In this document: positions 1-64,000 of the stretch, in pieces | Position numbering within the stretch: position 1 is the stretch's first letter | Layout: the number at the start of each line of letters is the position of its first letter | Assembly (NCBI GenBank): GCA_013151255.1 | Contig: JAADIQ010000120.1 | Location: 20,894-84,893, forward strand | Length of the DNA: 64,000 bases | Source: Alphaproteobacteria bacterium | Lineage (GTDB): Bacteria; Pseudomonadota; Alphaproteobacteria; Caulobacterales; Parvularculaceae | Direction: 5' to 3' | The notes under the pieces: model-generated | Databases searched by the model: none | What the model was told of the DNA's origin: nothing | The model's input: only the letters and a program-made list of their open reading frames with translations | Position numbers and translations under genes: made by a program

Positions 1-330
1 ATTGGCCGTCCACATGCATGAAGCAGCGTAGCAATTGGCCAGCAATTGCGGCTCGGTCTTGCCGGCCTTGTCGATGATTTGTTCGTCGGTCCCGGAAAAC
101 CCCAGCGCCCGCAGGGTTTTGAGATGCGGGCGATCCTGTGGCGGCAAGAACCCCTGCCCTAGCCCCAGTTCCATCGCCGCGCGCATCTTCGCCAAGCCCT
201 GCAACGCCGCCTCACGCGGGTTCGACGCCGCGCCGGCGTTGCTCGCCGAGGCAAGATTGCCGAAGGACAGCCCGGCATAGTTGTGCGTCGGGCCGATCAG
301 GCCGTCGAAATTGTATTCTTTGTGGGTCAT
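1..330 (-). CDS. astB: N-succinylarginine dihydrolase (5' part; runs off the window edge)
   Basis: Not in the ORF track. Manual translation from the ATG at 330 gives [28 protein letters not shown]...AALQGLAKM...SCMWTAN, the characteristic AstB N-terminus. Lies downstream of astA/astD. Confidence 0.95.
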
Positions 331-341
331 TTATATCTGCT

Positions 342-683
342 TCATTCCTGAACCCTCAGCCGCTCATCCCGGCGGAAGCCGGAATCCATCTTCCGCGTAT
401 TCTGGATCCCGGCTTTCGCCGGGATGAGCGGGGCAAGTATATCGTTCAGCCATAATCTAATCATCTTTGAATTTTTCCAAGGCTTTCTCAAAACGAGCAA
501 CACGAATGCCGCGAAAGCAGCGCCGCCAATAATAACAAACAGGAAAAGACCAAGCCGTTCATTGATGTTGGCAATCGCGTCCGGAACACTTACCGCACTT
601 TCTTCACCTGCGTTTTGAAAAAACGTAGACAACAGTAGAACGACAAGCATTATAGCGAACAGTATGAGGAATCTTCTCATCAT
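342..683 (-). CDS. Hypothetical two-TM membrane protein whose C-terminus is encoded by a palindromic repeat
   Basis: 113-aa ORF with two hydrophobic stretches, visibly AT-richer than its flanks, sitting tightly between astD (5-bp gap) and astB. Confidence 0.6.
   Translation of the reverse strand: MMRRFLILFAIMLVVLLLSTFFQNAGEESAVSVPDAIANINERLGLFLFVIIGGAAFAAFVLLVLRKPWKNSKMIRLWLNDILAPLIPAKAGIQNTRKMDSGFRRDERLRVQE
360..431. repeat. REP/RPE-like palindromic element, family A, copy 1
   Basis: 29-bp arms at 360-388 and 403-431 (2 mismatches) with a 14-nt loop. Arm consensus CCGYTCATCCCGGCGAAAGCCGGGATC. Confidence 0.9.
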
Positions 684-688
684 CTTAG

Positions 689-2155
689 CTATACGTTAAA
701 CCCAACCTGATTATCCGCCATCGCCAACAATTGCTCCCCCTCCATACTCGCCACCGGGTAGGCGCAATAATCGGCTGCGTAATAAGCGCTAGGGCGATGA
801 TTGCCCGAGGCGCCAATGCCGCCGAACGGCGCCGCGCCTGAGGCGCCAGTTGTCTGGCGGTTCCAGTTGACGATGCCGGCCTGGCTCAACGTCAGGAAGG
901 TCTCCCATTTTGATTTGTCATCGGACAATATACCGGCGGAAAGCCCGAGCTTTGTGGCGTTGGCGCGAGCCATCGCGGCGTCAAAATCTTTAACCCGCCA
1001 GACTTTGAGGAGCGGGCCGAAATGTTCTTCGTCGGGCACAGCATCGACACCCGTAACATCAACAATGCCCGGCGTCACAAACGCGCCGCCCTCGTCGCGC
1101 TGGCTGAGCGTACGGATCGGCTCGCCGCCGGCGTCCACCAGCTGGTCGAAGGCGCGCTCCAGCCCCTCGGCAACTTTCGGGGAGATCACCGGGCCCATAA
1201 ATGGTTGCGGCTCGTTAAACGGCGCACCGATAATCAACCGGTCGGTGAGCGCCGTCAGCGCCTCCATCGCCCGGTCGCCGACCGCGCCCTCGGGGATAAT
1301 CAGCCGCCGTGCGCAAGTGCAACGCTGGCCGGTGGTTAAAAACGCCGACTGCACCACCGCCAGAGCGGCGGCGTCGATATCGTCCGTGTCCCACCAAATC
1401 AACGGATTGTTGCCGCCAAGTTCGAGCGCCAGAATAATGTCGAGCCTTCCGGAAAATTGTTTGTGGATGGCCACCCCGGTCTTGGCGCCACCGGTGAACA
1501 AGACGCCGTTGACGCCCTCAGCGCCGGTCAGCGCCTCGCCGGTCTCGCGTGCGCCCTGCACCAGATTGACGACGCCCGCGGGAACGCCCGCCTCGACCAT
1601 GCGTTCAACAATGAACGCGCCCGGGCCCGGGGTCTGCTCGGACGGTTTGAAGACAACTGTGTTGCCGGCGATCAGCGCGGGAACAATGTGGCCGTTAGGC
1701 AAATGCGCCGGGAAATTATACGGGCCCAGCACCGCCATCACCCCATGCGGCTTATGGCGCAACACCGCATGGGTGGCGCCGGCAACGCTTTGGCGCTCGC
1801 CCGTACGCTCATGATAGGCGCGAATGGAAATATTGACCTTGCCGGCGACAGCGGAGGCCTCGGTCTTGGTTTCCCAGTATGGCTTGCCGGTCTCGCGCGC
1901 GATCAGCTTTGCGAGCTCGTCGCTGTCGCGCTCAATCAAATCGCGATAGCGTTCGATAATTTTGATGCGTTCCGCGAGCGGCGTCAGCGCCCATGGCTCA
2001 AATGCGCCGCGCGCAGCCGCAACTGCGTCGGCAACATCTTGTTTGGTCGCCGCGGCGCCAGACCATAACGCCTCGCCCGTCGAAGGATCGCTGCTGGTAA
2101 ATTGCGCGCCCGCGCCATCGCGCCATGCGCCGTTGATCAGTATTTTATTGGTCAT
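689..2155 (-). CDS. astD: Succinylglutamate-semialdehyde dehydrogenase
   Basis: Aldehyde dehydrogenase motifs (GPYNFP, FTGG, LELGGNNP, GQRCT, EEHFGP), AstD-type C-terminus SAYYAADYCAYP, and ast context. Confidence 0.95.
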   Translation of the reverse strand: MTNKILINGAWRDGAGAQFTSSDPSTGEALWSGAAATKQDVADAVAAARGAFEPWALTPLAERIKIIERYRDLIERDSDELAKLIARETGKPYWETKTEASAVAGKVNISIRAYHERTGERQSVAGATHAVLRHKPHGVMAVLGPYNFPAHLPNGHIVPALIAGNTVVFKPSEQTPGPGAFIVERMVEAGVPAGVVNLVQGARETGEALTGAEGVNGVLFTGGAKTGVAIHKQFSGRLDIILALELGGNNPLIWWDTDDIDAAALAVVQSAFLTTGQRCTCARRLIIPEGAVGDRAMEALTALTDRLIIGAPFNEPQPFMGPVISPKVAEGLERAFDQLVDAGGEPIRTLSQRDEGGAFVTPGIVDVTGVDAVPDEEHFGPLLKVWRVKDFDAAMARANATKLGLSAGILSDDKSKWETFLTLSQAGIVNWNRQTTGASGAAPFGGIGASGNHRPSAYYAADYCAYPVASMEGEQLLAMADNQVGFNV

Positions 2156-2159
2156 CCCA

Positions 2160-3173
2160 TCACCACTCTATCGCCCGCATGGCGTCGCCCTTTTTAACAC
2201 CGAGAGTTTTTGCCGTCGTCGCATCAATCGAAATCGCATCACCGTCAACCGTCGCCGGCGCGCGCGTCGCCCGAAACGATGAAAGCTGTCCAGCGGCCAT
2301 CAACATTAATGGCGCGGCGCCAACCTCTGCGATTTTCGACACCGTCAACGTCTTGCTTTTTTTGACCGTCTCGATGTCGTCAATCTCTGCATCGACCAGC
2401 GGACCGCCGTCAAACACGTCAATATAACCGCGATAAGAAAAGCCCTCCTTCAATAGCATATTGAAGGCCGGCGCAGCGCCGTCATGGGGCTTGCCAAGAA
2501 TATCGCGGGCCGCCTTCGGCAGCAGCGATGCATAGATCGGATGGCGCGGCATCAGATCGGCAATGAACTGATTGCCCATCGCAGAATTTGCAACATCAGC
2601 AGCTTCAAATTCCATGTCGAAAAACGGTTTGCCGAGCGCATCCCAAAACGGCTGCTCGCCATTGGGCCCGCGCCAGCCACGCAACTCCGCGCAGACCGGC
2701 GAGGCGATCAGCTGGCGATGCAAAGCAATGAAAAGGTACCGCGTCTTGGCCAGGAACTTGCCATAGCCCTCGCCGCGCGCCTCGGGGGAAAGGAATAACG
2801 AGCCAACCTCGCCGCAACCGGTAAAGTCATGGGTCGGCACTAGTAGTCGCCGATCGATGCGTTTTTTTAATTGCTTGGAGACATGCACGGTTTTGTTGAT
2901 GCGGTAATTAACGAAGCCATGGTCGAGGCCAATCGCCGAAAACACCGCCGACGTCCCTATAACTTTGCCGCCCGCTTCAAGCACCATCATGTAGATTTCG
3001 CCGCCGGGCTCTACGGCGTTTTTTGCAAAACTTTCGCAGGCAAATTCAATCCGCGGACGCAACGCCGAAGGCTCTGGCGGCAGATTGGTCATGCCGCCGC
3101 CGGACTGTTTGGCGAGCGCCAGAATTTCATCGAAATCTTCCACCCGAACCGGGCGCATAAAGGCCTGCGTCAT
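2160..3173 (-). CDS. astA: Arginine N-succinyltransferase
   Basis: TNLP, EVGSLFL, AELRG, PFW, FIADLMPRHPIY and DVFDGGP motifs. The ATG at 3173 overlaps the upstream stop (ATGA). Confidence 0.93.
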   Translation of the reverse strand: MTQAFMRPVRVEDFDEILALAKQSGGGMTNLPPEPSALRPRIEFACESFAKNAVEPGGEIYMMVLEAGGKVIGTSAVFSAIGLDHGFVNYRINKTVHVSKQLKKRIDRRLLVPTHDFTGCGEVGSLFLSPEARGEGYGKFLAKTRYLFIALHRQLIASPVCAELRGWRGPNGEQPFWDALGKPFFDMEFEAADVANSAMGNQFIADLMPRHPIYASLLPKAARDILGKPHDGAAPAFNMLLKEGFSYRGYIDVFDGGPLVDAEIDDIETVKKSKTLTVSKIAEVGAAPLMLMAAGQLSSFRATRAPATVDGDAISIDATTAKTLGVKKGDAMRAIEW

Positions 3174-4423
3174 CGGCTTGGCTCCTTTGTCTCGCAACTG
3201 CCGGGGATTGCGATATCGCCGGCGGCAATTTTTAACAGCAACAACGCGGAAAGCTTCGCGCGCTCCACCAGACTGTCGAGCGCAGCGTATTCTTGCACTG
3301 AATGAATATTGGCGCCGCGCACGCCGAGCGTATCGATCACCGGAATGCCCGCCGCCGCGATATTATTGCCGTCACAACACCCGCCGGTCGGCTGCCAGGC
3401 GATATCAAGGCCAAGCTCGGCGCCGGTTGCCTTCAGCGCGTCAAAAAACGCCTTAAGGTCTGGCGTCATCGGCTTTGGCGGGCGGGTAAATCCGCCGGTC
3501 AGTTCCGCCTCATAACCCTCGCGACTGTTTATCGAGTCAATCAACGCGCCGACTTGCGTCAGAAACCAGTCAGCGTCGCCGGGCTGTTCAAGGCGCACAT
3601 TAAACCGCACCACCGCCAGCCCCGGCACAACATTATTCGGCCCGCCGCCGTCAACACGCGCGACATTCACGGTGAGCCCCTCGCGCGCGCCGGTGAGCCT
3701 ATCAACGCCGGTGATAAATTCCGCAGCCGCGGCGAGCGCGTTGCGACCGAGGTGATGTTCACGTCCCGCATGGGCGCTCTTGCCGCGAATGACCGCTGCA
3801 AAATTGCCCGATCCTTTGCGCGCGCCGGCGAGCGTGCCGTCGGCGAGCGCCGGCTCATAAACGCAAGCGAACTGCGCGCGCTTTGCCGCCGCGTCGAGCA
3901 TATGCGCCGAGCCGTGCGAGCCGATTTCCTCATCGGCGTTGATCAGCACCTCATAACCAATCTTGTCGGCGTACTCGGATTGTTCGATCACCTTCAAGGC
4001 ATAGAGCATGACAAGAAGCCCGCCCTTCATGTCGGCGGCGCCCGGCGCGTTTAATCTGTCGTCGTCAAGAAATTTCTCACCCTGAAACGGATGGTCCGCG
4101 GCAAAGACCGTATCCATATGTCCCGCGAGCAACACCCGCACCGGCGCCTGCGGCCGTTTGACCAGCCGCAGCATATCGCCAATCGGCTTGGTCTCCGGCA
4201 CGCCTTCGTTGGTGACGATTTGGTGCGGCTTTGAGGCCACGGTTTCAACATCCGCGCCGAGCCCGCCAAAGGCGTCGCTGAGGGCGCTATGCATGCGTCT
4301 GAGGCCCTCAATATTGCCGCTGCCGGAATTGATGGCGCACCAGGCGCGCAATGTCGCGGTCATTTCGGCCCGCTTGTCGTCCAGATAGCCAAGATTGCCC
4401 GCGAACTTGTTGATATTGCTCAT
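3170..4423 (-). CDS. M20 family metallo-amidohydrolase (carboxypeptidase G2-like)
   Basis: GHMDTVF, GAADMKGG, ADEEIGS, YEP, GGCCDGN and IHS zinc-site motifs. First gene of the ast run. Start taken at MSNINK. Confidence 0.88.
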   Translation of the reverse strand: MSNINKFAGNLGYLDDKRAEMTATLRAWCAINSGSGNIEGLRRMHSALSDAFGGLGADVETVASKPHQIVTNEGVPETKPIGDMLRLVKRPQAPVRVLLAGHMDTVFAADHPFQGEKFLDDDRLNAPGAADMKGGLLVMLYALKVIEQSEYADKIGYEVLINADEEIGSHGSAHMLDAAAKRAQFACVYEPALADGTLAGARKGSGNFAAVIRGKSAHAGREHHLGRNALAAAAEFITGVDRLTGAREGLTVNVARVDGGGPNNVVPGLAVVRFNVRLEQPGDADWFLTQVGALIDSINSREGYEAELTGGFTRPPKPMTPDLKAFFDALKATGAELGLDIAWQPTGGCCDGNNIAAAGIPVIDTLGVRGANIHSVQEYAALDSLVERAKLSALLLLKIAAGDIAIPGSCETKEPSR

Positions 4424-4563
4424 AGCCGAAAGCACTAGCGAAGGCGGCAAGCCCCCGCAAGGAGGCTTGCAAAGCTTTTCATTCCGGCGCGAACGCTTCT
4501 ATAGTTCAAGCGGAACAGATTTTTGGCAATTCCTTCAATCCGGGGCAATCAGACACCGCTAAG

Positions 4564-7191
4564 ATGTTGCATTTCATAGAGAAGATCCTGATCGCCTGGG
4601 CGGACGCGGCAAGGCGCGGCGGCCTGGCGCTGGCGCTCGGCTTTATCGCCGTGACGGGGTTGGCTGGCTATTACGCCGCTACCCATCTCAAGGTGAACAC
4701 CGACACCAGCGCGATGCTTGATCCGTCGCTGCCATTTCAGCTTCGCGCGGCGGCGCTGCGCGACGCCTTTCCGCAAACCAAAACCGACATCATTGTCATC
4801 GCGCGGGCAAAAACGCTGGACGAGGCGGACGCCTTCATCGCTGATTTGCGCGCCGTGGTCGCAGAAGAAAAGACCGCCTTCACCAGCGTTTTCGCCCCCG
4901 CGCAAGAGCCGTTCTTTCAGAAAAACGGGCTGCTCTATCTCAGCGAAGATGCGCTTGAAGACCGGCTGACGCAGATGTCGAAAGCCTCCGGGTTGATTGA
5001 GACGCTGATCAAAAGCCCGACCATCGGCACGCTATTCACCACCCTTGCCGGCAACGACAAACTCGCCGAGCGCTCCGACCTCGGCCAGGACACGCTGCAA
5101 CAACTCTACAAAGAGTTGAGCGTTGTCGTTGAGGCGAGCATCGAAGGAGAGGTCAGACCGTTCTCGTGGATGGGCGCGCTGGATGAGGACATCGCCGCCA
5201 GCGACAGCCATACGCGGCTCCTATACGCAACGCCGGTGCTCGACTTTAGTCGGCTGCAACCGGCCAAAGCCGGCATCGAAGTTCTGCGCGGCGAAATTGA
5301 CGCGCTGTCTCAAAAATATAGCGGCCGGGTTAAGGCCTATGTCACTGGCGATCCGGCGTTGCGGGTGGAAGAACTTGAAGCGGTCACCACCGGCATCGGC
5401 CTGTCGATGGTGCTTTCGCTGATCCTGGTGAGCCTGCTTTTACTGCTGTGTTACCGCTCCGCGGCGATGGTGGTGCTGACTTTGACCGGGCTCATCATCA
5501 CCTTGGTTTTGACGTCAGCTTTTGCAGCCGCGTTTTTGGGCGAGTTAAATCTGGTTTCCGTCGCCTTTACGGTGTTGCTGATCGGGCTGGGGCTCGATTT
5601 TGCCATTCACCTCCTCTTACATGTGCAAGAGCGCCGCGATGATGGCCAGGACAACGCCGCCGCGCTCACCGGCGCCTTGCATGAGGTTGGCCCGGCGATG
5701 GCGCTGGCCGCGCCGACAACGGCGCTGGCGTTTTTATCTTTTGTGCCGACGAAATTTGACGGCATCGCCCAGCTCGGGATGATTTCCGCCGCCGGGGTGA
5801 TTATCGCCTTTATGGTTTCCGTCACCTTCCTGCCGGCGGCGCTGGCGCGTCTTCCCGCCGCGAAAGTTAGAAAACGAAGCGGCCGCATTCGCGCGATTTT
5901 TCAATCCCTGTCGAAGGTCGCGGGACCGGTCGCGTTCGTGACCGTCCTGATCGGCATCTTTGCGCTCCTGTTAATGCCGCAGGTGCGCTTTGACGCTGAC
6001 CAAATGTCGCTGCGCAACCCCAATGCGCCCTCTGTCATCGGCTTCAATATGCTGTTTGACGACGCGGCAACCGTGCCCTACCGGCTAACCCGGCTGGTCG
6101 GCAGCGAAGCGGCCGCGCGCGAGACCTCAGCCGAGGCGGCGGCGCTGCCATCGGTCGCCAGCACCCGGTCATTGCCGGATTTTGTGCCTGAAGATCAGGA
6201 CGAAAAGCTTGAATTAATCGATTTCGCGGCGGGAACACTGGTGTTCGCCCTCGCCGCCGAGCCCGCCAGCATTGCCGGCCCACCTGCGACTGAGGGTATC
6301 GCCAAATTACAGGCCCGGCTCAAAGAAGCGTATACGGACGGCCCCGGCGCACGCCTTGCTGCACTACTCGGCGATTTGGCGGCAGTGGGCGATCCAGCCG
6401 CTATAGAGCGTCTTGAGCGGAATACCTTTCTCTATTGGCCGCAACTGGTAGAACGCCTGAGCGCGCAAATGAACGCTGATTATATTGATGTCGATAGTTT
6501 GCCCACCTCATTACGCGAGCGATATTTATCAGCGGACGGTATCTGGCGCGTCGACATTCTTCCCAAACAGGACCTACGCGACAACAATGCGCTGAACGCA
6601 TTTGTCGACGACGTCGAAAAACATTTTCCCGATCTTACCGGTGGCGCACTGCAATCGAAAAAAGCTGGTGAGGTTATTTCCAACGCGATGCTTCAGGCGA
6701 CCCTGATTGCATTCGCGGTGATCGCCGTTTTCCTCTGGCTGTTGGTGCGGCGCATCCTGACGGTGCTGCTGGTTCTGTTTCCGTTGTTGCTCGCCGCCAT
6801 CCTCACCGCTGCAACCGGCGTTTTGCTGGACGCGCCGTTTAACTACGCCAATGTCATCGTCTTGCCGTTGTTGATCGGCATCGGCGTCGATAGCGGCATC
6901 CATCTGGTCATGCGCCACGACCAGGTAACCGCCGGCGAAGGCGTCTATGGCACATCAACGCCGCGGGCAGTCCTGTTTGCGGCGCTGACCACGGTCGCCT
7001 CCTTTGGCAGCTTGATGTTGTCACCGCATCGCGGCACCGCCAGCATGGGCGAGTTGCTGACCATCGCCCTCGCGATCACCATAATTTGTACGCTGGTGGT
7101 TTTGCCGGCGGCTTTTAATTACGCCGACAAGCGCCTGAAAGACCGCCTCGAAGCCATGGCCAATCGCCGTAATATTCAGAAGAAACAATAG
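4564..7191 (+). CDS. hpnN: MMPL/RND family hopanoid transporter
   Basis: 875 aa, two TM bundles each with a GxGxD motif (GLGLDFAIH, GIGVDSGIH), large extracytoplasmic loops, hpn context. Confidence 0.85.
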   Translation: MLHFIEKILIAWADAARRGGLALALGFIAVTGLAGYYAATHLKVNTDTSAMLDPSLPFQLRAAALRDAFPQTKTDIIVIARAKTLDEADAFIADLRAVVAEEKTAFTSVFAPAQEPFFQKNGLLYLSEDALEDRLTQMSKASGLIETLIKSPTIGTLFTTLAGNDKLAERSDLGQDTLQQLYKELSVVVEASIEGEVRPFSWMGALDEDIAASDSHTRLLYATPVLDFSRLQPAKAGIEVLRGEIDALSQKYSGRVKAYVTGDPALRVEELEAVTTGIGLSMVLSLILVSLLLLLCYRSAAMVVLTLTGLIITLVLTSAFAAAFLGELNLVSVAFTVLLIGLGLDFAIHLLLHVQERRDDGQDNAAALTGALHEVGPAMALAAPTTALAFLSFVPTKFDGIAQLGMISAAGVIIAFMVSVTFLPAALARLPAAKVRKRSGRIRAIFQSLSKVAGPVAFVTVLIGIFALLLMPQVRFDADQMSLRNPNAPSVIGFNMLFDDAATVPYRLTRLVGSEAAARETSAEAAALPSVASTRSLPDFVPEDQDEKLELIDFAAGTLVFALAAEPASIAGPPATEGIAKLQARLKEAYTDGPGARLAALLGDLAAVGDPAAIERLERNTFLYWPQLVERLSAQMNADYIDVDSLPTSLRERYLSADGIWRVDILPKQDLRDNNALNAFVDDVEKHFPDLTGGALQSKKAGEVISNAMLQATLIAFAVIAVFLWLLVRRILTVLLVLFPLLLAAILTAATGVLLDAPFNYANVIVLPLLIGIGVDSGIHLVMRHDQVTAGEGVYGTSTPRAVLFAALTTVASFGSLMLSPHRGTASMGELLTIALAITIICTLVVLPAAFNYADKRLKDRLEAMANRRNIQKKQ

Positions 7192-7365
7192 ATTATCCAC
7201 CATTTCGGTGAAAATAGGTTAATCAACCTGGACGCCCTTCTGCGTGCCAAAAACCACACCCGCCATCTTATTGTCGGCATGATGCTGGAATAGCGCCGCA
7301 ATCAGACCATATAGTTTCAAATCTCAACGCTGGCCCACCGGCCGCGCATCTAACAGGTAGCATCG

Positions 7366-7998
7366 ATGTTTATGTCTCGGGTTCGCATTTTCGCCGCGCT
7401 GATCGCAGCGGCCTCAGTTACCGCGCCGGTCCAGGCGGCGGACGAGCCAGCGGCGGCGGAAGCGGAAAATTCGCGGATCGACGCTGCGGTCGCCTTTGCC
7501 AAAGCGCTGACCAATGGCGCCACCGTCGCGCTCACCGATGAAACCGCTGACGAGGCGACGCGGCTTGAGAATTTTCGCGTGGTGCTCGCCGACGGGCTCG
7601 CGCTCGACACCATCGGCAGGTTCATGCTCGGCGCGACGCGCAAAACCATGAGCGATGAACAAACCGCGCGCTATAATGCAATTTTTCCACAATATATCAC
7701 AAAACTCTACGCCGAGCAGTTTGACGAGATTGTCGGCAAGCCGCTTGAGGTGGTTGACGCAAAACAAATCGGCGCCCGCGACGTCATCGTCCGCACCCAG
7801 TTTGACCGCAAGGACAACGCGCCGATTATGGTCGACTGGCGCATACGCGAATTACGCTCCGGCGACCGCAAAGCCATCGACATCATCGTCTCCGGCGTCT
7901 CCATCATGTTAGTCAAACGCGAAGAGTTTTCATCGTTTATTGAAACCAATGGGGTCGATGCGTTGCTGGATCGGCTGGAAGTGGAAGCTGCTGGTTAA
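7366..7998 (+). CDS. hpnM: MlaC/Ttg2D family periplasmic lipid carrier (HpnM-like)
   Basis: Signal peptide, VDWR and IDIIVSGVS...REEF motifs of the MlaC family, directly after hpnN. Confidence 0.75.
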   Translation: MFMSRVRIFAALIAAASVTAPVQAADEPAAAEAENSRIDAAVAFAKALTNGATVALTDETADEATRLENFRVVLADGLALDTIGRFMLGATRKTMSDEQTARYNAIFPQYITKLYAEQFDEIVGKPLEVVDAKQIGARDVIVRTQFDRKDNAPIMVDWRIRELRSGDRKAIDIIVSGVSIMLVKREEFSSFIETNGVDALLDRLEVEAAG

Positions 7999-8001
7999 AG
8001 G

Positions 8002-8261
8002 TGGGGATTGGGGAATAGGGATTAGAGTCTGTTCCAAACGAGCTGAGTCATTTCAATCAGTTAGCACCGGCGCCCCCTCCCTCGTGTCATCACCGGCGGA
8101 CTTGTTCCGGCAATCCAGAGCTGCAAATAACGGAAAATTTCTGGATCACCGGAACAAGTCCGGTGATGACAGCGCTGATAATGCGTACTTCTTTTTGAGT
8201 CAGACGCTTAGGGAATAGGGGTTAGACCTCGTGAACTAATCCCTAAAACCTAATCCCTAAC
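8002..8261. repeat. Heptamer (TAGGGAW-like) short tandem tracts flanking the convergent intergenic region
   Basis: TGGGGAT-TGGGGAA-TAGGGAT-TAG at 8002-8025, TAGGGAA-TAGGGGT-TAG at 8209-8225, and the inverse-orientation tract CTAATCC-CTAAAAC-CTAATCC-CTAA at 8236-8260. Confidence 0.7.
8085..8171. repeat. REP/RPE-like palindromic element, family B
   Basis: Arms TGTCATCACCGG(CGG)ACTTGTTCCGGCAATCCAGA and TCTGGATCACCGGAACAAGTCCGGTGATGACA. The left arm has a 3-bp insertion. Lies between convergent genes. Confidence 0.85.
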
Positions 8262-9149
8262 TCAGCTCTTCCGCTCAAACACAAAATCCGCGGCGCCTTT
8301 CAGCGGCGCGGCGACATCCCCGAACCGGTCCAAATGCGCTTTCGCGCTTTCCACCAGCTCAGCCGCTTTGGCTTTGGCGCCGTCCATGCCGAACAGTTTG
8401 ATGAAGGTCGCCTTGTCCATTTCGCTGTCCTGCCCGACCGGCTTGCCGAGTGCTTGCGCGTCGCTGGTCTCATCGAGGATGTCGTCGACAATCTGGAAGG
8501 CAAGACCGAGGTCTTCCGCATAGGCGCTGAGCGCTGCGATCTCGTCAGTCGACCCGCCGCCCACAATACCGCCGCCGACCGCGCCAAAGCGGATGAGGGC
8601 GCCGGTTTTCAGGCGCTGTAATTGCGTGACGCCGTCAAGGTCGAAATTCTTTTGCTCGGCATAGATGTCAATCATCTGGCCGCCGACCATGCCTTCCTTG
8701 CCGCTTGCGCGGGCAAGCTCTAGCGCCAGCGCGCAACGGATATTGGCGTCGGGATGGGTTTCTTCCTCCGCCAGAATTTCAAACGCCTGGGTCAACAACG
8801 CATCGCCTGCAAGGATCGCGGTGGCGTCGTCATATTTCTTATGCACCGAAGGCCGCCCGCGTCGCAGGTCGCTATCATCCATCGCCGGCAAATCATCATG
8901 GATGAGGCTGTAACAATGGATCATTTCCACCGCGCAGCTGACCCGAACCGAGCGCACGCGCGGGCAATCAAACATATCCGCCGCGCCAACCACCAGAAAC
9001 GGACGCAGCCTTTTGCCGCCATCAAGCGCGCCCCAGCGCATCGCGTCCGCCACCCGGCCGAGCGGGCCGTCCTGGGTCGGCAGGAATTCATCGAGCGCAG
9101 TCTCCACCAGCGCGGCGATTTCCTTAATGGTTTGAGCAAATACAGACAT
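8262..9149 (-). CDS. ispA: Farnesyl diphosphate synthase / geranyltranstransferase
   Basis: GGKRLRP, SLIHDDLPAMDDSDLRRG, GQMID, KTGAL and FQIVDDILD motifs. Confidence 0.95.
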   Translation of the reverse strand: MSVFAQTIKEIAALVETALDEFLPTQDGPLGRVADAMRWGALDGGKRLRPFLVVGAADMFDCPRVRSVRVSCAVEMIHCYSLIHDDLPAMDDSDLRRGRPSVHKKYDDATAILAGDALLTQAFEILAEEETHPDANIRCALALELARASGKEGMVGGQMIDIYAEQKNFDLDGVTQLQRLKTGALIRFGAVGGGIVGGGSTDEIAALSAYAEDLGLAFQIVDDILDETSDAQALGKPVGQDSEMDKATFIKLFGMDGAKAKAAELVESAKAHLDRFGDVAAPLKGAADFVFERKS

Positions 9150-9168
9150 GACTGCCTTCAAACAGTAA

Positions 9169-9196
9169 AACGAGCGCGGCTATTAGCGCGCTCGTT
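9169..9196 (-). terminator. Probable intrinsic terminator
   Basis: Perfect 10-bp stem AACGAGCGCG/CGCGCTCGTT with an 8-nt loop. On the minus strand it is followed by T-rich sequence, just downstream of the 9222-9884 ORF. Confidence 0.55.
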
Positions 9197-9221
9197 AGGC
9201 CGGCTCAACCCGCTACGCAAA

Positions 9222-9884
9222 TTAGTGGCGGCGTGGCGTGACAAAGCCCGACCCGTCGCAGTCCAGGCATGTCCGCGCGATTAAACCGCGCTTGCCCTTG
9301 CCGCCGCATTCTTCACAAATTTCTTGAGACGCCGACGCGCCGAGAAAACGCGACAACATGTCTAACTTAACGCCCGGCTCTGAACTGGGCGCCTTGTTGG
9401 TCGCGAATGCGCGCGCCGCCGCCATTTTCGCCGCCGGGAACGCCTCCACCATCGACGCCTGATCGCCGCTCAGCCCATGCAGCGCCACCATCAGATCACG
9501 CCGCCACGCCTCCAGCACCAGCGCGAACTGGCCATCATCATAGTTGCCGGTAATCTGAAGCCCGGCCATCAAGAACAGATCCTCACCTTCCAAAGCGACG
9601 ACGCTGATATGCAAATTGCGGTTGAGCCCCTCAACCGCCTGCACGGAGAGCGAGAATCCGACAAACCGCGCCAGAAAGCCAATTTCCACCACTTTGCCGG
9701 ACCCGGCCGCAGACTGCATTAATGCGACAACGAAATTGACCCCGTTTTCCTGGACGCCATAGACCTTTAGCGGCCCGTCTTCTCCCAATGTATCAACCGC
9801 TCCATAGGCGTTTTTCAGCGCCGCAGCGATCTTCGAAAGCGGCCATGATCCCGCACTGGCGCCATTAGAAAACATCTTGAACAT
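9222..9884 (-). CDS. YbjN-like domain protein with a C-terminal CxxCxGxG zinc-finger pair
   Basis: The N-terminal alpha/beta region resembles YbjN/CesT-like chaperones. The C-terminus is CEECGGKG...CLDCDGSG. Confidence 0.6.
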   Translation of the reverse strand: MFKMFSNGASAGSWPLSKIAAALKNAYGAVDTLGEDGPLKVYGVQENGVNFVVALMQSAAGSGKVVEIGFLARFVGFSLSVQAVEGLNRNLHISVVALEGEDLFLMAGLQITGNYDDGQFALVLEAWRRDLMVALHGLSGDQASMVEAFPAAKMAAARAFATNKAPSSEPGVKLDMLSRFLGASASQEICEECGGKGKRGLIARTCLDCDGSGFVTPRRH

Positions 9885-10122
9885 GAAAACCCCTTAACCC
9901 ATTCCCCGAAGGCCAACGCTACACGAGCGCCACGCCCAGGCCAAGCGGCATCGCCAGAGTTGAGGGCTGCAATGTTGGACAAAAATATGTGATCGCAGGT
10001 GTTTTGCACTGCAGCGCCAGAACCGCTATATCACCCGGAATCAACCGGGCGGCTAAGGTTGTCGGCCTCGCGGTCGCGTGAAATAACACGTAAAGTAATG
10101 TTCTGGGTTAAGAGGGGGCGCT

Positions 10123-11121
10123 ATGCCTGCTACCGAAAAGCTGAATGTCCTGCTTGCGCAACCACGCGGCTTCTGCGCCGGCGTTGAGCGGGCGATAGAC
10201 ATTGTCGAGCGGGCGCTGGAGAAATTCGGCGCGCCGGTCTATGTCCGCCACGAGATTGTCCACAACAAATTCGTCGTCGATACGCTGCGCGCGCGCGGCG
10301 CCATCTTCGTTGAGGAAGTCGATGAAGTCCCGACAGGCGCGGTCACCGTGTTTTCCGCCCATGGCGTTGCAAAAAAAGTTGAGAACGGCGCGCTTGAACG
10401 AATGCTGGACGTAATTGACGCAACCTGTCCGCTGGTCACCAAAGTGCACAAAGAAGGCCGCCGCTACGCCGAGAGGGGCTACGACATCGTTCTCATCGGT
10501 CATATCGGTCATCCGGAAGTCGAAGGCACGCTCGGGCAAATTCCGGGCACCGTTCATGTTCTTTCCGAGGCCAACGAAGTCGAAGCTTTAAGCGTCACCG
10601 ATGAAAACCGCGTCGCCTTCGTCACCCAGACCACCCTGTCGGTGAACGACACCAAAGACGTCATCGCCGCGCTCAAAACACGTTTTCCTAATATTATCGG
10701 CCCCGACACCAGAGACATCTGTTACGCCACGCAAAACCGCCAAACCGCGGTTATCGCCATGGCCAAGGAAGTTGATCTGTTGCTGGTGGTCGGCGCCCAT
10801 AATTCCTCAAACTCAAACCGCCTTCGCGAAATCGGCGAGAACAATCACATTCCGAGCTATCTGATCGAAGATGCTTCGATGTTTGACCCGGCCTGGCTTG
10901 AGGGCGTGCACAGAGTTGGTATTACCGCCGGCGCCTCAGCGCCGGAGAGCCTGGTTCAAGACACCATCGCACGGCTGCGCAATTATCGTGATGTCTCGGT
11001 CTCGACCCTCGACGGGGTTGAAGAAAATGTGCATTTCAAGCTGCCGCGCGAGCTGGCTGATGTTCCGCGGCCGGAAGATGCAATGAAAGCCTGGGCCGTT
11101 AGTCCCGTTGAACACGCCTGA
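10123..11121 (+). CDS. ispH: 4-hydroxy-3-methylbut-2-enyl diphosphate reductase
   Basis: [41 protein letters not shown] and SSNSNRL motifs. Confidence 0.97.
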
Positions 11122-11151
11122 AGTAACAATAAGAACTGTCTGGAGACGAAC

Positions 11152-12306
11152 ATGTCCGTATCATTACACCAGCAAGCCCGCGTCGGCGCCTATGTGGTCA
11201 AGCAGACCCTTATGGGCCGCAAGAAATATCCGCTGGTGCTGTTTCTTGAACCGCTGTTTCGCTGCAACCTCGCCTGCCCGGGCTGCGGTAAAATCGATTA
11301 CCCCGCGCCGATCCTCAACAAGCGTCTGTCGGTCCAGGAATGCTTTGATGCGGTTGATGAATGCGGCGCGCCAGTTGTCGCCATCCCCGGCGGCGAGCCT
11401 TTAATCCATAAGGATATTGGTGAAATCGTCGAGGGCATCGTGGCGCGTAAAAAGTTCGTCTCGCTATGCACCAATGCGCTGCTCCTGGAAAAGAAACTCG
11501 ACCTGTTCAAACCGTCGCCGTTTTTGTTTTTCTCCGTTCACTTAGATGGGCTTGAAGAAGAACACGACCACGCGGTCGACCAAAAAGGCACCTTCAAAAT
11601 TGCCGTTAAAGCGATTAAGGCGGCGCAAGCGCGCGGCTTTCAGGTCAATGTCAACGCCACGATTTTTGACAACATGACCGCGAAACAAGTTGCCGATTAT
11701 CTCGATTTCGCCACCGACCTTGGCGTCAACATTACGATCTCGCCGGGCTACGCCTATGAGCGCGCTGAAGACGCCGACCACTTCTTGTCACGCGAGAAAA
11801 CCAAACAGCTGTTCCGCGATATTTTCAAAATCGGCAAAGACCGCAATCGCCTATGGAACTTCTCGCACTCGTCTTTGTTTCTCGATTTCCTGGCCGGCAA
11901 CCAGGAATATAAATGCACGCCATGGGGCTCGCCCACGCGCAGCGTCTTTGGCTGGCAAAAACCCTGCTACCTGCTTGGCGAGGGTTATGTGTCGTCGTTC
12001 AAGGAACTGATGGAAACGACCGACTGGGACCAATACGGCACCGGCGCTTATGAGAAATGTTCCAACTGCATGGCCCATTGCGGTTATGAGCCGACGGCGG
12101 CGATGGATGCGGTTAAAAATCCGCTGAAAATGTTTAAACTGCCGAACATGTTCAAGATCAAAACCGAAGGCCCAATGGCGCCGGAGATCAATCTTTCCAA
12201 CGCCCGGCCGGCCGTGGACGTCCACGAAAAGCTGGTGGAAGCGGAAATGTCAAAGATCGCAGCTGAGAAAAAGGCGGCCAAACAACGGGACGAGGTCGCG
12301 GCGTAG
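11152..12306 (+). CDS. hpnH: Adenosyl-hopene transferase (radical SAM)
   Basis: LEPLFRCNLACPGCGKI CxxxCxxC motif, GNQEYKCTPWG, CYLL and CSNCMAHCGYE, all typical of HpnH. Confidence 0.93.
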   Translation: MSVSLHQQARVGAYVVKQTLMGRKKYPLVLFLEPLFRCNLACPGCGKIDYPAPILNKRLSVQECFDAVDECGAPVVAIPGGEPLIHKDIGEIVEGIVARKKFVSLCTNALLLEKKLDLFKPSPFLFFSVHLDGLEEEHDHAVDQKGTFKIAVKAIKAAQARGFQVNVNATIFDNMTAKQVADYLDFATDLGVNITISPGYAYERAEDADHFLSREKTKQLFRDIFKIGKDRNRLWNFSHSSLFLDFLAGNQEYKCTPWGSPTRSVFGWQKPCYLLGEGYVSSFKELMETTDWDQYGTGAYEKCSNCMAHCGYEPTAAMDAVKNPLKMFKLPNMFKIKTEGPMAPEINLSNARPAVDVHEKLVEAEMSKIAAEKKAAKQRDEVAA

Positions 12307-12954
12307 AGTTTTTAACGCCGCCGAGCTATCGGCGCCGAGCTTCATCAAAGCCGGAAACTGTTTGGGATCACGCATCGCCGCGCCCAATGTCGCCAGTATG
12401 CGCGTCGATCCGTCTGGCGCAACGGCGCCCAGCGCCGCCGGCGGCAAAGCCCTGTCCGCCGGATCGGCAATCGCGCGGATCGCAAGGAAAGGAACGCCGG
12501 CGCTTGCCGCTGCACGCGCCGCCCCATGGCTTTCCATATCAACGCCAAGCGCATGATGGCTGCGATAGAGCGCGGCTTTTTTCTCGATGCTTTCGATGAT
12601 ATCATCAGCGCCGAACAAAGCGCCAATCTTCGCCGTCGCGGCGGCAGGCTCCTCCGCGATTGTATCCAATAAACGCCGGTCGCTTTCACAGACTTGCCCA
12701 TCGCCGTAGAGAACCCGGTCGCCAATAATCAGATCGCCCGACGCGAGCGATGGATCAAGCCCGCCGGAAACACCGACGCTGACAATCGCGGCAGCGCCCT
12801 CACCGCAAAATTCCCGCGCAATCTCTTCCGCACGCGCAGCATTGGCGCCGGAAACCCCAACACGGATTTTCGGTGCGTCAAGCACACGCAAAATAACCTG
12901 CGCTTCAGATTTCAATCCGCAAATGACGGCGATGAAGTTGTCTACATCTCTCAT
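12250..12954 (-). CDS. hpnG: Hopanoid-associated nucleosidase/phosphorylase
   Basis: PNP/MTAN fold motifs GVSGGLDP, VDMES and IRAIADP; hpn context; ATGA overlap with hpnE. Confidence 0.88.
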   Translation of the reverse strand: MRDVDNFIAVICGLKSEAQVILRVLDAPKIRVGVSGANAARAEEIAREFCGEGAAAIVSVGVSGGLDPSLASGDLIIGDRVLYGDGQVCESDRRLLDTIAEEPAAATAKIGALFGADDIIESIEKKAALYRSHHALGVDMESHGAARAAASAGVPFLAIRAIADPADRALPPAALGAVAPDGSTRILATLGAAMRDPKQFPALMKLGADSSAALKTLRRDLVPLFGRLFLSCDL

Positions 12955-14222
12955 GCAATCGCACGCATCGCCAACGCCGCCGCCTTGTTCCCCGACCTTA
13001 TCGAGCCCTCAATCGTCGCCGGCACCCCGGTGTCGGTGTGATCGCCGGCGAGGAACAAGTTACGATATTCGGTTTCAGCTTTTAGCCGTCTCGCGGCGCC
13101 GGCTGGCGACTGGTCCGGTGTGGCGCGCTTTTCGCGGATTACCCGCACCCGTTCATAGTCCGTGTCGCCCAATTCGAGCGCAGTTTGAACCTCGCGCCAA
13201 ACCTGGTTTACGACATCATCATTGGGACGGTCATCGGCGCCGATGGCGTTTGAAGCGGAAGTTGTGACGCTGATCACGTCGTCGCGCACAAACACCCACT
13301 GCGCCAGCGACGACACAAGTGCGATGAATGGCCCCTCGCCTAACGCCTTCATGGGAGCCGCCGCGCCTAACCGGTAATGTATATTCAAAATGCTGGCGTC
13401 ATCGTTTGGCGGGTCCAACTGCGGCATGATTTGTTTCAATCGCGATGGCGGGATCGCGAAGATTACCTGATCGCCCGCCTCCAGCGTCACCGTCTCATCA
13501 ACAAAAGAAAGGCTGGTCACCGCGCCGCCTTCCATCCACGCGCTGCGCAATCTCGCGCCGAAACGTATGACCCCGCCATTAGATTCGATAAATTTCACCG
13601 CCGGATCAATGAACGCCGGCCCGAGGCCTTGTTTGGCGACCAACGGCGTTGAGGCTTGCCCACCCAGCAGGAAAGTCTCGCGAATGACGCTCCATAACAG
13701 CCGCGCCTGGCCGCGCTCCGGCGTGGTGTTCAACACCGCCAACGTCAATGGCTCCCAAAACCGTTCAAACAACACGCCGTTGCGGTCAATGGCGCCGGCA
13801 ACCGTCTTGTCGGCACCCGCAAGCGCGACGCCAGCAGCTTTTGCGTAGTCCCAAACCTTTGTATCGGGTACGCGAGAATGTTTGCCGAACACCCAGAACG
13901 GGATCGGCCCCTCATTCATCCGCACCGTCCAGCGCTTGCCGGTTTTCACATCGACAAAAGGATAGGCGGCAAAAGGCGGGCCTGTCAGCGCGTCAACCGA
14001 ACCGATCGTATCAAGGAACGCCAGTGCAGACTTGTTGCCCGACATGATCAGATGATTGCCATTGTCGATATCACGCTCGAGATGTTTGTCGTAAAAAGAG
14101 CGGCAGCGCCCGCCCGCTTGTCTCGCGCTTTCATATATGATTACGCGATGTCCGCTCTCAACCAAGCGAACGCCAGCCGCCAGCCCCGCCAGTCCGGCGC
14201 CAATGATATGTACACGGCTCAT
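12951..14222 (-). CDS. hpnE: Hydroxysqualene dehydroxylase
   Basis: FAD motif GAGLAG, GGRCRS, IDNGNHL, EKRAT and TGVPATIEGSIRSG. Confidence 0.93.
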   Translation of the reverse strand: MSRVHIIGAGLAGLAAGVRLVESGHRVIIYESARQAGGRCRSFYDKHLERDIDNGNHLIMSGNKSALAFLDTIGSVDALTGPPFAAYPFVDVKTGKRWTVRMNEGPIPFWVFGKHSRVPDTKVWDYAKAAGVALAGADKTVAGAIDRNGVLFERFWEPLTLAVLNTTPERGQARLLWSVIRETFLLGGQASTPLVAKQGLGPAFIDPAVKFIESNGGVIRFGARLRSAWMEGGAVTSLSFVDETVTLEAGDQVIFAIPPSRLKQIMPQLDPPNDDASILNIHYRLGAAAPMKALGEGPFIALVSSLAQWVFVRDDVISVTTSASNAIGADDRPNDDVVNQVWREVQTALELGDTDYERVRVIREKRATPDQSPAGAARRLKAETEYRNLFLAGDHTDTGVPATIEGSIRSGNKAAALAMRAIA

Positions 14223-14253
14223 TTAAAAAGGCCTGAAAAAAAAGCCACAAAAA

Positions 14254-15150
14254 TTAACCCGCCCACGATCTTGGCGCCTTCAGCCTCGGGGCGACGAACC
14301 AGCGCGCGGCGATCCTTAGTTTCTGGAATTTTGAAATCTCGGGCTTGGGCTGGCCATTGTCCCAGCCGCGCGCCGTCATCATGTTGAGATAGTGTTCATA
14401 AACACCCATCATCAGGAGGGCGGGCCGCAGCATTCTCCAGTCCAGATGAACAAGCGCTGCACGCGTCGCTGCAAATTTTTTGCGCGCTACCGCGGCTAAT
14501 TCTTCACGCACTTGCGGCAGGCCGGGGGCCATCGCGATAGTATCCGGACGGAGCGGGCAGTCATATTTTTTGAGCAGCTCCGCCGGCAGGTAAAGCCGGC
14601 CTTCGCCCGCATCTTCTTCGACATCACGCAATATGTTGGTGAGCTGTAGCGCGTCGCCCAGCGACAAGGCGAAATCCTCCGCCGCCTGGCTTTGCGGCGC
14701 GCCAAACACCGGCATCGACAACATGCCAACGGCGCCGGCGGCGCGGCGGGTATAGGCGAGAAGCCCGTCCATCGTCGGCGCGATAATCGGACCAGCCGCA
14801 TCCATCTCCATGCCCTCGATCACCAGGATGAATTCCCCCTTGGGCAAATCAAAGTCTCTGATATGCTCCAACAGCGCAACACCGGTCGGCGTTGTCGGCG
14901 CGCCGCGATAGAGCCGCTCAATTTCCATCCGCCAGGCGCCGAGCCCGGATTGTTTTTCCTGAAGCGTTCCGGGCTCATCGGCGATATCATCAACCTCGCG
15001 ACAAAAGGCGTAAATCGCATACATCGCTTCGCGCCGCTCTCGTGACAGGATGCGCATGCCGGCGCCAAACGAGGTGCCGGATTTCGCAACCGTCGCCTGC
15101 GCATGGCGGCGCGCCTCGGCAAGGGATATGGCCGGCGCGGCAACGCTCAT
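14254..15150 (-). CDS. hpnD: Presqualene diphosphate synthase
   Basis: SGTSF, YAFCREVDDIAD, GMEMD and LQLTNILRDVEEDA motifs. Confidence 0.93.
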   Translation of the reverse strand: MSVAAPAISLAEARRHAQATVAKSGTSFGAGMRILSRERREAMYAIYAFCREVDDIADEPGTLQEKQSGLGAWRMEIERLYRGAPTTPTGVALLEHIRDFDLPKGEFILVIEGMEMDAAGPIIAPTMDGLLAYTRRAAGAVGMLSMPVFGAPQSQAAEDFALSLGDALQLTNILRDVEEDAGEGRLYLPAELLKKYDCPLRPDTIAMAPGLPQVREELAAVARKKFAATRAALVHLDWRMLRPALLMMGVYEHYLNMMTARGWDNGQPKPEISKFQKLRIAARWFVAPRLKAPRSWAG

Positions 15151-16058
15151 CGCCTTGCGCCCCGACCAGCGGCGAAGAAGCCGCCGACGACGCCGCGCAA
15201 CCCGGCCGAGGCAAGGTCGAGCTTGGTCAACGCCACGCGTGTCGCCAACGGATCGCCCTGCCGCAACAGCACAATCAACCGGTCAGCGACATTGACAATC
15301 ACCGCCGATTCCATCGCCAGATGCCGCGATTGCAGCGCCCTTGGCAATTCGCGTGCGTGCACCATCAACTCATCGCAACAGATCAGCATGCGGTCCACCA
15401 CCCGGCGCAGCCCCGGCGTCAGCGCATCGCCATCAACATCTTCAATAGACGCACCCTCTTGCGCCATCCAGTCGCCGATTAAATACACCCGGTCGAGAGC
15501 GCGCCGGTCATCGCCGCAATCCTGCAGATGATTGACCACCTGCAATACCGTGCAGAGCGCATCAGAATAAACATAACCGCTTTTGTCCTCGCCATGGAGG
15601 TCAAGAAGATAACGCCCGACAGGATTTGCCGACAGCTCGCAATAGCCGAGCAATTCGTCCCAGCTCGCATAGCGATTTTTTTGCGCATCCTGCACGAAGG
15701 CGGCGACAAGGTCGGAGCCGTGCTTTGTGGTCACCCCGGTCGCGCTAAGGCTCTCGCGCAAGGCATGGGCCTTGGCGAGGCGCGGGTCATCGTGCGCCTC
15801 ACCGCGCAGCGCCGCATCGAAGGCGCGCAATCGCGAGATTTTATCTTCCGCCGCCAGCGCCGGATTGTCGGCAATATCATCAATCGCGCGCGCAAACGCA
15901 TAATAGGTCGCAACATGCGGGCGCAGATGTTTCGGCAACAGGAACGAGCCGACGGGAAAGTTTTCATCGCCCGCGCCCTTGCCGGACGGCGTCTCGCTCG
16001 TCTCGCCCGGGGCGTCGGGCGTTGCGGTTTCCGGCGCTGTTTTCAAAGTCGCAGACAT
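15147..16058 (-). CDS. hpnC: Squalene synthase HpnC
   Basis: ENFPVGS, YAFARAIDDIAD, SANPVGR and CTVLQVVNHLQD motifs. Start taken at MSATLK (an upstream ATG is possible). Confidence 0.92.
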   Translation of the reverse strand: MSATLKTAPETATPDAPGETSETPSGKGAGDENFPVGSFLLPKHLRPHVATYYAFARAIDDIADNPALAAEDKISRLRAFDAALRGEAHDDPRLAKAHALRESLSATGVTTKHGSDLVAAFVQDAQKNRYASWDELLGYCELSANPVGRYLLDLHGEDKSGYVYSDALCTVLQVVNHLQDCGDDRRALDRVYLIGDWMAQEGASIEDVDGDALTPGLRRVVDRMLICCDELMVHARELPRALQSRHLAMESAVIVNVADRLIVLLRQGDPLATRVALTKLDLASAGLRGVVGGFFAAGRGARR

Positions 16059-16155
16059 GGCCTGCACATTACGCATTTTGGCTGGTAATCCAAGCGCTTT
16101 GCCTGCGCTGAATACGCCCTTTGCGGGCGCGGCGGCGGCGCTGTAAGCAAGAGCC

Positions 16156-16329
16156 ATGAGCCTTGTCCTGATTGCCGCCGCCGCCTTCCTCGCCTGGATT
16201 TACCTCGCCCCGCCATGGGAAGCAGCCTTTTTTCTTACCGCGACGGGGCTATATACGCTGATGACCGTGGCTTCCGCCTTGCGGCACTGGCGCGGCCAAG
16301 ACGGGCAATGGAAAGGGCGAACTTATTAG
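16156..16329 (+). pseudogene. hpnB: 57-aa ORF resembling the N- and C-termini of glycosyltransferase HpnB fused in frame, with the catalytic domain missing
   Basis: Below the ORF-track cutoff. Manual translation: MSLVLIAAAAFLAWIYLAPPWEAAFFLTATGLYTLMTVASALRHWRGQDGQWKGRTY. The WxYL N-terminal helix and the LYTxMTxxSAxRHWRGxxGxWKGRxY tail are recalled features of HpnB. Adjacent to hpnC. Confidence 0.7.
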
Positions 16330-16480
16330 TTTGTTCATCTTGGTTATCACCCGGTTAGCACGCACCCCTGAGAACATCCTATTTATCCGTATAGTTCCTA
16401 TCTTCAATCGCTGTACTGATGTTTTAAACACAAGATTAACCATCAAAGCGTCTGATTGCATACGCAGATAATGCGAGGAT

Positions 16481-16759
16481 GTGATGATGAGTGACGATAT
16501 CCAACCCTTGGGACCGTTTTACGTCGAACTGGTCTATGAGAAAATCGGCAAAACCGCCACCGACGCGATAGACACCGCTTTCGTCGACGGTTTTTCCAGC
16601 GAGGCGGAAGCCTGGCGCGCCTGTCGTCGGTTACGCCGCGAGCCTTTTGATGCAGTCTCAACGGGCGGTGAGAATATTTTCCTCAAACCCGCTCAGCTGT
16701 TGCAAATGTTCATCGCTAAAGCCGCGCCGACAAATGCCTTCATCTTTGCGGGCGAGTAA
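16481..16759 (+). CDS. Hypothetical protein
   Basis: ORF of about 90 aa with a GAGGA ribosome-binding site just before the ATGs; fills the gap before uspA. No recognised motif. Confidence 0.6.
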   Translation: MMMSDDIQPLGPFYVELVYEKIGKTATDAIDTAFVDGFSSEAEAWRACRRLRREPFDAVSTGGENIFLKPAQLLQMFIAKAAPTNAFIFAGE

Positions 16760-16762
16760 AAA

Positions 16763-17251
16763 CTACCAATCGAGCTTTTTCGCATAGGCTTTTGTGACGA
16801 TAAAGACTGCGCAAGGCGCATCATGGATGAAATGCGTTGATGCGCTGCCCTGGAACAGGGCGCCCCAAAACCCTCGCTGGTGCGAACCGATGACAATCAA
16901 ATCCGCATCGACTTCCGCTGCGAAATCCGACACTGCCTGAGAGGCGTCGCCATCGAGAATAGTGGCGCTGGCGCCCGGCGCATATTTATCCACCAACTCG
17001 CTCAAACGTTCCTGACACACTACGCGCCCTTCTCGATGCATATCAAAGGAGGTTCGCCCGGCGACAGCGCCGGTGACGCCCATATCGGTGGCGAAGGCGG
17101 ATGTCTCAACACTAAGCGGCGGCCAAACGCTCACGGCACGGAGGTTTGCGCCGTTCTTATGCGCGAAGCTATCGGCAACCCGCAAAACATCCGAAGCCAA
17201 TTCATCTGAAACATCAACTGCGGCGATAATACGTTTAAATTGCATGTGCAT
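16763..17251 (-). CDS. Universal stress protein
   Basis: FKRIIAAVD, DADLIVIGSHQRG...GS and APCAVFIV, the UspA signatures. Confidence 0.9.
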   Translation of the reverse strand: MHMQFKRIIAAVDVSDELASDVLRVADSFAHKNGANLRAVSVWPPLSVETSAFATDMGVTGAVAGRTSFDMHREGRVVCQERLSELVDKYAPGASATILDGDASQAVSDFAAEVDADLIVIGSHQRGFWGALFQGSASTHFIHDAPCAVFIVTKAYAKKLDW

Positions 17252-17346
17252 TTCTCCCTGCCTGCTCTAATCCAGAGATGGGCGCAAATAACGCGCATCC
17301 CATGAGACAAGACGCCGCAATTATCTCGGTCCAGGCTATCGCATCA

Positions 17347-18216
17347 CTACGGCGCCAGCACCCGTTTCGGGTGACGGCCATCAACATAGCCCATAAACGG
17401 CGAACATATGGAGTAGCCGAGCAGCTCCTGAACCCGCTCGGGAAGCGCCCGCGCCGCCTCGGGTGGAACCGCCAGGGACATGTTCTCCAGCTGCCGCGTC
17501 CAGCCCGGGCAGTATTGCGGGGTTATAATCAGCCGCGCCGCCGCGGACCGGTTGGCCCCGCCGCGATGCCACAAGGTTCCTTTCGCCAGCGTCAAAGAAC
17601 CGGCCGGCGCTGCCAGCTTCATCGCATCTTCGCGGGCGCCGGGATCGCCGTCGCGGCTTTCAAGGCGTGAGAAATCAGTTTCCGCGACCGCGCCTTCAAT
17701 ATGATCCTCTGGCCAGAGATGACTGCCCGGTAAAATTTCCGTGGCGCCGTTATCATCCGTTGTCGCATCAATCGCCCAAAACGCGCTGACCCCAAGCGAC
17801 GGACGCGGGCGCGGCCATTGGTAATGGCTGTCGTCGAAATGCCAGGGTTGCGCGGTCTCGCCTGGTTGCAAGTTAATCGCCAAACACGCCGACAACAGGC
17901 AATCGCGCCCTAAATCTGCTTCAACGAAGCGCAACGCCAGCGGATGCATGACCAGCTCAGCCAGTACCGGCGACTTCGCCGCCAGCGCGTAGACACGGTT
18001 TGATTTGCGCCCTTCAAATTCGTTGCGCCCGGTGACATTTGCTCCAAGATAGGGCGCCAGCGCTGTTCGAATTTCGTCGATCTGGGCGCCCGTCAGCACT
18101 TTTTCAAAAGTGATATAACCGTCGCGGTCAAACTGACTGCGCCAGTCCTCCATCGAGCGGCCTTTCAGCCAGGGCGCAATAGCGTCATCATTTTGGCGCG
18201 CAGTTTCAACGTTCAT
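17347..18216 (-). CDS. Phytanoyl-CoA dioxygenase family Fe(II)/2-oxoglutarate enzyme
   Basis: QPWHFDD (HxD), NGATEILPGSH and LWHRGGAN motifs. Confidence 0.9.
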   Translation of the reverse strand: MNVETARQNDDAIAPWLKGRSMEDWRSQFDRDGYITFEKVLTGAQIDEIRTALAPYLGANVTGRNEFEGRKSNRVYALAAKSPVLAELVMHPLALRFVEADLGRDCLLSACLAINLQPGETAQPWHFDDSHYQWPRPRPSLGVSAFWAIDATTDDNGATEILPGSHLWPEDHIEGAVAETDFSRLESRDGDPGAREDAMKLAAPAGSLTLAKGTLWHRGGANRSAAARLIITPQYCPGWTRQLENMSLAVPPEAARALPERVQELLGYSICSPFMGYVDGRHPKRVLAP

Positions 18217-18258
18217 AAATACCCTCTCGGCTACATGATCGCGCAGCGCAACGATAAT

Positions 18259-19248
18259 TCAAACCGGTTTCAGCAGTTGTTTGTGTTGCATCCAGTCAAG
18301 TGTTTTCGCCATCGCAGCGTCAACATCGCCCGCCGCCCAGCCGAGCTCGCGGCGCGCTTTTTCGCTGGAGAATGAAACCTGCCTGCCGGCCAGGCGCACG
18401 CCGGTCAACGGCGCCTTTGGCGGCTTGCCGGTAATGGCGGCGATCAGCCTGGTGTCAATCACCCCGGCGGCGAGCGCGACAGCGTAGGGCATCCGGGTTT
18501 TCGGCATCGCCCGTCCGGTCAGCTTTTCCAGCCTGTCGAGAAGTTGTTTCATGGCAATGTTTTCACCACCAAGCAGATAACGCTCTCCGACCTTGCCTTT
18601 GTCGCGAGCGGCGATCAGCCCTTCGGCCAGACTTTCAACGGGAACAAAATTCAAGATGCAATCGATGTAAGCGGGGGTGGCGCCATTGGCGAAGTCGAGG
18701 ATCATTTTCGTCGGAGGCGTCAGGCTGTCGTCGCCCGGCCCCAGCGGTTCAGTCGGCAGCGCAATGACCGCGTCCAGCCCCTCGCCCACCGCCGCCTCGA
18801 CGATGCGCTCCGCCGCCAGCTTTGAGCGCGGATAGGGCCCAAGCATATCGTCAGGGGCAAGCCGCACGGTTTCATCGGCAGTAGACAGACCGATGGGCGT
18901 CGCGCGCCCAACCAGCGTCGTCAGGCTCGAACAATGGACAAGGCGGCGGACGCCAGCCTTCATTACCGCACCAACAACAAGCTCCGTTCCAAGACGATTG
19001 ACGCGGTCAAAGACGCCCGCATCACGCGTCCAAAGCTGGGCGTTGCCCGCGAGATGAAACACCGTTGCAACACCGGTCATGGCGCTGTGCAAAGCGTCGA
19101 TATCAGTGATGGAGCCCTGCACATCATCCGGATGCACAGCAGCAGCAATATCGAAACTGCGCACGGTCTCGCCGCACGCCCGCAAACTTTCGACTAGCTG
19201 CTTGCCGACAAAGCCGGCGCCGCCAGTGACCAGCGTAATACCACTCAC
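18259..19248 (-). CDS. NAD-dependent epimerase/reductase, HpnA/dihydroflavonol-reductase-like
   Basis: TGGAGFVG, VFHLAG, YPRSK (YxxxK), GPGD and GERYLLGGEN motifs. GTG start overlaps the upstream TGA. Confidence 0.85.
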   Translation of the reverse strand: MSGITLVTGGAGFVGKQLVESLRACGETVRSFDIAAAVHPDDVQGSITDIDALHSAMTGVATVFHLAGNAQLWTRDAGVFDRVNRLGTELVVGAVMKAGVRRLVHCSSLTTLVGRATPIGLSTADETVRLAPDDMLGPYPRSKLAAERIVEAAVGEGLDAVIALPTEPLGPGDDSLTPPTKMILDFANGATPAYIDCILNFVPVESLAEGLIAARDKGKVGERYLLGGENIAMKQLLDRLEKLTGRAMPKTRMPYAVALAAGVIDTRLIAAITGKPPKAPLTGVRLAGRQVSFSSEKARRELGWAAGDVDAAMAKTLDWMQHKQLLKPV

Positions 19249-20324
19249 GCTAGCGCCCGGCAGACCAACAGGCCCTCATCGGTGACCGATCCAGCGACCA
19301 ACCCGTCCGGGGTTTGCACCGCCACCGTCGCGGCGCTGAACAGTTTGCCCGACGGGTCGTCAAAGAGGATTTGCAGCGCGCCGGTTTTTGAGTTCGCCTT
19401 AACGATCCGCGACGGCGCCTTGCCGATGCCAAGCTTGCGGTTGAGCGCCAGGCGCACCATCGACGGATGCACCGCCGCAACGATGCCGCCATCATCGGCT
19501 AAGGTCAAATTATCAGGACCGCCAGGCAGTTTGATACGCACCTTCTCCTCCAGCACGCCAGACTGTTCCATCAGGAAAATCAACGCGTTCTCACGCGTCG
19601 CCGCGACCACCACCTCGCCGCTCAAAGTTTGAGCAAGCCCATTGGCAAAAGCCGCACGCTCAAAAAGCCGGGCGCCGCTACCGTCGACAACGCCGCTGCG
19701 CTTCATGCGGAAGATATCCTCCACGCCGGCCATCCAGTTGCAGGCGTTATGGTCAAAGCTGGTATAAGTCCCGCGGGACGTCGCTAAAACATCATTGGCG
19801 TTGCAGGGAACGCTGTCTTTTTCCGCCACCACCAAGGCGCCGCCGGCGCCAATACGCTGCAAATGCGGCTCCATCTTCCATCCGCGTCCGGAGCGATGAT
19901 AGGCGCGGTTGATAAAGACTAACTCGCGGTTCGCCGGATCATAAGAAATTCCATGCGGCCGGAGCCCACCGGCGATTTCGCCGGGCGCAATCAACGGCTT
20001 TGCTTTGACGGACGCAGTCTCGACTGCAAATATCTCCGGCAACGAAACCTCATAGACGCCGCCTTCGGGTATTTTGCGGTTGCGCTTTCGCGCCGCACGC
20101 TCAACGCTGCGACGATTATAGACCGATACAAATAACCGGCCGGCGGCGGGCTCGATGGCGAAATCTTCCGCGCCGCGCAACTTCGCGCCGGTGACGGCGT
20201 CAACCAGCGCCACCCGACGGCATTGCGCATCGGAATATTGCGCCGGACCGATTTGCGCCCGCCCGCAAGCGCTGAGCGCGCCGAGCCCCAAGGCAACCAG
20301 AAATTTAAGCCGCCGTCTCCGCAT
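19245..20324 (-). CDS. Paraoxonase/arylesterase-like six-bladed beta-propeller lipoprotein
   Basis: GAEDF, LRPHGIS, NANDV, FANG and GPDNL are PON-type Ca-binding motifs. Signal MRRRRLKFLVALGLGALSAC carries a lipobox. Confidence 0.75.
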   Translation of the reverse strand: MRRRRLKFLVALGLGALSACGRAQIGPAQYSDAQCRRVALVDAVTGAKLRGAEDFAIEPAAGRLFVSVYNRRSVERAARKRNRKIPEGGVYEVSLPEIFAVETASVKAKPLIAPGEIAGGLRPHGISYDPANRELVFINRAYHRSGRGWKMEPHLQRIGAGGALVVAEKDSVPCNANDVLATSRGTYTSFDHNACNWMAGVEDIFRMKRSGVVDGSGARLFERAAFANGLAQTLSGEVVVAATRENALIFLMEQSGVLEEKVRIKLPGGPDNLTLADDGGIVAAVHPSMVRLALNRKLGIGKAPSRIVKANSKTGALQILFDDPSGKLFSAATVAVQTPDGLVAGSVTDEGLLVCRALA

Positions 20325-21438
20325 CCCGCGTCCCCTCGCCGCTTTGCGTGTCCTCGCCACCGGGACGGTCATAGCCCCATTTTTCAATCCAGTGGCCAAG
20401 CCGCGCTTCAACTTTCGCCGCCGCGTCATCGCTATAATCGAATTTATTCTTCTCAAAGCTTTTCACCGAAGCAAGATAACGCTCAAACGCGCCGCGGCTG
20501 GTCTCAAATCCTGGCAGCCCCAAGGCTCCATAGATTTTCTCAACCGCTTGCATGGGGCTCGCGTCAAGCTCGTCATAACGCAGCTCAACCAGCTGTTCAG
20601 AAGACACCGATTGCACATCACTCTCATAGGCGCGCATCATCCGGTCATAGACCGACAAAACCGTCTCATCGATATCGACATGGTCATAGCTCTGGAGCGC
20701 CAGCTCCTTCAAGAGTTTGGTGTAAAAATTCCGCATCGAGACGAATACGTCATAAGGGTTGCGGTGAATGTGGACAAATTTGGCGCCCGGAAACATCTCG
20801 CGCAACATCGCCAGCCTTCCGGTATAGACCGGGTTTTTAATCAGCAGCGGCTTTTCGCCCTGATGCAGATAAAGCTTGCGCAGGAAATACGTAAACTGTT
20901 TGCGCCAGCCGCGAATATCCGCCGTTGAACATCCGTCGAAAAACAGCCCGCGCTGAACATTTTCAGCGAAGGCGCGCGGAAAATAGATGCCGTGATAGAA
21001 CGAGACATCAGACATATTGGCGATGGCGATTTCATCTTCTTGCGGGCTGTCCGGGCGGACCGGAATATTGTCGATATAACGATGCTCGGGAAGCGCGCGC
21101 TCCAGCAACGGATTGAAGACTTTGGCGAGACCAAACAAATCCCAGGGCAGCCCCGTCGCCACCGGCGGCACGAAACCCCAGGCGCCGCTCTGGCACATGA
21201 TGTTGTAGAGATGGGTCGTGCCCGAGCGCCAATGGCCAAGGATGAAAACCGGCGCCGGCATATCCTCAAGCGACGGCAGGCGGCGCTCCATCGCCAGCTT
21301 CTCCGCGGTTGAAAACGGCCAGCGCACGGCCGACGCCAGGCCGACAAGCGCGCCCTCGCCGACCCGGTCCGGCAGGCCCGAGCGTCCGACCACCGTCGCC
21401 AGCGTTGCGAGATTGGCTCCACATAAGGGATGCGCCAT
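20305..21438 (-). CDS. PAPS-dependent sulfotransferase (Sulfotransfer_3-type)
   Basis: 5'-PSB loop FILGHWRSGTTHL, LLIKNP, and 3'-PB motif IHRNPYDVFVS. Confidence 0.9.
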   Translation of the reverse strand: MAHPLCGANLATLATVVGRSGLPDRVGEGALVGLASAVRWPFSTAEKLAMERRLPSLEDMPAPVFILGHWRSGTTHLYNIMCQSGAWGFVPPVATGLPWDLFGLAKVFNPLLERALPEHRYIDNIPVRPDSPQEDEIAIANMSDVSFYHGIYFPRAFAENVQRGLFFDGCSTADIRGWRKQFTYFLRKLYLHQGEKPLLIKNPVYTGRLAMLREMFPGAKFVHIHRNPYDVFVSMRNFYTKLLKELALQSYDHVDIDETVLSVYDRMMRAYESDVQSVSSEQLVELRYDELDASPMQAVEKIYGALGLPGFETSRGAFERYLASVKSFEKNKFDYSDDAAAKVEARLGHWIEKWGYDRPGGEDTQSGEGTRDAETAA

Positions 21439-21676
21439 GAAATTGCCTGCCGTTTTAATCGCCTTAACAAAGCGTAGGATTTAGCGCACTCACCGGCGCT
21501 TTGCCAACGCCATCAACGCCGTTTCCACCAGTATTTTCAGGGCAGCGCGCCATAAAATCAGCCAATTTGAAGCCTAAGGTTAACAAAGCTGTGAGACCTT
21601 GGGCAAAGCCGAGGCGGAGCGGCGCCAGCCTTTTCCTGAAAAGCGCCGAAAGCCCCGCTGCCGGCAAGGGTACGTA

Positions 21677-23455
21677 GTGTCAGCGAGCAGTTCCTTGAGA
21701 TTATCCCAGTTTCTCATTCTTGCGACGAGTTTTGCCGGGATTGTGCTCAGCCTCGGCCCCGCGCCGGCGCTTGCCGAGCAGAGCTATACGGTGAGGTTTG
21801 AAGGCGCGCCGGATGGGTTAAAAGATAAACTCAAGCTGATTTCCACGCTCGAAAAAGGCGTGCGTGATTACCCGACCGCAGCGGCGCTGCGCCGCGCCGC
21901 CCTGCGCGATATCAAAGCGCTCGACGATGCGTTGCAGGCGGCCGGATATTACAACGGCCGCACAAGCTTTGAGCTGGAACCGGGCGTTAGCACTCAAAAG
22001 CCGGTGGTGGTGTTTACAATTGAGCCCGGCGCGCCGTTTCGAATAGTCGAATATGAAATCCTTTATGCCGATGAGCATGACGGTCGCCCGTTAAGCTTTA
22101 AAGAGGCTGGGATCACGCCCGATCATTCCGCCGCCGGCGCCGACTTACGCGATGCGCAACGTCAGTTTCTCAATTTCCTCTGGGAAAGCGGCTATCCGGC
22201 GGCGGAAGCTGCAAACCGGCGCGCTATCGCCAATCTTGACGAGAATACCGCGCATGCGGTTTTGACCTTCACGACCGGTCCGAAGGCGCGGTTTGGCGGT
22301 GTCCGGGCTAAGGGCTTGAAGAAAACCAACCCTAAATTTCTCAGCAAGTTGAAAACCTGGGAACTGGGCGATCAATATGAACGCTCCAAAATCGTTTCCT
22401 ATCGCGACCGGGTGGCGGCGACCGGATTGTTTTCCACTATCGAAGTCGCAGCCGGCGCGCCCGATGATGCCGGCGTTGCGCCAATCATCCTCAATGTCGA
22501 AGAACGCGCCCGCCGCACGCTCGGCGCCGGCGCCTCGTTTTCAACTGCCGAAGGCCCTGGCGGCCGACTGTTCTTTGAACACCGCAATATCTTCGGCAAG
22601 GGCGAGAATTTTCGCGTCGTTGCGCGCGGCTCATCCATCGAGCAATCGCTGGATTTTTCGTTGAACAAACCCTTGCCTTCGCTTCCCGGCCACGCCTTCA
22701 GCAATTTTGAGTTTTCAAACGAGACGACGGAAGCCTTTAACGCACGATCAATTCGCGTTTCCGGCGGCATCGCCAAACGCTGGTTCGGCCGCAAGCTGGA
22801 GACCCGCGGCTCGGTAGCGCTGGAGACATCCAATATTGAAGCCGACGGCACGGAGGAGCGAACCTATTTAATCTCCGCGCCTTTATCGGTGTTGTGGAAT
22901 TCCGAAAACGACCTCCTCGGGCCAACCTCTGGCGTGCGCACGGGCATCGTTGTGACGCCCTATTCCGGCTCGCAGACTTTCACGCAGGCCAAGTGGACGG
23001 CGCGCTCGCGCGTGACGTTCGGCGAAGACGACCGTTTTACAATCGCAGGGCGCAGCGTTCTCGGCGCGACTTTCGCAAGCGCGTTTGATGGTCTGCCGCT
23101 CAACAAACGGTTTTTCGCCGGCGGCGGCGGGTCGGTGCGCGGATATGGCTTTCAGGAGGCCGGCCCGCTCGATGGCGAGAACGCGCCCATAGGCGGGCGT
23201 TCATTAATCGAAGGCGCGGTTGAGTTACGCGGCAAAGTCTCCTCCAATATACAACTTGCCGGATTTGTCGACACCGGCTCGGTATCAAGTTCAAACCTGC
23301 CTGACTTTAACGAGAAATTCTTTATCGGTTATGGCGGCGGCGTGCGCTATCTCTCCGCCATCGGCCCGGTCCGGCTCGACGTCGCCTTCCCGCTCGACAA
23401 ACGCGAAAGCGACAGCGGCTATCAATTATACATTGCGCTGGGACAACCGTTCTGA
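21677..23455 (+). CDS. tamA: Translocation and assembly module outer-membrane protein
   Basis: POTRA-like repeats followed by an Omp85 barrel (AGGGGSVRGY, GPVRLDVAFP, C-terminal YIALGQPF). Followed by tamB. GTG start inferred. Confidence 0.9.
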   Translation: MSASSSLRLSQFLILATSFAGIVLSLGPAPALAEQSYTVRFEGAPDGLKDKLKLISTLEKGVRDYPTAAALRRAALRDIKALDDALQAAGYYNGRTSFELEPGVSTQKPVVVFTIEPGAPFRIVEYEILYADEHDGRPLSFKEAGITPDHSAAGADLRDAQRQFLNFLWESGYPAAEAANRRAIANLDENTAHAVLTFTTGPKARFGGVRAKGLKKTNPKFLSKLKTWELGDQYERSKIVSYRDRVAATGLFSTIEVAAGAPDDAGVAPIILNVEERARRTLGAGASFSTAEGPGGRLFFEHRNIFGKGENFRVVARGSSIEQSLDFSLNKPLPSLPGHAFSNFEFSNETTEAFNARSIRVSGGIAKRWFGRKLETRGSVALETSNIEADGTEERTYLISAPLSVLWNSENDLLGPTSGVRTGIVVTPYSGSQTFTQAKWTARSRVTFGEDDRFTIAGRSVLGATFASAFDGLPLNKRFFAGGGGSVRGYGFQEAGPLDGENAPIGGRSLIEGAVELRGKVSSNIQLAGFVDTGSVSSSNLPDFNEKFFIGYGGGVRYLSAIGPVRLDVAFPLDKRESDSGYQLYIALGQPF

Positions 23456-26400
23456 TGAAGCGTACACTGATTATAACCAGCTTGACGCTTATCGCGATTG
23501 TCACCGTCGCAGGCGCCGGCCTATGGGGTTTGTTGAACACCGATACCGGGCGGCGCATCATTATCGCGCAGGCGGAAACAGCAATTGCCGGCGCAGTTGG
23601 CGGAACTGCAAAAATTGGCGCGCTCAAGGGCGCCCTGCCCGGAGAGATTATTCTACAAACCATTGTCCTCAGCGATGAAAGCGGGCCCTGGGCGACAATT
23701 GACGCGCTCAATATCGAGCTACGCCCGTTCAAACTGTTGCGTGGACAGGTTGATATTCAAAACCTCGACATCACATCAGCCCATCTCCTGCGCAAACCGC
23801 CGGCAAGAGAACGGCCTGAAACTGAAGCGCCGTTGACCTTCTCATTGAAGCTGCCAAACAACTTGCCGGATATAACAATCGCCAAGTTCAGCCTGGTTAA
23901 TTTCCAAAGCGACCTCGGCAATGAACCGCTTCGTCTCGACGGTGCCGGTAATCTGGATATCGGCGGCCGCGATATCGCCGCCAATATTAAAATCACCAGT
24001 AAAAATAATCTCGACACCATCGATGCCGCGATAGATTTACAACGCAATACCGGCCAAGCGTTTTTAGATATCAATGTCGCGGCGGCGGAAGGCGGCATAA
24101 TCGCGACGCTCGCCGCCGCCGACGGGCCTATTGATCTCAGCCTGAAAGGCGGCGGCCCGATCAACGCCGCGCAATTTTCCATCGACACTGCCATTGGCGC
24201 TTATGGAGAGCTGACGGCGAGCCTATCTGGCGATCTCGAAAAGATCGTGACCGCTGACCTCGCCGGCCAATTCACGCCGGGACGGGCGCTTGGCGATATC
24301 GAGGAACTCGCTCAGCCGGTGGCTTTTGATCTGCGCATCGATGAGCGCGGCAAGGGCGGCGTTATTACCATCAACCGCCTCACCAGCGCCATTGGCCACA
24401 TGACCGGAACTGCGGAATGGAAAGGCGCATCCGGCGCGCTTAAAAACCTCTCGCTGGATTTGCGCACCGTCTTCGCAGAAAACTATCGCCCGAACCTGCG
24501 AGGCTATCTCGGTGAAGACGCCGCCATTGCCGCCAACATCGAACGCAAGCGCGGCGCCTTTGCAGTCGATGGAAGTTTCACAAGCAACACTCTAACGTTT
24601 GAAATCCGCAAAGGCAAAACCGACCTTCGGAAACAATTTACAGGCGAGGTCAGCGCTGAGATTGGCGCTATGGAACAATTCAGTTTCCTGAACGCCAAAG
24701 CAAAGCTCACCGGAGTGGTTACTGCCGATCTCAACGATAAGATCGATGTTCAAAAATTGAGCGTTATGCTTGACGACGGATCATCGCTTGGCGGGGCCGG
24801 ATTTTTTGTTTTCAACACCCAGGAGGTCGCTTTCGCTGGCGACCTCCTTGCCACGCCTACACTCATCTCCTCTTTCCTGGCGCCGATAAACCTCACCGCC
24901 AATACCCATAGCGAAATTGATATCACGGGGACGCTCGACCAGTTCACCCTTACCGCGGCCATCAAAACGCCGGCCGCGGAAGTGAACAACGCACCAGCGC
25001 CGCCGTTGTTGATCGACATCGCCCTCGCCGGGCTGCCTTCAAGGCCGACCGGCGAGGTCATAGCGCGGGCGCCTGGCGGTGAAGGACAATTTAAGGCGGT
25101 GTTGCGTTCCTCCGAAGACGGACGGATTTCCGTTCCGGAACTGGACTACCGGTCTGAAACCTTCACCTTGACCGGTTCGGGCGCCTATCGGCCCGAGGCG
25201 CAAGCGCTTGATATCGCTCTTGCCTATTCCGGCCAGGCTAACGCCGAACCCTGGCCGGGCCTCCCGCTTGTGGGTGATTTTAAAGCCCGAGGCGCTCTTG
25301 CCATGTCCGGCGAAGAGACCCGCTTTATCCTGACGTCCCAAAGGCTTGTCTCTGAAAGTTTTGGCATGTCCGGCTTACTCCTCACCGCAGAGGGGGCGCC
25401 GGATGCAGTAAGCTTGGGCGCTACTGTCAAACGCCTGACAACACCGCCAACCGGCATGGTGCAAGACTTCTCCGTCAACGCCAAACTGGATATTCGCGAT
25501 GCGCTTGGCGTCACCCTGACGCAGATCAGCGGACTGGTTGCAAACACCACATTTTCGCTGCGTGCACCCAGCAAAATCCAACTTAAAGACGGCGTTAGCG
25601 TCGACAATTTTCGCCTCAATTGGGGCAGCGCCGGGCGCATCGCGCTTGATGGCGCGTTCTCGCCAACCCGCTGGCGGGCCGACATCAGGCTTAGCGATGT
25701 CAATGTGCCGGGCGCAGACGGCGTCGCCAGCGCGACAATCTATCTCGATACGGATGAACCCATTCCCGCGCGCGGCGCGCTCGAAATGCGCTCTCTTCTG
25801 GTCGACAATCTTACCGACGCAATAAAAACCGGGTTTGTCTGGAACGGCAAGGCGGTGATCGTCCAGAGCGCGGCCGATGAAGACCATCTCGATATGCGTA
25901 TTTCCTACCCCGCCCTGCTAACGAAGGCGCCAGCGCTCAGTATCAACACCGAAGGCGCGCTGGACGGTTATATCCGCTATGACGGGCCGATTGGCCCGGT
26001 CGCCGCCTATCTGCCGCCGGCGCTGCAAACGCTGGAAGGCGATCTTGCCGCTAATTTCAAGCTCAGCGGCTCGCCAGCGGACCCGGCGCTTTCCGGCCAG
26101 GCAAAAGTCACGGACGGCGCCTATACCGAGCTGCGCACTGGCCTGTCGATCATCGGCGTACACACCGAGGCGACGGCGTCCTATGGCGCCGCCGGCAGCC
26201 AAGTTCGTTTTTCAGGCGGCGCGCGCGGCGCAGACCAGAGCGGAGACGATACAATTACGCTGGATGGAGAATTAGCGCTCACCGATGAACCCCGGCTTGA
26301 TTTGCGCATAAATTTTGACAATGCCGAGTTGTCAGCCCATCCGGTCAGCCGGCTGCGTGCAAGCGGCGAAGTCAACATCGCCGGCCCGTTGGACGCGCTC

Positions 26401-27264
26401 GCCGCCAACGGCTCAATCCAGATTGCAGAACTCAGCGCTGAAATCGTCACGCCGGAAAATACCGGCCTGGTCCCGATTGAGGTGGTCTCGCATGCGGGCG
26501 AGGAAACGCATTTCATTACCACAAGCAAAGCCATGACGCAGGCGCCGATTGATCTCGACTTTAAAATCGACGCCGACGACCGCATTTTTATTCGCGGGCG
26601 CGGACTGGAAAGCGAGTGGTCAGCAAGCATCACTGCGGCAACTGAGAAACAAGCCGCGTTAATCCTTGGACGGATGAAGCTTCGCCGGGGCTGGCTAGAT
26701 TTTTCCGGGCGGCGTTTTAACCTCACCCGCGGAGAGATTACATTCGACCGGCTTTCTCCCAACAACCCGCTGCTCAATATCCGCGCCGAATATCAAACCA
26801 GCGACGGCGTGACGGCGATCATCGCCGTTTCCGGGCGCGCCGACGAGCCGAAGATTACCCTCACCGCCAATCCGCCATCGTCCTCGAACGACATCATGGC
26901 GCTTATTTTGTTTGGCAAACCGGCCGATCAGCTCTCGGCGCTGGAATCTTTACAAGCCGCGCAAGCGCTAGCCTCGCTCGGCGGCATCGGACCATTTGGC
27001 GGCGCCGGCTTTGCTGGCTCCTTGCGGCGTTCAACCGGCCTTGATCTCCTCAACTTCGATCTCGATCCGGATAAGGGCGGCGGCTCACTCACGGTCGGAA
27101 AATATGTCGCCGACGGCCTGTTCGTCACCGCAACGCAAGACGCCCAAGGCGACAATGGGTCGGTCCGGGTCCAATATGAAATCACCGACAACATCACGGT
27201 GGAAACCGAGGTCAAGCAGGATGGCAATCAGACGGTGTCCGCTAACTGGAAGCGGGATTTTTAA
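23455..27264 (+). CDS. tamB: Translocation and assembly module TamB
   Basis: 1269 aa, N-terminal TM, beta-taco repeats, and a DUF490-like C-terminus (RGRGLESEW, VGKYV, WKRDF). Confidence 0.9.
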   Translation: MKRTLIITSLTLIAIVTVAGAGLWGLLNTDTGRRIIIAQAETAIAGAVGGTAKIGALKGALPGEIILQTIVLSDESGPWATIDALNIELRPFKLLRGQVDIQNLDITSAHLLRKPPARERPETEAPLTFSLKLPNNLPDITIAKFSLVNFQSDLGNEPLRLDGAGNLDIGGRDIAANIKITSKNNLDTIDAAIDLQRNTGQAFLDINVAAAEGGIIATLAAADGPIDLSLKGGGPINAAQFSIDTAIGAYGELTASLSGDLEKIVTADLAGQFTPGRALGDIEELAQPVAFDLRIDERGKGGVITINRLTSAIGHMTGTAEWKGASGALKNLSLDLRTVFAENYRPNLRGYLGEDAAIAANIERKRGAFAVDGSFTSNTLTFEIRKGKTDLRKQFTGEVSAEIGAMEQFSFLNAKAKLTGVVTADLNDKIDVQKLSVMLDDGSSLGGAGFFVFNTQEVAFAGDLLATPTLISSFLAPINLTANTHSEIDITGTLDQFTLTAAIKTPAAEVNNAPAPPLLIDIALAGLPSRPTGEVIARAPGGEGQFKAVLRSSEDGRISVPELDYRSETFTLTGSGAYRPEAQALDIALAYSGQANAEPWPGLPLVGDFKARGALAMSGEETRFILTSQRLVSESFGMSGLLLTAEGAPDAVSLGATVKRLTTPPTGMVQDFSVNAKLDIRDALGVTLTQISGLVANTTFSLRAPSKIQLKDGVSVDNFRLNWGSAGRIALDGAFSPTRWRADIRLSDVNVPGADGVASATIYLDTDEPIPARGALEMRSLLVDNLTDAIKTGFVWNGKAVIVQSAADEDHLDMRISYPALLTKAPALSINTEGALDGYIRYDGPIGPVAAYLPPALQTLEGDLAANFKLSGSPADPALSGQAKVTDGAYTELRTGLSIIGVHTEATASYGAAGSQVRFSGGARGADQSGDDTITLDGELALTDEPRLDLRINFDNAELSAHPVSRLRASGEVNIAGPLDALAANGSIQIAELSAEIVTPENTGLVPIEVVSHAGEETHFITTSKAMTQAPIDLDFKIDADDRIFIRGRGLESEWSASITAATEKQAALILGRMKLRRGWLDFSGRRFNLTRGEITFDRLSPNNPLLNIRAEYQTSDGVTAIIAVSGRADEPKITLTANPPSSSNDIMALILFGKPADQLSALESLQAAQALASLGGIGPFGGAGFAGSLRRSTGLDLLNFDLDPDKGGGSLTVGKYVADGLFVTATQDAQGDNGSVRVQYEITDNITVETEVKQDGNQTVSANWKRDF

Positions 27265-27315
27265 CCTGACACATGTAGGCAATTTGGTTAAGCTTACCCG
27301 CAATCGCGCCGAGCG

Positions 27316-29031
27316 CTATTCAATCTCAGGCAACAGCATCCTTTGCGCGCGCCATTGCTCGACGATGCGCTCGATGAAGCTGTCATCGTCCATCTCAACT
27401 GACCACCCGTCGGAGAAACTCGCCATCAACGAGCGCGGCACAGCGCTACTCGGCAGCGCATCAAAACGAATGCGCGTCGGCATCGGCACGCCTTCGCCCA
27501 CCGCAATCGCTTCGCCAAGCCCGAGCGACGGCAGACAGCTGAGCAGGCTGGTCGATGCGTCGGGGACAGCCGCGCGCAACGCCTCCTGGTCGGCCTGGTT
27601 GGCGAGGCGCATCGCAAAGATGGTATTGCACTGGGACAGGACCATCGGGTCAAGCTCGGTCGGGCGTTGTGAGGCGACCCACAGCGAAACGCCAACCTTG
27701 CGGCCTTCCTTGGCCAGACGGATTAAGGAACGCCGGGTCGGCCCAAAACCTTCCTTAGGATCGGCGGGCGCATAGCGGTGCGCGTCCTCACAAACCAGCG
27801 CGATCGGCGCTGCGCCATTGCTCCACAAGCCAAACTCAAACGCCAGCCGCGAGACCACCGAGACCACAACCTGCACCACTTCCGTCGGCAAGCCGCCAAG
27901 CTCAATGACGCTGACCGGCCGGCCATTAACAGGGATGCGAAACAACTCGCCCAACAGTTCGGCGAGATTGTCCTGCACCGTCAGGCTACCGAACATGAAC
28001 GCATAACGCGCATCCTGACTGATTGTCGCGATGCGGTTTTTTAAGCGTTTAAACGGCGTCGTGTTGCGCGTCCCATCAAGACCGCCCAACGCCTTGTCGA
28101 TCAGTGTCGACAGTTCTGAAATCCGGTACGGCGTCGGCGTATCGACGGTAATCGCCGCCACATCGGTGCGGATATGCGCCGCCCGCGAGGCGCCGGAGAG
28201 GTTCATCTTCTTCGCCGCCGGCACCAAATCCGCCAGAATTTCAATTTCCTCGGCGTAACCGCTCCTGCCTGGAAATAAAACCTCAACCAGCTCGTCAAAT
28301 GTCAACATCCAGTAGGGCAGCGTAAACGTCGTCGGGTCGAAAACCACGGCGCGGTCCTCAAAGCTTTTGGAATACTCGTTATGCGGATCGAGGATGACGA
28401 TATGCCCATTTGGAAACCGTTCCAGAACGGCGCGCAACAACAACGCAACCGCGCAGGACTTGCCAGCACCGGTGGTGCCGAGAATGGCGCAATGGCGCGA
28501 GAACACTTCATCGACATTGACCGTCGCCGGGATTTGCGCATCTTGCTTGACCGCACCGACGCGCACGCTTGAAAATCCGTTAATTGAAAACAGCGCCGTC
28601 AGCTCGTCGCGGGTCGCCACATGGACGCCGTCGCCAAGCGTCGGATAGGACGAGACCCCGCGCCGGAACCGCGCCGGCGCATTGATGGTCGGTTTGGTAA
28701 ACTCGCCGATTAGTTCAACTTCGACGATGCCCGTGGCCGCGCCCAGATTGTCATGCGACGGGGCCGGCACGCTCATCGCCGAGACCAACCCCAGGACAAC
28801 ACTTGACCCGGCGTCGATGCTCATGATGGCGCCAATTTGCGGGCGCGCCGCGCGGTCGTCAGCGGGTTTTCCTTCCGCCAGCATCACCAGCGCATGCGAG
28901 CCGGTGACCGAGACCACCGCGCCAACGCGTGGTTTTTCCTGGAACGCGCCGTCAAAGGCTTCCGCCGTCGGTGCGGCGGCGCCTTTGCGCATGATTGGCG
29001 CTTTGCGCACCCGGGCTTTAAGCGGCGTCAT
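27316..29031 (-). CDS. HerA/FtsK-like ATPase (DUF87) with an N-terminal HAS-barrel-like region
   Basis: Walker A HCAILGTTGAGKS, Walker B LVCEDAHRY, KEGRK and SQRP motifs. Start taken at MTPLKAR, overlapping the kinase stop. Confidence 0.85.
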   Translation of the reverse strand: MTPLKARVRKAPIMRKGAAAPTAEAFDGAFQEKPRVGAVVSVTGSHALVMLAEGKPADDRAARPQIGAIMSIDAGSSVVLGLVSAMSVPAPSHDNLGAATGIVEVELIGEFTKPTINAPARFRRGVSSYPTLGDGVHVATRDELTALFSINGFSSVRVGAVKQDAQIPATVNVDEVFSRHCAILGTTGAGKSCAVALLLRAVLERFPNGHIVILDPHNEYSKSFEDRAVVFDPTTFTLPYWMLTFDELVEVLFPGRSGYAEEIEILADLVPAAKKMNLSGASRAAHIRTDVAAITVDTPTPYRISELSTLIDKALGGLDGTRNTTPFKRLKNRIATISQDARYAFMFGSLTVQDNLAELLGELFRIPVNGRPVSVIELGGLPTEVVQVVVSVVSRLAFEFGLWSNGAAPIALVCEDAHRYAPADPKEGFGPTRRSLIRLAKEGRKVGVSLWVASQRPTELDPMVLSQCNTIFAMRLANQADQEALRAAVPDASTSLLSCLPSLGLGEAIAVGEGVPMPTRIRFDALPSSAVPRSLMASFSDGWSVEMDDDSFIERIVEQWRAQRMLLPEIE

Positions 29032-29929
29032 CGGCCTTCTCCAAACTGGGTTTTTCGGGTTGCACGGCGCCGTCTTCATCGCTCGCCGCATCCGCTTTGG
29101 CGTCCGGCGGCGGCAAGGCGATGCGCACCAGCGTGCCATGGCCCTTGCGGCTTTTGATGTGGAACGACCCGCCCTGCATCTCGATAAATGTTTTGGCGAC
29201 CGCATAGCCAATGCCGGGACCGGCAAACGAACGGTCAAGCCCGCGATGCGGCTCGGCGAAGGCTTCAAGCGCTTGCTTGATTTCCTCAGGGTTCAAACCG
29301 GCGCCGTCATCGCGCACGGCAATCTCAGCACGTCCGTCTTCATCTATGCAAGCGCGCACCAATATGCGGCCCTTTTCAGCGCTCAAACTGATCGCCGTCT
29401 GTAACAGATGGTCCACCGCCTGGCCGGTGCGCTCAACATCCCCCCAGCCGGTAATATCCGCGCCCTCGTCGCGCCGTTCAATCGTGACTTCAGCCGCGTC
29501 GGCGCGAATACGCACGCGCTCTATGGCGCCATCGAGAACCTCGCAGAAATCGACCGCATCGTTACGGAGCTCAACACTGCCGCTTTCCAGCGCGGCGACT
29601 TCTAAAATTGTATTGATATGGCCGAGCAAAAGGTCAGCCGATTGCAAAATATACTCCGCATAAGCGGTGTGCTGGTCGGTGCTGAGGTTATATTGCTCGC
29701 CATCGCGAAGCATGGTCGCAAATCCCATGATCGCGTTCAGCGGGGTGCGCAATTCATGGTTCATATTGGCGAGAAACTCTGACCGCGCCTTGATTGCAAG
29801 TTCCGCTTCCACCCTTGCGGCGCGGACTTCGATTTCGGTTTGCTGGCGCGCCAGCGCTTCACTCATGCGCGATGCATAATCGGCAATGAGCGAGCCGTCG
29901 GGCTGGTTAAACAATTTCAACGCCGGCAT
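29018..29929 (-). CDS. Soluble HisKA-HATPase histidine kinase-like protein with a degenerate N-box
   Basis: H-box FLANMNHELRTPLNAIMGF, G1 DDGAG and G2 GPGIG. No TM or sensor domain. Confidence 0.85.
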   Translation of the reverse strand: MPALKLFNQPDGSLIADYASRMSEALARQQTEIEVRAARVEAELAIKARSEFLANMNHELRTPLNAIMGFATMLRDGEQYNLSTDQHTAYAEYILQSADLLLGHINTILEVAALESGSVELRNDAVDFCEVLDGAIERVRIRADAAEVTIERRDEGADITGWGDVERTGQAVDHLLQTAISLSAEKGRILVRACIDEDGRAEIAVRDDGAGLNPEEIKQALEAFAEPHRGLDRSFAGPGIGYAVAKTFIEMQGGSFHIKSRKGHGTLVRIALPPPDAKADAASDEDGAVQPEKPSLEKADDAA

Positions 29930-29965
29930 AGATGGTTTCCTCGCGCAAAGCCTAGCGAGCAAGGG

Positions 29966-29980
29966 CTAATGCGGCGTTAA
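29966..29980. promoter_or_regulatory. Near-consensus CtrA box
   Basis: CTAA-TGCGGCG-TTAA (1 mismatch to TTAA-N7-TTAA), upstream of the kinase gene. Confidence 0.5.
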
Positions 29981-30003
29981 ACTGGCCGCTGCGGCAAGGT
30001 TGG

Positions 30004-30018
30004 TTAATCGGGCGTTAA
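30004..30018. promoter_or_regulatory. Consensus CtrA box
   Basis: TTAA-TCGGGCG-TTAA, an exact TTAA-N7-TTAA in GC-rich DNA, upstream of the kinase-ATPase pair. Confidence 0.65.
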
Positions 30019-31931
30019 GACGGTGATGGTTCGCCGGACGGCAGCGTCTCGACAGTCTCGCTGGCGTCCGGTTTTTGCCCAGATTTTTGCTCAGCCTTTT
30101 GCTCAGGTGTTAGTTCTGGCGGTTTTGGAATATAGGCAAGCACCGTATCGCCAATCGCCGGCTCGACCGGGGCCTCGTGCGAGGCGAACAAAATTGTGTC
30201 TTTGCGAACAACCAGCACAATCTCGTGATCGGGCCCGGCGTCTTCTTTGTATTGCTCAGGCGGATATTCTTCAGACAATCGGGTGCGCTGATAGACCCAG
30301 CCCTGATAGTGGCGGCGCAACAGCTCATCAAGCGGCGCGCCGGAATGCAGGAAGGTGCGTCCCTGCAACGTATAGGACAATGCCTGACGGTCTTCCTCGT
30401 CCTTGCCGCGCGCATTCACCTGATAAATCGCCGCGCGCCCCAGCTCAGGCGCCAAGTCAGTCGAGACCAGCGCGTTGTGCGCCTCATTGCCGCTTAGCGC
30501 GAGCAAATAGCCGAAGCGATTAAGATCGAGGTGGTGTTCGGTGACCTCTGAGAGAATTTCGCCGTAATAAGTCGGCACATCCGCCAGCCGCGCCGGTTGC
30601 AGCCGGCGCCAGCTGGCGTCAGCGACCATTACAGGGATTTCAAGCTCTTTCAGCTTCGCCGCCAGCGCAACCGACCATGGCGAGGCGCCGGCGATTAACA
30701 CCCCCGGACGCTCGCGCGAGGCAAGACCGAGCGCTTTGGCAAGCGGGCCGATTGTAAAGCCATGGGCGATGACGGTGGCGAAAACCATGGCGAAGGCAAG
30801 CGGGATCAGCTTGGCGCCGTCGGCAAAGCCCGCCGTGACTAACGCTGCGCCAAAGAATGAGGAAACCGCAACCGCGACAACCCCACGCGGCGCAATCCAC
30901 CCGACCAGCAACCGCTCCTGCCAGGGCAGGCCGGCGCCGATGGTCGACACAAACACCGTCAGGGGGCGGACGATGAACAACATCGCCACAAGATACCAGA
31001 ACGCCGACCAGTCAAGGTCACGGAACGACTCAAATGTGAGATTGGCAGTGAGGATGATGAAGACGCCGGAAACCAGAATAACGACGATGTTTTCTTTAAA
31101 CAATCGCAGCTCATTGATGCTGGCGATGCGCGCATTGGCCATCGTCACGCCCATGGCCGTCACCGCCAAGAGGCCGGCCTCATGCTGCAACAGGTTGGCG
31201 GTTTCAAAGCAAACCAGCACCAGCGCCAGCAAAACTGGCGGCTTTAAATATTCCGGCACCCAACCGCGCCGAAACGACGAAGCCGCAAGCCGGCCAATCG
31301 CAAAGCCGAGCCCGCCAGCGAGGGCCGAGGCCATCACAATCGAGCCGATAATCTCACCGGGCGATGCATGGCCGCCATTGCCGAAGATGATGAATTCATA
31401 GACCAGCACCGCCAGCAAAGCGCCGATCGGGTCATTGACGATGCCTTCCCATTTCAACAGCGTCGCCGGGCGCGCATCAAGCTTGGACTGGCGTAGCAGC
31501 GGAATGATTACCGTCGGGCCGGTGACAACCATGATGCCGCCAAACAATAACGCCACCTGCCACGACAGGCCGACGATATAATAGGCAGCGCCCGCGCCAA
31601 GCGCCCAGGCAATCGCGACGCCCGGAAAGACCAGGCGCCCGACGCCGCGGGTCAGCCCGCGCAGCTCGGAGAAATTGAGTTGTAATCCGCCCTCGAACAA
31701 AATCACCGCAACCGCGATGGCGATGAGAGGTTGATAGAACTCCCCAAACAGCGCCTCCATCGGCGGCTGTCCGTCAGCGCCGGGCGGGCCGAATATGCCG
31801 AGCACCGGACCGGCGACAACGCCGGCAATCGCCATCAGCACAATTGCCGGCAAGTTAAACCGCCAGGCGAGCCATTGCGCGCCAATACCGAGGACGCCAA
31901 TCAGCGCGAAGGCGAGAACGAGGTTGTCCAT
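30015..31931 (-). CDS. Cation:proton antiporter (CPA1/NhaP-type) with a C-terminal Rossmann-like domain
   Basis: ILFEGGL, TGPTVI, EGIVNDP and PRGVVA motifs; about 12 TM helices; soluble tail. Confidence 0.9.
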   Translation of the reverse strand: MDNLVLAFALIGVLGIGAQWLAWRFNLPAIVLMAIAGVVAGPVLGIFGPPGADGQPPMEALFGEFYQPLIAIAVAVILFEGGLQLNFSELRGLTRGVGRLVFPGVAIAWALGAGAAYYIVGLSWQVALLFGGIMVVTGPTVIIPLLRQSKLDARPATLLKWEGIVNDPIGALLAVLVYEFIIFGNGGHASPGEIIGSIVMASALAGGLGFAIGRLAASSFRRGWVPEYLKPPVLLALVLVCFETANLLQHEAGLLAVTAMGVTMANARIASINELRLFKENIVVILVSGVFIILTANLTFESFRDLDWSAFWYLVAMLFIVRPLTVFVSTIGAGLPWQERLLVGWIAPRGVVAVAVSSFFGAALVTAGFADGAKLIPLAFAMVFATVIAHGFTIGPLAKALGLASRERPGVLIAGASPWSVALAAKLKELEIPVMVADASWRRLQPARLADVPTYYGEILSEVTEHHLDLNRFGYLLALSGNEAHNALVSTDLAPELGRAAIYQVNARGKDEEDRQALSYTLQGRTFLHSGAPLDELLRRHYQGWVYQRTRLSEEYPPEQYKEDAGPDHEIVLVVRKDTILFASHEAPVEPAIGDTVLAYIPKPPELTPEQKAEQKSGQKPDASETVETLPSGEPSPS

Positions 31932-31941
31932 ATTGGCCTTC

Positions 31942-31978
31942 TAGAGCAGTTCGCATTTAAACGAAATCACATACTCTA
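31942..31978. repeat. Short TAGAG...CTCTA bounded element abutting the palindrome
   Basis: 37 bp with 5-bp terminal inverted repeats, ending 1 bp before REP copy 2. Confidence 0.35.
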
Positions 31979-31979
31979 T

Positions 31980-32055
31980 CCCCGTTCATCCCGGCGAAAG
32001 CCGGGATCGATTACTGAACTAGACTGGATCCCGGCTTTCGCCGGGATGAACGGGG
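31980..32055. repeat. REP/RPE-like palindromic element, family A, copy 2
   Basis: Perfect 29-bp arms at 31980-32008 and 32027-32055 with an 18-nt loop. Same arm sequence as 360-431. Confidence 0.92.
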
Positions 32056-32074
32056 TCTATCTGTCGTATAAGCC

Positions 32075-32851
32075 TCAACGGTTCTTGAAGGACGGTTTGC
32101 GCTTTTCGATGAAGGCGGCCATGCCCTCTTTTTGATCTTCGGTTGAGAACACCGAATGGAACACTTTGCGCTCAAACCTTACGCCCTCTGAAAGCGTGGT
32201 CTCGAAGGCGCGATCGACCGATTCTTTAATCAGCATGGCGATTGGCCGGGAGAAGCCGGCGATTTGCTTGGCGACGCGGATCGCCTCTTCGCGCAACTCT
32301 CCCTTTGGCACGATGCGGCTCACCATGCCGCAGCGTTCGGCTTCTTCGGCGTCCATCATCCGTCCAGTCAAGCACATCTCCATCGCCTTGGACTTGCCGA
32401 TGAACCGCGCGAGCCGCTGGGTGCCGCCAGCGCCGGGCATGGCGCCAATAGAAATTTCCGGCTGGCCGAATTTGGCGTTGTCCGCGGCGATAATGAAATC
32501 GCACATCAGCGCCAACTCGCATCCGCCGCCAAGCGCATAACCGCCGACCGCGGCAATCACCGGTTTGCGCGCCCGGCTCGCCTCTTCCCAGTTTGCGGTG
32601 ATGAAGTCTTCCTTGAAGACATCCATATAGGTCTTGCCCGCCATCTCCTTGATGTCGGCGCCGGCGGCGAAGGCTTTTTCCGAACCGGTAATCACCAGGC
32701 AACCGACAGCGTCGTCGGCTTCAAATTTGCGCACCGCGTCGGTCACCTCATCCATCAATTGCTTGTTAAACGCATTGAGCGCATCGGGACGGTTCAGCGT
32801 GATAATGCCGACGCCGCCGTCAGATTCGGTAAGGATGCATTCGTAGGCCAT
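32075..32851 (-). CDS. Enoyl-CoA hydratase
   Basis: [18 protein letters not shown] and FGQPEI crotonase motifs. Confidence 0.95.
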
Positions 32852-32878
32852 TTCGTTTTCCTTAAATTGCCAGTCTGG

Positions 32879-33472
32879 TCAGATCACGCCGATCAGGCGG
32901 ATAACTTCCTGGCGTGCTTTTTCATCTTCCCGGAAGATACCCATCATCCGGCTTGTAGTCATCGTCACGCCCGGGGTTTTAACGCCGCGCGCGGTCATGC
33001 AAGCATGCGAGGCTTCAATCACCACCGCAACGCCAAGCGGGTCGAGCACTTTCTGGATGCAGTCGGCGATTTCTGCCGTCAGGCGTTCTTGCACCTGGAG
33101 GCGGCGCGCATAAGTGTTCACCACGCGGGCGAGTTTGGAAATCCCCACCACGCGATTGCGCGGCAGATACGCAACATGCGCCTTGCCGATGATCGGCGCC
33201 ATGTGATGTTCGCAGTGAGAGTGGAACGGGATGTCTTTTAAGAGCACGATTTCATCATAGCCGCCGACCTGTTCAAAGGTGCGCTCCAGATAAGTCTCCG
33301 CGCATTGCTCGTAGCCTTGAAAATATTCGAGATAGGCGTCCACCACGCGGCGCGGCGTATCGGAAAGCCCTTCGCGCGCCGGATCGTCGCCAATCCAGCG
33401 AATGAGCTCGCGCACCGCATCTTGTGCGCGCGCTCTTTCCTGTTCGGTTCGTGTCCTGGCTTGGCCGGCCAT
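32879..33472 (-). CDS. folE: GTP cyclohydrolase I
   Basis: [22 protein letters not shown] and HACMTARGV motifs. Start taken at MAGQAR. Confidence 0.95.
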
Positions 33473-33474
33473 GG

Positions 33475-34614
33475 TCAGGCTCTTTTGTCTATCGCTACGA
33501 CATCGCGCTGCGCCGGACCGGTATAGTTCGAGAGCGGACGGATCAGCTTGTTGTCGCCGAGTTGCTCGATAATATGCGCTGTCCATCCGGTAATGCGGCT
33601 CACCACAAAAATCGGCGTGAACATCGGAATTTCAAAACCCATCAGATAATAAGCAGGTCCCGCCGGAAAATCGAGATTGGGGTAGATGCCTTTTTCCGAA
33701 ACCATGGTTTCGTCAAGGGTTTTCGACATTTCCCAATACATTTTCGCCTCATCCGTGCCGATTATATCGACCATGTCCTTGAACGCCGCGGTCATGGTCG
33801 GCACGCGGCTGTCGCCGGAACGATAAACCCGGTGGCCGAAACCCATGACTTTTTTCTTGGTCGCCAGCGCGTCCAGCATCCAGGCTTTGGCATTCTCGAC
33901 CGTGCCGACCTCTTCCAGCATATGCATCACCGCCTCATTGGCGCCGCCATGGAGCGGGCCTTTCAGCGATCCGATGGCGCCGGTGACGGAGGAATAAATC
34001 CCCGACAGCGAGCTTGCGATGACCCGGGCGGTAAAGGTCGAGGCGTTAAAGGAGTGCTCGGCATAGAGCGTCATGGAAACATCAAAACATTTGACAATTT
34101 CCGGCGCCGGGACTTCACCGAAGCACATGTGAAAAAAGTTTTCCGAAAACCCAAGGCTTGGGTCCGGGGCAATCGGCTCCTTGCCGTTGCGCAGGCGAAA
34201 GTCCGTTGCGACAATCTGCGGGATTTTTGCATAAAGGCTGATCGCGCGATCATACAGCCTGTCGGTGGCGTGGTCTTCAATCTCGCTGTCTTCAATCCCG
34301 AGGAAGCTCACCGCCGTGCGAAGCGTCGCCATCGGGTGCGCGCCCTTGGGGAATTTCCGCATCACCGCAATCAAATCATCGGTGAGGCCGCGCTCGCGTT
34401 TTTCTTTGGCGTTGAAATCATCAAGCTGGGCTTTGGTTGGCAGCTCGCCATTCCAGATGAGATAAGCAGTTTCTTCAAACCGGCACTGCGCCGCCAGATC
34501 CTGCACCGCATAGCCGCGATAGGTCAGCGAGTTCGTCTCCGGCATAACCTTCGACACCGCAGTGTCGTCGGCAATAACGCCGGCAAGGCCGTATTTGATT
34601 TCTGCATCCGCCAT
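33475..34614 (-). CDS. prpC: 2-methylcitrate synthase
   Basis: [26 protein letters not shown] and NLDFP motifs; prp context. Confidence 0.9.
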
Positions 34615-34636
34615 CTATTTCATCTCCTCATCTCAG

Positions 34637-34963
34637 CTACTTTTTCATCTCGTAAGCGCGCTCAACTTTAGCGATGTTAAGCTTGTAATCTTCATACCAT
34701 TTCGCACGACCTGTACTTTGCGCCTCTAGGTGCTCGGCGTTCTGTTTCCAGTTCGCAATCGCGTCTTCGCTTTCCCAATAAGATATCGCAATGCCAAACC
34801 CGTCCTCGTTGCGCGCCGATTCAAAGCCGAGATATCCCGGCATCGTGCGCGCCAGCGCTTCCATCCGTTCGGCCATCTCGGCGTAGCCATCTGCGCCCTC
34901 CGCGAGGCGCGCGGTGAAGATGACGGCGTAATAGGGCGGCTTTGGCAGTGCAGCAAAAGTCAT
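34637..34963 (-). CDS. Antibiotic biosynthesis monooxygenase (ABM) family protein
   Basis: PPYYAVIF, PGYLG, SYWES and W...EH...Q..GR..WY pattern. Confidence 0.85.
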   Translation of the reverse strand: MTFAALPKPPYYAVIFTARLAEGADGYAEMAERMEALARTMPGYLGFESARNEDGFGIAISYWESEDAIANWKQNAEHLEAQSTGRAKWYEDYKLNIAKVERAYEMKK

Positions 34964-35063
34964 AATCGCCGGGTTATGCTATATTACCGAGTGGAAAGAA
35001 AGGCCTGAAGGCGGTTCAATTATCACAATAATAACAATAGGTTGACACAAAAACGGCGGCGCT

Positions 35064-35426
35064 TCAGTCGCCGACCGGAACGACATCCGCAGACGCCGTC
35101 ATCAACACCACGACCCGCGACGGCGCGCGGGTGCGGTGAACCACGCCCTTCGGCACGACAAAGCCCTGGCCCGGGCCAAGCTCGTGGGTCTGGTCTTCAA
35201 CATCGAGTAACAGATTTCCCTCAACGACATAGAAAAGTTCATCTTCATTATCATGCTTGTGGAAGTGAAACTCGCCCTCCAAAACGCCGAGCCGCAGGAC
35301 GCTGTCATTAATCCGAACCAGAGTCTGATTGAACCATGTGTCGGTGTTGGCGTCGACGACATCCTGGATATCAAATTTCTCCATCGGTGAAAATCTGATA
35401 TCGGTTTTGATGCTGTAGTTCGTCAT
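35064..35426 (-). CDS. Cupin domain protein
   Basis: GEFHFHKHDNEDELF and VVPKGVVHRT cupin motifs. Start approximate. Confidence 0.88.
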   Translation of the reverse strand: MTNYSIKTDIRFSPMEKFDIQDVVDANTDTWFNQTLVRINDSVLRLGVLEGEFHFHKHDNEDELFYVVEGNLLLDVEDQTHELGPGQGFVVPKGVVHRTRAPSRVVVLMTASADVVPVGD

Positions 35427-35470
35427 CTTGTTCACAATGTTCTCCATACGCTTACTGGCCAGAAATGCAC

Positions 35471-35662
35471 TCAAGGGCTGCGGCTTAAGATGCTATCAGC
35501 AGCCCATTCTGCATCAGTAGAAGGCGCTAATTCTTTATAGATTTGGACAATCCGTCCTCTGTCCCGCCGCGCCACCGCGTCGTCGAATTCGTTCATCCGA
35601 CCCGACGCGAACAATCGTTCGTTCATCGTCATGCTTTCGTATTCATTTTTCGGATATTCCAT
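35471..35662 (-). CDS. Small hypothetical protein (63 aa)
   Basis: GGAG ribosome-binding site before the ATG at 35662, directly after the prpB stop. MEYPKNEYESMTMNERLFASG... Confidence 0.6.
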   Translation of the reverse strand: MEYPKNEYESMTMNERLFASGRMNEFDDAVARRDRGRIVQIYKELAPSTDAEWAADSILSRSP

Positions 35663-35663
35663 T

Positions 35664-36575
35664 CTACTCCGTAGGCGTGTCGCTAACCTGAAAGTTGTAA
35701 ATTGACTCATCGAACTTGTTGTAATCGTGATAGCGCAGCAAATCATAAAGATCGCGCCGGTGTTGCATGATGTCGAGGACGCCGTTCTGGTCGCCATCCT
35801 TCAAGATCGCATCGAGACCAACATCGCAAGCGCCCATGGCGAGGCGCAGCGTTGTCACTGGATAAATAACGACGTTAAAGCCGAGCGCTTCGAGCTCTTT
35901 GATATTTAACAACCGGCTTTTTCCGAACTCGGTCATGTTCGCAAGGATTGGCACATCAAGCGCGGCGCGCACCGCCTCGAATTCTTTTTCTGACTTCATT
36001 GCTTCGGGGAAGATCATATCCGCGCCCGCATCCACATAGGCTTTCATGCGGTCAATTGCTTTATCGAGGCCCTCAATAGCGCGCGCATCAGAGCGCGCAA
36101 TCAGCACAAAGTTCGGGTCGCGTTTGGCTTCCGCCGCCGCTTTGACGCGCTGGACCATAATCTCGGTCGGAACAATTTCCTTGCCGTCAAGATGACCGCA
36201 GCGCTTGGGCATCACCTGATCTTCAATATGACAACCGGCAAGCCCCGCTTCTTCCATTGACCGCACCGTGCGCGCCGCCGCCATCGGTTCTCCAAAGCCG
36301 GTGTCAATGTCGATAAACGCCGGCAAGTCGGTCACCCGCGCAATCTGCCGGCCGCGGGTCTCAAATTCCGTCATCGTCGCAATGCCAATATCAGGCAGGC
36401 ACAGCTCGGCCGACATCACCGCGCCGGAAATATAAACCCCGTCGAAGCCTTTGCGCTCAATCATCTGTGCACAGAGCGGATTAAACGCGCCAGGGAATTG
36501 CAACAGCTTGCCGGAGGCGAGCCCTTTGCGAAACTGGCTACGTTTTTCGGCGGGGGATTTTGTTGTGAACAGCAT
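35664..36575 (-). CDS. prpB: 2-methylisocitrate lyase
   Basis: DIDTGFG, IEDQVMPKRCGH and ANMTEFGK motifs. Confidence 0.95.
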   Translation of the reverse strand: MLFTTKSPAEKRSQFRKGLASGKLLQFPGAFNPLCAQMIERKGFDGVYISGAVMSAELCLPDIGIATMTEFETRGRQIARVTDLPAFIDIDTGFGEPMAAARTVRSMEEAGLAGCHIEDQVMPKRCGHLDGKEIVPTEIMVQRVKAAAEAKRDPNFVLIARSDARAIEGLDKAIDRMKAYVDAGADMIFPEAMKSEKEFEAVRAALDVPILANMTEFGKSRLLNIKELEALGFNVVIYPVTTLRLAMGACDVGLDAILKDGDQNGVLDIMQHRRDLYDLLRYHDYNKFDESIYNFQVSDTPTE

Positions 36576-36578
36576 AAT

Positions 36579-36743
36579 TTATTCTTTATCCGGGTTTTGT
36601 TTAGGTTTTTTCTTGTTGTTGAATAGCTGGCTGAGCGCGGCGGCTAGCGCGATACCGACGCCAATGCCGAGCGCAATGTTGCCCGTGGCGACGCCGATAG
36701 TCAGCCCAATGGCGAGGCCAGCCGCTAATCCTTTAACATTCAT
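36579..36743 (-). CDS. Small glycine-rich membrane protein (54 aa)
   Basis: MNVKGLAAGLAIGLTIGVATGNIALGIGVGIALAAAL followed by a lysine-rich tail. Confidence 0.6.
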   Translation of the reverse strand: MNVKGLAAGLAIGLTIGVATGNIALGIGVGIALAAALSQLFNNKKKPKQNPDKE

Positions 36744-36754
36744 GTTGTCGCCCT

Positions 36755-37219
36755 TTAAGAATTGGATTTCAGCATGTCGCCCTTGTCCACCAAACACATA
36801 GTCGTCACCAGCGCCGTTGCAACATGTGTTTCCACACCGCCAGCGCTGCAATAAACCTCTGAGCGCACAATCACCAAGGTTCGTCCCGGTTTTATCACTT
36901 CCGCGCGAGCGCGCATCATCTCGCCGCGCGCCGGCGCCAGGAGGTTGATTTTAAACTCCGTGGTCAGCACCGTTGAGCCTTCCGGCATCACCGAATAACC
37001 GGCATAGCCGGCCGCATTATCGGCCAGCGTCGCGGCGACGCCGGCGTGGAAAAACCCATGCTGCTGGGTGAGGCTCGCGTCAAACGCAACCGCCAATTCG
37101 CACATGCCAGCCCCAAGGCCGCGCAACTCAACGCCGAGCTTTTCCATAAAACCCTGGCGCGCGAAGCTTTTGCGGATACGCGCGTCCGCCTCGGGGGAAA
37201 ACTGTGCCGGCGTGTTCAT
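36755..37219 (-). CDS. PaaI family thioesterase
   Basis: QQHGFFHAGVAATLAD and TTEFKINLLAPA hotdog-fold motifs. Confidence 0.9.
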   Translation of the reverse strand: MNTPAQFSPEADARIRKSFARQGFMEKLGVELRGLGAGMCELAVAFDASLTQQHGFFHAGVAATLADNAAGYAGYSVMPEGSTVLTTEFKINLLAPARGEMMRARAEVIKPGRTLVIVRSEVYCSAGGVETHVATALVTTMCLVDKGDMLKSNS

Positions 37220-37620
37220 TTAAACGCACCCAGTTTCGCACCGATGCGCTTGCCCATTTCCTCACCCAGCGCCATCAACCCGCTGGCGGGGCGGATCATC
37301 ACCTCAAACTCAATGATCAACCCGTCATTATCAAACTTGATGAAGTCGGCGCCTTTAAGCTGTTTGCCGCCAACCTTGGCGCTGAATTCAAGGACAACGT
37401 CTTTTCCGTCTTCGGTTGCGAATTCGCGATGGTAAGTGAAACCCTCAAACACATCGATCACCGTTGAAAGCGCAAGCACCAACGCATCGCGCCCATGATA
37501 AGGCGTATGCGCAACGGGCGAACGGAAGACGGCGTCGGGGTGGATGATGTCCGGCAAGGCGGAGAGGTCGCGCGAGGCGATTATGGCGTGCCATTTCTCT
37601 ATGGTTGTAGCTGCTGTCAT
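37216..37620 (-). CDS. SnoaL/NTF2-like protein
   Basis: VFRSPV, F.Y.RE, LEFSA, G.D.I.F and EFEVMIRP pattern. ATGA overlap with the next gene. Confidence 0.85.
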   Translation of the reverse strand: MTAATTIEKWHAIIASRDLSALPDIIHPDAVFRSPVAHTPYHGRDALVLALSTVIDVFEGFTYHREFATEDGKDVVLEFSAKVGGKQLKGADFIKFDNDGLIIEFEVMIRPASGLMALGEEMGKRIGAKLGAFK

Positions 37621-37642
37621 TTCGTCCCCATCCGCGCTCCGA

Positions 37643-38023
37643 TTAGCTTCCCATACAGAAGAAATTGAGCTTATTGCCATCAAAATCACGCACATAGCCG
37701 CATGAGACCATTCCGTCGAGACGTGGACCCGGTTCACCATCACATGTTGCGCCCAGTGTGATTGCTTTATCATAGAGGGACTTCACTTGCGCGGGATCCT
37801 TCGCGGCGAAAGCGACCATAACGCCATTTCCGCTGCTCGCCTCCTTACCGTCATGCGGCTTTACCAGAGCGAACATAGGGGGTCCCTGCTCAGTCCCAAA
37901 AAACACGGCGCCGCCGTCAGGCCGCACCATCATTTCCTTCGCCCCCAGATCAGCGAGCAACGCACCGTAGAATTTTCTAGCCTTATCAAAGTCGTTCGAG
38001 CCAAGCATTGAATACGCAATCAT
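37643..38023 (-). CDS. VOC/glyoxalase family protein
   Basis: Y.MLGSND, GNGVMVAF, G.PG.R and YVRDFDGNKL motifs. Confidence 0.9.
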   Translation of the reverse strand: MIAYSMLGSNDFDKARKFYGALLADLGAKEMMVRPDGGAVFFGTEQGPPMFALVKPHDGKEASSGNGVMVAFAAKDPAQVKSLYDKAITLGATCDGEPGPRLDGMVSCGYVRDFDGNKLNFFCMGS

Positions 38024-38086
38024 AGAATCTTCCTTTCCTATTTCGACAAGCAAAAAGCCGTTCCATTTGGGCGGCTCGGCCTTCTC

Positions 38087-39619
38087 CTAAAATATCCCCT
38101 TCAAACCATTCTCAACCAAATACCCCGCTGGCGCGACCGGGTTAAGCGCCAGCACCTGCTCGGCCGTCAAATTCGGTAATTGCTGCACCATATCAAGGAA
38201 CCGTGCGGACTCGCTCGCATCCAAAATTTCATCCGTCAGCGTCTTGAACTTGCCGATATATTCCGCCCGTCCAAATGGTCTGGCGCCAAACGGGTGTGCG
38301 TTGGCGATGCCGAGTTCGTCTTCGATGATGCGTCCGTCCTCCATAGTGATGACGACGCGGGCGCCAAAGGCTTTCTCGTTGGGGTCGCGCGAATGATAGC
38401 GCCGCGTCCATTCGGGGTCTTCGATGGTAGAAATTTTATGCCACAGCCGCACGGTGTCGGCGCGCTGCGCACGCTCCGGCGCATAGGATTTGACGTGATG
38501 CCACTCGCCATCCTGTAGCGCGACGGCGAAGATATACATAATCGAATGGTCCAGCGTCTCGCGGCTGGCCTTAGGGTCCATCTTCTGCGGATCGCCGGCG
38601 CCGGTCCCGATTACGTAATGGGTGTGATGAGATGTATGCAGAACAATCGACTTCACCTTGTCGAAATCATCGATTTCCTTGCCCATGCGGAAGGCGAGGT
38701 CGATCAGCGCCTGGGACTGATATTCCGCGGAATGTTCTTTGGTGTAAGTCTCCAAAATCGCGCGCTTGGCTTCGCCTGCCCCCGGCAGCGGCACATGATA
38801 GGTTGGCTCATAGGGGCTCTCGCCTTTGTCACGCGCGGTGCGGCCGTTCAGGATGAACGAAATCACCGAATCCTCACCCTCATAAATCGGGCTCGGCGCG
38901 CCCTCGCCGCGCATGCAGCGGTCCACCGCTTCAATCGCCAGCTTGCCGGCAAAGGCCGGCGCAAAGGCCTTCCAGCTTGAAATCTCGCCCTTGCGTGATT
39001 GCCGCGTCGTTACGGTGGTGTGGAGGCCCTGTTGTACCGACTGGTAAATAACCTCCGTATCCAAACCAAGCAACGCACCAACTGCAGCGCTCGCCGACGG
39101 GCCGATATGGGCGATATGGTCGATTTTATGTTCGTGGAGGCAAATCGCCTTGACGAGATTCACCTGAATTTCATACCCCGTCGCAATACCGCGTATGAGA
39201 TCGCGTCCGTCACGTCCACATTGTTGAGCAACAGCCAGCACTGGCGGAATATTATCGCCGGGATGGGAATAATCGGCGGCCAGAAACGTGTCGTGAAAAT
39301 CAAGCTCGCGCACCGCCGTGCCGTTGGCCCAGGCGGCCCATTCAGCGCAAACTTTATGATCTGCGGCTGCGCCAAACAGTGTCGCGCCGCCGGGACGCAT
39401 ATGCGCATTCGCCATCGCCCGCGCCGACTTGATCGGCCCACGATTGAGCGAGGCGATCGCCACCGACGCATTGTCGATGATCCGGTTGATGATCATGTCG
39501 GTCGCTTCCGTGTCGACTTCCACAGCATCGGCGGCGACAGCGGCAATCTTCCAGGCGAGCTGGTCTTCACGCTTTAAATTGTCTTTCGAACGGTGAGCGT
39601 GAACGTCATGGGTGATCAT
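38087..39619 (-). CDS. prpD: 2-methylcitrate dehydratase (MmgE/PrpD)
   Basis: [36 protein letters not shown] and KEHSAEYQ motifs. Confidence 0.93.
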
Positions 39620-39751
39620 GGAAAAGGCCTCGTTTCATGTGTACTGTGGGGTCGGGTTCGCGACCCGAAAACTATCGCGCTCTCCATGGGCCCGCTGCGG
39701 CAAGCTGTCCATGGGGAAAACCGGCGTCACAACGCCTCTGGAAAACTTATC

Positions 39752-40495
39752 TTAGAAAAACAACAGCTTAACGGCCATCGCCACGAGTGCTAGATAGAAA
39801 ACCCGCTTAATCAGGGCCTCGCCTTTGGCGATCGCGGCATTGGCGCCGAGCCAGCCGCCAATCGCATATCCCGCAGCCAGCGCCAGCCCCAATACCCATT
39901 CGATTTTAACATTCGCGGCATAGACGCCGAGCGACACCAATGAGAACACCAGCGCGACAAAAACTTTGTGCATATTCGCGCGCACCAGATCGAGGCCCAT
40001 GACGCGGTTGAGAATTGGCAGTTGGATCAGCCCGACACCGATCTGGATAAACCCGCCCCAAAACCCCGCGCCAATAAAAAGAATATGCCCGAGGATAAGG
40101 TTGCGCGGCTTGCCGCCCGCCTCGATTGGTTTTTGTCCGGCGCCGGTCATCATAATCACCAACAGGCCGAGCATAATCATCGCCAGTGTGCGCTCGAACC
40201 ACACGCCCTCAAGCTTTACGCCAACATTGGCACCAAAAAATGCGCCAACGGAGGCGCATACGGCGAGCGACGCGCTGAGCTTAAAATCCGAAAATCCTTT
40301 GCGGAAAAACCCCCACACCGCCATCGTATTCTGCGCAATGATGCCGATGCGATTGGTGCCATTGGCCACCGGTCCCGGAAGCCCGAGAAACACCATGATT
40401 GGTACAGAGAGGATAGACCCGCCGCCGGCGAGCACGTTTATCCAGCCGGAGGCAATACCGGCGATGAAGAGGAGGAGGAGCTGCAGGGGGTCCAA
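39752..40495 (-). CDS. TauE/SafE sulfite exporter family membrane protein
   Basis: AGGGS, ANGTN and GFWGGFIQIGVG motifs; multi-TM. Confidence 0.9.
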   Translation of the reverse strand: MDPLQLLLLFIAGIASGWINVLAGGGSILSVPIMVFLGLPGPVANGTNRIGIIAQNTMAVWGFFRKGFSDFKLSASLAVCASVGAFFGANVGVKLEGVWFERTLAMIMLGLLVIMMTGAGQKPIEAGGKPRNLILGHILFIGAGFWGGFIQIGVGLIQLPILNRVMGLDLVRANMHKVFVALVFSLVSLGVYAANVKIEWVLGLALAAGYAIGGWLGANAAIAKGEALIKRVFYLALVAMAVKLLFF

Positions 40496-40561
40496 CTTGG
40501 ATTCAATCCAGGTTACTGAAATCTGAGTCTAGAATAAACCGTGTTGCATTCGCAATCGCTT

Positions 40562-41077
40562 TTATGGTTTAGAAAATTTTGGACTAAATCGTTTCCTGAA
40601 CAAAAACCGCACAATCACACTGGCGGCGATGCCAATTGCGCCTAAAATTATTGGCGCCACAAGAAAAGCATAGCCTGATCTGATTTGATAAAAAGCTGTC
40701 AGCACAGCCGTAACCGCTAACGCAACAAATACTGAGGCAGTAATTGCCAATCCGTATCCGAATTTCCCATCATTTCCTGAATTCAAAGAAATATATATAC
40801 CCGTGAGCAAGGCCTGAATACCACCAAATATATATCCATAAAACGCGACGGTTATAAACGCCCTAGACAGGCTCAAAAATATCTGTATCGGTTCGGCCCG
40901 TACATTGTCTAACCAAGATTGAAAGCCGGTTTCTATGGCTAAATACACATAGATTGAGAGCATCGCTATGATTCCACCAATAGGCGGACCGGCGAGCGTG
41001 TAGATCAGAATAATCCACGGTTGCCTACACTTGTGGGGCGGCGCGTCGCCATCGGTCAAATTGCCCATACTCATCAC
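40562..41077 (-). CDS. Hypothetical membrane protein (AT-rich)
   Basis: About 4 TM segments; composition visibly AT-richer than neighbours; overlaps the upstream stop. Confidence 0.6.
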   Translation of the reverse strand: MMSMGNLTDGDAPPHKCRQPWIILIYTLAGPPIGGIIAMLSIYVYLAIETGFQSWLDNVRAEPIQIFLSLSRAFITVAFYGYIFGGIQALLTGIYISLNSGNDGKFGYGLAITASVFVALAVTAVLTAFYQIRSGYAFLVAPIILGAIGIAASVIVRFLFRKRFSPKFSKP

Positions 41078-41580
41078 CGCATCATCCCCGCCAGCGCGAT
41101 TACAAAAGCAAGCTCGATCAAGACTGTTAGCGGCAATCGCACGCTGAGATACCAGGCCGGGGCACCAGAGCCGCGGCGTGTTGCGTTGAGATCATCGACC
41201 AACAGCACGCCGGTAAGCGCCATGATCGCCGGAAATTTCCAGAGCGCGCCGCCAAGCGGCAACAATAACGGAAAAGCTAACAGCAATGGCGCCGTTGCGC
41301 CCAATAGGCTCCGCATGGTCGGGCCTTCCGGCTTCATGACCACGACGCCCCATCTAACGCCGCCGAAAAAGATGATTACGACAGCGCCATAAAGCCCCAT
41401 AAAACCTGCATATGGTTGAGCGTTATACGCCTGGCTAATAACGATCATCAATGCAGCGGCAATTAACGGCGCCGCCGCCAAATAAGCCAACAGCATCGCT
41501 GCGCCGGTATTAGTTTGCGTTTGCAATGAAGAGACAGAACCGCCGGTTTTTGCGTCAGCAACAAAAGCGTCATAGGCCAT
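41074..41580 (-). CDS. DUF3429-like membrane protein
   Basis: YGAVVIIFFGGVRWG and WYLSVRLPLT pattern. Confidence 0.75.
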   Translation of the reverse strand: MAYDAFVADAKTGGSVSSLQTQTNTGAAMLLAYLAAAPLIAAALMIVISQAYNAQPYAGFMGLYGAVVIIFFGGVRWGVVVMKPEGPTMRSLLGATAPLLLAFPLLLPLGGALWKFPAIMALTGVLLVDDLNATRRGSGAPAWYLSVRLPLTVLIELAFVIALAGMMR

Positions 41581-41626
41581 GATACGTCTCCTTTATTGGC
41601 GCCGAAGCGCGCTGAATGAAACGCAA

Positions 41627-42205
41627 CTAGCTTTTGTCTTTTTCCTTCTTCCCCAAAAATGGCGTCAGAAGGTCAACCGCTTTTGCTCCCATTTTAATCA
41701 GCGGCAGGAGTTTGGATTTTGGAATGGCGTTCATTTGCTCATACCAATCATCCAGCGTATCAACGAGTTCCTGCAAATCCTTTAGGCGTTTGATGGCTGT
41801 TTTCGTCGCCGATGGATCGGTTTGCGCGTCGGCAAGGCAGGCGCGCAACACTTCCGCCGCCGGTTCAAGTTCGCGCTCCTTGCGCATGGCGACGATGTTG
41901 CTCACCATTTCCCAGACATCGCCTTCCGCCTCAAAATGATCGCGGCGGTCGCCAAGGATTGGCGCGCGCCGAACCAAATCCCAGGCCAGCAAATCGCGCA
42001 TGGAGTTGGATACATTTGAACGAGCAAGACCGAGCGTCGCCGCGATTTCTTCCGCCGTCAGCGGCTTTTCACTAATCAGCAGCAAGGCATGAATTTGCGC
42101 GACGGATCGATTGACGCCCCAGGAACCGCCAAGATCGCCCCAGTGCAACACGAAACGCTCGATGGCCGGGGTCAGCTTCACAGTCTTGTCTGTAATTTCT
42201 GTCAT
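41627..42205 (-). CDS. GbsR/MarR family transcriptional regulator
   Basis: FVLHWGDLG..WGVNRSVAQIHALL, winged HTH ARSNVSNS..DL..W and RRDHF motifs. Confidence 0.88.
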   Translation of the reverse strand: MTEITDKTVKLTPAIERFVLHWGDLGGSWGVNRSVAQIHALLLISEKPLTAEEIAATLGLARSNVSNSMRDLLAWDLVRRAPILGDRRDHFEAEGDVWEMVSNIVAMRKERELEPAAEVLRACLADAQTDPSATKTAIKRLKDLQELVDTLDDWYEQMNAIPKSKLLPLIKMGAKAVDLLTPFLGKKEKDKS

Positions 42206-42274
42206 AACAGAAATATCAGAATTACACATAGCAAAAGCAACGGGGCAGGACGCCGCAGGGCGCACTCTCAATCG

Positions 42275-42391
42275 TGGGATTTTTCCCATATGTCAGCTAA
42301 TCTTGGCGCCATATTAGCAATATTACGTTGAAACCGTCCCACGATTGTGTATTTGAACATCTGAATTAGAAAATTCATGGGAACCGTCCCG
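42275..42391. promoter_or_regulatory. Three copies of a TGGGA-N4-TCCCA operator-like palindrome
   Basis: TGGGATTTTTCCCA at 42275-42288, TTGAAACCGTCCCA at 42328-42341, TGGGAACCGTCCCG at 42378-42391. Confidence 0.6.
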
Positions 42392-42393
42392 AT

Positions 42394-43545
42394 ATGACTG
42401 AAATTTCCGACCTCGTCGCCCGTGCTGAGAAAATTGCCGACCAGGCGGGGCTTTCGCTCTCGACGGTCTCGCGCAAGCTGTTGAACGACGGCAAGGGGCT
42501 CGCCCGGCTCAAATCCGGCGGGCAATGCACGCTCAAAACCCTGGAGACAGCGCGCACGCGCCTCGCCGAACTTGAGCAAAGCTACGCGGCGAAAGATCAG
42601 CCACGGCCGGGCGCCGTTACCCCCAAGCCTGACGTCTTGTCCGCTCGGGCAATGACGCATCTTGACCGGCTCGAAGCGGAGAGCATCCACATCATGCGCG
42701 AGGTTGCGGCGGAAGCGGAAAAACCGGTGATGCTGTATTCCGTCGGTAAAGATTCCGCCGTCATGCTGCATCTGGCGATGAAGGCCTTCTACCCCTCCAA
42801 GCCGCCCTTCCCGCTTATGCATGTGGACACCACCTGGAAATTTAAAGAGATGATCGCGTTTCGCGACGAAACGGTCAAACGCCTCGGGCTCGAGTTGATT
42901 GTCCACACCAATGCGGAAGGCGTCGCGCAAGGGATTAATCCGTTTACGCATGGTTCACAAATCCATACCGATGTGATGAAAACCCAAGGGCTGAAACAGG
43001 CGCTTGATAAATATGGCTTCGACGCAGCCTTTGGCGGCGCCCGGCGCGACGAGGAAAAATCCCGCGCCAAGGAGCGTATCTTCTCGTTCCGCTCGCGCGA
43101 GCATCGCTGGGACCCGAAAAACCAGCGCCCCGAGCTTTGGAATATTTACAACACAAAGATCAGCCAGGGCGAATCCATCCGCGTCTTTCCGCTATCGAAC
43201 TGGACCGAGCTTGATATCTGGCAATATATCTACCGCGAGGCGATCCCGATCGTTCCGCTGTATTACGCAGCAAAGCGCCCAGTGGTGAAACGCGACGGCG
43301 TGATGATTATGGTGGATGATGAGCGCATGCCGTTAAACAACGGCGAGCAACCGGTGATGGAAACCGTGCGCTTTCGCACCCTGGGGTGCTACCCATTAAC
43401 CGGCGCGGTAAAATCCGACGCCGCGACGCTGCCGGACATTATCTCCGAAATGCTGACCGCAAGAAACTCCGAACGTGAGGGACGGGTGATCGACCACGAC
43501 CAGTCCGCATCGATGGAGAAGAAAAAGCAAGAGGGGTATTTCTAA
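42394..43545 (+). CDS. cysD: Sulfate adenylyltransferase subunit 2 with an N-terminal HTH extension
   Basis: The core from [12 protein letters not shown] (42652) has [22 protein letters not shown] and RFRTLGCYP. There are 86 extra in-frame N-terminal residues. Confidence 0.95.
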
Positions 43546-43546
43546 A

Positions 43547-45451
43547 ATGGCCAACGCCCCCCTCACCGCCGACGACAATGTCATCGATTATCTCGCCGCC
43601 CATGAGCGTAAAGGGCTGATGCGGTTCATAACTTGCGGCAGCGTTGATGACGGCAAGTCGACGCTGATCGGCCGGCTGCTTTATGACTCGAAGCTGCTCT
43701 ATGATGACCAACTCGCCGCACTTGAAAGCGACACCAAAAAGCACGGCACGCAAGGCGAGAAAATTGACTTTGCGCTGCTGGTGGACGGCCTCGCCGCCGA
43801 ACGCGAACAGGGCATCACCATCGATGTCGCCTACCGGTTTTTCTCCACCGAAAAGCGCAAATTCATTGTCGCCGACACGCCGGGCCATGAGCAATATACC
43901 CGCAACATGGCGACCGGCGCCTCGACCGCTGATCTCGCCATCATCTTGATCGATGCGCGCCGCGGCGTCCTCACCCAGACCAGGCGGCACTCCTATATCG
44001 CCTCGCTGCTCGGCATTCGCCATGTGGTGGTGGCGGTCAACAAGATGGACCTTGTCGGCTACTCCGAAAAAACCTTCCGCGAGATTGAAAGCGCCTATCG
44101 CACCTTTGCCGAACCGCTGGGGTTTCAATCAACCGCCATCATGCCGCTATCGGCGCTGGACGGTGACAACATCCTCACCAAAAGTTCGCATACGCCATGG
44201 TATAATGGCGCCGCGCTGATGCCTTACCTTGAAACCGTCAACCTATCGGCGGTGGACGAGAGCCAACCGTTGCGCATGCCGGTGCAATGGGTGAACCGGC
44301 CGGATCTTGATTTTCGCGGCTTTGCCGGAACCATCGCCAGCGGAACCGTCCGCCCGGGCGATGAAATCGTCGTCCTGCCATCAGCCAAACGCTCTAAGGT
44401 CGCGCGGATTGTGACGATGGATGGCGACATACAAGAGGCCGGCGCCGATATGGCGGTGACGGTGACGCTCGAAGACGAAATCGATATCTCCCGCGGCGAT
44501 ATCATCTGCGCCGGCAACGCGCCGGCGGAACAGACCGACCAATTCGCCGCGCATCTTTTATGGATGGCGGAGGAGAAACTCTTCCCCGGACGACAATATT
44601 TGTTGAAGACCGCAAACCGCATCGTTCCGGCGACGATCACCGAGCTCAAACACAAAGTTAATGTCAACACGCTGGAACATATGTCCGGCAAGACGCTGGA
44701 GCTCAACGAGGTTGGGTTTTGTAACTTCAACCTGTCGCAACAGATTGCCTTTGATCCTTACACCGAAAACCGCCGCACTGGTTCTTTCATTTTGATTGAC
44801 AAGCGCACCAACGCCACAGTTGGCGCCGGGATGATCGATTTCTCGCTCCGGCGCGCGCAAAATGTTCACTGGCAAGACCTCGACATTAATAAAACAGCGC
44901 GCGCCAACGCCAAACATCAACGCCCTTGCGTCCTTTGGTTTACCGGGCTTTCCGGTTCCGGAAAATCGACCGTCGCCAACCTGGTTGAGAAACGCCTCCA
45001 CGATTTGGGTCGCCACACCTATACGCTTGACGGCGACAATGTCCGCCACGGCCTCAACAAAGACCTTGGCTTCACCGACGCTGACCGCGTCGAAAACATC
45101 CGCCGGGTCGCGGAAAGCGCAAAGCTTATGGCCGACGCCGGACTGATCGTCTGCGTTTCGTTCATTTCGCCATTCCAAAGCGAGCGGCGCATGGCGCGTG
45201 AATTGTTGGAGGACGGAGAATTTATCGAAATCTATATCTCAACGCCGCTGGAAGTCTGCGAGCAGCGCGACGTCAAAGGGCTTTACGCCAAGGCGCGGCG
45301 CGGCGAGATCAAAAACTTCACCGGCATCGACAGCGCCTATGAAGCGCCGGAGCATGCGGAGATTGATATTGATACGTCTAATGTCTCCGCCGCCGATGCG
45401 GCGGATGCGATTGTTTCGCATCTACAGGAAAAAGGGTATTTTAAGTTATAA
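43547..45451 (+). CDS. cysNC: Bifunctional sulfate adenylyltransferase subunit 1 / APS kinase
   Basis: [20 protein letters not shown] and NKMD GTPase motifs, then the APS kinase motifs [20 protein letters not shown] and RDVKGLY. Confidence 0.96.
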
Positions 45452-45524
45452 CATAACGGTTGTGCTAAATGGTTAACTTGTGTTAAGGGTTTACGAGGAC
45501 CTAAACATGATGGGGGAGCTTTCC

Positions 45525-46277
45525 ATGAATAGCATTCGTATTCCGCTTGCGGCCATTGCTGCGGCGATCATTACAACCACTGCAGCCAGCGCCGCGCCGG
45601 TAGATTTATCGAGCTGGAATGTAGACGGTGGCGGAAGCTGGACCACCGCTGCTGATAATAACAGCGTGTTTCAAAGCCTAAACAGCGCGCCGACCGTCTT
45701 TCACAACGGCACAGACAGCCAGGGGCTATCGCTGGCCGGCACGATCAAGGTCGAGTCAACAAGTGATAATGATTTTATCGGCTTCGTACTCGGCTACACT
45801 CAAGGCGACATCAATGGCAATTCGGATACGGATTACATCCTCGTTGACTGGAAACAAGGAACGCAGGCCGGATGGGGCGCCGGACTTTCTATTTCTCGCG
45901 TTACCGGCCCGATAAGCGCCAGCGGCACAAACACCTCTGCGGACGCATGGCAACATGTTGGCAGTGTAGAATTATTAACGCGAGCGAATAATCTCGGCAA
46001 CACCGGCTGGTCGGACAATACAACTTACGCCTTCCAGATTAACTTCACATCAACGCTCATTAGCGTGCTTGTAGATGGCGTCCTGGAACTGCAAGTTGCC
46101 GGATCGTTCGCCAACGGCGCGTTCGGTTTTTACAACTTTTCACAACAGAGCGTGCGCTATGCGGGCATTACCGAAGATATATTGCCGCCGGAAATTCCAA
46201 TCCCCGGCGCGCTCCCTTTGATGCTTACGGGCATGGGGCTTGTCAGCTTCCTCAAGCGTCGCAAACGCAAAACATAA
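45525..46277 (+). CDS. PEP-CTERM (VPLPA-type) protein with a thrombospondin C-terminal-like domain
   Basis: Signal peptide, C-terminal IPIPGALPLMLTGMGLVSFLKRRKRK, and internal DNDFIGFVLGY, WKQGTQ, GW.D...Y and G..GFY.FSQ. Confidence 0.82.
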   Translation: MNSIRIPLAAIAAAIITTTAASAAPVDLSSWNVDGGGSWTTAADNNSVFQSLNSAPTVFHNGTDSQGLSLAGTIKVESTSDNDFIGFVLGYTQGDINGNSDTDYILVDWKQGTQAGWGAGLSISRVTGPISASGTNTSADAWQHVGSVELLTRANNLGNTGWSDNTTYAFQINFTSTLISVLVDGVLELQVAGSFANGAFGFYNFSQQSVRYAGITEDILPPEIPIPGALPLMLTGMGLVSFLKRRKRKT

Positions 46278-46308
46278 AAGCGGCCATTACATATTAACGC
46301 CTGATCTT

Positions 46309-46342
46309 GAAGCGCCAATTTGCAAGAGCAGATTGGCGCTTC
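46309..46342. terminator. Hairpin between convergent genes (possible bidirectional terminator)
   Basis: GAAGCGCCAATTTGC-AAGA-GCAGATTGGCGCTTC, a 15-bp stem with one G-U pair. Confidence 0.6.
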
Positions 46343-46362
46343 TCGGCTATTTGGCGCTGCAA

Positions 46363-47169
46363 CTAGCCGCCAATGACCTCTGTACGCACGTGCCGCCATG
46401 TCTTCCCGCTTCCCGCCACCAACAGCGGACGGCCTTGCGTCGCTTGCGGCGTATAGGGCGCGCCATCGTCGAGATATTCCGCCTTGCCGCCAATCTCGCG
46501 CAACATCAACACACCGGCGGCGTGGTCCCATGGGTGAACACGCGCATAAAGCGCAAAGTCGTGCAGGCCCTGAATGAGGTTGATATAGCCGTATGCGGAG
46601 CAGTGCACCGGTTCGGTCTGAAACTTCTCTTTGAGCTTGGGAACAATGCGCGATTTCCAGGGCTCAGCCATATTGCCGATGGCGCGGTAGCCTTTGAGCG
46701 GCCCTTGAGAGGCTGCAACTGGCGCCAGCGCTTCACCGCGCCAAGTCGCGCCGTCGCCTTTCGAGCCGATGGCGAAGGCTTTGTCCGGAATGGCGTAAAT
46801 CCACCCCTGGCGTATCTCGCCATCTTCAACCAGCGCGACTATGGAGCCGAATTCTGGCCGCCCTTGGACAAAATTGCGCGTCCCATCCAGCGGGTCGACA
46901 ATCCAGAAGGCGCCGTCGCCTTTTAGCCGTTCAACTATCGCCGGCTCGCGGGCGGTTGCCTCCTCGCCGATAAACCCCGCGCCGGGATAGAGATCGTCAA
47001 GCGCACGTTCCAGCCTTGCCTCGGCGGCCTGATCGGCGGCGGTGACAAAATCATTTGGGCCGGATTTGGTTTCAATATCGGACTTGGCGAGCTTGCCGTA
47101 ACGCGAGGTAATTTCTTCTTCGGCAATCTCGGCGATGACCGCTGCGACTTTATCCGGGTCGACAATCAT
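46363..47169 (-). CDS. Inositol monophosphatase family protein
   Basis: FVTAAD, IGEE, WIVDPLDGTRNF and WDHAAG motifs. Confidence 0.92.
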   Translation of the reverse strand: MIVDPDKVAAVIAEIAEEEITSRYGKLAKSDIETKSGPNDFVTAADQAAEARLERALDDLYPGAGFIGEEATAREPAIVERLKGDGAFWIVDPLDGTRNFVQGRPEFGSIVALVEDGEIRQGWIYAIPDKAFAIGSKGDGATWRGEALAPVAASQGPLKGYRAIGNMAEPWKSRIVPKLKEKFQTEPVHCSAYGYINLIQGLHDFALYARVHPWDHAAGVLMLREIGGKAEYLDDGAPYTPQATQGRPLLVAGSGKTWRHVRTEVIGG

Positions 47170-48548
47170 GCGGAGCTATGGGCGACGTGCGCGGCATCGT
47201 CCTTAACATCTGTCGGCGTCGCTTCACGCGCAGCCGGAAAGGATTTGAAAAACTGTCCACGCGCCTTGCGTGAAAGCCGCACCGTCAAAACCAGTTCTGT
47301 CTTGCCGGGTTGTTCGTCCATCACTTCAGCATGGCCATAGAGCCAGGCGCGCGCCGCGCCATCCGACGCCGGGATGGCGATATCAATGGTTTCATGCGCA
47401 GCCGTCAGGGTTTCTTCAACTAGCTCGAGGAGCTGATCGACGCCCGCGCCAGTTTGCGCCGACAGCGCAACCCGCACCGGCGTTTCCATTGTACCGACGG
47501 CGCCGGTCTGGCTTGCCTGAGCGATTGTCTCTGCGCTTTCGCGACCCTCATCGCTTAGCAGGTCAAGTTTATTGAGCGCTTCAATCACCGGGCGCTCATC
47601 GTCCTGCTCAATGCCAAGCGCCGCCAACACGGAAATCACGTCGTCGCGCTGGGCTTCGGTGTCTTGATGCGCAAAGTCGCGCACATGGATAATGACATCC
47701 GCTTCCAACACTTCTTCCAACGTGGCGCGGAACGCTGCGACAAGCTGGGTTGGCAGATCGGAGATGAAGCCAACCGTATCGGAAAGGATAAGCCTCAGAC
47801 CCGACGGCAAATCTATCGCCCGCATGGTCGGGTCGAGGGTTGCAAATAAGAGGTCCTCGGCCTTGACCGCAGATTTGGTGAGACGGTTGAACAGCGTCGA
47901 CTTGCCGGCATTGGTGTAGCCGACAAGGGCTGCGACCGGGTGCGGCGCGCGCTTACGCTTGGCGCGTTGCAGCGCTCTGGTGCGCTTTACATCTTCCAGC
48001 TTCTTCTTGAGGCGGACGATTTTATCTGCAAGCGCCCGGCGGTCAGACTCGATTTGCCGTTCGCCCGGCCCGCCAAGGAAACCCGCGCCGCCGCGCTGGC
48101 GCTCAAGGTGGGTCCATGACCGCACCAGCCGCGAGCGTTGATAATCGAGATGCGCGAGCTCAACCTGTAAACGGCCCTCCGCCGTTTGCGCCCGTTCGCC
48201 GAAAATCTCCAAAATCAGCGCCGTACGGTCGAGCACTTTGACGTCCCAGGCGGTTTCCAGGTTACGGTGTTGCACCGGCGTTAGCGCGCCATCGACAATG
48301 ACCAGTCCCGGACGCGGCTCTGTGGCGTCCAGCTGCGCGCGTATTTCGTCAACCTTGCCGCCGCCGATCAGCGTCGCCGGCCGTGGCCGGTTCACCGAAA
48401 TAACTTTGGTGTCGACAACGCAAAGGTTGATCGCCGCCGCAAGCCCGGCGGCCTCTTCCAGCCGCGCCTCGGGCAAGCGTGCGCCCGCCGCGCCTTTCAG
48501 CGCCGGGTGAATGATGATTACAGATACTTGTTCAGCTGCGAGCGTCAT
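47166..48548 (-). CDS. hflX: Ribosome-splitting GTPase HflX
   Basis: HLERQRGG, GPGERQIESDRR, GYTNAGKSTL, LFATLDPT, DTVGFI and NKLD motifs; follows hfq. Confidence 0.97.
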   Translation of the reverse strand: MTLAAEQVSVIIIHPALKGAAGARLPEARLEEAAGLAAAINLCVVDTKVISVNRPRPATLIGGGKVDEIRAQLDATEPRPGLVIVDGALTPVQHRNLETAWDVKVLDRTALILEIFGERAQTAEGRLQVELAHLDYQRSRLVRSWTHLERQRGGAGFLGGPGERQIESDRRALADKIVRLKKKLEDVKRTRALQRAKRKRAPHPVAALVGYTNAGKSTLFNRLTKSAVKAEDLLFATLDPTMRAIDLPSGLRLILSDTVGFISDLPTQLVAAFRATLEEVLEADVIIHVRDFAHQDTEAQRDDVISVLAALGIEQDDERPVIEALNKLDLLSDEGRESAETIAQASQTGAVGTMETPVRVALSAQTGAGVDQLLELVEETLTAAHETIDIAIPASDGAARAWLYGHAEVMDEQPGKTELVLTVRLSRKARGQFFKSFPAAREATPTDVKDDAAHVAHSSA

Positions 48549-48791
48549 TTATTCTTCGTCGTCATCCCCGTCCCAAAGCGTCACCGGCTGTTGCGGCATC
48601 ACGGTGGAAATCGCATGTTTATAAACCAGCTGCGCATGGCCGTCGCGCTTCAGCAATACACAGAAATTATCAAACCAGCTGACGATGCCTTGCAGCTTGA
48701 CGCCGTTCACAAGAAAGATCGTGACCGGGGTTTTTGATTTGCGGACATGATTGAGGAAAGTGTCCTGGAGGTTCTGTTTTTTGTCGGTCAT
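48549..48791 (-). CDS. hfq: RNA chaperone Hfq
   Basis: [19 protein letters not shown] and [10 protein letters not shown]. Confidence 0.98.
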
Positions 48792-48882
48792 TGGGGCTGC
48801 ACTCCGCCTCATTGTTATAGTTTTTGCAATGCAGCATCATTGTGGCCGCTGAATGGCCCCGAGGCAACTAATTTTAGCCCTT

Positions 48883-49746
48883 TTAGGTCCCGGAAACGCG
48901 GCGGGCCCGTTCCTTATAGGCCTCGCGCAGGCGCAAAGCGATGCGGCCCGGAGCGCCGTCGCCAATTTTGACGCCGTCAATTTCCACCACCGGCGTCACC
49001 AAATTCGTGGCTGAGGTAATAAAAGCCTCGGCGGCCTTTTGCGCCTCGCTGATGCTGAAGGCGCGCTCCTCGACCCGCATCTGCAAATCCTTGGCGCAGG
49101 CCAGCGCCGTCTCACGGGTGATGCCGCCGAGAATATCATGGCCCTTCGGATGAGTAATGAGGACGCCGTCAGCGGTGACAATCCAGGCATTGGAGGACGA
49201 GCCCTCCGTCACCTTGCCATCACGCACCAGCCAGGTTTCAACCGCGCCCGCCTCTACTGCTGCTTGCTTGGCCAGCACATTCGGCAACAGCGAAATCGAC
49301 TTGATGTCGACCCTGCCCCAGCGAATATCCGGCGCCGTGATGACGCCAACGCCCTTAGCCGCTTGCGCATCGCTTTGGTCGAGGTCAAACCGCCGTGCGG
49401 TCATGATCAAAGCGGGCGCAACTTCGTCCGCCGGAAATGGATGGTTGCGAGGCGCAACGCCGCGCGTCACCTGAATATAGACCAGCGCATCGCCAAGCCG
49501 GTTCCGGCGCAGCACTTCGTTCATCACCACTTTCAGGGCGGCAACGCCCATCGGCATGCGAATGCGCAACGCACCAAGCGAGCGCTCCATCCGCGCAAGG
49601 TGGCCCTCCATATCCCAATAGCGCCCGCCAATGACCAGGCAGACTTCATATATTCCGTCTGCGAACTGATAGCCGCGATCATCGATATGCACCATGGCTT
49701 GACTGTGCGGGCCATATTGGCCGTTATAATATGCAATTTTCGCCAT
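48883..49746 (-). CDS. dat: D-amino-acid aminotransferase (class IV PLP)
   Basis: DRGYQFADGIYEV, RVDIKSISLL, TEGSSSN and ILGGITR motifs; conserved position before hfq. Confidence 0.9.
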   Translation of the reverse strand: MAKIAYYNGQYGPHSQAMVHIDDRGYQFADGIYEVCLVIGGRYWDMEGHLARMERSLGALRIRMPMGVAALKVVMNEVLRRNRLGDALVYIQVTRGVAPRNHPFPADEVAPALIMTARRFDLDQSDAQAAKGVGVITAPDIRWGRVDIKSISLLPNVLAKQAAVEAGAVETWLVRDGKVTEGSSSNAWIVTADGVLITHPKGHDILGGITRETALACAKDLQMRVEERAFSISEAQKAAEAFITSATNLVTPVVEIDGVKIGDGAPGRIALRLREAYKERARRVSGT

Positions 49747-49749
49747 GGC

Positions 49750-51144
49750 TTACAGAAATCTCCAAAACACCCGGTTGAGCAAGGCAAGCGCCACCGCCGC
49801 CTCAAGCCTGCCGAGAATCATCGCCACCAGGAGCAGCCACCGGGTCGGCCCCTCAAAGATCGCATAGCCATCCGCCGCGCCTTCGGCAAGCTGCAGCAAC
49901 GGCCCGGCATTGGCGAGGGCCGCCGTCGCCGCCGCCGCCGCGATCTCAAATGAGTGACCGCCAAACGACAACGCCACGACCAGCGCCGCCAGCGTCATCG
50001 TGAACACCAGAAAATGTATCCACACGCCAAGCTCGTTGGCGACGCGGCGGCTGCCGAAAACTGCGCTTGGCGCAACCAGCCTGCGGATTTCCTCGCGCGC
50101 GCGGCGCATAATCACCAGCCAGCGCAGGATTTTAAACCCGCCCGCGGTTGAAACCGCCGCGCCGCCAATAATCGCCGTCACCATTACCGCAATGAGGGGC
50201 GGCGCCTCGCCGATAACATAGCCGTTGGTCGACAATAGCGAGGCGGCGTTAAATATCTGCGGCGCCATCAACCGCACATCACCCGCGCCGGCGAGCACCC
50301 AGAACATCACCCCGACAACCACAAGAATAATCAAATAGGCGCCGGTTTCAACATCGCGCACACGCTCGCGCGCGCCGCGCGCAAGGCGGGCGATCAGCAC
50401 AAAATTGGCGCCGCTGAAAACCAACACGAAAAACATAACGCCGCTGACGGCGGGCGCATACGCGCCGAGGCCATCGGCGTTTGGCAGAAACCCGCCCGAG
50501 GCCACGCCCGACAGCGCGAGGATCACTGCATCAAAGGCCGGGGCGCCAGCGATGGTGAGACTGAAAAACGCAAATAATGTCGCCATTGCATAGATCGAGG
50601 CGAACGCTTTGACCGCATTGCGCAATGGGCGAAGGTAAGAGGCGTCATCGCCGCGCGAGAATGGCGGCAGCAATGTGTCGATGCCGATGAAGGCGGGGCG
50701 AATAAAAATCGCCGCGGCAATGGAGATTGACGCCAAGCCGCCAAGCCATTGCAGCTGCGCACGCCACAACATTCCCGCCGGGCTGGCAATAGCCTCGCTA
50801 TTGGAAAGCCAGCCGCCGGTGGTCGTAATCGCGCTTACGGCTTCGAAATAAGCATCGCCATAGGAGAGCGAGCCCATGGCGAAGGGAATGGCGGCGAATG
50901 CCGGAACCAGCGCCCACCAAATTAAGATGATAATCAGCGCGCCGCGAAAGTCCGTCGGCGGGCGCTTGCCGATACTGGCGACATACGCGCCGCCGGCCGC
51001 CATCAACGATGCTGTCGCGCCGAAAAGATAGGCGCCGGCGCTGTCTTCGCCGCCGCTTATCGCCATCAGCATCGGCGCGATCATCGCCGCGCCAAGCACC
51101 AGCAACATGACCGAAAACCCGCGAAGGATGCTTGTCAGGCCCAT
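49750..51144 (-). CDS. trkH: Trk potassium uptake membrane protein
   Basis: Four pore-loop repeats (TTTGG, ASGGF, STNGY, ANAGP) and GRLE; follows trkA. Confidence 0.88.
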   Translation of the reverse strand: MGLTSILRGFSVMLLVLGAAMIAPMLMAISGGEDSAGAYLFGATASLMAAGGAYVASIGKRPPTDFRGALIIILIWWALVPAFAAIPFAMGSLSYGDAYFEAVSAITTTGGWLSNSEAIASPAGMLWRAQLQWLGGLASISIAAAIFIRPAFIGIDTLLPPFSRGDDASYLRPLRNAVKAFASIYAMATLFAFFSLTIAGAPAFDAVILALSGVASGGFLPNADGLGAYAPAVSGVMFFVLVFSGANFVLIARLARGARERVRDVETGAYLIILVVVGVMFWVLAGAGDVRLMAPQIFNAASLLSTNGYVIGEAPPLIAVMVTAIIGGAAVSTAGGFKILRWLVIMRRAREEIRRLVAPSAVFGSRRVANELGVWIHFLVFTMTLAALVVALSFGGHSFEIAAAAATAALANAGPLLQLAEGAADGYAIFEGPTRWLLLVAMILGRLEAAVALALLNRVFWRFL

Positions 51145-51222
51145 GCTGCGCCGTCCCTGTCCCGGTTGCATGGGCCCCTATCGTTTGGGCCCCGCCCGTT
51201 TGAGGGCCAGCCATTTGGGCGG

Positions 51223-52596
51223 TTAAAAATATTCAATGCTGACACGGAACATCTGTTCTACGTCTTTGACGTTCTCACGCATTGACATCAAGACAATGCG
51301 GTCGCCGGCATTGATGACGGTGTCGCCGGTTGGCATTTGCACCTCGCCATCACGCAACACCGCGCCGATCATTACGCCTTCCGGCAGTTTCGCCTCGCGC
51401 AACGGCTTGTTGACCAGCGGCGAGGTTTCAAGCGCCACCGCATCGACCAGTTCCGCCGCGCCATCGGAAAGAGAATAAACCCCTTTGATACGTCCGCGCC
51501 GCACATGCTGTAAAATCGTTGAGATGGTTGTCGCCCTCGGGTCGATAAACCTGTCAATGCCAACCGCTTCGCAAACCGGGCCGTACTCACTGTCGTTAAT
51601 CAACGCCATCGAACCGCGCCCGCCTTCGCGCTTGGCGACGACGGAAGCCAAAATATTCACCTGGTCGTTGTCGGTCACCGCGACAACAGTTTCCGCCTCG
51701 CTGACGCCGGCCTCACGCAAGATAGACCGGTCGAGCCCGTCGCCGAGGAGAACGATAGTTCGCTCCAGCTCTTCTGCCAGAAACTCCGCACGCTTGCGGT
51801 CGCGCTCAATGATGCGGATTTTCATCGCACCCAGCTTTTCAAGCCCTTTGGCGACGAACAGGCCAACATTGCCGCCACCGATAATGACCACACGGCGCGC
51901 TCTGCTGGCCGCCTCGCCCATAATTTCCAAAGCGCGCTGGACATCATTGCGGTCAGCAATAAAATAAATCTGATCACCGGTCTCGAGTTGGTCGCCGGCA
52001 TGGGCGCGCCACAGTCTCTCGCCGCGCTTGATGGCCACGATGGTGATTTTCAAGTCGGGAAAAAGTTCGGCGACCTGACGCAACGGCGTGTTGATGATGG
52101 CGCAATCTTCGCGAAGCTTAACGCCAACCGCCCATATCCGTCCATCGGCAAACGAGGTCACCTCAAATGCGCCCGGCGTCGACATTCGGCGCATGATAGC
52201 TTCGGAAACCTCGCGCTCCGGCGAGATGATGACGTCAATCGGCATATGTTTGCGGGCGTAAAGGTCAGAGTATTTCGGATCGAGATAGGCTTGCGCGCGC
52301 ACCCGGGCGATTTTTGTCGGCACGTTGAAAAGCGTGTGGGCAATCTGACAGGCGATCATATTGACCTCGTCAGAATAGGTCACCGCGATCACCATATCAG
52401 CCTCGCGCGCGCCCGCCTCTTCCAAAATTTCTGGATAGGCGCCATTGCCGACAACGCCGCGCACATCGAGGCGCTCGGCGACCGTGCGGATCAGCTCTTT
52501 TGACTGATCAATCACGGTGACTTCGTTGTCCTCGCGAGAAAGCCGGCGGGCGATGCCGACACCGACACGCCCGGCGCCGCAAACGATCACTCTCAT
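51223..52596 (-). CDS. trkA: Trk system NAD-binding subunit
   Basis: Two RCK domains (CGAGRVG, IGGGNVG). Confidence 0.96.
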   Translation of the reverse strand: MRVIVCGAGRVGVGIARRLSREDNEVTVIDQSKELIRTVAERLDVRGVVGNGAYPEILEEAGAREADMVIAVTYSDEVNMIACQIAHTLFNVPTKIARVRAQAYLDPKYSDLYARKHMPIDVIISPEREVSEAIMRRMSTPGAFEVTSFADGRIWAVGVKLREDCAIINTPLRQVAELFPDLKITIVAIKRGERLWRAHAGDQLETGDQIYFIADRNDVQRALEIMGEAASRARRVVIIGGGNVGLFVAKGLEKLGAMKIRIIERDRKRAEFLAEELERTIVLLGDGLDRSILREAGVSEAETVVAVTDNDQVNILASVVAKREGGRGSMALINDSEYGPVCEAVGIDRFIDPRATTISTILQHVRRGRIKGVYSLSDGAAELVDAVALETSPLVNKPLREAKLPEGVMIGAVLRDGEVQMPTGDTVINAGDRIVLMSMRENVKDVEQMFRVSIEYF

Positions 52597-52625
52597 GATC
52601 TATCCTTAAATTTCGGCGCTCTTGA

Positions 52626-54014
<1,389 letters not shown>

Positions 54015-54037
54015 GGGTACACGCTCTTTCCACTTTC

Positions 54038-56389
54038 CTACTCAGCCGCCGCGGGACTGCTCGCAACGGCGACTTCTTCACTGGCGCGCGGCAAGGTCAT
54101 CGTAATCCGTGCGCCGCTCTTTCCTAAAGATCCGTCATCTGAAAACTCCAAGGCGCCGCCATGCTCTTCCGCGACTTTCTTAACAATCGCGAGGCCGAGG
54201 CCGGTGCCTTTGGTTCGCGTCGTCATATAAGGCTCGGTCAGACGGTGGCGTTCCGCCTCGGGCAAGCCAACGCCATTGTCGATAAAATGAATTTTGGAAA
54301 CGCCGTCATCGACGGTGATTTCAACCTTGATCTTGCCGGGCGTTGCATCATCGGTATCGGCAAGCCGCGCGGTCACAGCCTCGCCCGCATTCTTGAGCAG
54401 GTTGGAAAACGCCTGCACCAGCAAGCGGCCATCGCATTCGGCTATCACCGGCGTGTCCGGCGCTTCAATGATGAATTCAATCTCGGGGAACGTCACTTTT
54501 TGCGGGAAGACAGCCGCTTTGACCAATTCACGCAAATCTTCCCGACCGATCACCGGCTTGGGCATCCGCGCGAAAGACGAGAACTCATCAACCATGCGGC
54601 CAATGTCGTTGACCTGGCGGATGATTGTTTCGGTGCATTTGTCAAAGACTTCCGGCGTCGAGGTCACTTCATTGAGATATTTCCGGCGCAACCTTTCGGC
54701 CGAAAGCTGAATCGGGGTGAGCGGGTTTTTAATCTCATGCGCAATACGGCGCGCAACATCGCCCCAGGCGGCGTTGCGCTGAGCGGAAATCAATTGGGTA
54801 ATATCGTCAAATGTCGCAACGAAGCGTTTGCGCCCATCGACGACATCTTTCACGATACGCACGTTCAGCGTCTGCATGCGTCCATGACGTGTCAGATTGA
54901 TCTGATCGCCAACCTCGGCAAAGGACGAGACTGACGATGATTCAAGCAAGTCGCACAACTCCGGCATGACGGCTTTGATATTCTGGCCCGTAAGCCGGCC
55001 GGCGTCTTCACCGAGCAGCTCAGCCGCTGATTTGTTTGCAATCGTAATCCGGCCGCCCTCAGCAAGGCCGATAACGCCCGCCGATACGCCGGACAGCACC
55101 GCCTCGGTAAACCGGCGCCGTTCGTCAAACTGCCGGTTGGTGTCGATGAGGTCGTCGCGCTGGGTCTGTAGCTGCGCGGTCATGTGGTTCATGGAGCGGG
55201 CGAGAACGCCAAGCTCGCCGTCATCCTGGTGCACCTCAACCCGCGCATCAAGCGCGCCGCCAGAGACCCGCCCGGCCATATCGACCAGCCGCGTGATCGG
55301 TTGCACCAGACGCGTCGCCGCCCAAAGCGCGAGCCAAATCGCGCCAAAAAGAATAATCACCGCCAGCACGATATAGCCAAGCAGGAACACCCGCTCGAGC
55401 CGCGCGCGGCCAAGCTTTGCATCCTCCCAATCGGCGACAACGCTGCGCGTCGCCACCAAGCGCCCGGCGGTTCGGGCGTCAATCGAGCGATAGGCGATCA
55501 GCGTGCCGCCATCGTAATAGGCAAGCCCCAGCGCGCCGACAAAAGTATCAAACTTCGCCGCATCGTTGACGCCGAAGAAAAACACCTCCCCCGGTAAATC
55601 GGCGGAGCGAACCTTTTCAAGGTTTTCCGCCGATGGCAGATTATAACTGCCAGGCTCAATCTCGGCCCGGACCATGATGCGCATATCACCATCGATCAAA
55701 TACAGCGCCGATAGCCCGCGCACTTGCGCTTGCGCAAAAAGATAGCGCCGGAAGCTGATCGGTGTTTCGGTAAACCCAAGGCCAGCCTCTTCCTGGCGGC
55801 TGATGTCAAAGGCTATCTCGCGCATGGTTTGTTCATGCTCAACCCGGCGCATATCAACGATGCCATTGGCGAGGTCGCGCGCGGTGTTTTGGTAATTATC
55901 AATCCGTTCACTGAAGACATCGTTGAGGCTGGTGCGCATAATGGTGAACGCAAATAAAAATGCGACAATCGCCGGGACAACCGCAAGCGCGGAGAAGATG
56001 CCGACCAGTTGAAGGTGGGTGCGCGAGCCGGCAAGCTGGTTGCGGCGTTCCGACAACACATGCCACAGTCGTACGCCGATCAGGATGGCAAAGCCGGCGG
56101 CAATGACAATATTGCCGACCACCATCGACATCAGGAACGCGCGGTCGACGCGTTCGACCATTGGCGACATCAAAAACCAGGTGGTAAGAAACGCAACCCC
56201 GCCGGCGCCGAACAGGGCAGCAGCGGCCGTCGTATTCGACAGCGCCCATTGCGGCAGCAAACGCCCGGCGCCGCGCGCGCCAGCCGGCGCGCCGCTTGCC
56301 TTATCTGCGATGTGATCTTCTAAACCCAACTTGCCGTCCTGCGGGATCTCAAAACTGTACCACTCCCCCCGGATGCGCGGGTCCTCCAT
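54038..56389 (-). CDS. ntrY: Sensor histidine kinase NtrY
   Basis: TM, HAMP, PAS, H-box AWGDVARRIAHEIKNPLTP, N-box NLLKNA, G boxes. Start uncertain. Confidence 0.93.
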   Translation of the reverse strand: MEDPRIRGEWYSFEIPQDGKLGLEDHIADKASGAPAGARGAGRLLPQWALSNTTAAAALFGAGGVAFLTTWFLMSPMVERVDRAFLMSMVVGNIVIAAGFAILIGVRLWHVLSERRNQLAGSRTHLQLVGIFSALAVVPAIVAFLFAFTIMRTSLNDVFSERIDNYQNTARDLANGIVDMRRVEHEQTMREIAFDISRQEEAGLGFTETPISFRRYLFAQAQVRGLSALYLIDGDMRIMVRAEIEPGSYNLPSAENLEKVRSADLPGEVFFFGVNDAAKFDTFVGALGLAYYDGGTLIAYRSIDARTAGRLVATRSVVADWEDAKLGRARLERVFLLGYIVLAVIILFGAIWLALWAATRLVQPITRLVDMAGRVSGGALDARVEVHQDDGELGVLARSMNHMTAQLQTQRDDLIDTNRQFDERRRFTEAVLSGVSAGVIGLAEGGRITIANKSAAELLGEDAGRLTGQNIKAVMPELCDLLESSSVSSFAEVGDQINLTRHGRMQTLNVRIVKDVVDGRKRFVATFDDITQLISAQRNAAWGDVARRIAHEIKNPLTPIQLSAERLRRKYLNEVTSTPEVFDKCTETIIRQVNDIGRMVDEFSSFARMPKPVIGREDLRELVKAAVFPQKVTFPEIEFIIEAPDTPVIAECDGRLLVQAFSNLLKNAGEAVTARLADTDDATPGKIKVEITVDDGVSKIHFIDNGVGLPEAERHRLTEPYMTTRTKGTGLGLAIVKKVAEEHGGALEFSDDGSLGKSGARITMTLPRASEEVAVASSPAAAE

Positions 56390-56462
56390 AAGGATGCGCG
56401 CGCAAGGTTCATGGGCGCTCCCTAGTCTGCAAGCCACGAACCACGGGGGATGCTGCGTCGAT

Positions 56463-56502
56463 TGTTGCAAGAAATCAACACAAATGTTGCAAAAATGAAA
56501 CA
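56463..56502. promoter_or_regulatory. Tandem TGT-N12-ACA palindromes upstream of ntrY
   Basis: TGTTGCAAGAAATCAACA at 56463-56480 and TGTTGCAAAAATGAAACA at 56485-56502, 22 bp apart. Confidence 0.5.
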
Positions 56503-56525
56503 GTCAGTAATACGCCGTGTGAGGG

Positions 56526-57536
56526 TCAGGCGGCGAAGCGCTCGAGCGCGGCGTCATCACGCTCGAAAAAGGCTCTCAACGCCTCACCAACCCGCTCCGG
56601 CGCAGCGATCCGACAGATCCCCGCTCTGAAGGCCCGGCGCAGCGTCGGGTCGATATCAACCGGCGCATGATCGACATAAGCGGCAAGGTGTTTTCGCGCC
56701 ATGCGGACGCCCAGCGGCGCGCCATAATGGGCGATTGTCTCGCGATAATGCGCCAGCGCTACGTTTCTCGCAGCGTCCAGCGACGGCGGCGTCATCGCCT
56801 CGCCGCTCGCCAAAGCTCTCGCCACCGCGCCGGCGAGCCAGGGTCTACCGATCATCGCCCGCCCGATCATCACGCCGTCGGCGCCGGATTGGGACAGCGC
56901 ACGGCGCGCCGTCACATCATCAACGATATCACCGTTAACGATAACCGGAACGCTGACCGCCTCCTTCACGCCACGCACCGCGGACCAGTCGGCTTCACCG
57001 GTAAAAAACTGACAACGGGTGCGGCCATGAACGGTGATCATCGCAACGCCAGCGCTTTGCGCTCTGGCGGCAAGCTCAGCCGCATTCAGGCAATCATGGT
57101 CCCAGCCGAGCCGCATCTTCAACGTCACCGGCTTCGACGTCGCCGCCACTGTCGCCTCAATCAGCCGCAAGGCGTGGTCGAGATCGCGCATCAGCGCTGA
57201 ACCGGAGGCCGCGCCGGTCACCTGCCGCGACGGACAGCCCATATTGATATCGATGATGTCGGCGCCGGCGGCCTCAGCCAGCTTAGCGCCCTGCGCCATC
57301 CATTGCGCCTCGCGCCCGGCAAGCTGGATCACCAACGGAAAGATGGCGCCGTCACTCGCCGTGCGGCGCACCACATCCGGGCGCGCCCGCGCCAGCTCAA
57401 TACTGGCGACCATCTCCGAGACAACCATCCCAGCGCCAAGCCGCGCCGCCGCCCGCCGGAACGGCAAATCGCTGATACCGGACATCGGCGCGGCGATGAC
57501 TGTGTTGGAAAGGTTTATGCCGCTGATTGAAAACAT
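56526..57536 (-). CDS. dusB: tRNA-dihydrouridine synthase B (NifR3)
   Basis: APMSGISD, QLAG, DINMGCP, VHGRT, NGDI and MIGRA motifs. Confidence 0.96.
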   Translation of the reverse strand: MFSISGINLSNTVIAAPMSGISDLPFRRAAARLGAGMVVSEMVASIELARARPDVVRRTASDGAIFPLVIQLAGREAQWMAQGAKLAEAAGADIIDINMGCPSRQVTGAASGSALMRDLDHALRLIEATVAATSKPVTLKMRLGWDHDCLNAAELAARAQSAGVAMITVHGRTRCQFFTGEADWSAVRGVKEAVSVPVIVNGDIVDDVTARRALSQSGADGVMIGRAMIGRPWLAGAVARALASGEAMTPPSLDAARNVALAHYRETIAHYGAPLGVRMARKHLAAYVDHAPVDIDPTLRRAFRAGICRIAAPERVGEALRAFFERDDAALERFAA

Positions 57537-57605
57537 TCTTCTTGAGCGTCCTTGGCTAGCGGGGTGTTTAGCCGTTAAACCAACAGCTTACAAATGAGTT
57601 CGCAC

Positions 57606-58799
57606 ATGAAAAAGCCGGAAACTATCGCCATTATCGTCGCCGCCGGGCGCGGCGCGCGGGCTGGCGCCGGCGGGCCGAAGCAATATCGCGCGCTTGGCGA
57701 GCGGGCGGTGATCGCCTGGACGGCGGAGGCTTTTCTCACACATGACGACATCGATGCGGTGCGCATCATCATTCACCGTGACGACCACGATGCTTATGAA
57801 GCGGCCATGGACGGGCTGCTGGCGCACCCAAAGCTATTGCCCCCGGTCGATGGCGGCGCCCAGCGTCAGGATTCTGTGCGCATCGGCGTTGAAAGCCTTG
57901 CGGCGAATGCGCCGGCTTATGTTCTCATTCACGATGCGGCGCGGCCTTTCATTGATGCGCCGAGCATCGCCCGCGTCATCGCCGCGTTGCAGACCCATGA
58001 CGGGGCGATCGCCGCCCTGCCGATGCACGACACTATAAAACGCGCAGACAGGCACGCGGGGGCCGATGCGGTGATTGACGCCACCGTACCGCGCGACGGC
58101 TTGTGGCGGGCGCAAACGCCGCAAGGATTTCACTTTGACAAAATCCTCAGCGCCCATCGCGCCGCCCAAGGCGAGGTGCTGACCGACGACGCCGCGGTTG
58201 CCGAAGCCGCGCAAATGCGCGTCGCGCTGGTCGCCGGCTCGCCGGACAATATGAAAATCACCCAGGCGGAAGATTTTGGCATGGCCGAGATTCTGCTGCG
58301 ACGGAAAGTGAATGAGATGGAATACCGCACCGGTCACGGCTATGACGTCCACACCTTTGAAGACGGCGCCGCCGTCATTCTTTGCGGCGTTGAAATCCCC
58401 CATGACAAAAAACTCAAAGGCCATTCCGACGCCGACGCCGGCATGCATGCGCTCACCGACGCCATTCTCGGCGCGATCGGCGAAGGCGATATCGGCGATC
58501 ACTTTCCGCCCTCCGATCCGCAATGGAAGGGCGCGCCGTCTCGCATATTTCTAACCAAGGCGCACGAGCTGGTCGCCGCGCGCGCGGGCCGCATCATTCA
58601 TTGCGACGTCACGCTGATTTGCGAAGCGCCAAAGATCGGCCCGCATCGCGAGAAAATGCGCGCCGCGCTCGGCGAAATTTTACAAATTGAACCCTCGCGA
58701 ATTTCCGTCAAAGCGACGACAACGGAACAACTGGGTTTTACCGGCCGGCGCGAGGGCATCGCCGCAATGGCGACCGCAACGATCGCACTTCCGCAATAG
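57606..58799 (+). CDS. ispDF: Bifunctional MEP cytidylyltransferase / MEcPP synthase
   Basis: AAGRGAR, KQY, RQDSV, HDAARP and QTPQ (IspD), then GHGYDVH, HSDAD, GDIGDHF and KATTTE.LGF (IspF). Confidence 0.97.
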
Positions 58800-58810
58800 G
58801 AGATCACACA

Positions 58811-59530
58811 ATGAACAAACCAATCCTGGTTGCGGCAGTCCTATTTTTGTCGTCTTTCATAGTCGCATGCGAACGCAACGAAGTCGCCGATCAAACCGCT
58901 AAAAAATTACGCACGCTGCAAGACGGCGCCCTAGTCTCATTAGCCAACCCAACCATGCGTTTTAAACCTGATGACGCATTTGACTATGCTGGTTCCGTAA
59001 GCCTTACCATCAAAGGCGCCGCCTTAGCCGAGCGTCACCATTGGGTTGTTGCCGACGAAGGACGTGTGAAAAAATTGATCATCGTGCAGTTCGAAGGATT
59101 TCTCGATGATGCCGACGGCCAATATAATATCGCCCTGCCCAGCGCGAATTTATCCGGCGCCAATTACAAATTCTCACCGGAACGCATTGAGCTTGGCGAC
59201 AAAAGTTTCGTCCATAACACCTGGGCCTTCGACAATGCGGCGTCGGCGCGCGACAATCCCGGCCTGGAAGCGGCGGCAACGCTGAACATACTTACAGACA
59301 AAGGCAATGCGATTGATGGCGAACTCATCATGTCGCGGTTTGGCACAGCGCTGGGCGATGATCGGCGCCATGAGTTGATTATTTTTTATATGGAGCCGGT
59401 AGCCGATCATGGCTGGACGCTTGCAGATTTTCCTGATGGCGGTCCCCTGACTGAAAAGTATGAACTCTTCTCCGATAGTTTAACGAAGCGGTCGCTCGAT
59501 AGTTTCGATATTACTTTTCAAAGTCAGTAA
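58811..59530 (+). CDS. Hypothetical lipoprotein
   Basis: GGAG ribosome-binding site and signal peptide ending in the lipobox-like IVAC. No recognised domain. Confidence 0.7.
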   Translation: MNKPILVAAVLFLSSFIVACERNEVADQTAKKLRTLQDGALVSLANPTMRFKPDDAFDYAGSVSLTIKGAALAERHHWVVADEGRVKKLIIVQFEGFLDDADGQYNIALPSANLSGANYKFSPERIELGDKSFVHNTWAFDNAASARDNPGLEAAATLNILTDKGNAIDGELIMSRFGTALGDDRRHELIIFYMEPVADHGWTLADFPDGGPLTEKYELFSDSLTKRSLDSFDITFQSQ

Positions 59531-59562
59531 CCACCATCGGCGCGCCGGAACGGAGATTCACC

Positions 59563-60057
59563 ATAGTCGCAGACCAACCCATACTCTCACTGGCGCAAGC
59601 CATCATCGACAAGGCAAGCGCAAAAGGCGTCATGGTCGCCGCTGCGGAATCCTGCACTGGCGGGATGATTACCGCGGCGCTGACGGATGTGCCAGGCTCG
59701 TCCGCCGTGGTGGATCGCGGCTTCGTCACCTACACCAATGAAGCCAAGCACGAGATGCTTGGTGTGCCGACGAAATTAATCGATGCGCATGGCGCGGTCA
59801 GCGAGGAGGTCGCCAGCGCGATGGCCGCCGGCGCGTTGCGTCACTCGCGCGCCGAGATTGCGGTTTCGGTTACCGGGATAGCCGGGCCAACCGGCGGCAG
59901 CGCTTTAAAGCCGGTCGGTCTGGTATGGTTCGGCCTCGCCCGGCGTGGAAGCGCCGTTCACACCGAGAAACATATCTTCGCGGCCAAGTCGCGCGGTTTC
60001 GTCAGGGCCGAGGCGGCTCAAAAAGCCTTACAGCTTATCCTCGGCGCGCTCGATTAA
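59563..60057 (+). CDS. cinA: CinA C-terminal family / NMN deamidase PncC
   Basis: AESCTGG, GFVTYTN, GAVSEE and TGIAGP motifs. The frame is open upstream to an ATA at 59563 preceded by GGAG; the first in-frame ATG is at 59632. Confidence 0.9.
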   Translation: MVADQPILSLAQAIIDKASAKGVMVAAAESCTGGMITAALTDVPGSSAVVDRGFVTYTNEAKHEMLGVPTKLIDAHGAVSEEVASAMAAGALRHSRAEIAVSVTGIAGPTGGSALKPVGLVWFGLARRGSAVHTEKHIFAAKSRGFVRAEAAQKALQLILGALD

Positions 60058-60077
60058 GGCCGCCTGACGGCAGGGCT

Positions 60078-60926
60078 TCAACGCGGCCGCGACTTGAACA
60101 GACACCGATCAGAAACACTGACCAGTTCTCGCTCGCCATCATCCAGCGTCACCGAAACGGCGTTGTCCGCATAGTCATCCGACGCCGCCGCTGTCACATT
60201 TGCAATCCCAAAGCGGTTTTGCATGTTCGACAAAGACGGCCGCCAACGCACGCTAAACACGCGCTGGCCCTCGGCGCCGCGATAATTATTCCAGGTTCGC
60301 GCGCCCGTCGCGCAGGCATACGCGTTCCAGTGCGCAAAATAGATATCTTCGGAAATATTATATTTTTGAACGAAATCTTCCTGCGCGTGCTTTGACGCTT
60401 CATAACGCTTACGCAATTTTTTAAGCGCCCGCGCGCCAAGCGGTTTTTTCTTCGCGAAGAAGATGTCGATATAGCGATCAAAACTGCGCGGCGCGGTTGA
60501 GCCATGCCAACCAATATCTGCGCCCTCCAGCAAGAATTTATCGTTAGCGGCGACGAAGAGGTAGTTGGCGCAGCTCGAATAACACGCTTTGGCGACAATC
60601 AGATCAAAGCCATGCGCCGACAACATATCCGCAATGTTGATCGCGCGCAAAACCGAACCGCCAGTGCTATCTATCACCACCGCCAGGTTTCGGGGACGGA
60701 GCCCCAGACGCTTAGTGATATCCTCCGCCATCTGCTTGTCGATCTCGCCCTTGAGGCACATCACATCGCGGCCTTTAAACGCGGCGAGCGATACTGACGC
60801 GGCGCCTTTGCAGCTTTTCGCAATCTGGCGCGCTTCAAACAGCTTGCTATCAAGAGCCAGCGCCGGCGGCAACGAGACGGCGAGAAGCGCAACCAACACC
60901 CCGCAAATGCGATGGCGGAGCTTCAT
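60078..60926 (-). CDS. Secreted ClpP/crotonase-like fold hypothetical protein
   Basis: Signal peptide, then L.GEI, VIDSTGGSV, ACYSSCANYLF and IGWHG. Confidence 0.65.
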   Translation of the reverse strand: MKLRHRICGVLVALLAVSLPPALALDSKLFEARQIAKSCKGAASVSLAAFKGRDVMCLKGEIDKQMAEDITKRLGLRPRNLAVVIDSTGGSVLRAINIADMLSAHGFDLIVAKACYSSCANYLFVAANDKFLLEGADIGWHGSTAPRSFDRYIDIFFAKKKPLGARALKKLRKRYEASKHAQEDFVQKYNISEDIYFAHWNAYACATGARTWNNYRGAEGQRVFSVRWRPSLSNMQNRFGIANVTAAASDDYADNAVSVTLDDGERELVSVSDRCLFKSRPR

Positions 60927-60958
60927 AAAAACCTTCTTTTGTAAAAACTGAGGCTGCG

Positions 60959-61414
60959 TCACTGCGCGCCGCCATAAAGATCATCAGCGCGGTCAACAAA
61001 CGCTTCGCTCATGCGTGCAAACGCTTTTTCAAAAACAACGCGCGCCGTCGATTGCAGGAGAATGTTGCGAAACTCAAATGCGATGAAAAAATGAATAGTC
61101 GAACCGCCGTCTGCTTTGTCTTCAAACCGCCACTGATTGTGCAGCCGCCGGAACGGACCATCGAGGTAATAAACATCAATCTCCTTGTTTACGGCGTCTA
61201 GAGAAACATCGCTCTTAAAGCGTTCGCGAAAAACCTTATAGGAAACGATCATCTCGGCGCGGAGCTTGCCCCCCGCTTCAGAAATATCTCTATCGAGAAT
61301 ACGAAGCGCAATGCACCAGGGCAAAAACTCTGGATATTTCTCAACGTCAGCAACCAGATCAAACATCTGCGCCGCGCTATAGGGAACATCCGAACTGGTG
61401 GTCCGCGACGTCAT
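60959..61414 (-). CDS. ratA: COQ10/RatA START-domain protein
   Basis: MFDLVADVEKYPEFLPWC, GPFRRLHNQWRF and FEF motifs. Confidence 0.92.
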   Translation of the reverse strand: MTSRTTSSDVPYSAAQMFDLVADVEKYPEFLPWCIALRILDRDISEAGGKLRAEMIVSYKVFRERFKSDVSLDAVNKEIDVYYLDGPFRRLHNQWRFEDKADGGSTIHFFIAFEFRNILLQSTARVVFEKAFARMSEAFVDRADDLYGGAQ

Positions 61415-61714
61415 AGGGCTGTCTTTGCTGACCGCAGGTCGTTTTGGGCCGGGACAGGGGCATATATTTTCAGCAAGCTCATAGCGCTTTCAAATGCAAG
61501 AAACGGAAGCCCGAAATGCAAAATTTCGCCCGATTCTTAAGCGATTAAGGCGACAAGCTCAATGCGCGAACCGCCCGATAATATTGCCTGCAACCTTTGT
61601 CGCATGCCGGCCATGTGGAAAAATAGTGCTTTGCCCTTCGCACGATAAAAGCCACCATAACCAATGGTTGTATGTATAGCCGTAACACAACCACACAACA
61701 TTGAGGGGGCGGCA

Positions 61715-61972
61715 ATGCTGCGTGAAGACAAACAGAGTTTTGACGATATTACCATCGTTACGGTCGGGAAAAGTGGCGGCAATACGCCCAAAAAATCAAC
61801 GAGCAATCGCTTTTTACATAGCGTGATCGCCATTTTGGGAGCGCTGCTCCTACTCGTCATTGTCTATGCCGCCGGCGTTAGGGCGGGCTATTTTTCTGCG
61901 CCGAAATATTTGTGTTGCTACGGCATCCTGGAACTCAACTTTGATTTCGAGCTGCAAGGCGCGAAGCGTTGA
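61715..61972 (+). CDS. Hypothetical single-TM protein
   Basis: GAGGGG ribosome-binding site, one hydrophobic helix, 85 aa. Confidence 0.5.
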   Translation: MLREDKQSFDDITIVTVGKSGGNTPKKSTSNRFLHSVIAILGALLLLVIVYAAGVRAGYFSAPKYLCCYGILELNFDFELQGAKR

Positions 61973-62032
61973 CGAGCACGCCCCAACAAAACCCACCACA
62001 CAATAATTCTCGTATGCCGCAGGGAGGCAACC

Positions 62033-62671
62033 ATGAACGCCAGAAATTTAATCCTTTCGATTGCTGCGCTAAGCGCTACAGCCTGCACCCATAAAGTCGC
62101 CGTTGACGATATTGTGGTGCGCAATCAGCGTGTCGGCGGGCCGCAACAACCAACACTTGAGGAGCGCAAAAAAGTCGCCGCAGAAACCTGCGAAGTGCAA
62201 TTTGAGTATGACCGGCAAAACTATCTGTCCGCCGTCCAGTCGATTATTTCGAAGTCAGCCCCCTTTCCAATTATGGCCGGCATACCGCTTGATGGTTTCC
62301 GCGCTGAAATTAATGCCAGCTACAACACCGTCGTTGCACGATGCAAAACCCATACGAACTGCCTGGAAGTTAAACTCTATGACGAGGCGAGTTGCTATAT
62401 GGCGGCCAGCGACCGTAAAGACGCCGAACGGCGGTTTTCAGATTTGGCCGAGCGATTGCGCGAGATTGAACGCAACTTCAACATGAAGGTCGCGGGCCAT
62501 AAACGAAAAAAACCGGTCACCAAGGTCAATGTTCAGACCACCGTCACGCAAACAAACGACCAGCGCCAGACCAATGACGTGCAGGTCGGCGATGATATCG
62601 CCGATCAGGATATACTGATTTTGTGTGGCAATGCGGCCAACTTGCTCGACCGGAGATGTCGCGAGCAATAA
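62033..62671 (+). CDS. Hypothetical Cys-rich lipoprotein
   Basis: GGGAGG ribosome-binding site, lipobox-like ATAC, six further Cys, a coiled-coil segment and a Thr/Gln-rich tail. Confidence 0.75.
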   Translation: MNARNLILSIAALSATACTHKVAVDDIVVRNQRVGGPQQPTLEERKKVAAETCEVQFEYDRQNYLSAVQSIISKSAPFPIMAGIPLDGFRAEINASYNTVVARCKTHTNCLEVKLYDEASCYMAASDRKDAERRFSDLAERLREIERNFNMKVAGHKRKKPVTKVNVQTTVTQTNDQRQTNDVQVGDDIADQDILILCGNAANLLDRRCREQ

Positions 62672-62676
62672 AGTCC

Positions 62677-63654
62677 CTAAAGCGCCGCGCGCGCGGCTTT
62701 CAGCTTTGCGAAATCTTCGCCGGCGTGATGCGATGACCGGGTCAACGGCGATGCAGAGACCATAAGGAAGCCTTTTGCCCGCGCCATGGTCTCGTAAGAC
62801 TTGAACTCGTCGGGATGGACAAACCGGTCAACCGGCGCGTGTTTGCGCGTCGGCTGAAGGTATTGACCGATGGTGATGAAATCGATGCCGGCCGAACGCA
62901 TGTCGTCCATTACCTGCATCACCTCTTCGCGCGCTTCACCAAGGCCGACCATGATGCCGGATTTCGTAAAAATCTCCGGGTCGCGCTCTTTGACCTTTTC
63001 TAGCAACCGCAGCGAATGAAAATAGCGCGCGCCCGGACGGATCGAGAGGTAGAGCCGCGGCGCGGTTTCAAGATTGTGGTTGAAGACATCGGGCTTGGAA
63101 TCAATGACGATCTCCGCCGCGCCGTCCTTGCGTAAGAAGTCCGGCGTTAAAATTTCAATCGTGGTTGCGGGCGAGCCGACGCGAATTGCACCCACTACCT
63201 TGGCGAAATGCTCCGCACCGCCATCGGCGAGATCGTCGCGGTCAACCGAGGTGATGACAACGTGCTTCAAACCCATTTCCGCCACCGCGTCGGCGACATG
63301 GCCGGGCTCGGACGCATCAAGCGGTCCCGGCAGGCCGGTCTTCACATTGCAGAAGGCGCAGGCCCTGGTGCAGGTGTCGCCCATGATCATCATGGTTGCG
63401 TGTTTTTTGTCCCAGCACTCGCCAATATTGGGACACGACGCCTCTTCGCAAACCGTATGCAGGCCCCGTGAGCGGACAATCTTGCGGGTCTCGGCATAGC
63501 CTTTGGAGACCGGCGCCTTGACGCGAATCCAGTCCGGCTTGCGCAATATCGGGCTGTCAGGACGGGCTTGCTTTTCCGGGTGGCGCGGGCGCGAGGCTTC
63601 GCGCTTCGGACCGCCAGCGGGGCCGCCATTGGGATTGTCGATCAGGGTCGTCAT
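62677..63654 (-). CDS. lipA: Lipoyl synthase
   Basis: [20 protein letters not shown] and RSSHHA motifs. Confidence 0.98.
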
Positions 63655-63706
63655 GCATCGTCATGTAGCAGCGGCGCCGAACGAATGTAAGGGGCCGAAA
63701 TCGCCG

Positions 63707-64000
63707 CTAAACCAGCCGCTCAACCATCTCGACCAGCTCATCAAACGGCCGGTGAATAAGCGAGCCGTCAAGCGGTTCTCCGAGCGCGACATTGACCGCT
63801 TCCCAGGCTTCAATTGAGCCGATCATGGGCGGCGCGCCGGTGCTGGCGAGTTTTGAGCCCTCGGTGGAGAATTTGACCACCTCGCGCGAGACCGGCAGGC
63901 GCAGCCATCGCCATACCCGGCGGTGCAGCTCGCCATCGCAATATTGCTCCCAGCGCGGATCGGCGCCATCATTGGGTATGTCGAAGAATAGCGTCTTCAA
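63707..64000 (-). CDS. Hypothetical protein (3' part; the 5' end lies outside the window)
   Basis: Open frame from the window edge to a TAG at 63707, upstream of lipA. No recognised motif. Confidence 0.5.
   Translation of the reverse strand: MKTLFFDIPNDGADPRWEQYCDGELHRRVWRWLRLPVSREVVKFSTEGSKLASTGAPPMIGSIEAWEAVNVALGEPLDGSLIHRPFDELVEMVERLV

Follow-up and report, generated by a model that had tools for sequence, protein, structure and literature searches.

A hopanoid gene cluster without shc in Marinicaulis/Hyphococcus-type Parvularculaceae and the squalene-hopene cyclase gene encoded apart from it

A 64-kb stretch of DNA from a marine alphaproteobacterium (the window) very probably carries an ordinary cluster for hopanoid (hpn) biosynthesis and export, of the Marinicaulis/Hyphococcus type, with the squalene-hopene cyclase (SHC) gene, shc, lying outside the cluster and its product cyclising squalene for it. 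Hopanoids are sterol-like bacterial membrane lipids. The source genome (G000) is a Marinicaulis/Hyphococcus-type Parvularculaceae MAG of 131 contigs, 92% complete with 1.4% contamination. The original prediction left two alternatives for the missing cyclase: i) shc has moved elsewhere in the genome; or ii) the pathway is cyclase-free. The first stands, with an intact shc on contig C110. The second does not, as SHC is found in all 24 same-genus genomes searched, the gene is under purifying selection and the catalytic residues are kept. Because an intact cyclase is encoded on another contig, as in all relatives, there is no need to invoke a new lipid pathway that lacks one.

The features of the cluster are listed in Table 1. 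The profile scores confirm that the genes for squalene synthesis, precursor supply (ispA and ispH), tailoring (hpnH and hpnG) and export are intact, as had been predicted, with hpnM taken as an hpnM-like member of the MlaC family. This gene scores 74 bits against TIGR03481, under the cut-off of 160, and its position next to hpnN is conserved in relatives. HpnN scores 554 bits against the newer equivalog NF052374, under its cut-off of 1100, and hpnN orthologues occupy the same cluster end in genus relatives. The 220-aa protein between ispA and ispH matches no Pfam family and has only a weak DnaJ zinc-finger match; it is found at the same location in 12/12 genus clusters with 58-71% identity. 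hpnG is intact in all 12 clusters. The hpnH dN/dS is 0.02-0.07 against genus relatives, with dS near or at saturation, and HpnH is 87-93% identical to theirs. The HpnB-like stretch (C61:37031-37219), with a 57-aa ORF at 16156-16329, is the C-terminal remnant only; a profile search found no full hpnB in the genome. The genome also gave no match to hpnI, a chance-level match to hpnJ (18.9 bits) and an HpnA-like protein of 301 bits, under the cut-off of 368. An aminotriol/cyclitol-ether branch is therefore not claimed.

Table 1. Features of the hpn cluster, in window coordinates
Feature	Coordinates	Strand	Basis
hpnN, RND-type hopanoid transporter	4564..7191	+	TIGR03480, 768.6 bits (cut-off 751.9)
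hpnM-like periplasmic lipid-binding protein, MlaC family	7366..7998	+	Pfam MlaC PF05494, 102 bits
ispA, farnesyl diphosphate (FPP) synthase	8262..9161	-	NF045485, 320 bits (cut-off 275)
Conserved 220-aa protein between ispA and ispH	9222..9884	-	C-terminal zinc-finger-like tail CxxCxGxG...CxxCxGxG
ispH, HMBPP reductase	10123..11121	+	NF002188, 483.7 bits (cut-off 420)
hpnH, radical-SAM adenosyl-hopene transferase	11152..12306	+	TIGR03470, 533 bits (cut-off 225)
hpnG, hopanoid-associated nucleosidase/phosphorylase	12250..12954	-	TIGR03468, 189.1 bits (cut-off 187.1, barely above)
ATGA overlap of hpnE stop and hpnG start, the place of shc in canonical clusters	12951..12954	-	Sequence read
hpnE, hydroxysqualene dehydroxylase	12951..14222	-	TIGR03467, 351.8 bits (cut-off 283)
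hpnD, presqualene diphosphate synthase	14254..15150	-	TIGR03465, 281.4 bits (cut-off 278.6)
hpnC, squalene synthase (hydroxysqualene-forming step)	15147..16157	-	TIGR03464, 273.8 bits (cut-off 250.5)
Stretch resembling the HpnB C-terminal end only	16138..16326	+	TIGR03469 positions 322-384, 35.9 bits, E 7.9e-9

The cluster is laid out like the canonical alphaproteobacterial one: hpnC-hpnD-hpnE ... hpnG run convergently towards hpnH-ispH, and ispA and hpnN are close by. Canonical examples are those of Rhodopseudomonas palustris TIE-1, Zymomonas mobilis (ZMO0869-0875), Bradyrhizobium and Methylobacterium (PMC12583986, PMC7657623); the canonical gene order was tested on 11 clusters (L095 and L141-L150). 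The differences are that hpnI and hpnJ were not found, that hpnB is a short C-terminal remnant and that no shc (hpnF) separates hpnE from hpnG. Instead, hpnC-hpnD-hpnE run into hpnG as predicted: the minus strand reads ...GATTGCATGAGAGATG..., in which the stop codon of hpnE (TGA) and the start codon of hpnG (ATG) overlap in the 4-bp ATGA at 12954-12951. That this junction is the normal position of shc is borne out by the outgroup clusters L095, L079 and L141-L150, where shc is flanked directly by hpnE and hpnG and the genes otherwise follow the same order. A tblastn search of the window with the genome's own SHC gave a best E value of 2.6, so the 64 kb hold no cyclase, again as predicted.

hpnE adjoins hpnG in 12/12 genus clusters, and all 12 have the shc-less layout. 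Five SHC queries from both cyclase clades described below were used to search these clusters and the window for remnants (tblastn, E up to 5); none was found in the hpnE-hpnG interval and the best match elsewhere had an E value of 0.07, leaving no trace of an in-place deletion of shc. The view of the junction as old and settled is thus supported by the absence of remnants and by the presence of the layout in 12/12 genus genomes and in three other alphaproteobacterial families. The layout may have arisen because shc was excised from between hpnE and hpnG, was never inserted there, or was replaced by another SHC lineage.

The cyclase itself, a class II triterpene cyclase by family, is encoded at C110:16050-18065 as an open frame of 672 aa without stops, and is the sole SHC-family match in the genome. 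It scores 699.4 bits against TIGR01507 (cut-off 431.1; model positions 16-612 of 640), and 686 bits in the genome-wide profile search with the same model. It aligns over its full length with the crystallised SHC of Alicyclobacillus acidocaldarius (572 bits; PDB 1GSZ/2SQC/3SQC), with which it has the DxDDTA acid centre and almost every cavity residue in common. The acid motif DTDDTA, at residues 388-393, aligns to D374-V-D376-D377-T-A of that enzyme. Twenty-three of 27 active-site positions are identical, the differing ones being T41C, E45Q, V174L and Y420F. Those kept include D374/D376/D377, D313, D447, H451, Y495, W169, W312 and W489, as well as F365, F601, Q262, P263, Y267, E93, R127, F434, C435 and F437. 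F605/Y609/Y612 are also conserved; unlike the Alicyclobacillus enzyme, the C110 SHC has an insertion of ~27 residues ahead of this C-terminal FxxxYxxY segment. Nine QW-type motifs match in the loose form Q-x(2-5)-G-x-W, and none under a stricter, self-made 16-residue pattern. The shc dN/dS is 0.07-0.11 at dS 0.3-0.5, a sign of strong purifying selection.

Searching the relatives gave the same picture. Both shc and hpnE occur in 24/24 same-genus genomes; the SHC is over the family cut-off and in one piece in 23, and split over two contigs in the other (G017), while the top hpnE match is complete and over its cut-off in 21 and truncated at a contig boundary in G002, G008 and G010. Cultured relatives with this gene set are Hyphococcus luteus SY-3-19, H. 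aureus KCTC 62394 and Amphiplicatus metriothermophilus CGMCC 1.12710. The search for a cyclase in the genome and its close relatives, which the original prediction had proposed, thus found an intact SHC on C110 and in each of the 24 same-genus genomes; of the two findings that the prediction had named as speaking against it, an intact shc elsewhere in the genome is the one that C110 supplies. At 79 of the 80 shc loci in relatives there is no hpn gene within 8 kb, and these loci share matB and blh as neighbours.

An artefact, with C110 derived from a different organism or shc dropped from the cluster through misassembly, is a remote prospect even in so fragmented an assembly. C110 matches the genome in GC content (57.5% vs 57.7%) and in tetranucleotide use, and the genes flanking its shc share 85-94% identity with their counterparts in Marinicaulis MAGs; the contig belongs to the window's genome. 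Misassembly would also have to be squared with the hpnE-hpnG adjacency in 12/12 genus clusters and with four closed genomes (G009, G012, G013 and G024) that carry both loci on one chromosome, with shc and hpnE 0.58-1.5 Mb apart. Since G000 is in 131 contigs and 92% complete, the linkage of its own shc and hpn genes is judged from these relatives.

The more radical reading is that the substrate of HpnH and HpnG is squalene or some other non-hopanoid triterpene, which HpnN and HpnM export once it is modified, the C110 cyclase being irrelevant to the cluster. The absence of shc from the cluster and the whole window, and the translational coupling of hpnE and hpnG, would fit such a pathway, but it is very improbable given an intact cyclase under strong purifying selection in the same genome. 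SHC and hpn genes are found together in 24/24 same-genus genomes and in 11/11 genomes of the SHC clade to which G000 belongs, and both are missing from 15 sampled genomes of the order's other four families. HpnH, moreover, falls in the adenosyl-hopene transferase equivalog at 533 bits and is 60-70% identical to its counterparts in shc-containing canonical clusters. The proposal of an undescribed membrane lipid system, with HpnH and HpnG acting on an acyclic triterpene, is left unsupported, as the unlinked shc is conserved with hpnE in every genus genome searched.

Across 401 alphaproteobacterial genomes, SHC occurs in 124 and HpnH in 123, nearly the same set, and the cyclases form two deep clades. 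In the canonical clade shc lies between hpnE and hpnG, and is at most 10 kb from hpnH in 85/108 genomes; in at least 6 of the 108 it is more than 79 kb away, so linkage of shc is not a defining property of an hpn cluster. In the clade of the G000 SHC, hpnH is present in 11/11 genomes and within 10 kb of shc in 0/11, and the shc-less hpnCDE-hpnG|hpnH-ispH layout is found in 7 of the 10 other genomes, from three families. In one genome, L079, the hpn cluster is of the standard kind and includes an SHC from this clade. The shc-less arrangement is old, widespread and functional-looking. An HpnH tree mirroring the deep SHC split would favour simple vertical co-inheritance, but the tree obtained does not mirror it; its internal branches are short, and genomes of either layout are intermixed. 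Well-supported branches force at least two layout changes on it, and because it is only a quick tree no direction of events is drawn.

The depth of this split bears on what the cyclase makes. The clade of the G000 SHC is separated from canonical alphaproteobacterial SHCs by ~1.8 substitutions per site, and the G000 enzyme is only 34-43% identical to the canonical in-cluster ones. T41C and E45Q lie near the termination site, in the water network that controls the last deprotonation step of the A. acidocaldarius SHC. An unlinked lineage yielding mostly diplopterol or another penta- or tetracyclic triterpene, and hence non-standard extended triterpenoids, could be imagined on these grounds. It is improbable, because all residues of the cyclisation cavity and acid centre are as in the hopene cyclase of Alicyclobacillus, whereas the canonical clade departs from that enzyme at more of these positions (E93K, R127N, Q262F/Y, Y267N/F, F437H and H451R). 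E45 is kept in about half of the G000 clade; the hopene cyclase equivalog cut-off is far exceeded, whereas the models for tetrahymanol synthase and oxidosqualene cyclase give scores well short of theirs; and in L079 a cyclase of the same clade sits among standard hpn genes. Hopene is presumably the product of this clade.

With a presumably hopene-forming cyclase outside the cluster, a complete route can be proposed on the basis of family assignments and of what is established for HpnC/D/E, SHC, HpnH, HpnG and HpnN. IspH and IspA would supply farnesyl diphosphate, from which HpnC, HpnD and HpnE would make squalene. The single unlinked SHC would convert squalene to diploptene/diplopterol. HpnH would then add 5'-deoxyadenosyl to give adenosylhopane, and HpnG would remove the adenine to give ribosylhopane and, from it, bacteriohopanetetrol. 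HpnN and the MlaC-like HpnM-type protein would carry the hopanoids to the outer membrane.

An SHC encoded apart from the hpn cluster has precedents. Z. mobilis has a second, unlinked SHC, shc2 (ZMO1548), which appears redundant with the in-cluster copy: knock-down of either SHC had no effect, whereas knock-down of hpnC or hpnH did, suggesting that the pathway can be supplied by an unlinked SHC (PMC7657623). The unlinked SHC of G000, unlike shc2, is the only cyclase and not a second copy; ZMO1548 may belong to the same clade. A 2025 survey set aside, as a "second group", Shc proteins that form a separate clade and have under 40% similarity to the enzyme of R. palustris (PMC12583986). [quoted passage not shown] The parts consulted make no mention of gene linkage, and the association of SHC clade with shc-less layout comes from the present analysis.

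The same survey lists Hyphococcus, Marinicaulis and Amphiplicatus as shc-less genera (PMC12583986). The genome data presented here contradict this listing, which probably came about because the "second group" was discarded. It shows that the SHC assignment in these genera is not universally accepted.

Decoration of an uncyclised triterpene, if true, would have meant a lipid class not seen before; instead, the genome has a conserved cyclase. A broader reading, offered tentatively and with the odds somewhat against it, is that the shc-less cluster and an unlinked, deep-clade SHC near the Alicyclobacillus enzyme form a distinct, ancient hopanoid system of several mostly marine alphaproteobacterial families, possibly the ancestral layout that later gained shc, and that cultured Hyphococcus and Amphiplicatus strains scored as shc-less are unrecognised marine sources of bacteriohopanepolyols. 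Cluster layout in Alphaproteobacteria tracks whether the cyclase of a genome belongs to one deep lineage or the other, so shc missing from an hpn cluster should not be taken as hopanoids missing. Surveys that drop the divergent SHC lineage probably under-count marine hopanoid producers, for example Hyphococcus, Marinicaulis and Amphiplicatus, and this bears on the assignment of sedimentary hopanes to their source organisms.

The hpn gene calls of the original prediction are borne out by an ORF listing and NCBIfam scans of the window, as collected in the table. The minus strand at the hpnE-hpnG junction reads GCATGAGAG, so that the stop codon of hpnE and the start codon of hpnG have the ATGA at 12954-12951 in common; this overlap, and the absence of a cyclase from the 64 kb, had both been read correctly. 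A tblastn search of the whole stretch with squalene-hopene cyclase (SHC) gave a best E of 2.6. All 12 hpn clusters of the genus encode the 220-aa protein between ispA and ispH (58-71% identity); it belongs to no Pfam family, and at the thresholds applied the clusters from other families gave no match. The convergent hpnH (+) and hpnG (-) overlap at their 3' ends by 57 bp (12250-12306), and a 51-bp convergent overlap is seen in at least five relatives of the genus (loci L085, L088, L089, L090 and L092).

Genes of the hpn cluster in the window, and SHC genes of the same genome (G000) and of three named isolates
Gene or product	Location	Strand	Remarks
hpnN	4564-7191	+	768.6 bits, just above TIGR03480 cut-off
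MlaC-family protein, weakly HpnM-like	7366-7998	+	74 bits vs cut-off 160; Pfam MlaC 102 bits
Farnesyl diphosphate synthase	8262-9161	-	
220-aa conserved protein, without family	9222-9884	-	C-terminal CEECGGKGK...CLDCDGSG zinc-finger-like tail
ispH	10123-11121	+	
hpnH	11152-12306	+	533 bits
hpnG	12250-12954	-	189.1 bits vs cut-off 187.1
hpnE	12951-14222	-	
hpnD	14254-15150	-	
hpnC	15147-16157	-	
P0001, SHC of G000	C110:16050-18065		672 aa; 699 bits on TIGR01507
Hyphococcus aureus KCTC 62394 SHC	L015:8001-10037		
H. luteus SY-3-19 SHC	L028:8001-10037		
Amphiplicatus metriothermophilus CGMCC 1.12710 SHC	L057:8001-9995		

The window is positions 20894-84893 of contig C61 in the G000 assembly (3.12 Mb in 131 contigs, 92% complete). 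A search of this assembly with TIGR01507, the squalene-hopene cyclase equivalog, gave one match, an open frame without stops on contig C110 that scored 686 bits (cut-off 431). Its product, P0001, is the sole SHC-family sequence in the assembly and falls far short of the cut-off on both the tetrahymanol synthase and the oxidosqualene cyclase model. P0001 carries DTDDTA at residues 388-393 and nine QW motifs of the loose form, and its entire length can be aligned with the crystallised Alicyclobacillus acidocaldarius enzyme (572 bits). Twenty-three of the 27 active-site and channel positions checked are identical, the differences being T41C, E45Q, V174L and Y420F. The residues kept (A. acidocaldarius numbering) are: i) D374/D376/D377, D313, D447, H451 and Y495; ii) W169, W312, W489, F365, G600 and F601; iii) I261, Q262, P263, Y267, E93, R127 and F166; and iv) F434, C435 and F437; F605, Y609 and Y612 are likewise retained. 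The GC content and tetranucleotide profile of C110 are those of G000. An intact shc thus lies elsewhere in the genome, which was the more mundane option of the original prediction and the first of the two findings that it named as refuting the cyclase-free idea. The idea it favoured, a cyclase-free pathway amounting to an undescribed membrane lipid system, is not borne out; the intact SHC on C110 gives the pathway its cyclase.

The closest shc loci (73-94% protein identity) come from MAGs and isolates of Marinicaulis, Hyphococcus, Amphiplicatus and Parvularculaceae. The search of the whole genome and its relatives that had been called for found SHC in G000 and, together with a top hpnE match, in all 24 same-genus genomes searched. 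SHC is above the family cut-off as a single piece in 23 of the 24, the G017 copy being split between contigs C57 and C53; hpnE is complete and above cut-off in 21, and contig ends cut it in G002, G008 and G010. One TAA was counted within the SHC match of G005 (C7:13163-14983). This TAA and the G017 split may each be a genuine interruption of the gene or an artefact of assembly. Neither shc nor hpnE was found in 15 genomes that represent four further families of the order.

Shc and hpnE are 577 kb to 1.5 Mb apart in four closed genomes (G009, G012, G013 and G024) and on separate contigs in G020, and 79 of 80 shc loci of relatives have no hpn gene nearby (flanks of at most 8 kb each). The neighbours of shc are a malonyl-CoA synthase gene (52 loci) and a Blh-type metallo-beta-lactamase-fold gene (48 loci); this neighbourhood is a conserved second location for shc. 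All 12 hpn clusters of the genus have the order of the window, hpnC-D-E-G, convergent hpnH-ispH, and the 220-aa gene with ispA; the hpnM-like gene and hpnN come last wherever the fetched stretch extends that far. Their hpnE-hpnG spacing is 0-680 bp, and shc is absent, with no remnant detectable, from all 12. With a dN/dS of 0.07-0.11 against close kin at an unsaturated dS of 0.3-0.5, shc is under strong purifying selection. The dN/dS of hpnH and hpnG, also called for in the original prediction, is 0.02-0.07 and 0.12-0.17, the same purifying direction as shc, at a dS near or at saturation.

Of 401 evenly sampled alphaproteobacterial genomes, 124 have SHC and 123 HpnH, nearly identical sets. Identity to P0001 is bimodal: 63-71% in ten genomes of five families and 34-43% in the other 108. 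When rooted with the Alicyclobacillus enzyme, the tree of alphaproteobacterial SHCs resolves into two clades (SH-aLRT 100% each) separated by ~1.8 substitutions per site, the deep P0001 clade and a canonical clade. Among the 108 canonical-clade genomes, shc is within 10 kb of hpnH in 85, farther away on the same contig in six (>79 kb) and on a different contig in 16; one has no hpnH. The corresponding numbers for the 11 P0001-clade genomes, G000 included, are zero, three (127 kb to 1.27 Mb), eight and zero. Beside its P0001-clade SHC, one genome has a second, very divergent copy (L126, G197:C16:187347-189317; 50% identical) on a terminal branch 1.35 substitutions per site long and with no linkage to hpnH.

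In the hpnH neighbourhoods, the shc-less hpnC-D-E-G/hpnH-ispH cluster of the window recurs in another seven P0001-clade genomes, spread over three families; the remaining three have hpnH alone, or hpnH and hpnG, at that locus. In eight of ten canonical-clade stretches, and in sister-family genome G028 (L095), shc comes after hpnD or hpnE and is itself followed by hpnG and convergent hpnH-ispH; the canonical loci L143 and L148 read shc-hpnG/hpnH-ispH, with no hpnC/D/E match within the fetched stretch. The only locus found with a P0001-clade SHC (71% identical) inside an hpn cluster, between hpnE and hpnG, is L079:5002-14580 from a 'Rhizomicrobium sp.' MAG (DATJRP010000079.1). Its hpnC/D/E are ~42% and its hpnH 58% identical to those of the window. 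L079 looks like a swap of cyclase lineage in place, and its arrangement shows that P0001-clade enzymes would work in standard hpn clusters.

At the active-site positions checked, the P0001 clade is nearer the Alicyclobacillus enzyme than is the canonical clade, which differs from that enzyme by E93K, R127N, Q262F/Y, Y267N/F, F437H and H451R. Hopene is the product of both the Alicyclobacillus enzyme and the canonical alphaproteobacterial SHCs. On the simplest reading, the P0001 clade would also make hopene.

The deep split among the SHCs does not recur in a quick HpnH tree, in which inner branches are short, the two layouts interleave, and the starred branches force at least two layout changes. 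The tree fits with some exchange of cyclase lineages with respect to the other genes of the cluster, and is neutral as to which state came first. According to one preprint, the SHC and HpnH trees root in marine alphaproteobacteria including Parvularculaceae (10.1101/2025.07.29.667474), a family it already counts among the holders of SHC and HpnH. If these roots are right, shc never having been inserted would be as likely as its having been excised.

Unlinked cyclases are already known. In Z. mobilis, hpnF/shc1 lies within the cluster and shc2 is unlinked; knocking down either one did no harm, unlike knock-down of hpnC, hpnH or hpnI (PMC7657623). One survey (PMC12583986) excluded from its counts a 'second group' of Shc that lies outside the cluster, forms a separate clade and has <40% similarity to the R. 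palustris enzyme; the P0001 clade is likely this group. Hyphococcus, Marinicaulis and Amphiplicatus appear in the same survey as genera lacking shc, probably as a result of discarding the divergent second group. The listing is contradicted by full-length SHCs (~700 bits on TIGR01507, cut-off 431) in the three Hyphococcus and Amphiplicatus isolates of the table.

A 57-aa ORF divergent from hpnC (16138-16329, +) aligns with the HpnB model solely over the final ~60 model positions (35.9 bits, E 7.9e-9). In the 92%-complete G000, no full hpnB was found beyond a remnant, hpnI had no match and hpnJ only a chance-level one; the glucosaminyl/cyclitol-ether tailoring branch seems to be absent. Adjoining the cluster (16763-21438, -) are genes for a universal stress protein, a PhyH-type Fe/2OG dioxygenase, an HpnA-like protein of the NAD epimerase/3-beta-HSD family (301 bits on TIGR03466, under the cut-off of 368), a 403-aa protein without family and a sulfotransferase. 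The HpnA-like reductase, the dioxygenase and the sulfotransferase could be hopanoid tailoring candidates. The hopanoid cluster of the window is an ordinary one, with a layout lacking shc that recurs elsewhere, and the hopanoid pathway of G000 has its cyclase encoded off-cluster. Its biochemical steps would all be those expected from family membership and, because hpnI and hpnJ are missing and hpnB is only a remnant, the predicted products are C30 hopanoids and simple bacteriohopanepolyols, e.g. bacteriohopanetetrol.

Follow-up and report, generated by a model that had tools for sequence, protein, structure and literature searches.

A 57-codon open reading frame beside hpnC is very probably a relic of hpnB left by an in-frame internal deletion

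The window analysed here, a stretch of 64,000 nucleotides on one contig of an alphaproteobacterial genome (G000), contains a hopanoid gene cluster in which a short open reading frame (ORF) occupies the place of hpnB. The features that the argument needs are listed below; G047 denotes a second species of the genus that carries the same reading frame.

4564-7191, plus strand: hpnN
7366-7998, plus strand: HpnM-like gene
8262-9161, minus strand: ispA
10123-11121, plus strand: ispH
11152-12306, plus strand: hpnH
12250-12954, minus strand: hpnG
12951-14222, minus strand: hpnE
14254-15150, minus strand: hpnD
15147-16058, minus strand: hpnC, encoding squalene synthase HpnC, intact (TIGR03464, 273.8 bits, above the cut-off)
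16059..16155, no strand: divergent hpnC/hpnB intergenic region, 97 bp, 92.8% identical to that of G047
16156..16329, plus strand: remnant hpnB ORF, 57 codons plus TAG, supported by the C-terminal TIGR03469 match, collinearity, the gap and the split BLASTP match
16156..16210, plus strand: 5' piece, ancestral hpnB codons 1-18 and the first base of codon 19
16209..16211, plus strand: deletion junction in a GCCC/CGCC run, placed by alignment to four intact loci (L013, L014, L008 and L016) and the same in G047
16211..16329, plus strand: 3' piece, from the last two bases of ancestral codon 347 to codon 385, and the stop
16481..16759, plus strand: conserved small gene of 92 codons, intact, syntenic with hpnB across at least 16 species of its genus

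Beyond the small gene follow a Usp gene, a PhyH dioxygenase gene and, on the minus strand, an HpnA-like gene. The hpnC ORF as listed by the gene-finding program (336 aa, 15147-16157, minus strand) looks over-extended, and its ATG at 16157 overlaps the ATG of the remnant on the opposite strand. The real hpnC start is probably the ATG at 16058, judging from the alignment with relatives and from an HMM match that begins at residue 61.

The ORF at 16156-16329 (plus strand) starts with ATG, ends with TAG and encodes 57 aa; it reads exactly as quoted in the first-pass annotation, start, stop and open frame included, and it is indeed divergent from hpnC. That annotation took the peptide for the two ends of HpnB joined together and predicted a split match to both termini, which is what BLASTP against the 385-aa intact HpnB of the closest relative returned: residues 1-17 of the ORF coincide with residues 1-17 of the intact protein (17/17, 100%, E 7e-8), and residues 16-57 align with residues 344-385 (76%, E 1e-20). 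The NCBIfam HpnB profile, TIGR03469 (386 positions), aligns its positions 341-384 with ORF residues 14-57 (E 2.2e-9), in one stretch only and with 36.8 bits, below the curated whole-protein cut-off of 379.25 bits; the N-terminal piece has no HMM match because 17 residues are too short. Compared with the intact gene of G018, the 5' piece is identical at 17/17 amino acids and 48/51 nucleotides. The position and the orientation of the remnant are those of intact hpnB in four relatives, namely G018, G011, G015 and G008.

When the region 15000-17300 was compared by blastn with the same four relatives, it proved to be collinear on both sides with their hpnC-hpnB-downstream region (85-89% identity), and 984 bp (328 codons) were missing, corresponding to ORF nucleotides 56-1039 of the intact gene. 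The earlier estimate of about 320 codons removed in one in-frame deletion was correct. The junction falls between 16210 and 16211, with an ambiguity caused by a 2-nt CC microhomology, and reads CTC GCC C/CG CCA TGG, the first base of ancestral codon 19 being joined to the second base of codon 347. Nucleotide alignment to the intact relatives revealed no repeat, IS element or scar at the breakpoints. Recombination between the CGCCC pentamers found at the two breakpoints was considered and rejected, since the loss would then be 985 bp and out of frame, while the junction keeps one more C.

The model of the HpnB protein of an intact relative (pLDDT 74.5) comprises a helix at residues 2-22, a GT-A domain and helices at 290-312, 320-343 and 348-373. 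Its best structural neighbours are the membrane GT2 enzymes PcManGT (6yv7), BcsA and hyaluronan synthase; these were found by fold comparison alone, as a PDB sequence search with intact HpnB gave no match. Projected onto this model, the deletion took out the entire GT-A catalytic domain and two of the three C-terminal helices, and it shortened the first helix by a few residues at its end. With codons 19-346 deleted, the GT-A (GT2) catalytic domain is gone from the remnant together with its DxD and acceptor motifs, and the invariant D78 D79, D141-A-D143 and D236 D237 of intact relatives all lie inside the deleted part. The first reading of the sequence held that both membrane ends had been kept, and this stands for both termini and for the last helix, which is whole; of the first helix (2-22 in the full-length model) the 5' piece keeps only 17 of about 22 residues. 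In the 3' piece the last transmembrane helix is followed by the basic tail, RHWRGxGGQWKGRTY; both are still recognisable, but with P replaced by L and G by D at family-invariant positions. The remnant resembles HpnB (TIGR03469, a membrane GT2 protein of GT-A fold) in lying at the orthologous locus, divergent from hpnC, and in that its first 17 and last approximately 40 residues are HpnB sequence, but it differs in lacking 328 of 385 codons, the whole GT-A domain included, and in having lost invariant residues of the tail.

Whether relatives share the deletion, and do so under purifying selection, had been proposed as a check on the fate of the ORF. The deletion is shared: G047, a separately assembled draft with about 90% identity over 20 kb, has this junction too, within a contiguous 421-nt match at 92% identity. 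Its remnant is intact with 56 codons, one codon fewer, and the two copies differ by one indel only, a slip of 3 nt within a (GCC)4 run. Purifying selection, in contrast, was not seen. The two remnants differ by 11 nonsynonymous and 4 synonymous changes (dN 0.094, dS 0.106), which gives an omega of about 0.9, or 1.2 under another alignment, and they are 80% identical in amino acids against about 91% in nucleotides. For the same species pair, omega is 0.12 for hpnC, 0.10 for hpnD, 0.12 for the Usp gene and 0.03 for the downstream small gene; among relatives it is 0.13-0.17 for intact hpnB and 0.16-0.37 for the same terminal segments of intact orthologues. A binomial test on the remnant, which draws its power from 15 substitutions in this one species pair, rejected an omega of 0.15 (p=0.001) and of 0.25 (p=0.019) and fitted an omega of 1, but did not reject 0.37, the highest value for these segments in intact genes (p=0.09).

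The kind of residues replaced points in the same direction. In 24/24 full-length HpnB tails there is no variation in the LP motif, at the G of RGxGG or at the W of WKGR; the remnant in G000 has P replaced by L in the LP motif and G by D in RGxGGQWKGR, and the one in G047 has W replaced by S in WKGR. The open frame itself is not evidence of selection, because 15 random substitutions would leave about 42% of such ORFs uninterrupted. Judged from these 15 substitutions in one species pair, the remnant appears to be without protein-level constraint.

We therefore consider the ORF to be very probably a non-functional relic of hpnB, that is, a case of ordinary gene loss with a leftover reading frame that is drifting. 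The first-pass annotation had left the choice between a pseudogene and a retained two-helix microprotein; with a dN/dS of about 0.9 and invariant residues lost independently in both carriers, the former is favoured and the latter is not. Close relatives have an intact orthologue at the same locus, an essential part of which is missing here, and dN/dS is near 1 (omega 0.9-1.2 over only 15 substitutions). The counterpoint is that the ORF is open, with ATG and stop, in both carriers. On this reading of the ORF as a relic, one illegitimate deletion event, involving about 2 nt of microhomology but neither a repeat nor a mobile element, would have taken out 984 bp (codons 19-346), and it would have been in frame by chance, so that the original start and stop now bracket 57 codons. 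The deletion allele common to G000 and G047 would belong to a haplotype that is younger than the species split or that was exchanged by homologous recombination. After the deletion, substitutions would have accumulated regardless of codon position, each lineage changing residues that are invariant in intact HpnB, and only the short length of the ORF and the brief time since the deletion would have kept the frame open. The organism would thus have lost the accessory and functionally uncharacterised HpnB step, with the other genes of the hopanoid pathway intact. The remnant may well still be transcribed and translated, given that the region upstream of it is 92.8% conserved in comparison with G047.

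The biology here is ordinary. The locus resembles other bacterial pseudogenes formed by internal deletion in having an intact orthologue in close relatives, a missing essential domain, a dN/dS of about 1 and independent, parallel losses in the same genus. It is unlike them in that the deletion is in frame and the relic reads as a complete ORF with the original start and stop, and it was for this reason that the remnant looked like a designed mini-protein.

One could argue that the ORF encodes a two-helix membrane microprotein, composed of the fragment of the first transmembrane helix, the last helix and the basic tail. Such a protein would be made from the former hpnB expression signals and would have retained or acquired a role, such as binding a component of the hopanoid machinery that HpnB once partnered. 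In favour of this, both carrier species have an open frame with the original start and stop codons, the intergenic region upstream is conserved, and AlphaFold predicts a helix at residues 3-17, a PP turn and a helix at 20-54 (pLDDT 85). However, such a helix-PP-helix prediction is what the modelling would be expected to return for any fusion of two helix fragments, and the first helix, in which no more than about 15-17 hydrophobic residues are left, is short for a membrane-spanning segment. Moreover, omega is about 0.9, with 11 of the 15 changes nonsynonymous, family-invariant residues have been replaced in each lineage, and the gene has been removed completely in two further species (G003 and G043). 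No other such protein of 31-100 aa was found among 5.8 billion proteins: a homologous protein search with the 57-aa peptide returned the query itself only, an exact peptide look-up gave no record, strict and degenerate patterns spanning the junction had no match in metagenome scans, and a scan of genome contigs with the peptide recovered full-length HpnB tails only, in metagenome-assembled genomes (MAGs) labelled 'Marinicaulis sp.', and no other mini-HpnB. The remnant is similar to bacterial two-helix microproteins in size, hydrophobicity and predicted helix-turn-helix shape, but it differs from them in showing no purifying selection and in having no family of relatives, with two carriers only. 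Thus it is very unlikely that the ORF serves as a microprotein, and the narrower proposal, that the translated in-frame fusion survives in the membrane and still docks to the former HpnB partner, is very unlikely as well; if true, a microprotein would here have arisen through the loss of an enzyme's core.

Another explanation is that the DNA, and not the peptide, was kept for a role in cis: it could serve to pass transcription and translation on from the former hpnB promoter to the downstream small gene, the in-frame allele could avoid polarity, or its 5' end could overlap control sequences of hpnC. The small gene is indeed the next gene after hpnB in at least 16 species and has an omega of 0.03, and the remnant and both spacers are less diverged than the synonymous sites of the flanking genes. 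Between G000 and G047 the total divergence of the remnant is about 9% and that of both intergenic spacers about 7%, set against a synonymous divergence of 0.39 for the flanking hpnC and 0.36 for usp. However, the low divergence reaches the small gene's own synonymous sites (0.14 for this pair, compared with 0.4-1.2 between other species pairs), and a younger haplotype fits better; it is the preferred explanation because the small gene and the intergenic spacers are equally low in divergence. In addition, the small gene is separated from the remnant by a weak terminator-like hairpin (16315-16336) and a promoter-like site (16368-16395), and in G003 the small gene persists without an hpnB remnant upstream. 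The chance that a cis role accounts for the locus is accordingly very slim. The former hpnB promoter and ribosome-binding site are presumed to lie within 16059..16155 on the grounds of position; a promoter search of that interval gave no match. Structured RNA was rejected as a reason for the conservation, as the Rfam scan of 15900-16900 returned two sub-threshold chance matches only. The small gene at 16481-16759 has no Pfam or NCBIfam match and may encode an uncharacterised small protein of the hopanoid cluster.

Taken as a whole, the block at about 16059-16759, made up of the remnant, the small gene and the spacer on each side of the remnant, is approximately three-fold less diverged than its flanks (dS 0.10-0.14). 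This suggests that G000 and G047 share a more recent ancestor for the block with the deletion than for its flanks, either by homologous exchange or by a later sweep, and the remnant appears to be neutral when it is set against the local neutral rate. The HpnC protein tree leaves the branching of G000, G047 and G018 unresolved; by synonymous distances, G000 and G047 are the closest pair.

It is extremely improbable that the junction is an artefact, a collapse or chimeric join hiding a full-length hpnB: G000 is a metagenome-assembled draft of 131 contigs with 92% completeness, but the same junction is present in the assembly of another species differing at about 8-10% of positions, the breakpoints have no repeat able to cause a collapse, the missing segment is on no contig of either genome, and decay after the deletion is visible in both copies. 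The 986-bp segment of G018 that corresponds to the deletion found no match in the G000 and G047 assemblies, and as a positive control it matched at full length in G011, G015 and G008 (78-82% identity). An HMM search detected no full-length HpnB elsewhere in G000 or G047. Since the same junction occurs in a separate assembly, the deleted segment occurs in neither and no repeat flanks it, misassembly is very unlikely, and on these sequence comparisons we take the junction to be genuine.

The first-pass annotation had linked the loss of hpnB to a missing shc and had seen in both a targeted remodelling of the pathway. This part of the proposal did not survive. An intact shc is present on another contig of the genome (G000:C110 16092-17909, L006) as an open frame of 680 aa that scores 686 bits against a cut-off of 431. 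The apparently cyclase-less cluster reflects gene layout and not the loss of shc: in five relatives checked, shc is on a different contig from hpnB or distant from it, and in the closed genome G009 the two are 660 kb apart (hpnB at 2.758 Mb, shc at 3.419 Mb). In the window, hpnE and hpnG overlap by ATGA (12951-12954) with no shc between them, and the same hpnE-hpnG junction is found in the collinear G047. Only hpnB is affected; the pathway (hpnC, hpnD, hpnE, shc, hpnH, hpnG, hpnN and the HpnM-like and HpnA-like genes) is present, and the other hpn genes in the window are intact.

Full-length HpnB is found in 43 of 50 species of the genus and in 33 of the 34 high-quality genomes, G000 being the sole exception. 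In G003 (L046, G003:C190 1477-3046), hpnC is followed by about 250 bp and then a homologue of the small gene, with no trace of hpnB; in G043 (L048, G043:C93 866-2289), hpnC borders directly on usp, and the locus lacks hpnB, the small gene and phyH. The two assemblies are drafts (83-88% completeness), but the locus itself is assembled in both. The boundaries differ, and hpnB has been lost independently at least two more times in the genus. The function of HpnB is not established; a 2025 survey describes it as 'not essential' and reports it absent from 13 of 48 hpnH-positive alphaproteobacteria (PMC12583986), and the same has been said of HpnB for Acidobacteria (PMC5462960).

The general importance of the finding is small, as it represents a routine gene loss that happened to leave an open frame. 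Nevertheless, the locus amounts to a natural knock-out of hpnB, with the hopanoid cluster otherwise intact, and sister species at about 90% identity keep hpnB. Bacteriohopanepolyol profiles compared across these lineages could point to what HpnB adds. It is also a warning to annotators: where an internal deletion keeps the frame, the authentic start and stop enclose a neat ORF, which is then called as a small protein.

Two minor observations concern the surroundings of the cluster and the naming of its carriers. The HpnA-like NAD-dependent epimerase/reductase gene (18259-19248, minus strand) scores 301.9 bits, below the HpnA cut-off of 367.65, and is co-oriented with the PhyH-type dioxygenase gene and two genes without an NCBIfam match beside the hpn cluster. 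The nearest named records are MAGs labelled 'Marinicaulis sp.', and the 2025 survey (PMC12583986) lists cultured Marinicaulis among the genera without shc; yet shc is present in 5/5 relatives checked and in G000. The 'Marinicaulis sp.' label or the genus boundary may be loose.

Follow-up and report, generated by a model that had tools for sequence, protein, structure and literature searches.

A conserved sulfotransferase cassette beside the hopanoid genes of Alphaproteobacteria and the lipid it may tailor

Which envelope lipid might be modified by a sulfotransferase, a PON1-like lipoprotein and an HpnA-like oxidoreductase encoded side by side next to hopanoid genes? The question is raised by the window analyzed here, a 64,000-nucleotide stretch from the genome of a marine Parvularculaceae bacterium, in which a five-gene block lies upstream of the same-strand genes hpnC-D-E-G.

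A five-gene block with a conserved core

The first-pass annotation had described five co-oriented genes, with two start/stop overlaps, divergent from tamAB. Five minus-strand open reading frames are indeed present, and the divergent neighbors are tamA (Omp85 plus POTRA) and tamB:

20305-21438, minus strand: PAPS-type sulfotransferase, 377 aa, PF13469, predicted cytoplasmic (cassette gene 1)
19245-20324, minus strand: PON1-homologous lipoprotein, 359 aa, predicted to be exported, six-bladed propeller
18259-19248, minus strand: HpnA-like extended SDR, 329 aa, GTG start, 'HpnA2-type', from a distinct NAD-type clade
17347-18216, minus strand: PhyH-type Fe(II)/2-oxoglutarate dioxygenase, 289 aa, PF05721, accessory and lineage-specific
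16763-17251, minus strand: universal stress protein (Usp), 162 aa, PF00582, accessory

Both overlaps were read directly from the sequence. The sulfotransferase and PON-like genes share 20 nt (20305-20324), the second gene starting at the ATG at 20324, a choice backed by homologues that are uniformly 359 aa long; the PON-like and SDR genes share the four nucleotides GTGA (19245-19248). The most frequent spacings in ~70 related loci are likewise -20 nt and -4 nt, so the overlaps are conserved far beyond chance. The fifth gene, left unnamed in the first-pass annotation, encodes a Usp (PF00582, E = 2.3e-20). PhyH and Usp occur in 35/61 and 34/61 Parvularculaceae loci, respectively, in reversed order in some of them, and no PhyH ortholog was found in the inspected cassette loci outside this family. 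The four-enzyme ‘hydroxylate-reduce-sulfate’ route proposed earlier is not supported by these counts: the conserved core consists of the sulfotransferase, the PON-like protein and the SDR, with PhyH and Usp as lineage-specific extras.

The survey comprised ~780 Pseudomonadota genomes, including a 401-genome class sample and a phylum sample. The core trio was found in 61 Parvularculaceae loci (42-92% identity), with the synteny SulfoT>PON>SDR>[PhyH>Usp]<HpnB>HpnCDEG<HpnH<IspH, and in 17 further Alphaproteobacteria from 12 other families among the ~780 genomes. It adjoins hpnB/CDE/(shc)/G/H in 8/8 strong out-of-family PON hits, and stands beside hpn genes in further sulfotransferase hits and in one more family (phylum sample); the sulfotransferase orthologs that adjoin hpn genes share 49-96% identity. 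The proposed tie between a lipid-tailoring block and hpn is thus borne out by synteny and co-occurrence, and the class sample gives no sign of the block occurring independently of hpn: hpnH is encoded in 16/16 genomes with a sulfotransferase ortholog versus 123/401 overall (Fisher p = 3e-9, uncorrected for relatedness; because the genomes are mutually related, such counts overstate independence). Among the non-Parvularculaceae carriers of this sample, hpn genes lie within 10 kb in 14/15, and hpnH is present in 15/15. One relative (L050) has the PON-like gene and the SDR with no sulfotransferase adjacent. Overall, the core trio is best read as a mobile, translationally coupled cassette belonging to the hpn cluster, spread over at least 13 alphaproteobacterial families.

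The core proteins and their relatives

The sulfotransferase matches Sulfotransfer_3 (PF13469, E = 1.7e-30). Two of its motifs, the 5'-PSB motif GHWRSGTT beginning at residue 68 and HIHRNPYDVFVS at residue 223, are invariant in the sulfotransferase alignment; the PAPS-binding motifs are retained. By sequence as well as by fold, the protein comes closest among solved structures to Stf1 (2zq5) and Stf9 (2z6v) of mycobacteria. Identity to any solved enzyme is 16-18% (E = 1e-4 by sequence, 5e-8 by fold) and the predicted model is mediocre (pLDDT 68), so that the acceptor is unreadable from structure. The nearest protein cluster bears the name Stf3 in one source. PAPS would be supplied by an APS kinase encoded ~23 kb from the cassette:

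44873-45421, plus strand: APS-kinase domain of a 653-aa CysNC-type open reading frame, TIGR00455, 257 bits (converted from G000, contig C61, 65766-66314)

The second protein had been called PON-like, and this assignment is confirmed by profile and fold. Pfam returned no hit, the Arylesterase model missing it, whereas the family profile matches PON1 (1v04) at E = 2.8e-26, and the top 10 PDB hits of a Foldseek search with its AF2 model (pLDDT 87) are all PON1 (E = 6e-17, TM 0.70-0.75). It is a true distant PON1 homologue. PON1 residues H115, N168/D169, N224, D269/N270 and H285 align to invariant residues of the family, and the calcium and His115 residues are therefore kept; the partner His134 of PON1 is Arg in most members. 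Every ortholog examined has a signal peptide or lipobox, the latter being LSAC here, with an invariant Cys20.

The third protein had been labelled an HpnA-like reductase. The likeness to HpnA stands and ‘reductase’ does not, given an NAD-type cofactor motif and a clade distinct from HpnA. It matches Epimerase/3Beta_HSD and scores 301.9 bits against TIGR03466 (HpnA), below the cut-off of 367.65. Scores with this model are bimodal (248-352 bits for cassette-clade SDRs, 395-523 for canonical HpnA), and a tree places the cassette SDRs in a clade apart from canonical HpnA (aLRT 100 versus 98). Its motifs are TGGAGFVG, an Asp33 closing beta-2 and YPRSK at 139-143; the cofactor motif is of the NAD type in the cassette SDR and of the NADP type in canonical HpnA, which points to a dehydrogenase. 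Among PDB entries, 3wj7 comes nearest (E = 6e-48). Judged by motif and tree, this SDR is not canonical HpnA but a member of a separate NAD-type clade.

The PhyH protein (PF05721, E = 3.4e-26) carries HxD at 126-128 and a distal His at 217; among solved structures it comes closest to three meroterpenoid dioxygenases, PrhA, SptF and AusE (E ~3e-14).

The hopanoid cluster and the proposed product

The neighboring genes outline a hopanoid pathway:

16156-16329, plus strand: hpnB relic (hopanoid-associated GT2), TIGR03469, 35.9 bits over model positions 322-384, one TAA
15147-16157, minus strand: hpnC, 273.8 bits (HpnC), above the NCBIfam cut-off
14254-15150, minus strand: hpnD, 281.4 bits (HpnD), above the NCBIfam cut-off
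12951-14222, minus strand: hpnE, 351.8 bits (HpnE), above the NCBIfam cut-off
12250-12954, minus strand: hpnG, 189.1 bits (HpnG), above the NCBIfam cut-off
11152-12306, plus strand: hpnH, TIGR03470, 533 bits, convergent with hpnG
10123-11121, plus strand: ispH, NF002188, 483.7 bits, convergent with hpnG
8262-9161, minus strand: polyprenyl synthase, polyprenyl_synt Pfam match
7366-7998, plus strand: MlaC/HpnM-like protein, MlaC Pfam match
4564-7191, plus strand: hpnN transporter, TIGR03480, 768 bits, MMPL Pfam match

The description of this cluster as cyclase-less is correct locally and fails genome-wide: an intact squalene-hopene cyclase (SHC) is encoded on another contig (C110, 686-699 bits), SHC is present in all five relatives checked, and shc is unlinked to the hpn cluster in Parvularculaceae. 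With SHC, HpnH, HpnG and HpnN, the genome has what is needed to make C35 hopanoids and carry them to the outer membrane. HpnI, HpnJ and HpnK were not found in this 92%-complete genome, leaving no known head-group route to compete. At the position and strand of the hpnB relic, relatives encode an intact HpnB (478-496 bits); only the window and its nearest relative share the loss, and the cassette stands alongside intact hpnB in 46/61 related loci. Thus, hpnB was lost recently, and the cassette is much older than the loss. According to PMC12583986, neither HpnA nor HpnB has yet been assigned a function.

Our preferred reading, to which we give a probability of roughly 55%, is that the cassette acts on the extended side chain of hopanoids, giving a sulfated and possibly acidic hopanoid that is so far undescribed; a sulfated triterpenoid, as the first-pass annotation had suggested, is a reasonable product. 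In the cytoplasm, the SDR would oxidize the HpnG product at one position of its side chain; conversion of the ribosylhopane lactol to the ribonolactone is the simplest guess. The sulfotransferase would transfer sulfate from PAPS to a hydroxyl of the side chain. Once the lipid has been exported, the PON-type lipo-lactonase, itself anchored in the membrane, would open or remove a lactone or ester in the periplasm, yielding an anionic envelope hopanoid, sulfated and possibly also carboxylated. The order of these steps is guesswork, since the sulfotransferase and SDR are placed in the cytoplasm and the PON-like protein in the periplasm. In some lineages PhyH, or a YbiX-like oxygenase in relatives, may introduce a further hydroxyl, and Usp may be a passenger or a regulator. 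A literature search turned up no description of a sulfated bacteriohopane, and a 2025 survey of alphaproteobacterial hopanoids does not mention one, which counts against this reading. Also weighing against it, the PON-like gene is non-adjacent to the sulfotransferase in three carriers (G308, G163 and G168), the trio of Minwuia is 129 kb from hpnH, L050 has no sulfotransferase next to its PON-like gene and SDR, and six SDRs of the cassette clade occur with no sulfotransferase and at a distance from the probed hpn genes.

The first-pass annotation had the product, possibly a sulfated triterpenoid, replace the lost SHC/HpnB branch. In the version weighed here, squalene or another acyclic isoprenoid would be hydroxylated, reduced and sulfated into a non-hopanoid triterpenoid. 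The cassette does most often directly adjoin the squalene-synthesis genes hpnB-hpnCDE, hpnB is truly lost in this genome, and Stf3/Cyp128 provides a precedent for a sulfated isoprenoid chain (PMC7404182). Nevertheless, we regard this proposal as quite improbable: SHC is intact and hpnB alone is gone, far more recently than the cassette arose; the post-cyclization genes hpnH, hpnG and hpnN are kept above cut-off; PhyH lies outside the core; and in one family (L096) the trio is joined directly to shc-hpnG-hpnH, with hpnCDE missing. Another envelope molecule, such as lipid A/LPS, a glycolipid, a carotenoid or an ornithine lipid, is an unlikely target, with hpn proximity then reflecting co-regulation or inherited synteny. 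Such a target would suit the divergent tamAB, the cassette of Minwuia, far from hpnH, and the same-clade SDRs that other genomes encode between uvrA and uvrB. However, tamAB adjoins the cassette only in Parvularculaceae, so that hpn is the sole constant neighbor across 13 families, and hpnH accompanies every ortholog carrier. Moreover, canonical HpnA was found in no sulfotransferase-positive genome, the SDR is in most inspected loci the immediate neighbor of hpnB, where hpnA is usually found, and in family f69 one genus carries canonical HpnA and no cassette, another the reverse.

Less probable again than another envelope target is a role of sulfate as a transient leaving group, the hydrolase or SDR then driving elimination or cyclization toward a sulfate-free hopanoid, e.g., with an anhydro or unsaturated side chain. 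The tight sulfotransferase-hydrolase coupling recalls the ST-TE logic of CurM and olefin synthase, in which a sulfotransferase is paired with a hydrolase-type enzyme. Among the structural matches of the sulfotransferase, the activating domains of OLS and CurM (4gox, 4gbm) rank third and fourth, and a transient sulfate would account for the lack of a reported sulfated hopanoid. Yet Stf-type enzymes outrank these domains; some genomes keep sulfotransferase and SDR with no PON-like gene nearby; and with the hydrolase exported and the sulfotransferase cytoplasmic, an activated, labile intermediate would need to pass through the membrane. Finally, the genes might be unrelated neighbors, with, for instance, the PON-like protein as a quorum-quenching acyl-homoserine-lactone lactonase and the sulfotransferase acting on a soluble metabolite; according to PMC9937041, which cites Bar-Rogovsky et al. 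(2013), bacterial PON relatives have been described as homoserine-lactone lactonases. This is the most improbable explanation, given that the overlaps persist in ~70 loci, even where protein identity falls to 24-35%, and that the trio moves jointly between genomic contexts.

Comparison with known systems

The sulfated-hopanoid reading has partial parallels in several systems. The cassette sulfotransferase resembles Stf enzymes, with Stf1 and Stf9 as its best matches. Stf3, likened here by description, acts with Cyp128 to sulfate a hydroxylated isoprenoid quinone, giving sulfomenaquinone S881, so that an oxygenase-placed hydroxyl on an isoprenoid lipid receives sulfate (PMC7404182). Oxygenases (PhyH, YbiX-like, P450) similarly recur around the cassette, but the acceptor of Stf3 is a quinone and that of the cassette presumably a hopanoid. 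By functional analogy only, the Bacteroides cholesterol sulfotransferase BT_0416 is a bacterial enzyme sulfating a polycyclic triterpenoid-derived membrane lipid (PMC9417993); its substrate, however, is a host-derived sterol and its gene lies outside any biosynthetic cluster. CurM and olefin synthase (4gbm, 4gox) share the functional pairing of a PAPS sulfotransferase with a hydrolase, although there the two are domains within a single cytoplasmic megasynthase whose substrates are ACP-bound acyl chains, whereas the cassette encodes separate proteins in two compartments. The fungal Fe/2OG dioxygenases PrhA, SptF, AusE and AndA, the nearest solved relatives of PhyH, oxidize polycyclic terpenoid scaffolds; the similarity is distant, and PhyH is merely accessory in the cassette.

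A Cys pair near both termini of the PON-like protein resembles the C42-C353 disulfide of PON1. PON1 (1v04, 3sre, 3srg) is a Ca-dependent lipo-lactonase held on HDL through its N-terminus, and the PON-like protein is likewise N-terminally lipid-anchored; in contrast to PON1, it is bacterial, uses a lipoprotein or signal-peptide anchor and is operon-locked with a sulfotransferase and an SDR. As in the canonical hpn clusters of Zymomonas, Rhodopseudomonas and Bradyrhizobium, hpnC/D/E/G/H/N and ispH score above their family cut-offs and an HpnA-like SDR occupies the usual hpnA position beside hpnB. Unlike in those clusters, the SDR belongs to a separate clade and follows two genes that have never been counted as hpn, shc is unlinked in Parvularculaceae and hpnB is a relic in the window. 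The acidic hopanoid of Bradyrhizobium hopanoid-lipid A (PMC4620461) is reportedly 34-carboxyl-bacteriohopane-32,33-diol. As an anionic, side-chain-oxidized outer-membrane hopanoid, made by enzymes not yet known, it may by analogy serve as a precedent; it differs from the proposed product in having no sulfate.

A three-gene cassette beside the hopanoid cluster

The sulfotransferase, PON-like and SDR genes form a coupled three-gene cassette that is physically and phyletically bound to hopanoid genes. In the window, they lead a run of five co-oriented ORFs, as the first-pass annotation had described; the fifth, which it had left unnamed, encodes a universal stress protein (Usp). The block reads as follows:

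20305–21438, minus strand: sulfotransferase (Sulfotransfer_3, PF13469, E 1.7e-30)
19245–20324, minus strand: PON-like protein, without a Pfam or NCBIfam family
18259–19248, minus strand: extended SDR (TIGR03466 HpnA, 301.9 bits, under the cut-off of 367.65)
17347–18216, minus strand: PhyH-type dioxygenase (PF05721, E 3.4e-26)
16763–17251, minus strand: universal stress protein (Pfam Usp, E 2.3e-20)

The overlaps described between the first three genes are also present. The sulfotransferase and PON-like genes share 20 nt when the latter starts at the ATG at 20324, and the GTG start of the SDR sits on the TGA of the PON-like gene (GTGA, 19245–19248). The PON-like ORF has an alternative TTG start at 20456, but the ATG was chosen because homologues are nearly all 356–365 aa long. 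The surroundings match the earlier description as well: hpnC, hpnD, hpnE and hpnG follow 3' of the block on the same strand, and tamA and tamB lie upstream and divergent. IspH and hpnH are convergent with the hpnC-D-E-G run, followed farther out by a polyprenyl synthase gene, an MlaC/HpnM-like gene and hpnN. A consensus scan for promoters and terminators gave three promoter-like sites against 4.0 expected, and mostly intragenic terminator-like sites.

When one genome per species was scanned for the pattern, 61 loci emerged, every one of them in Parvularculaceae (Marinicaulis, Hyphococcus, Amphiplicatus and Parvularcula). The gene order in these loci is tamB and tamA; divergent from them, the sulfotransferase, PON-like and SDR genes, optionally followed by PhyH and usp; hpnB in the opposite orientation; hpnC, D, E and G in the orientation of the cassette; and finally hpnH and ispH facing them. 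The trio is found wherever the extent of the contig permits, and hpnB in 46 of the 61 loci; over all loci, −20 nt and −4 nt are the most frequent spacings. PhyH and Usp, present in only 35/61 and 34/61 family loci, were rejected as core members.

Outside the family, an even set of 401 alphaproteobacterial genomes included eight, spread over five other families, with a strong PON-like match, and all eight matches lie in the sulfotransferase-PON-SDR trio. Seven of these trios adjoin hpnB/CDE/(shc)/G/H/ispH, and the eighth contig stops right after the trio. Sulfotransferase orthologs at 49% identity or more occur in 16 genomes of the same sample, from 12 families; named carriers include Candidatus Phaeomarinobacter ectocarpi/Pyruvatibacter and Minwuia. 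A cassette occurring independently of hpn genes would have spoken against the proposed link, and no such independence was seen: HpnH is encoded in 16/16 carriers versus 123/401 genomes overall (Fisher p = 3e-9, a value that ignores kinship among interrelated genomes), and hpn genes lie within 10 kb in 14 of the 15 carriers outside Parvularculaceae, the exception being Minwuia, where 129 kb separate the trio from hpnH. With sampling at the level of the phylum, one more alphaproteobacterial family showing the whole arrangement came to light; sulfotransferase matches at ~30% identity in other classes of Pseudomonadota, which are not near hpn genes, were treated as paralogs. TamAB was rejected as a functional partner: its adjacency is confined to Parvularculaceae, which leaves the hpn genes as the constant partner.

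The trio also has a natural variant. In a Parvularculaceae-like MAG (L050, 8644–11119), the PON-like gene and the SDR adjoin hpnB-CDEG, and an upstream MutY-type gene replaces both the sulfotransferase and tamAB; this locus could reveal what the two enzymes do without a neighbouring sulfotransferase.

Cyclase, hpnB and hopanoid capacity

The block was originally described as flanking a ‘cyclase-less’ hpn cluster and as possibly standing in for a lost HpnB/SHC branch. The cyclase-less premise fails genome-wide, as an intact squalene-hopene cyclase (SHC), scoring 686–699 bits against TIGR01507 (cut-off 431), lies on another contig, C110, of the same genome:

C110, 16050–18068 (7051–9069 of the extracted locus L065): squalene-hopene cyclase, with unrelated genes as neighbours

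Five relatives (L075–L079), including complete Hyphococcus and Marinicaulis chromosomes and the type strain of Amphiplicatus metriothermophilus, each encode one SHC above cut-off and far from the hpn cluster, so that an unlinked shc is the norm of the family and not a loss. Scores against TIGR01507 span 661–699 bits across the window genome and these relatives. Hyphococcus, Marinicaulis and Amphiplicatus metriothermophilus appear as shc-less genera in a 2025 survey of alphaproteobacterial hopanoids (PMC12583986); this listing is contradicted, as all three encode SHC.

Of the supposed loss, only the hpnB half stands. HpnB is reduced to a C-terminal remnant at ~16156–16329, on the strand opposite to the block, and most relatives carry an intact HpnB (478–496 bits) at the same place and on the same strand. 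The loss is common to the window genome and its nearest relative (L004) only, which makes the cassette much older than the loss. Together with SHC, the genome encodes HpnH (533 bits), HpnG (189 bits) and HpnN (768 bits), all above their cut-offs; HpnI, HpnJ and HpnK were not found in this assembly, which is 92% complete in 131 contigs. By its predicted gene content, the organism is able to make and export C35 hopanoids.

Two small features adjoin the relic. A 91-aa ORF (16484–16759, plus strand), convergent with usp and without a Pfam family, lies between the relic and usp; its conservation at the same position in 14 related Parvularculaceae loci (34–99% identity) makes a genuine small gene probable. 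The longest hpnC ORF begins at 16157 (minus strand), abutting the ATG with which the divergent hpnB relic opens at 16156 (plus strand). Since the HpnC model matches this ORF only from residue 61, the true start is probably a downstream Met, which would make space for a divergent promoter.

The cassette enzymes and accessory oxygenases

The sulfotransferase matches PF13469 with 107.4 bits (gathering cut-off 27). The motifs GHWRSGTT (residues 68–75) and HIHRNP..S (from residue 223) are invariant in 15 sulfotransferase sequences; by analogy with the fold in general, they would be the P-loop that binds the 5'-phosphosulfate and the Arg/Ser motif that binds the 3'-phosphate. By sequence and by fold, the closest solved relatives are the mycobacterial Stf1 and Stf9 (E 9e-5 and 2e-4 by sequence, 5e-8 by fold), at an identity of only 16–18%. 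The nearest protein cluster bears the name Stf3 in one source, an automatic label, and our sequence comparison covered Stf1 and Stf9. The mycobacterial Stf3 sulfates menaquinone-9 once Cyp128 has hydroxylated it (PMC7404182). An APS-kinase domain at ~44.9–45.4 kb of the window indicates that a PAPS supply is present. A second PF13469 sulfotransferase (400 aa) is seen in one Hyphococcus chromosome (L033, 12889–14091, minus strand), between PhyH and Usp on the opposite strand.

Profile and model comparisons place the PON-like protein, which is exported, in the paraoxonase lineage as a distant member that the Pfam Arylesterase model overlooks, and they uphold the label it was first given. It has no Pfam family at E ≤ 0.01, Arylesterase (PF01731) included, and nothing from NCBIfam; a narrow profile of close relatives (A1) matched no PDB sequence even at E ≤ 1. 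Homology to PON1 became detectable only with a broader profile (A2), to which orthologs at 24–35% identity had been added: PON1 (1v04) is matched at E 2.8e-26, and the family ranked second at 5e-7. The AlphaFold model (pLDDT 87) is a six-bladed propeller whose ten best Foldseek matches in the PDB are all PON1 (E 6e-17, TM 0.70/0.75), with strictosidine synthase ranking behind.

The Ca2+ ligands of PON1 are E53, N168, N224, D269 and N270 together with D54 and D169, and its His115-His134 dyad is the one proposed for lactonase activity. In the A2 alignment, N177/D178, N228 and D271/N272, which do not vary among 19 sequences, fall on PON1 N168/D169, N224 and D269/N270; H124 and H286, on PON1 H115 and H285, are likewise invariant. 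The position of PON1 H134 is Arg140 in the window protein, as in most members, and His in a few only. An invariant G-x-E-D motif is the counterpart of E53/D54, an equivalence by position only because the motif lies beyond the HMM alignment. A lipobox or signal peptide is present in each of the orthologs inspected; the window protein carries the lipoprotein signal LSAC with an invariant Cys20, and several further cysteines are invariant. Two weaker PON-like propeller paralogs (69 and 52 bits against the family profile) lie close together on contig C112 of the same genome (19026–24730), unrelated to the hpn cluster.

The SDR was rejected as a canonical HpnA on its sub-cut-off score, its separate clade and its differing cofactor motif. 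HpnA-model scores are bimodal in the class sample: 90 genomes exceed the cut-off (395–523 bits), whereas the SDRs of 16/16 sulfotransferase carriers score 248–352 bits, and none of these 16 genomes has a canonical HpnA. In one family (f69), one genus has the canonical protein without the cassette and another the cassette without the canonical protein. In a maximum-likelihood tree, canonical HpnA forms a clade with aLRT 98; all cassette SDRs, with six ‘intermediate’ SDRs, form a separate clade with aLRT 100 and a stem length of 1.1. The cassette SDR lies in the hpn cluster next to hpnB/hpnC. Its TGGAGFVG (residues 8–15) and catalytic YPRSK (139–143, with Tyr-x3-Lys intact) are conserved throughout the clade. 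Where cassette-clade sequences show TGGxGFxG and an Asp ending beta-2 (VRxFDL), the canonical protein shows TGAxGFVG and L-x-R-P-x-S-D-R-R-N; read by the customary SDR rules, the former presumably denotes NAD(H) and the latter NADP(H). These motifs suggest that the cassette enzyme is a dehydrogenase and not, as originally assigned, a reductase.

SDRs of the cassette clade also occur between uvrA and uvrB, or beside uvrB (L120, 4739–5728; L121, 6021–7043; L125, ~4255–5169), in small genomes (1.6–1.8 Mb) of HpnH-positive Alphaproteobacteria without the sulfotransferase. The six intermediate SDRs have no informative common partner among their neighbours, which are uvrA/uvrB, EamA, succinyl-CoA ligase or MMPL genes.

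Oxygenases vary around this core. The PhyH-type protein scores 93.3 bits against PF05721 (cut-off 22) and retains the iron triad (H126-x-D128 and His217); its nearest solved relatives are meroterpenoid dioxygenases, which act on polycyclic terpenoids. A YbiX-like 2OG-Fe(II) oxygenase (PF13640, 237–241 aa), absent from the window, lies between hpnD and hpnE in 15 of the 61 relatives and is a further candidate hopanoid or squalene hydroxylase:

L005, 17078–17797, plus strand: YbiX-like oxygenase, example; likewise in 14 other related loci

A different layout occurs in another alphaproteobacterial family (genome G308; L100, 4927–12393): next to hpnB-CDEG, the sulfotransferase and SDR genes point away from each other, a PON-like gene is missing, and a cytochrome P450, a non-orthologous PhyH and dxr flank the sulfotransferase. 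The recurrence near the cassette, in various lineages, of a YbiX-like oxygenase, a second sulfotransferase, or a P450 with a non-orthologous PhyH fits a variable hydroxylation before sulfation, outside the conserved core.

A predicted sulfated hopanoid

Sequence features place two cassette enzymes in the cytoplasm, the PAPS sulfotransferase and the NAD-type SDR, and assign the third as an exported PON-type hydrolase. With a probability of roughly 0.55, we read the cassette as a hopanoid-tailoring unit with a sulfated product. Its substrate would be the HpnG product or BHT, and its product an anionic hopanoid: the SDR would oxidize the ribosylhopane lactol to the ribonolactone, the sulfotransferase would add sulfate to a side-chain hydroxyl, and, after export, the lipid-anchored PON-type lactonase would open the lactone ring to a 35-oic acid. 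This scheme is the most economical because each enzyme would perform the typical chemistry of its family. Its full form, a doubly anionic hopanoid made by an aldose-to-aldonate route on a membrane lipid in the specific order SDR, sulfotransferase, PON, is put forward tentatively, as one conceivable version. Candidate products have calculated [M-H]- values of 627.430 (bacteriohopanetetrol monosulfate), 561.452 (35-oic acid) and 641.409 (sulfate of that acid).

Other readings were weighed against the same evidence. The sulfotransferase could act on a different envelope acceptor, as its sequence does not allow the acceptor to be deduced, given the low identity to Stf1 and Stf9 and a mediocre AF2 model (pLDDT 68, likely acceptor loops below 50). 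Considering how regularly the trio accompanies hpn genes, we regard another acceptor as unlikely. Sulfate might also serve as a transient leaving group: after Stf1 and Stf9, the next-best solved relatives are the activating sulfotransferase domains of olefin synthase and CurM. With those two ranking ahead, this appears rather improbable.

The acyclic-triterpenoid route of the first-pass annotation, in which hydroxylation, reduction and sulfation would replace the lost branch, retains the hpnB relic in its favour and faces the intact cyclase and the NAD-type SDR; we consider it very unlikely. Least probable of all is that the three genes are unrelated neighbours: they overlap in the window, and their association recurs in other families.

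If the tentative version with the doubly anionic hopanoid is true, its product would be the first sulfated hopanoid, its hydrolase would have the first defined physiological lipid substrate for any paraoxonase-family enzyme, and a reaction type would be assigned to HpnA-like SDRs. Hopanoids, the bacterial counterparts of sterols, leave fossil forms that rank among the major geochemical biomarkers. From a conserved cassette inside the hpn clusters of marine Alphaproteobacteria, we predict a class of lipids that would escape standard positive-ion or acetylation-based hopanoid work-ups, and it could be sought in the cultured carriers, which include Hyphococcus luteus SY-3-19, Hyphococcus sp. DH-69, Amphiplicatus metriothermophilus CGMCC 1.12710 and Pyruvatibacter spp. 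Two assumptions are also corrected, that the window organism lacks a cyclase and that Hyphococcus, Marinicaulis and Amphiplicatus lack shc.

The native substrates of the paraoxonase family are still debated, and the family gains here a bacterial member with a defined set of genomic partners. Our literature search turned up neither a sulfated bacteriohopane nor a sulfotransferase described as part of an hpn cluster. The 2025 survey describes the roles of HpnA and HpnB as unknown, sees no more candidate genes near hpn clusters, and its text does not mention sulfated derivatives (PMC12583986). Compared with the hopanoid clusters in these sources, the cassette is therefore an undescribed variant.

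Follow-up and report, generated by a model that had tools for sequence, protein, structure and literature searches.

The only cysD gene of the genome lies at 42394-43545 on the plus strand of the window (the whole stretch of DNA that was analysed, 64,000 nucleotides long) and encodes a protein of 383 residues. Residues 1-67 (42394-42594, plus strand) form a predicted helix-turn-helix (HTH) domain, the proposed DNA binder, which was kept in all fused orthologues. The domain is followed by an Ala/Pro-rich linker (residues 68-86, 42595-42651), variable in length and sequence with the reading frame kept, and then by the catalytic core of CysD, sulfate adenylyltransferase subunit 2 (42652-43545), which begins at the canonical CysD start. 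The core matched the CysD equivalog model NF009214 of NCBIfam from residue 82 with 557.7 bits against a cut-off of 413, and Pfam PAPS_reduct also matched from residue ~82. The next gene of the operon, cysNC (43547-45451, plus strand; NCBIfam NF004035, 1059.6 bits), starts 1 nt past the cysD stop and encodes a fusion of the CysN GTPase and APS kinase.

A divergent gene on the minus strand (41627-42205, with its true start at 42205) encodes a MarR_2/GbsR(CudC)-like regulator, as judged by a Pfam MarR_2 match of 2.7e-10 and a weak GbsR/CudC-like match. The start codon of this gene (42203-42205, minus strand) is overlapped by a palindrome, ATTTCTGTCATaACAGAAAT, which at 42195-42214 takes the form of a perfect 8+8 inverted repeat, ATTTCTGT-CATA-ACAGAAAT. 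The repeat was conserved in most loci carrying the MarR-like gene and was seen in none of the loci without it, and it is probably the autoregulatory operator of the MarR protein itself. Downstream of the regulator gene, the minus strand at 39752-41580 encodes a DUF3429 protein, an unannotated ORF of 171 residues and a protein of the TauE/SafE sulfite-exporter family. The regulator may therefore control a sulfite/sulfonate export module, and regulator and module may stand back to back with the sulfate-activation operon. Between the start of the MarR-like gene and the first palindrome upstream of cysD, the minus strand also carries a GC-rich hairpin followed by a T-run (GCGGCGTCCTGCCCCGTTGC TTTTGC, 42237-42256), the core of which (GGCAGGACGCCGCAGG) was kept in the closest relatives. 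When positions 41000-44000 were compared with Rfam at E <= 1, no known RNA or riboswitch was matched.

Palindromes upstream of cysD

The preliminary description of this DNA had reported three sites of the form TGGGA-N4-TCCCA between the two divergent genes and called them a triple palindromic array. The strings and the coordinates of all three were exact, as were the spacings of 53 and 50 bp. Site 1 (TGGGATTTTTCCCA, 42275-42288) had no mismatch to the pattern, site 2 (TTGAAACCGTCCCA, 42328-42341) had two, both in the left arm, and site 3 (TGGGAACCGTCCCG, 42378-42391) had one. Site 2 opens with the -35-like hexamer TTGAAA and site 3 ends 2 nt 5' of the ATG at 42394, again as described. The statistics of the window were weak. 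At up to two mismatches the window showed no excess of the pattern (15 matches against 20.9 expected), and at up to one mismatch it was not enriched in the 3.1-Mb genome (30 found, 31 for the reversed-pattern control). Three matches within 120 bp were found in 6 of 300 Markov-1 simulated windows, for a pattern that had been picked post hoc. The comparative evidence was decisive. It came from about 55 distinct HTH-cysD loci, drawn from two families of a Caulobacterales/Parvularculaceae-like order, and the motif was conserved upstream of each orthologous fused gene examined.

Judged by this comparison, sites 1 and 3 are parts of a genuine 22-bp palindrome. The extended consensus, built from 53 sites, was aATCGTGGGA-wwww-TCCCACGATt, with arms conserved to 92-100% and a spacer that was just A/T-biased; in the orthologues the position and the half-site sequence of sites 1 and 3 were kept, and the 4-nt spacers varied. 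The distal palindrome, a putative operator, is ATCGTGGGATTTTTCCCATATG at 42271-42292 (core 42275-42288), scores 24.3 bits and, like the other elements of this kind, is given no strand. A distal copy was also present in nearly all fused orthologues, 94-139 nt before the ATG, and over most of the orthologous loci a site was kept 92-139 bp upstream of it. The proximal palindrome, the second putative operator, is TTCATGGGAACCGTCCCGATAT at 42374-42395 (core 42378-42391) and scores 16.9 bits. It borders on the start codon and overlies the ribosome-binding region, where its GGGA provides the sole Shine-Dalgarno-like element. In all the fused orthologues compared, a proximal site was found 14-30 nt before the ATG, in most with its centre 6.5-27.5 nt upstream of the ATG. 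Some loci (L027, L083 and L088-90) had only one full site. When 16 intergenic regions from the same genus were aligned, the columns conserved to at least 80% were the palindrome arms, the TT of the -35-like hexamer and the ATG only.

In the window, 103 bp separate the centres of the two palindromes. When the loci were compared, the spacing of distal and proximal sites formed classes of 52-53, 58, 67-68, 82-85, 92-97, 102-106 and 115-117 bp. Most of these came close to an integral number of helical turns (mean phase 0.97 turn for a pitch of 10.5 bp, among genomes that are related and not independent), and the classes of 58 and 67-68 bp were out of helical phase.

Site 2 is of a different nature, and of the triple array only the two outer members stood as palindromes. 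The left arm of site 2 was not conserved. Its right arm, TCCCACGA, was kept, and this half-site stood directly after a CTTGNN/TTGNNN hexamer in ~20 distinct loci (~40% of loci) of several genera, including g14. In the presumed promoter of cysD, the -35-like hexamer TTGAAA occupies 42328-42333 on the plus strand; an equivalent CTTGNN/TTGNNN hexamer was present in many orthologues, and its TT was among the few conserved intergenic columns. A weak -10-like hexamer, TATTTG (42350-42355, plus strand), follows 16 nt past it and is a candidate by sequence alone. A strict sigma-70 consensus scan of 42150-42450 found no promoter; the hexamers are weak, and the promoter itself is presumed by comparison. 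Since the left arm of site 2 was unconserved and the right arm recurred after the hexamer, the real part of site 2 is the half-site TCCCACGAT (42337-42345), which would lie in the spacer of the likely promoter. The stretch AACCGTCCC, reported as common to sites 2 and 3, is present here and is specific to this genome, as it was not kept even in the closest relatives. On the assumption that transcription begins near 42362, the distal palindrome would be centred near -80, the half-site near -21 and the proximal palindrome near +22.

The N-terminal domain of CysD

The CysD proteins of 24 same-genus genomes and of two from another family could be aligned over residues 1-383. Residues 1-62 were highly conserved, opening with M.EI..L..RA...A, and were followed by an Ala/Pro/Ser-rich linker and then by the canonical CysD start. 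Among 201 sampled genomes of the order, the N-domain was found in 46, belonging to two of six families, almost always as a single copy within a frame of 370-420 residues. Named records of fused CysD came from Parvularculaceae/Hyphococcus, Robiginitomaculum, Hellea and unclassified Caulobacterales. These public homologues are labelled plain CysD, with PF01507 as their sole Pfam domain and no domain assignment for the first ~65 residues.

An AlphaFold2 model based on 58 fused homologues gave residues 1-67 a pLDDT of ~90, with four helices (residues 2-18, 22-30, 35-40 and 47-67), a linker (residues 69-80) with a pLDDT below 50 and a well-folded CysD body. The N-domain modelled alone had a pLDDT of 87. 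A Foldseek comparison with the PDB returned lambda-repressor-like/XRE HTH proteins as 30 of the 30 best matches, with TM scores of 0.45-0.62, probabilities up to 0.87 and E-values of 0.5-2 that were not significant; the best matches were 434 repressor, C.Esp1396I, HipB, NatR, ClgR, DdrO, SinR and 434 Cro. None of the Pfam HTH models matched the N-domain above threshold and no XRE model matched at all, the best being LacI with 19.5 bits against a cut-off of 27. A sequence search of the PDB with the N-domain gave no match, and the phage family PHROG 7669, of unknown function, was matched with an E-value of 4e-6. In the models, the N-domain is confidently folded into four helices, predicted to be an HTH of the lambda-repressor-like kind, on a flexible, disordered linker of ~20 residues. 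The residues invariant among 58-67 aligned sequences were T24, S26, R27, K28, N31, D32, G33, K34, R38, L39, G42, G43, Q44, T46 and T49. Those from T24 to L39 fall in predicted helix 2 and the following turn, which would be consistent with a putative recognition helix that reads invariant half-sites.

An exhaustive search for relatives of the N-domain gave ~90 clusters, including many unnamed proteins of 63-105 residues with 35-55% identity. The sole relative that could be placed is a free-standing homologue of 67 residues with 40% identity (L094, 1486-1689; G037:C3, ~130.3 kb). It is divergent from a cI-like gene with HTH_3 and Peptidase_S24 domains and occupies the position of Cro in a prophage-like immunity region; between the two genes lie different palindromes, built on GGTAA/TTACC. 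Five loci (L076-L080) had a seemingly split N-domain ORF directly before cysD. These were not counted as evidence and are probably indel artefacts, because the assemblies carry many broken genes and a matching Hellea MAG (L116) has the fused form. In three of them (L076-L078, from three ENA assemblies), near-identical to the Hellea MAG, the domain was a separate ORF of 68-69 residues where the MAG has one frame, and cysN was also broken. In an Aestuariivirga sp. MAG (L146, 604-870; NZ_JADCDB010000001.1), CysD carried a different N-terminal extension of ~62 residues, MDSLARSFLSEIERFLASAGVEPTALGKQALGDPNFVFDLRKGRSPSTRTIDKVRSWM, with a similar helix pattern, and the TGGGA motif was absent upstream of that cysD. 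This may be a second, divergent fusion of a DNA-binding domain to CysD, in Hyphomicrobiales.

Co-occurrence of the palindromes and the domain

In loci with the N-domain from genera outside the PWM training (L038-L064 and L081-L093), one or two sites of at least 12 bits were found in all but the genus g14. In the four exceptional g14 genomes (L082, L085, L086 and L087, corresponding to G062, G181, G122 and G186), half-sites TTCCCACGATT persisted at the distal and the promoter positions, the full palindromes had decayed or been respaced (N5, N6 or N3), and the GGQ of the N-domain had become GGG or GGR. Four other g14 species had lost the domain together with all half-sites, so that g14 looks like a system caught while decaying. 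In 12 loci of this family or order with a CysD devoid of the domain, no site was found, and not even a CCCACG/CGTGGG half-site was present in 350 bp. Among independent named records, a site was present in 11 of 11 loci with the domain; of the 68 loci without it, one had a site, which was marginal (12.3 bits).

The co-occurrence of motif and domain was phylogenetically clustered. On a tree of the CysD core, which was poorly resolved at depth, the domain label changed ~5 times on the best tree and once when only well-supported branches were considered. The number of independent gains or losses behind the co-occurrence therefore lies between 1 and ~5. Covariation of protein and DNA was also considered and gave no clean specificity switch: in g14, whose sites had decayed, Q44 was replaced by G or R, and in one f6 clade, which kept perfect sites, by S.

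Within its own genome, the distal cysD site was the best match to the PWM. Matches of at least 13 bits were not in excess (8, compared to 16 in a shuffled genome), and the runner-up, with 17.0 bits, was intragenic, in a PBP1A-like ORF. In five complete relatives the pattern count equalled the control and the best matches were again the cysD sites. A genome-wide regulon was rejected for the own genome and these five relatives, as no further credible sites were found and the extra matches were intragenic (lipoyl synthase, the PBP1A-like ORF) or stood beside unrelated genes.

Proposed control of the cysD-cysNC operon

The preliminary description had proposed two candidate binders, the HTH fused to CysD and the divergent GbsR/MarR protein. 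The first of these now draws strong support from the co-occurrence of sites and domain, from the single-target distribution of the sites and from the predicted fold. Because the sites are conserved, tied exclusively to the domain and unique in the genome, and because the domain has a predicted HTH-like fold, we consider it likely that the cysD-cysNC operon is negatively autoregulated by the enzyme's own HTH at two palindromes and a half-site, possibly with looping. Oligomeric CysD, or a complex of CysD and CysNC, would present paired HTH domains to the palindromes. Occupancy of the proximal site would cover the 5' leader and the ribosome-binding region, occupancy of the half-site would fall between the -35 and -10 elements, and the distal site would lie ~80 bp upstream of the presumed start. 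With the sites over the leader, in the promoter spacer and further upstream, occupancy would therefore repress cysD-cysNC. Repression would probably be cooperative, perhaps with looping of the ~103 bp between the palindromes, and the outcome would be negative feedback of the CysD enzyme on its own synthesis. The binding, the sign of the regulation, the looping and any control by substrate or product (ATP, GTP, sulfate, APS or PAPS) we infer from the sequences and the structural models.

One alternative is that an unlinked transcription factor, for example of the LacI family, binds the sites and that the N-domain has another role. We regard this as unlikely. LacI-family operators typically have a central CG, and the A/T-rich spacers of the present sites are without it. 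The 14-bp core does have the same 5-bp half-sites and 4-bp spacing as the actinobacterial CelR/CebR box TGGGAGCGCTCCCA (PMC3377646), the best Pfam match of the N-domain was the sub-threshold LacI HTH, and three LacI-family proteins are encoded in the genome. However, the box has GCGC where the present spacers are A/T-rich, the flanks here extend the palindrome to ATCG...CGAT, and two strong sites, of 20.4 and 28.0 bits, are present in the complete genome G024, which encodes no LacI-family HTH (PF00356). The identification of the sites as CelR/CebR boxes was therefore rejected and the likeness treated as resemblance only. Shared ancestry could also account for the co-occurrence of domain and motif; against an unlinked factor, it would take an unparsimonious coincidence for a single-target factor to track the N-domain perfectly over ~55 positive and ~80 negative loci.

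It is similarly improbable, in our estimation, that HTH-CysD binds these sites to activate the operon, or both activates and represses it. With a start near 42362 assumed, the centre of the distal site near -80 would correspond to a class I activator position. On the other hand, the half-site in the spacer between -35 and -10 is placed as is typical of a repressor site, and so is the full site that overlies the leader at about +22.

A role of the palindromes as RNA hairpins, for example in sequestering the ribosome-binding region, has less in its favour than either of these. Located immediately 5' of the ATG, the proximal palindrome is part of the presumed 5' leader and contains the only Shine-Dalgarno-like element, and the distal palindrome folded better than its shuffles (-8.6 kcal/mol, z = -2.35). 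Yet the proximal hairpin was weak (-5.2 kcal/mol, z = -0.8), the arm sequences were invariant and not covarying, and the same sequence recurred as a lone half-site, which is unable to form a hairpin; for these reasons we consider the role very unlikely. In addition, the distal copy is located 5' of the presumed promoter, Rfam gave no match, and the associated domain has a predicted DNA-binding fold.

The other binder of the preliminary description, the divergent MarR/GbsR-like regulator (41627-42205, minus strand) acting on TGGGA-N4-TCCCA to control cysD, can hardly be upheld: MarR-family dimers bind palindromes, which fits, the gene is adjacent and divergent here and in most of g1, g13 and g16, and the distal site is 76 bp upstream of its start codon, yet an orthologue (E <= 1e-10) was missing genome-wide from 16 genomes (99-100% complete; five of g1, four of g14 and seven of f6) that keep both N-domain and operators, the gene was far from cysD in g20 and f6, two g17 genomes had it without the motif, and a palindrome of a different sequence overlies its own start codon.

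The layout had also been likened to the operators of a cI/Cro-like switch, a comparison that did not hold. The two full palindromes are separated by ~103 bp, a half-site stands in place of a third palindrome, and no two divergent repressors compete for adjacent operators, the MarR-like protein being dispensable and having a palindrome of its own. XRE-type proteins such as 434 repressor/Cro, C.Esp1396I, HipB and SinR are palindrome-binding dimers that often autoregulate from several operators. The predicted four-helix fold of the CysD N-domain is similar to theirs at TM 0.5-0.6, with E-values that are not significant, and one free-standing homologue lies beside a cI-like gene in the position of Cro. 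Unlike them, the N-domain matches no XRE model of Pfam, is fused to an enzyme, and is associated with operators ~100 bp apart rather than adjacent, with no partner repressor sharing them.

Autoregulation by HTH-CysD would have functional parallels among enzymes that act as repressors. BirA is a biotin ligase with an N-terminal winged HTH, and PutA carries a ribbon-helix-helix domain. BirA and CysD both form an acyl- or sulfo-adenylate from ATP, and biotinyl-AMP modulates the DNA binding of BirA. The archaeal RbkR is likewise a bifunctional enzyme-repressor (PMC5397151). As in BirA, NadR, PutA and RbkR, a predicted DNA-binding domain is fused in HTH-CysD to a complete and presumably active enzyme, which passed the CysD equivalog model, and palindromes that co-occur with the domain lie in the promoter of the enzyme's own pathway, with a putative regulon that is essentially single-target. 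HTH-CysD would thereby have the structural features of a bifunctional enzyme-repressor, as far as sequence and predicted fold can tell. It differs from all four in that the enzyme is the small subunit of ATP sulfurylase and the pathway is sulfate assimilation, and from BirA and PutA in that its HTH is predicted to be lambda-repressor-like rather than winged-helix or ribbon-helix-helix.

Knowledge of how sulfate assimilation is regulated comes mainly from CysB in gamma-proteobacteria, and for alpha-proteobacteria it is, as far as we know, poor. CysB, of the LysR type, is a separate global activator in enterobacteria that responds to N-acetylserine and has many targets. The element described here would act on the same sulfate-activation genes that CysB controls as cysDNC; unlike CysB, it is a local element that goes with a domain within the enzyme. 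Literature searches for HTH-CysD, for the motif and for an ATP sulfurylase that regulates itself or acts as a trigger enzyme turned up no account of such a system.

A bolder version, which we put forward tentatively and think less probable than simple autoregulation, is that HTH-CysD is a metabolite-sensing trigger enzyme. Nucleotide, sulfate/APS or the assembly state of CysD-CysNC would then decide the pairing of the HTH domains and the looping of the promoter, and this would replace a CysB-type regulator in these Caulobacterales-like bacteria.

For annotation, the finding concerns proteins that are currently labelled just CysD and whose first ~65 residues are shown as domainless. The locus would offer a compact and easily tested model, with a single protein and a single promoter that carries two palindromes and a half-site, and natural variants are at hand in the form of spacing classes about one helical turn apart, operators decayed to half-sites and lineages that have lost the domain. 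If autoregulation by HTH-CysD is true, ATP sulfurylase would join the short list of enzyme-repressors formed by BirA, NadR, PutA and RbkR. If metabolite sensing were true as well, the enzyme would directly sense the sulfate-activation flux and feed it back to transcription.
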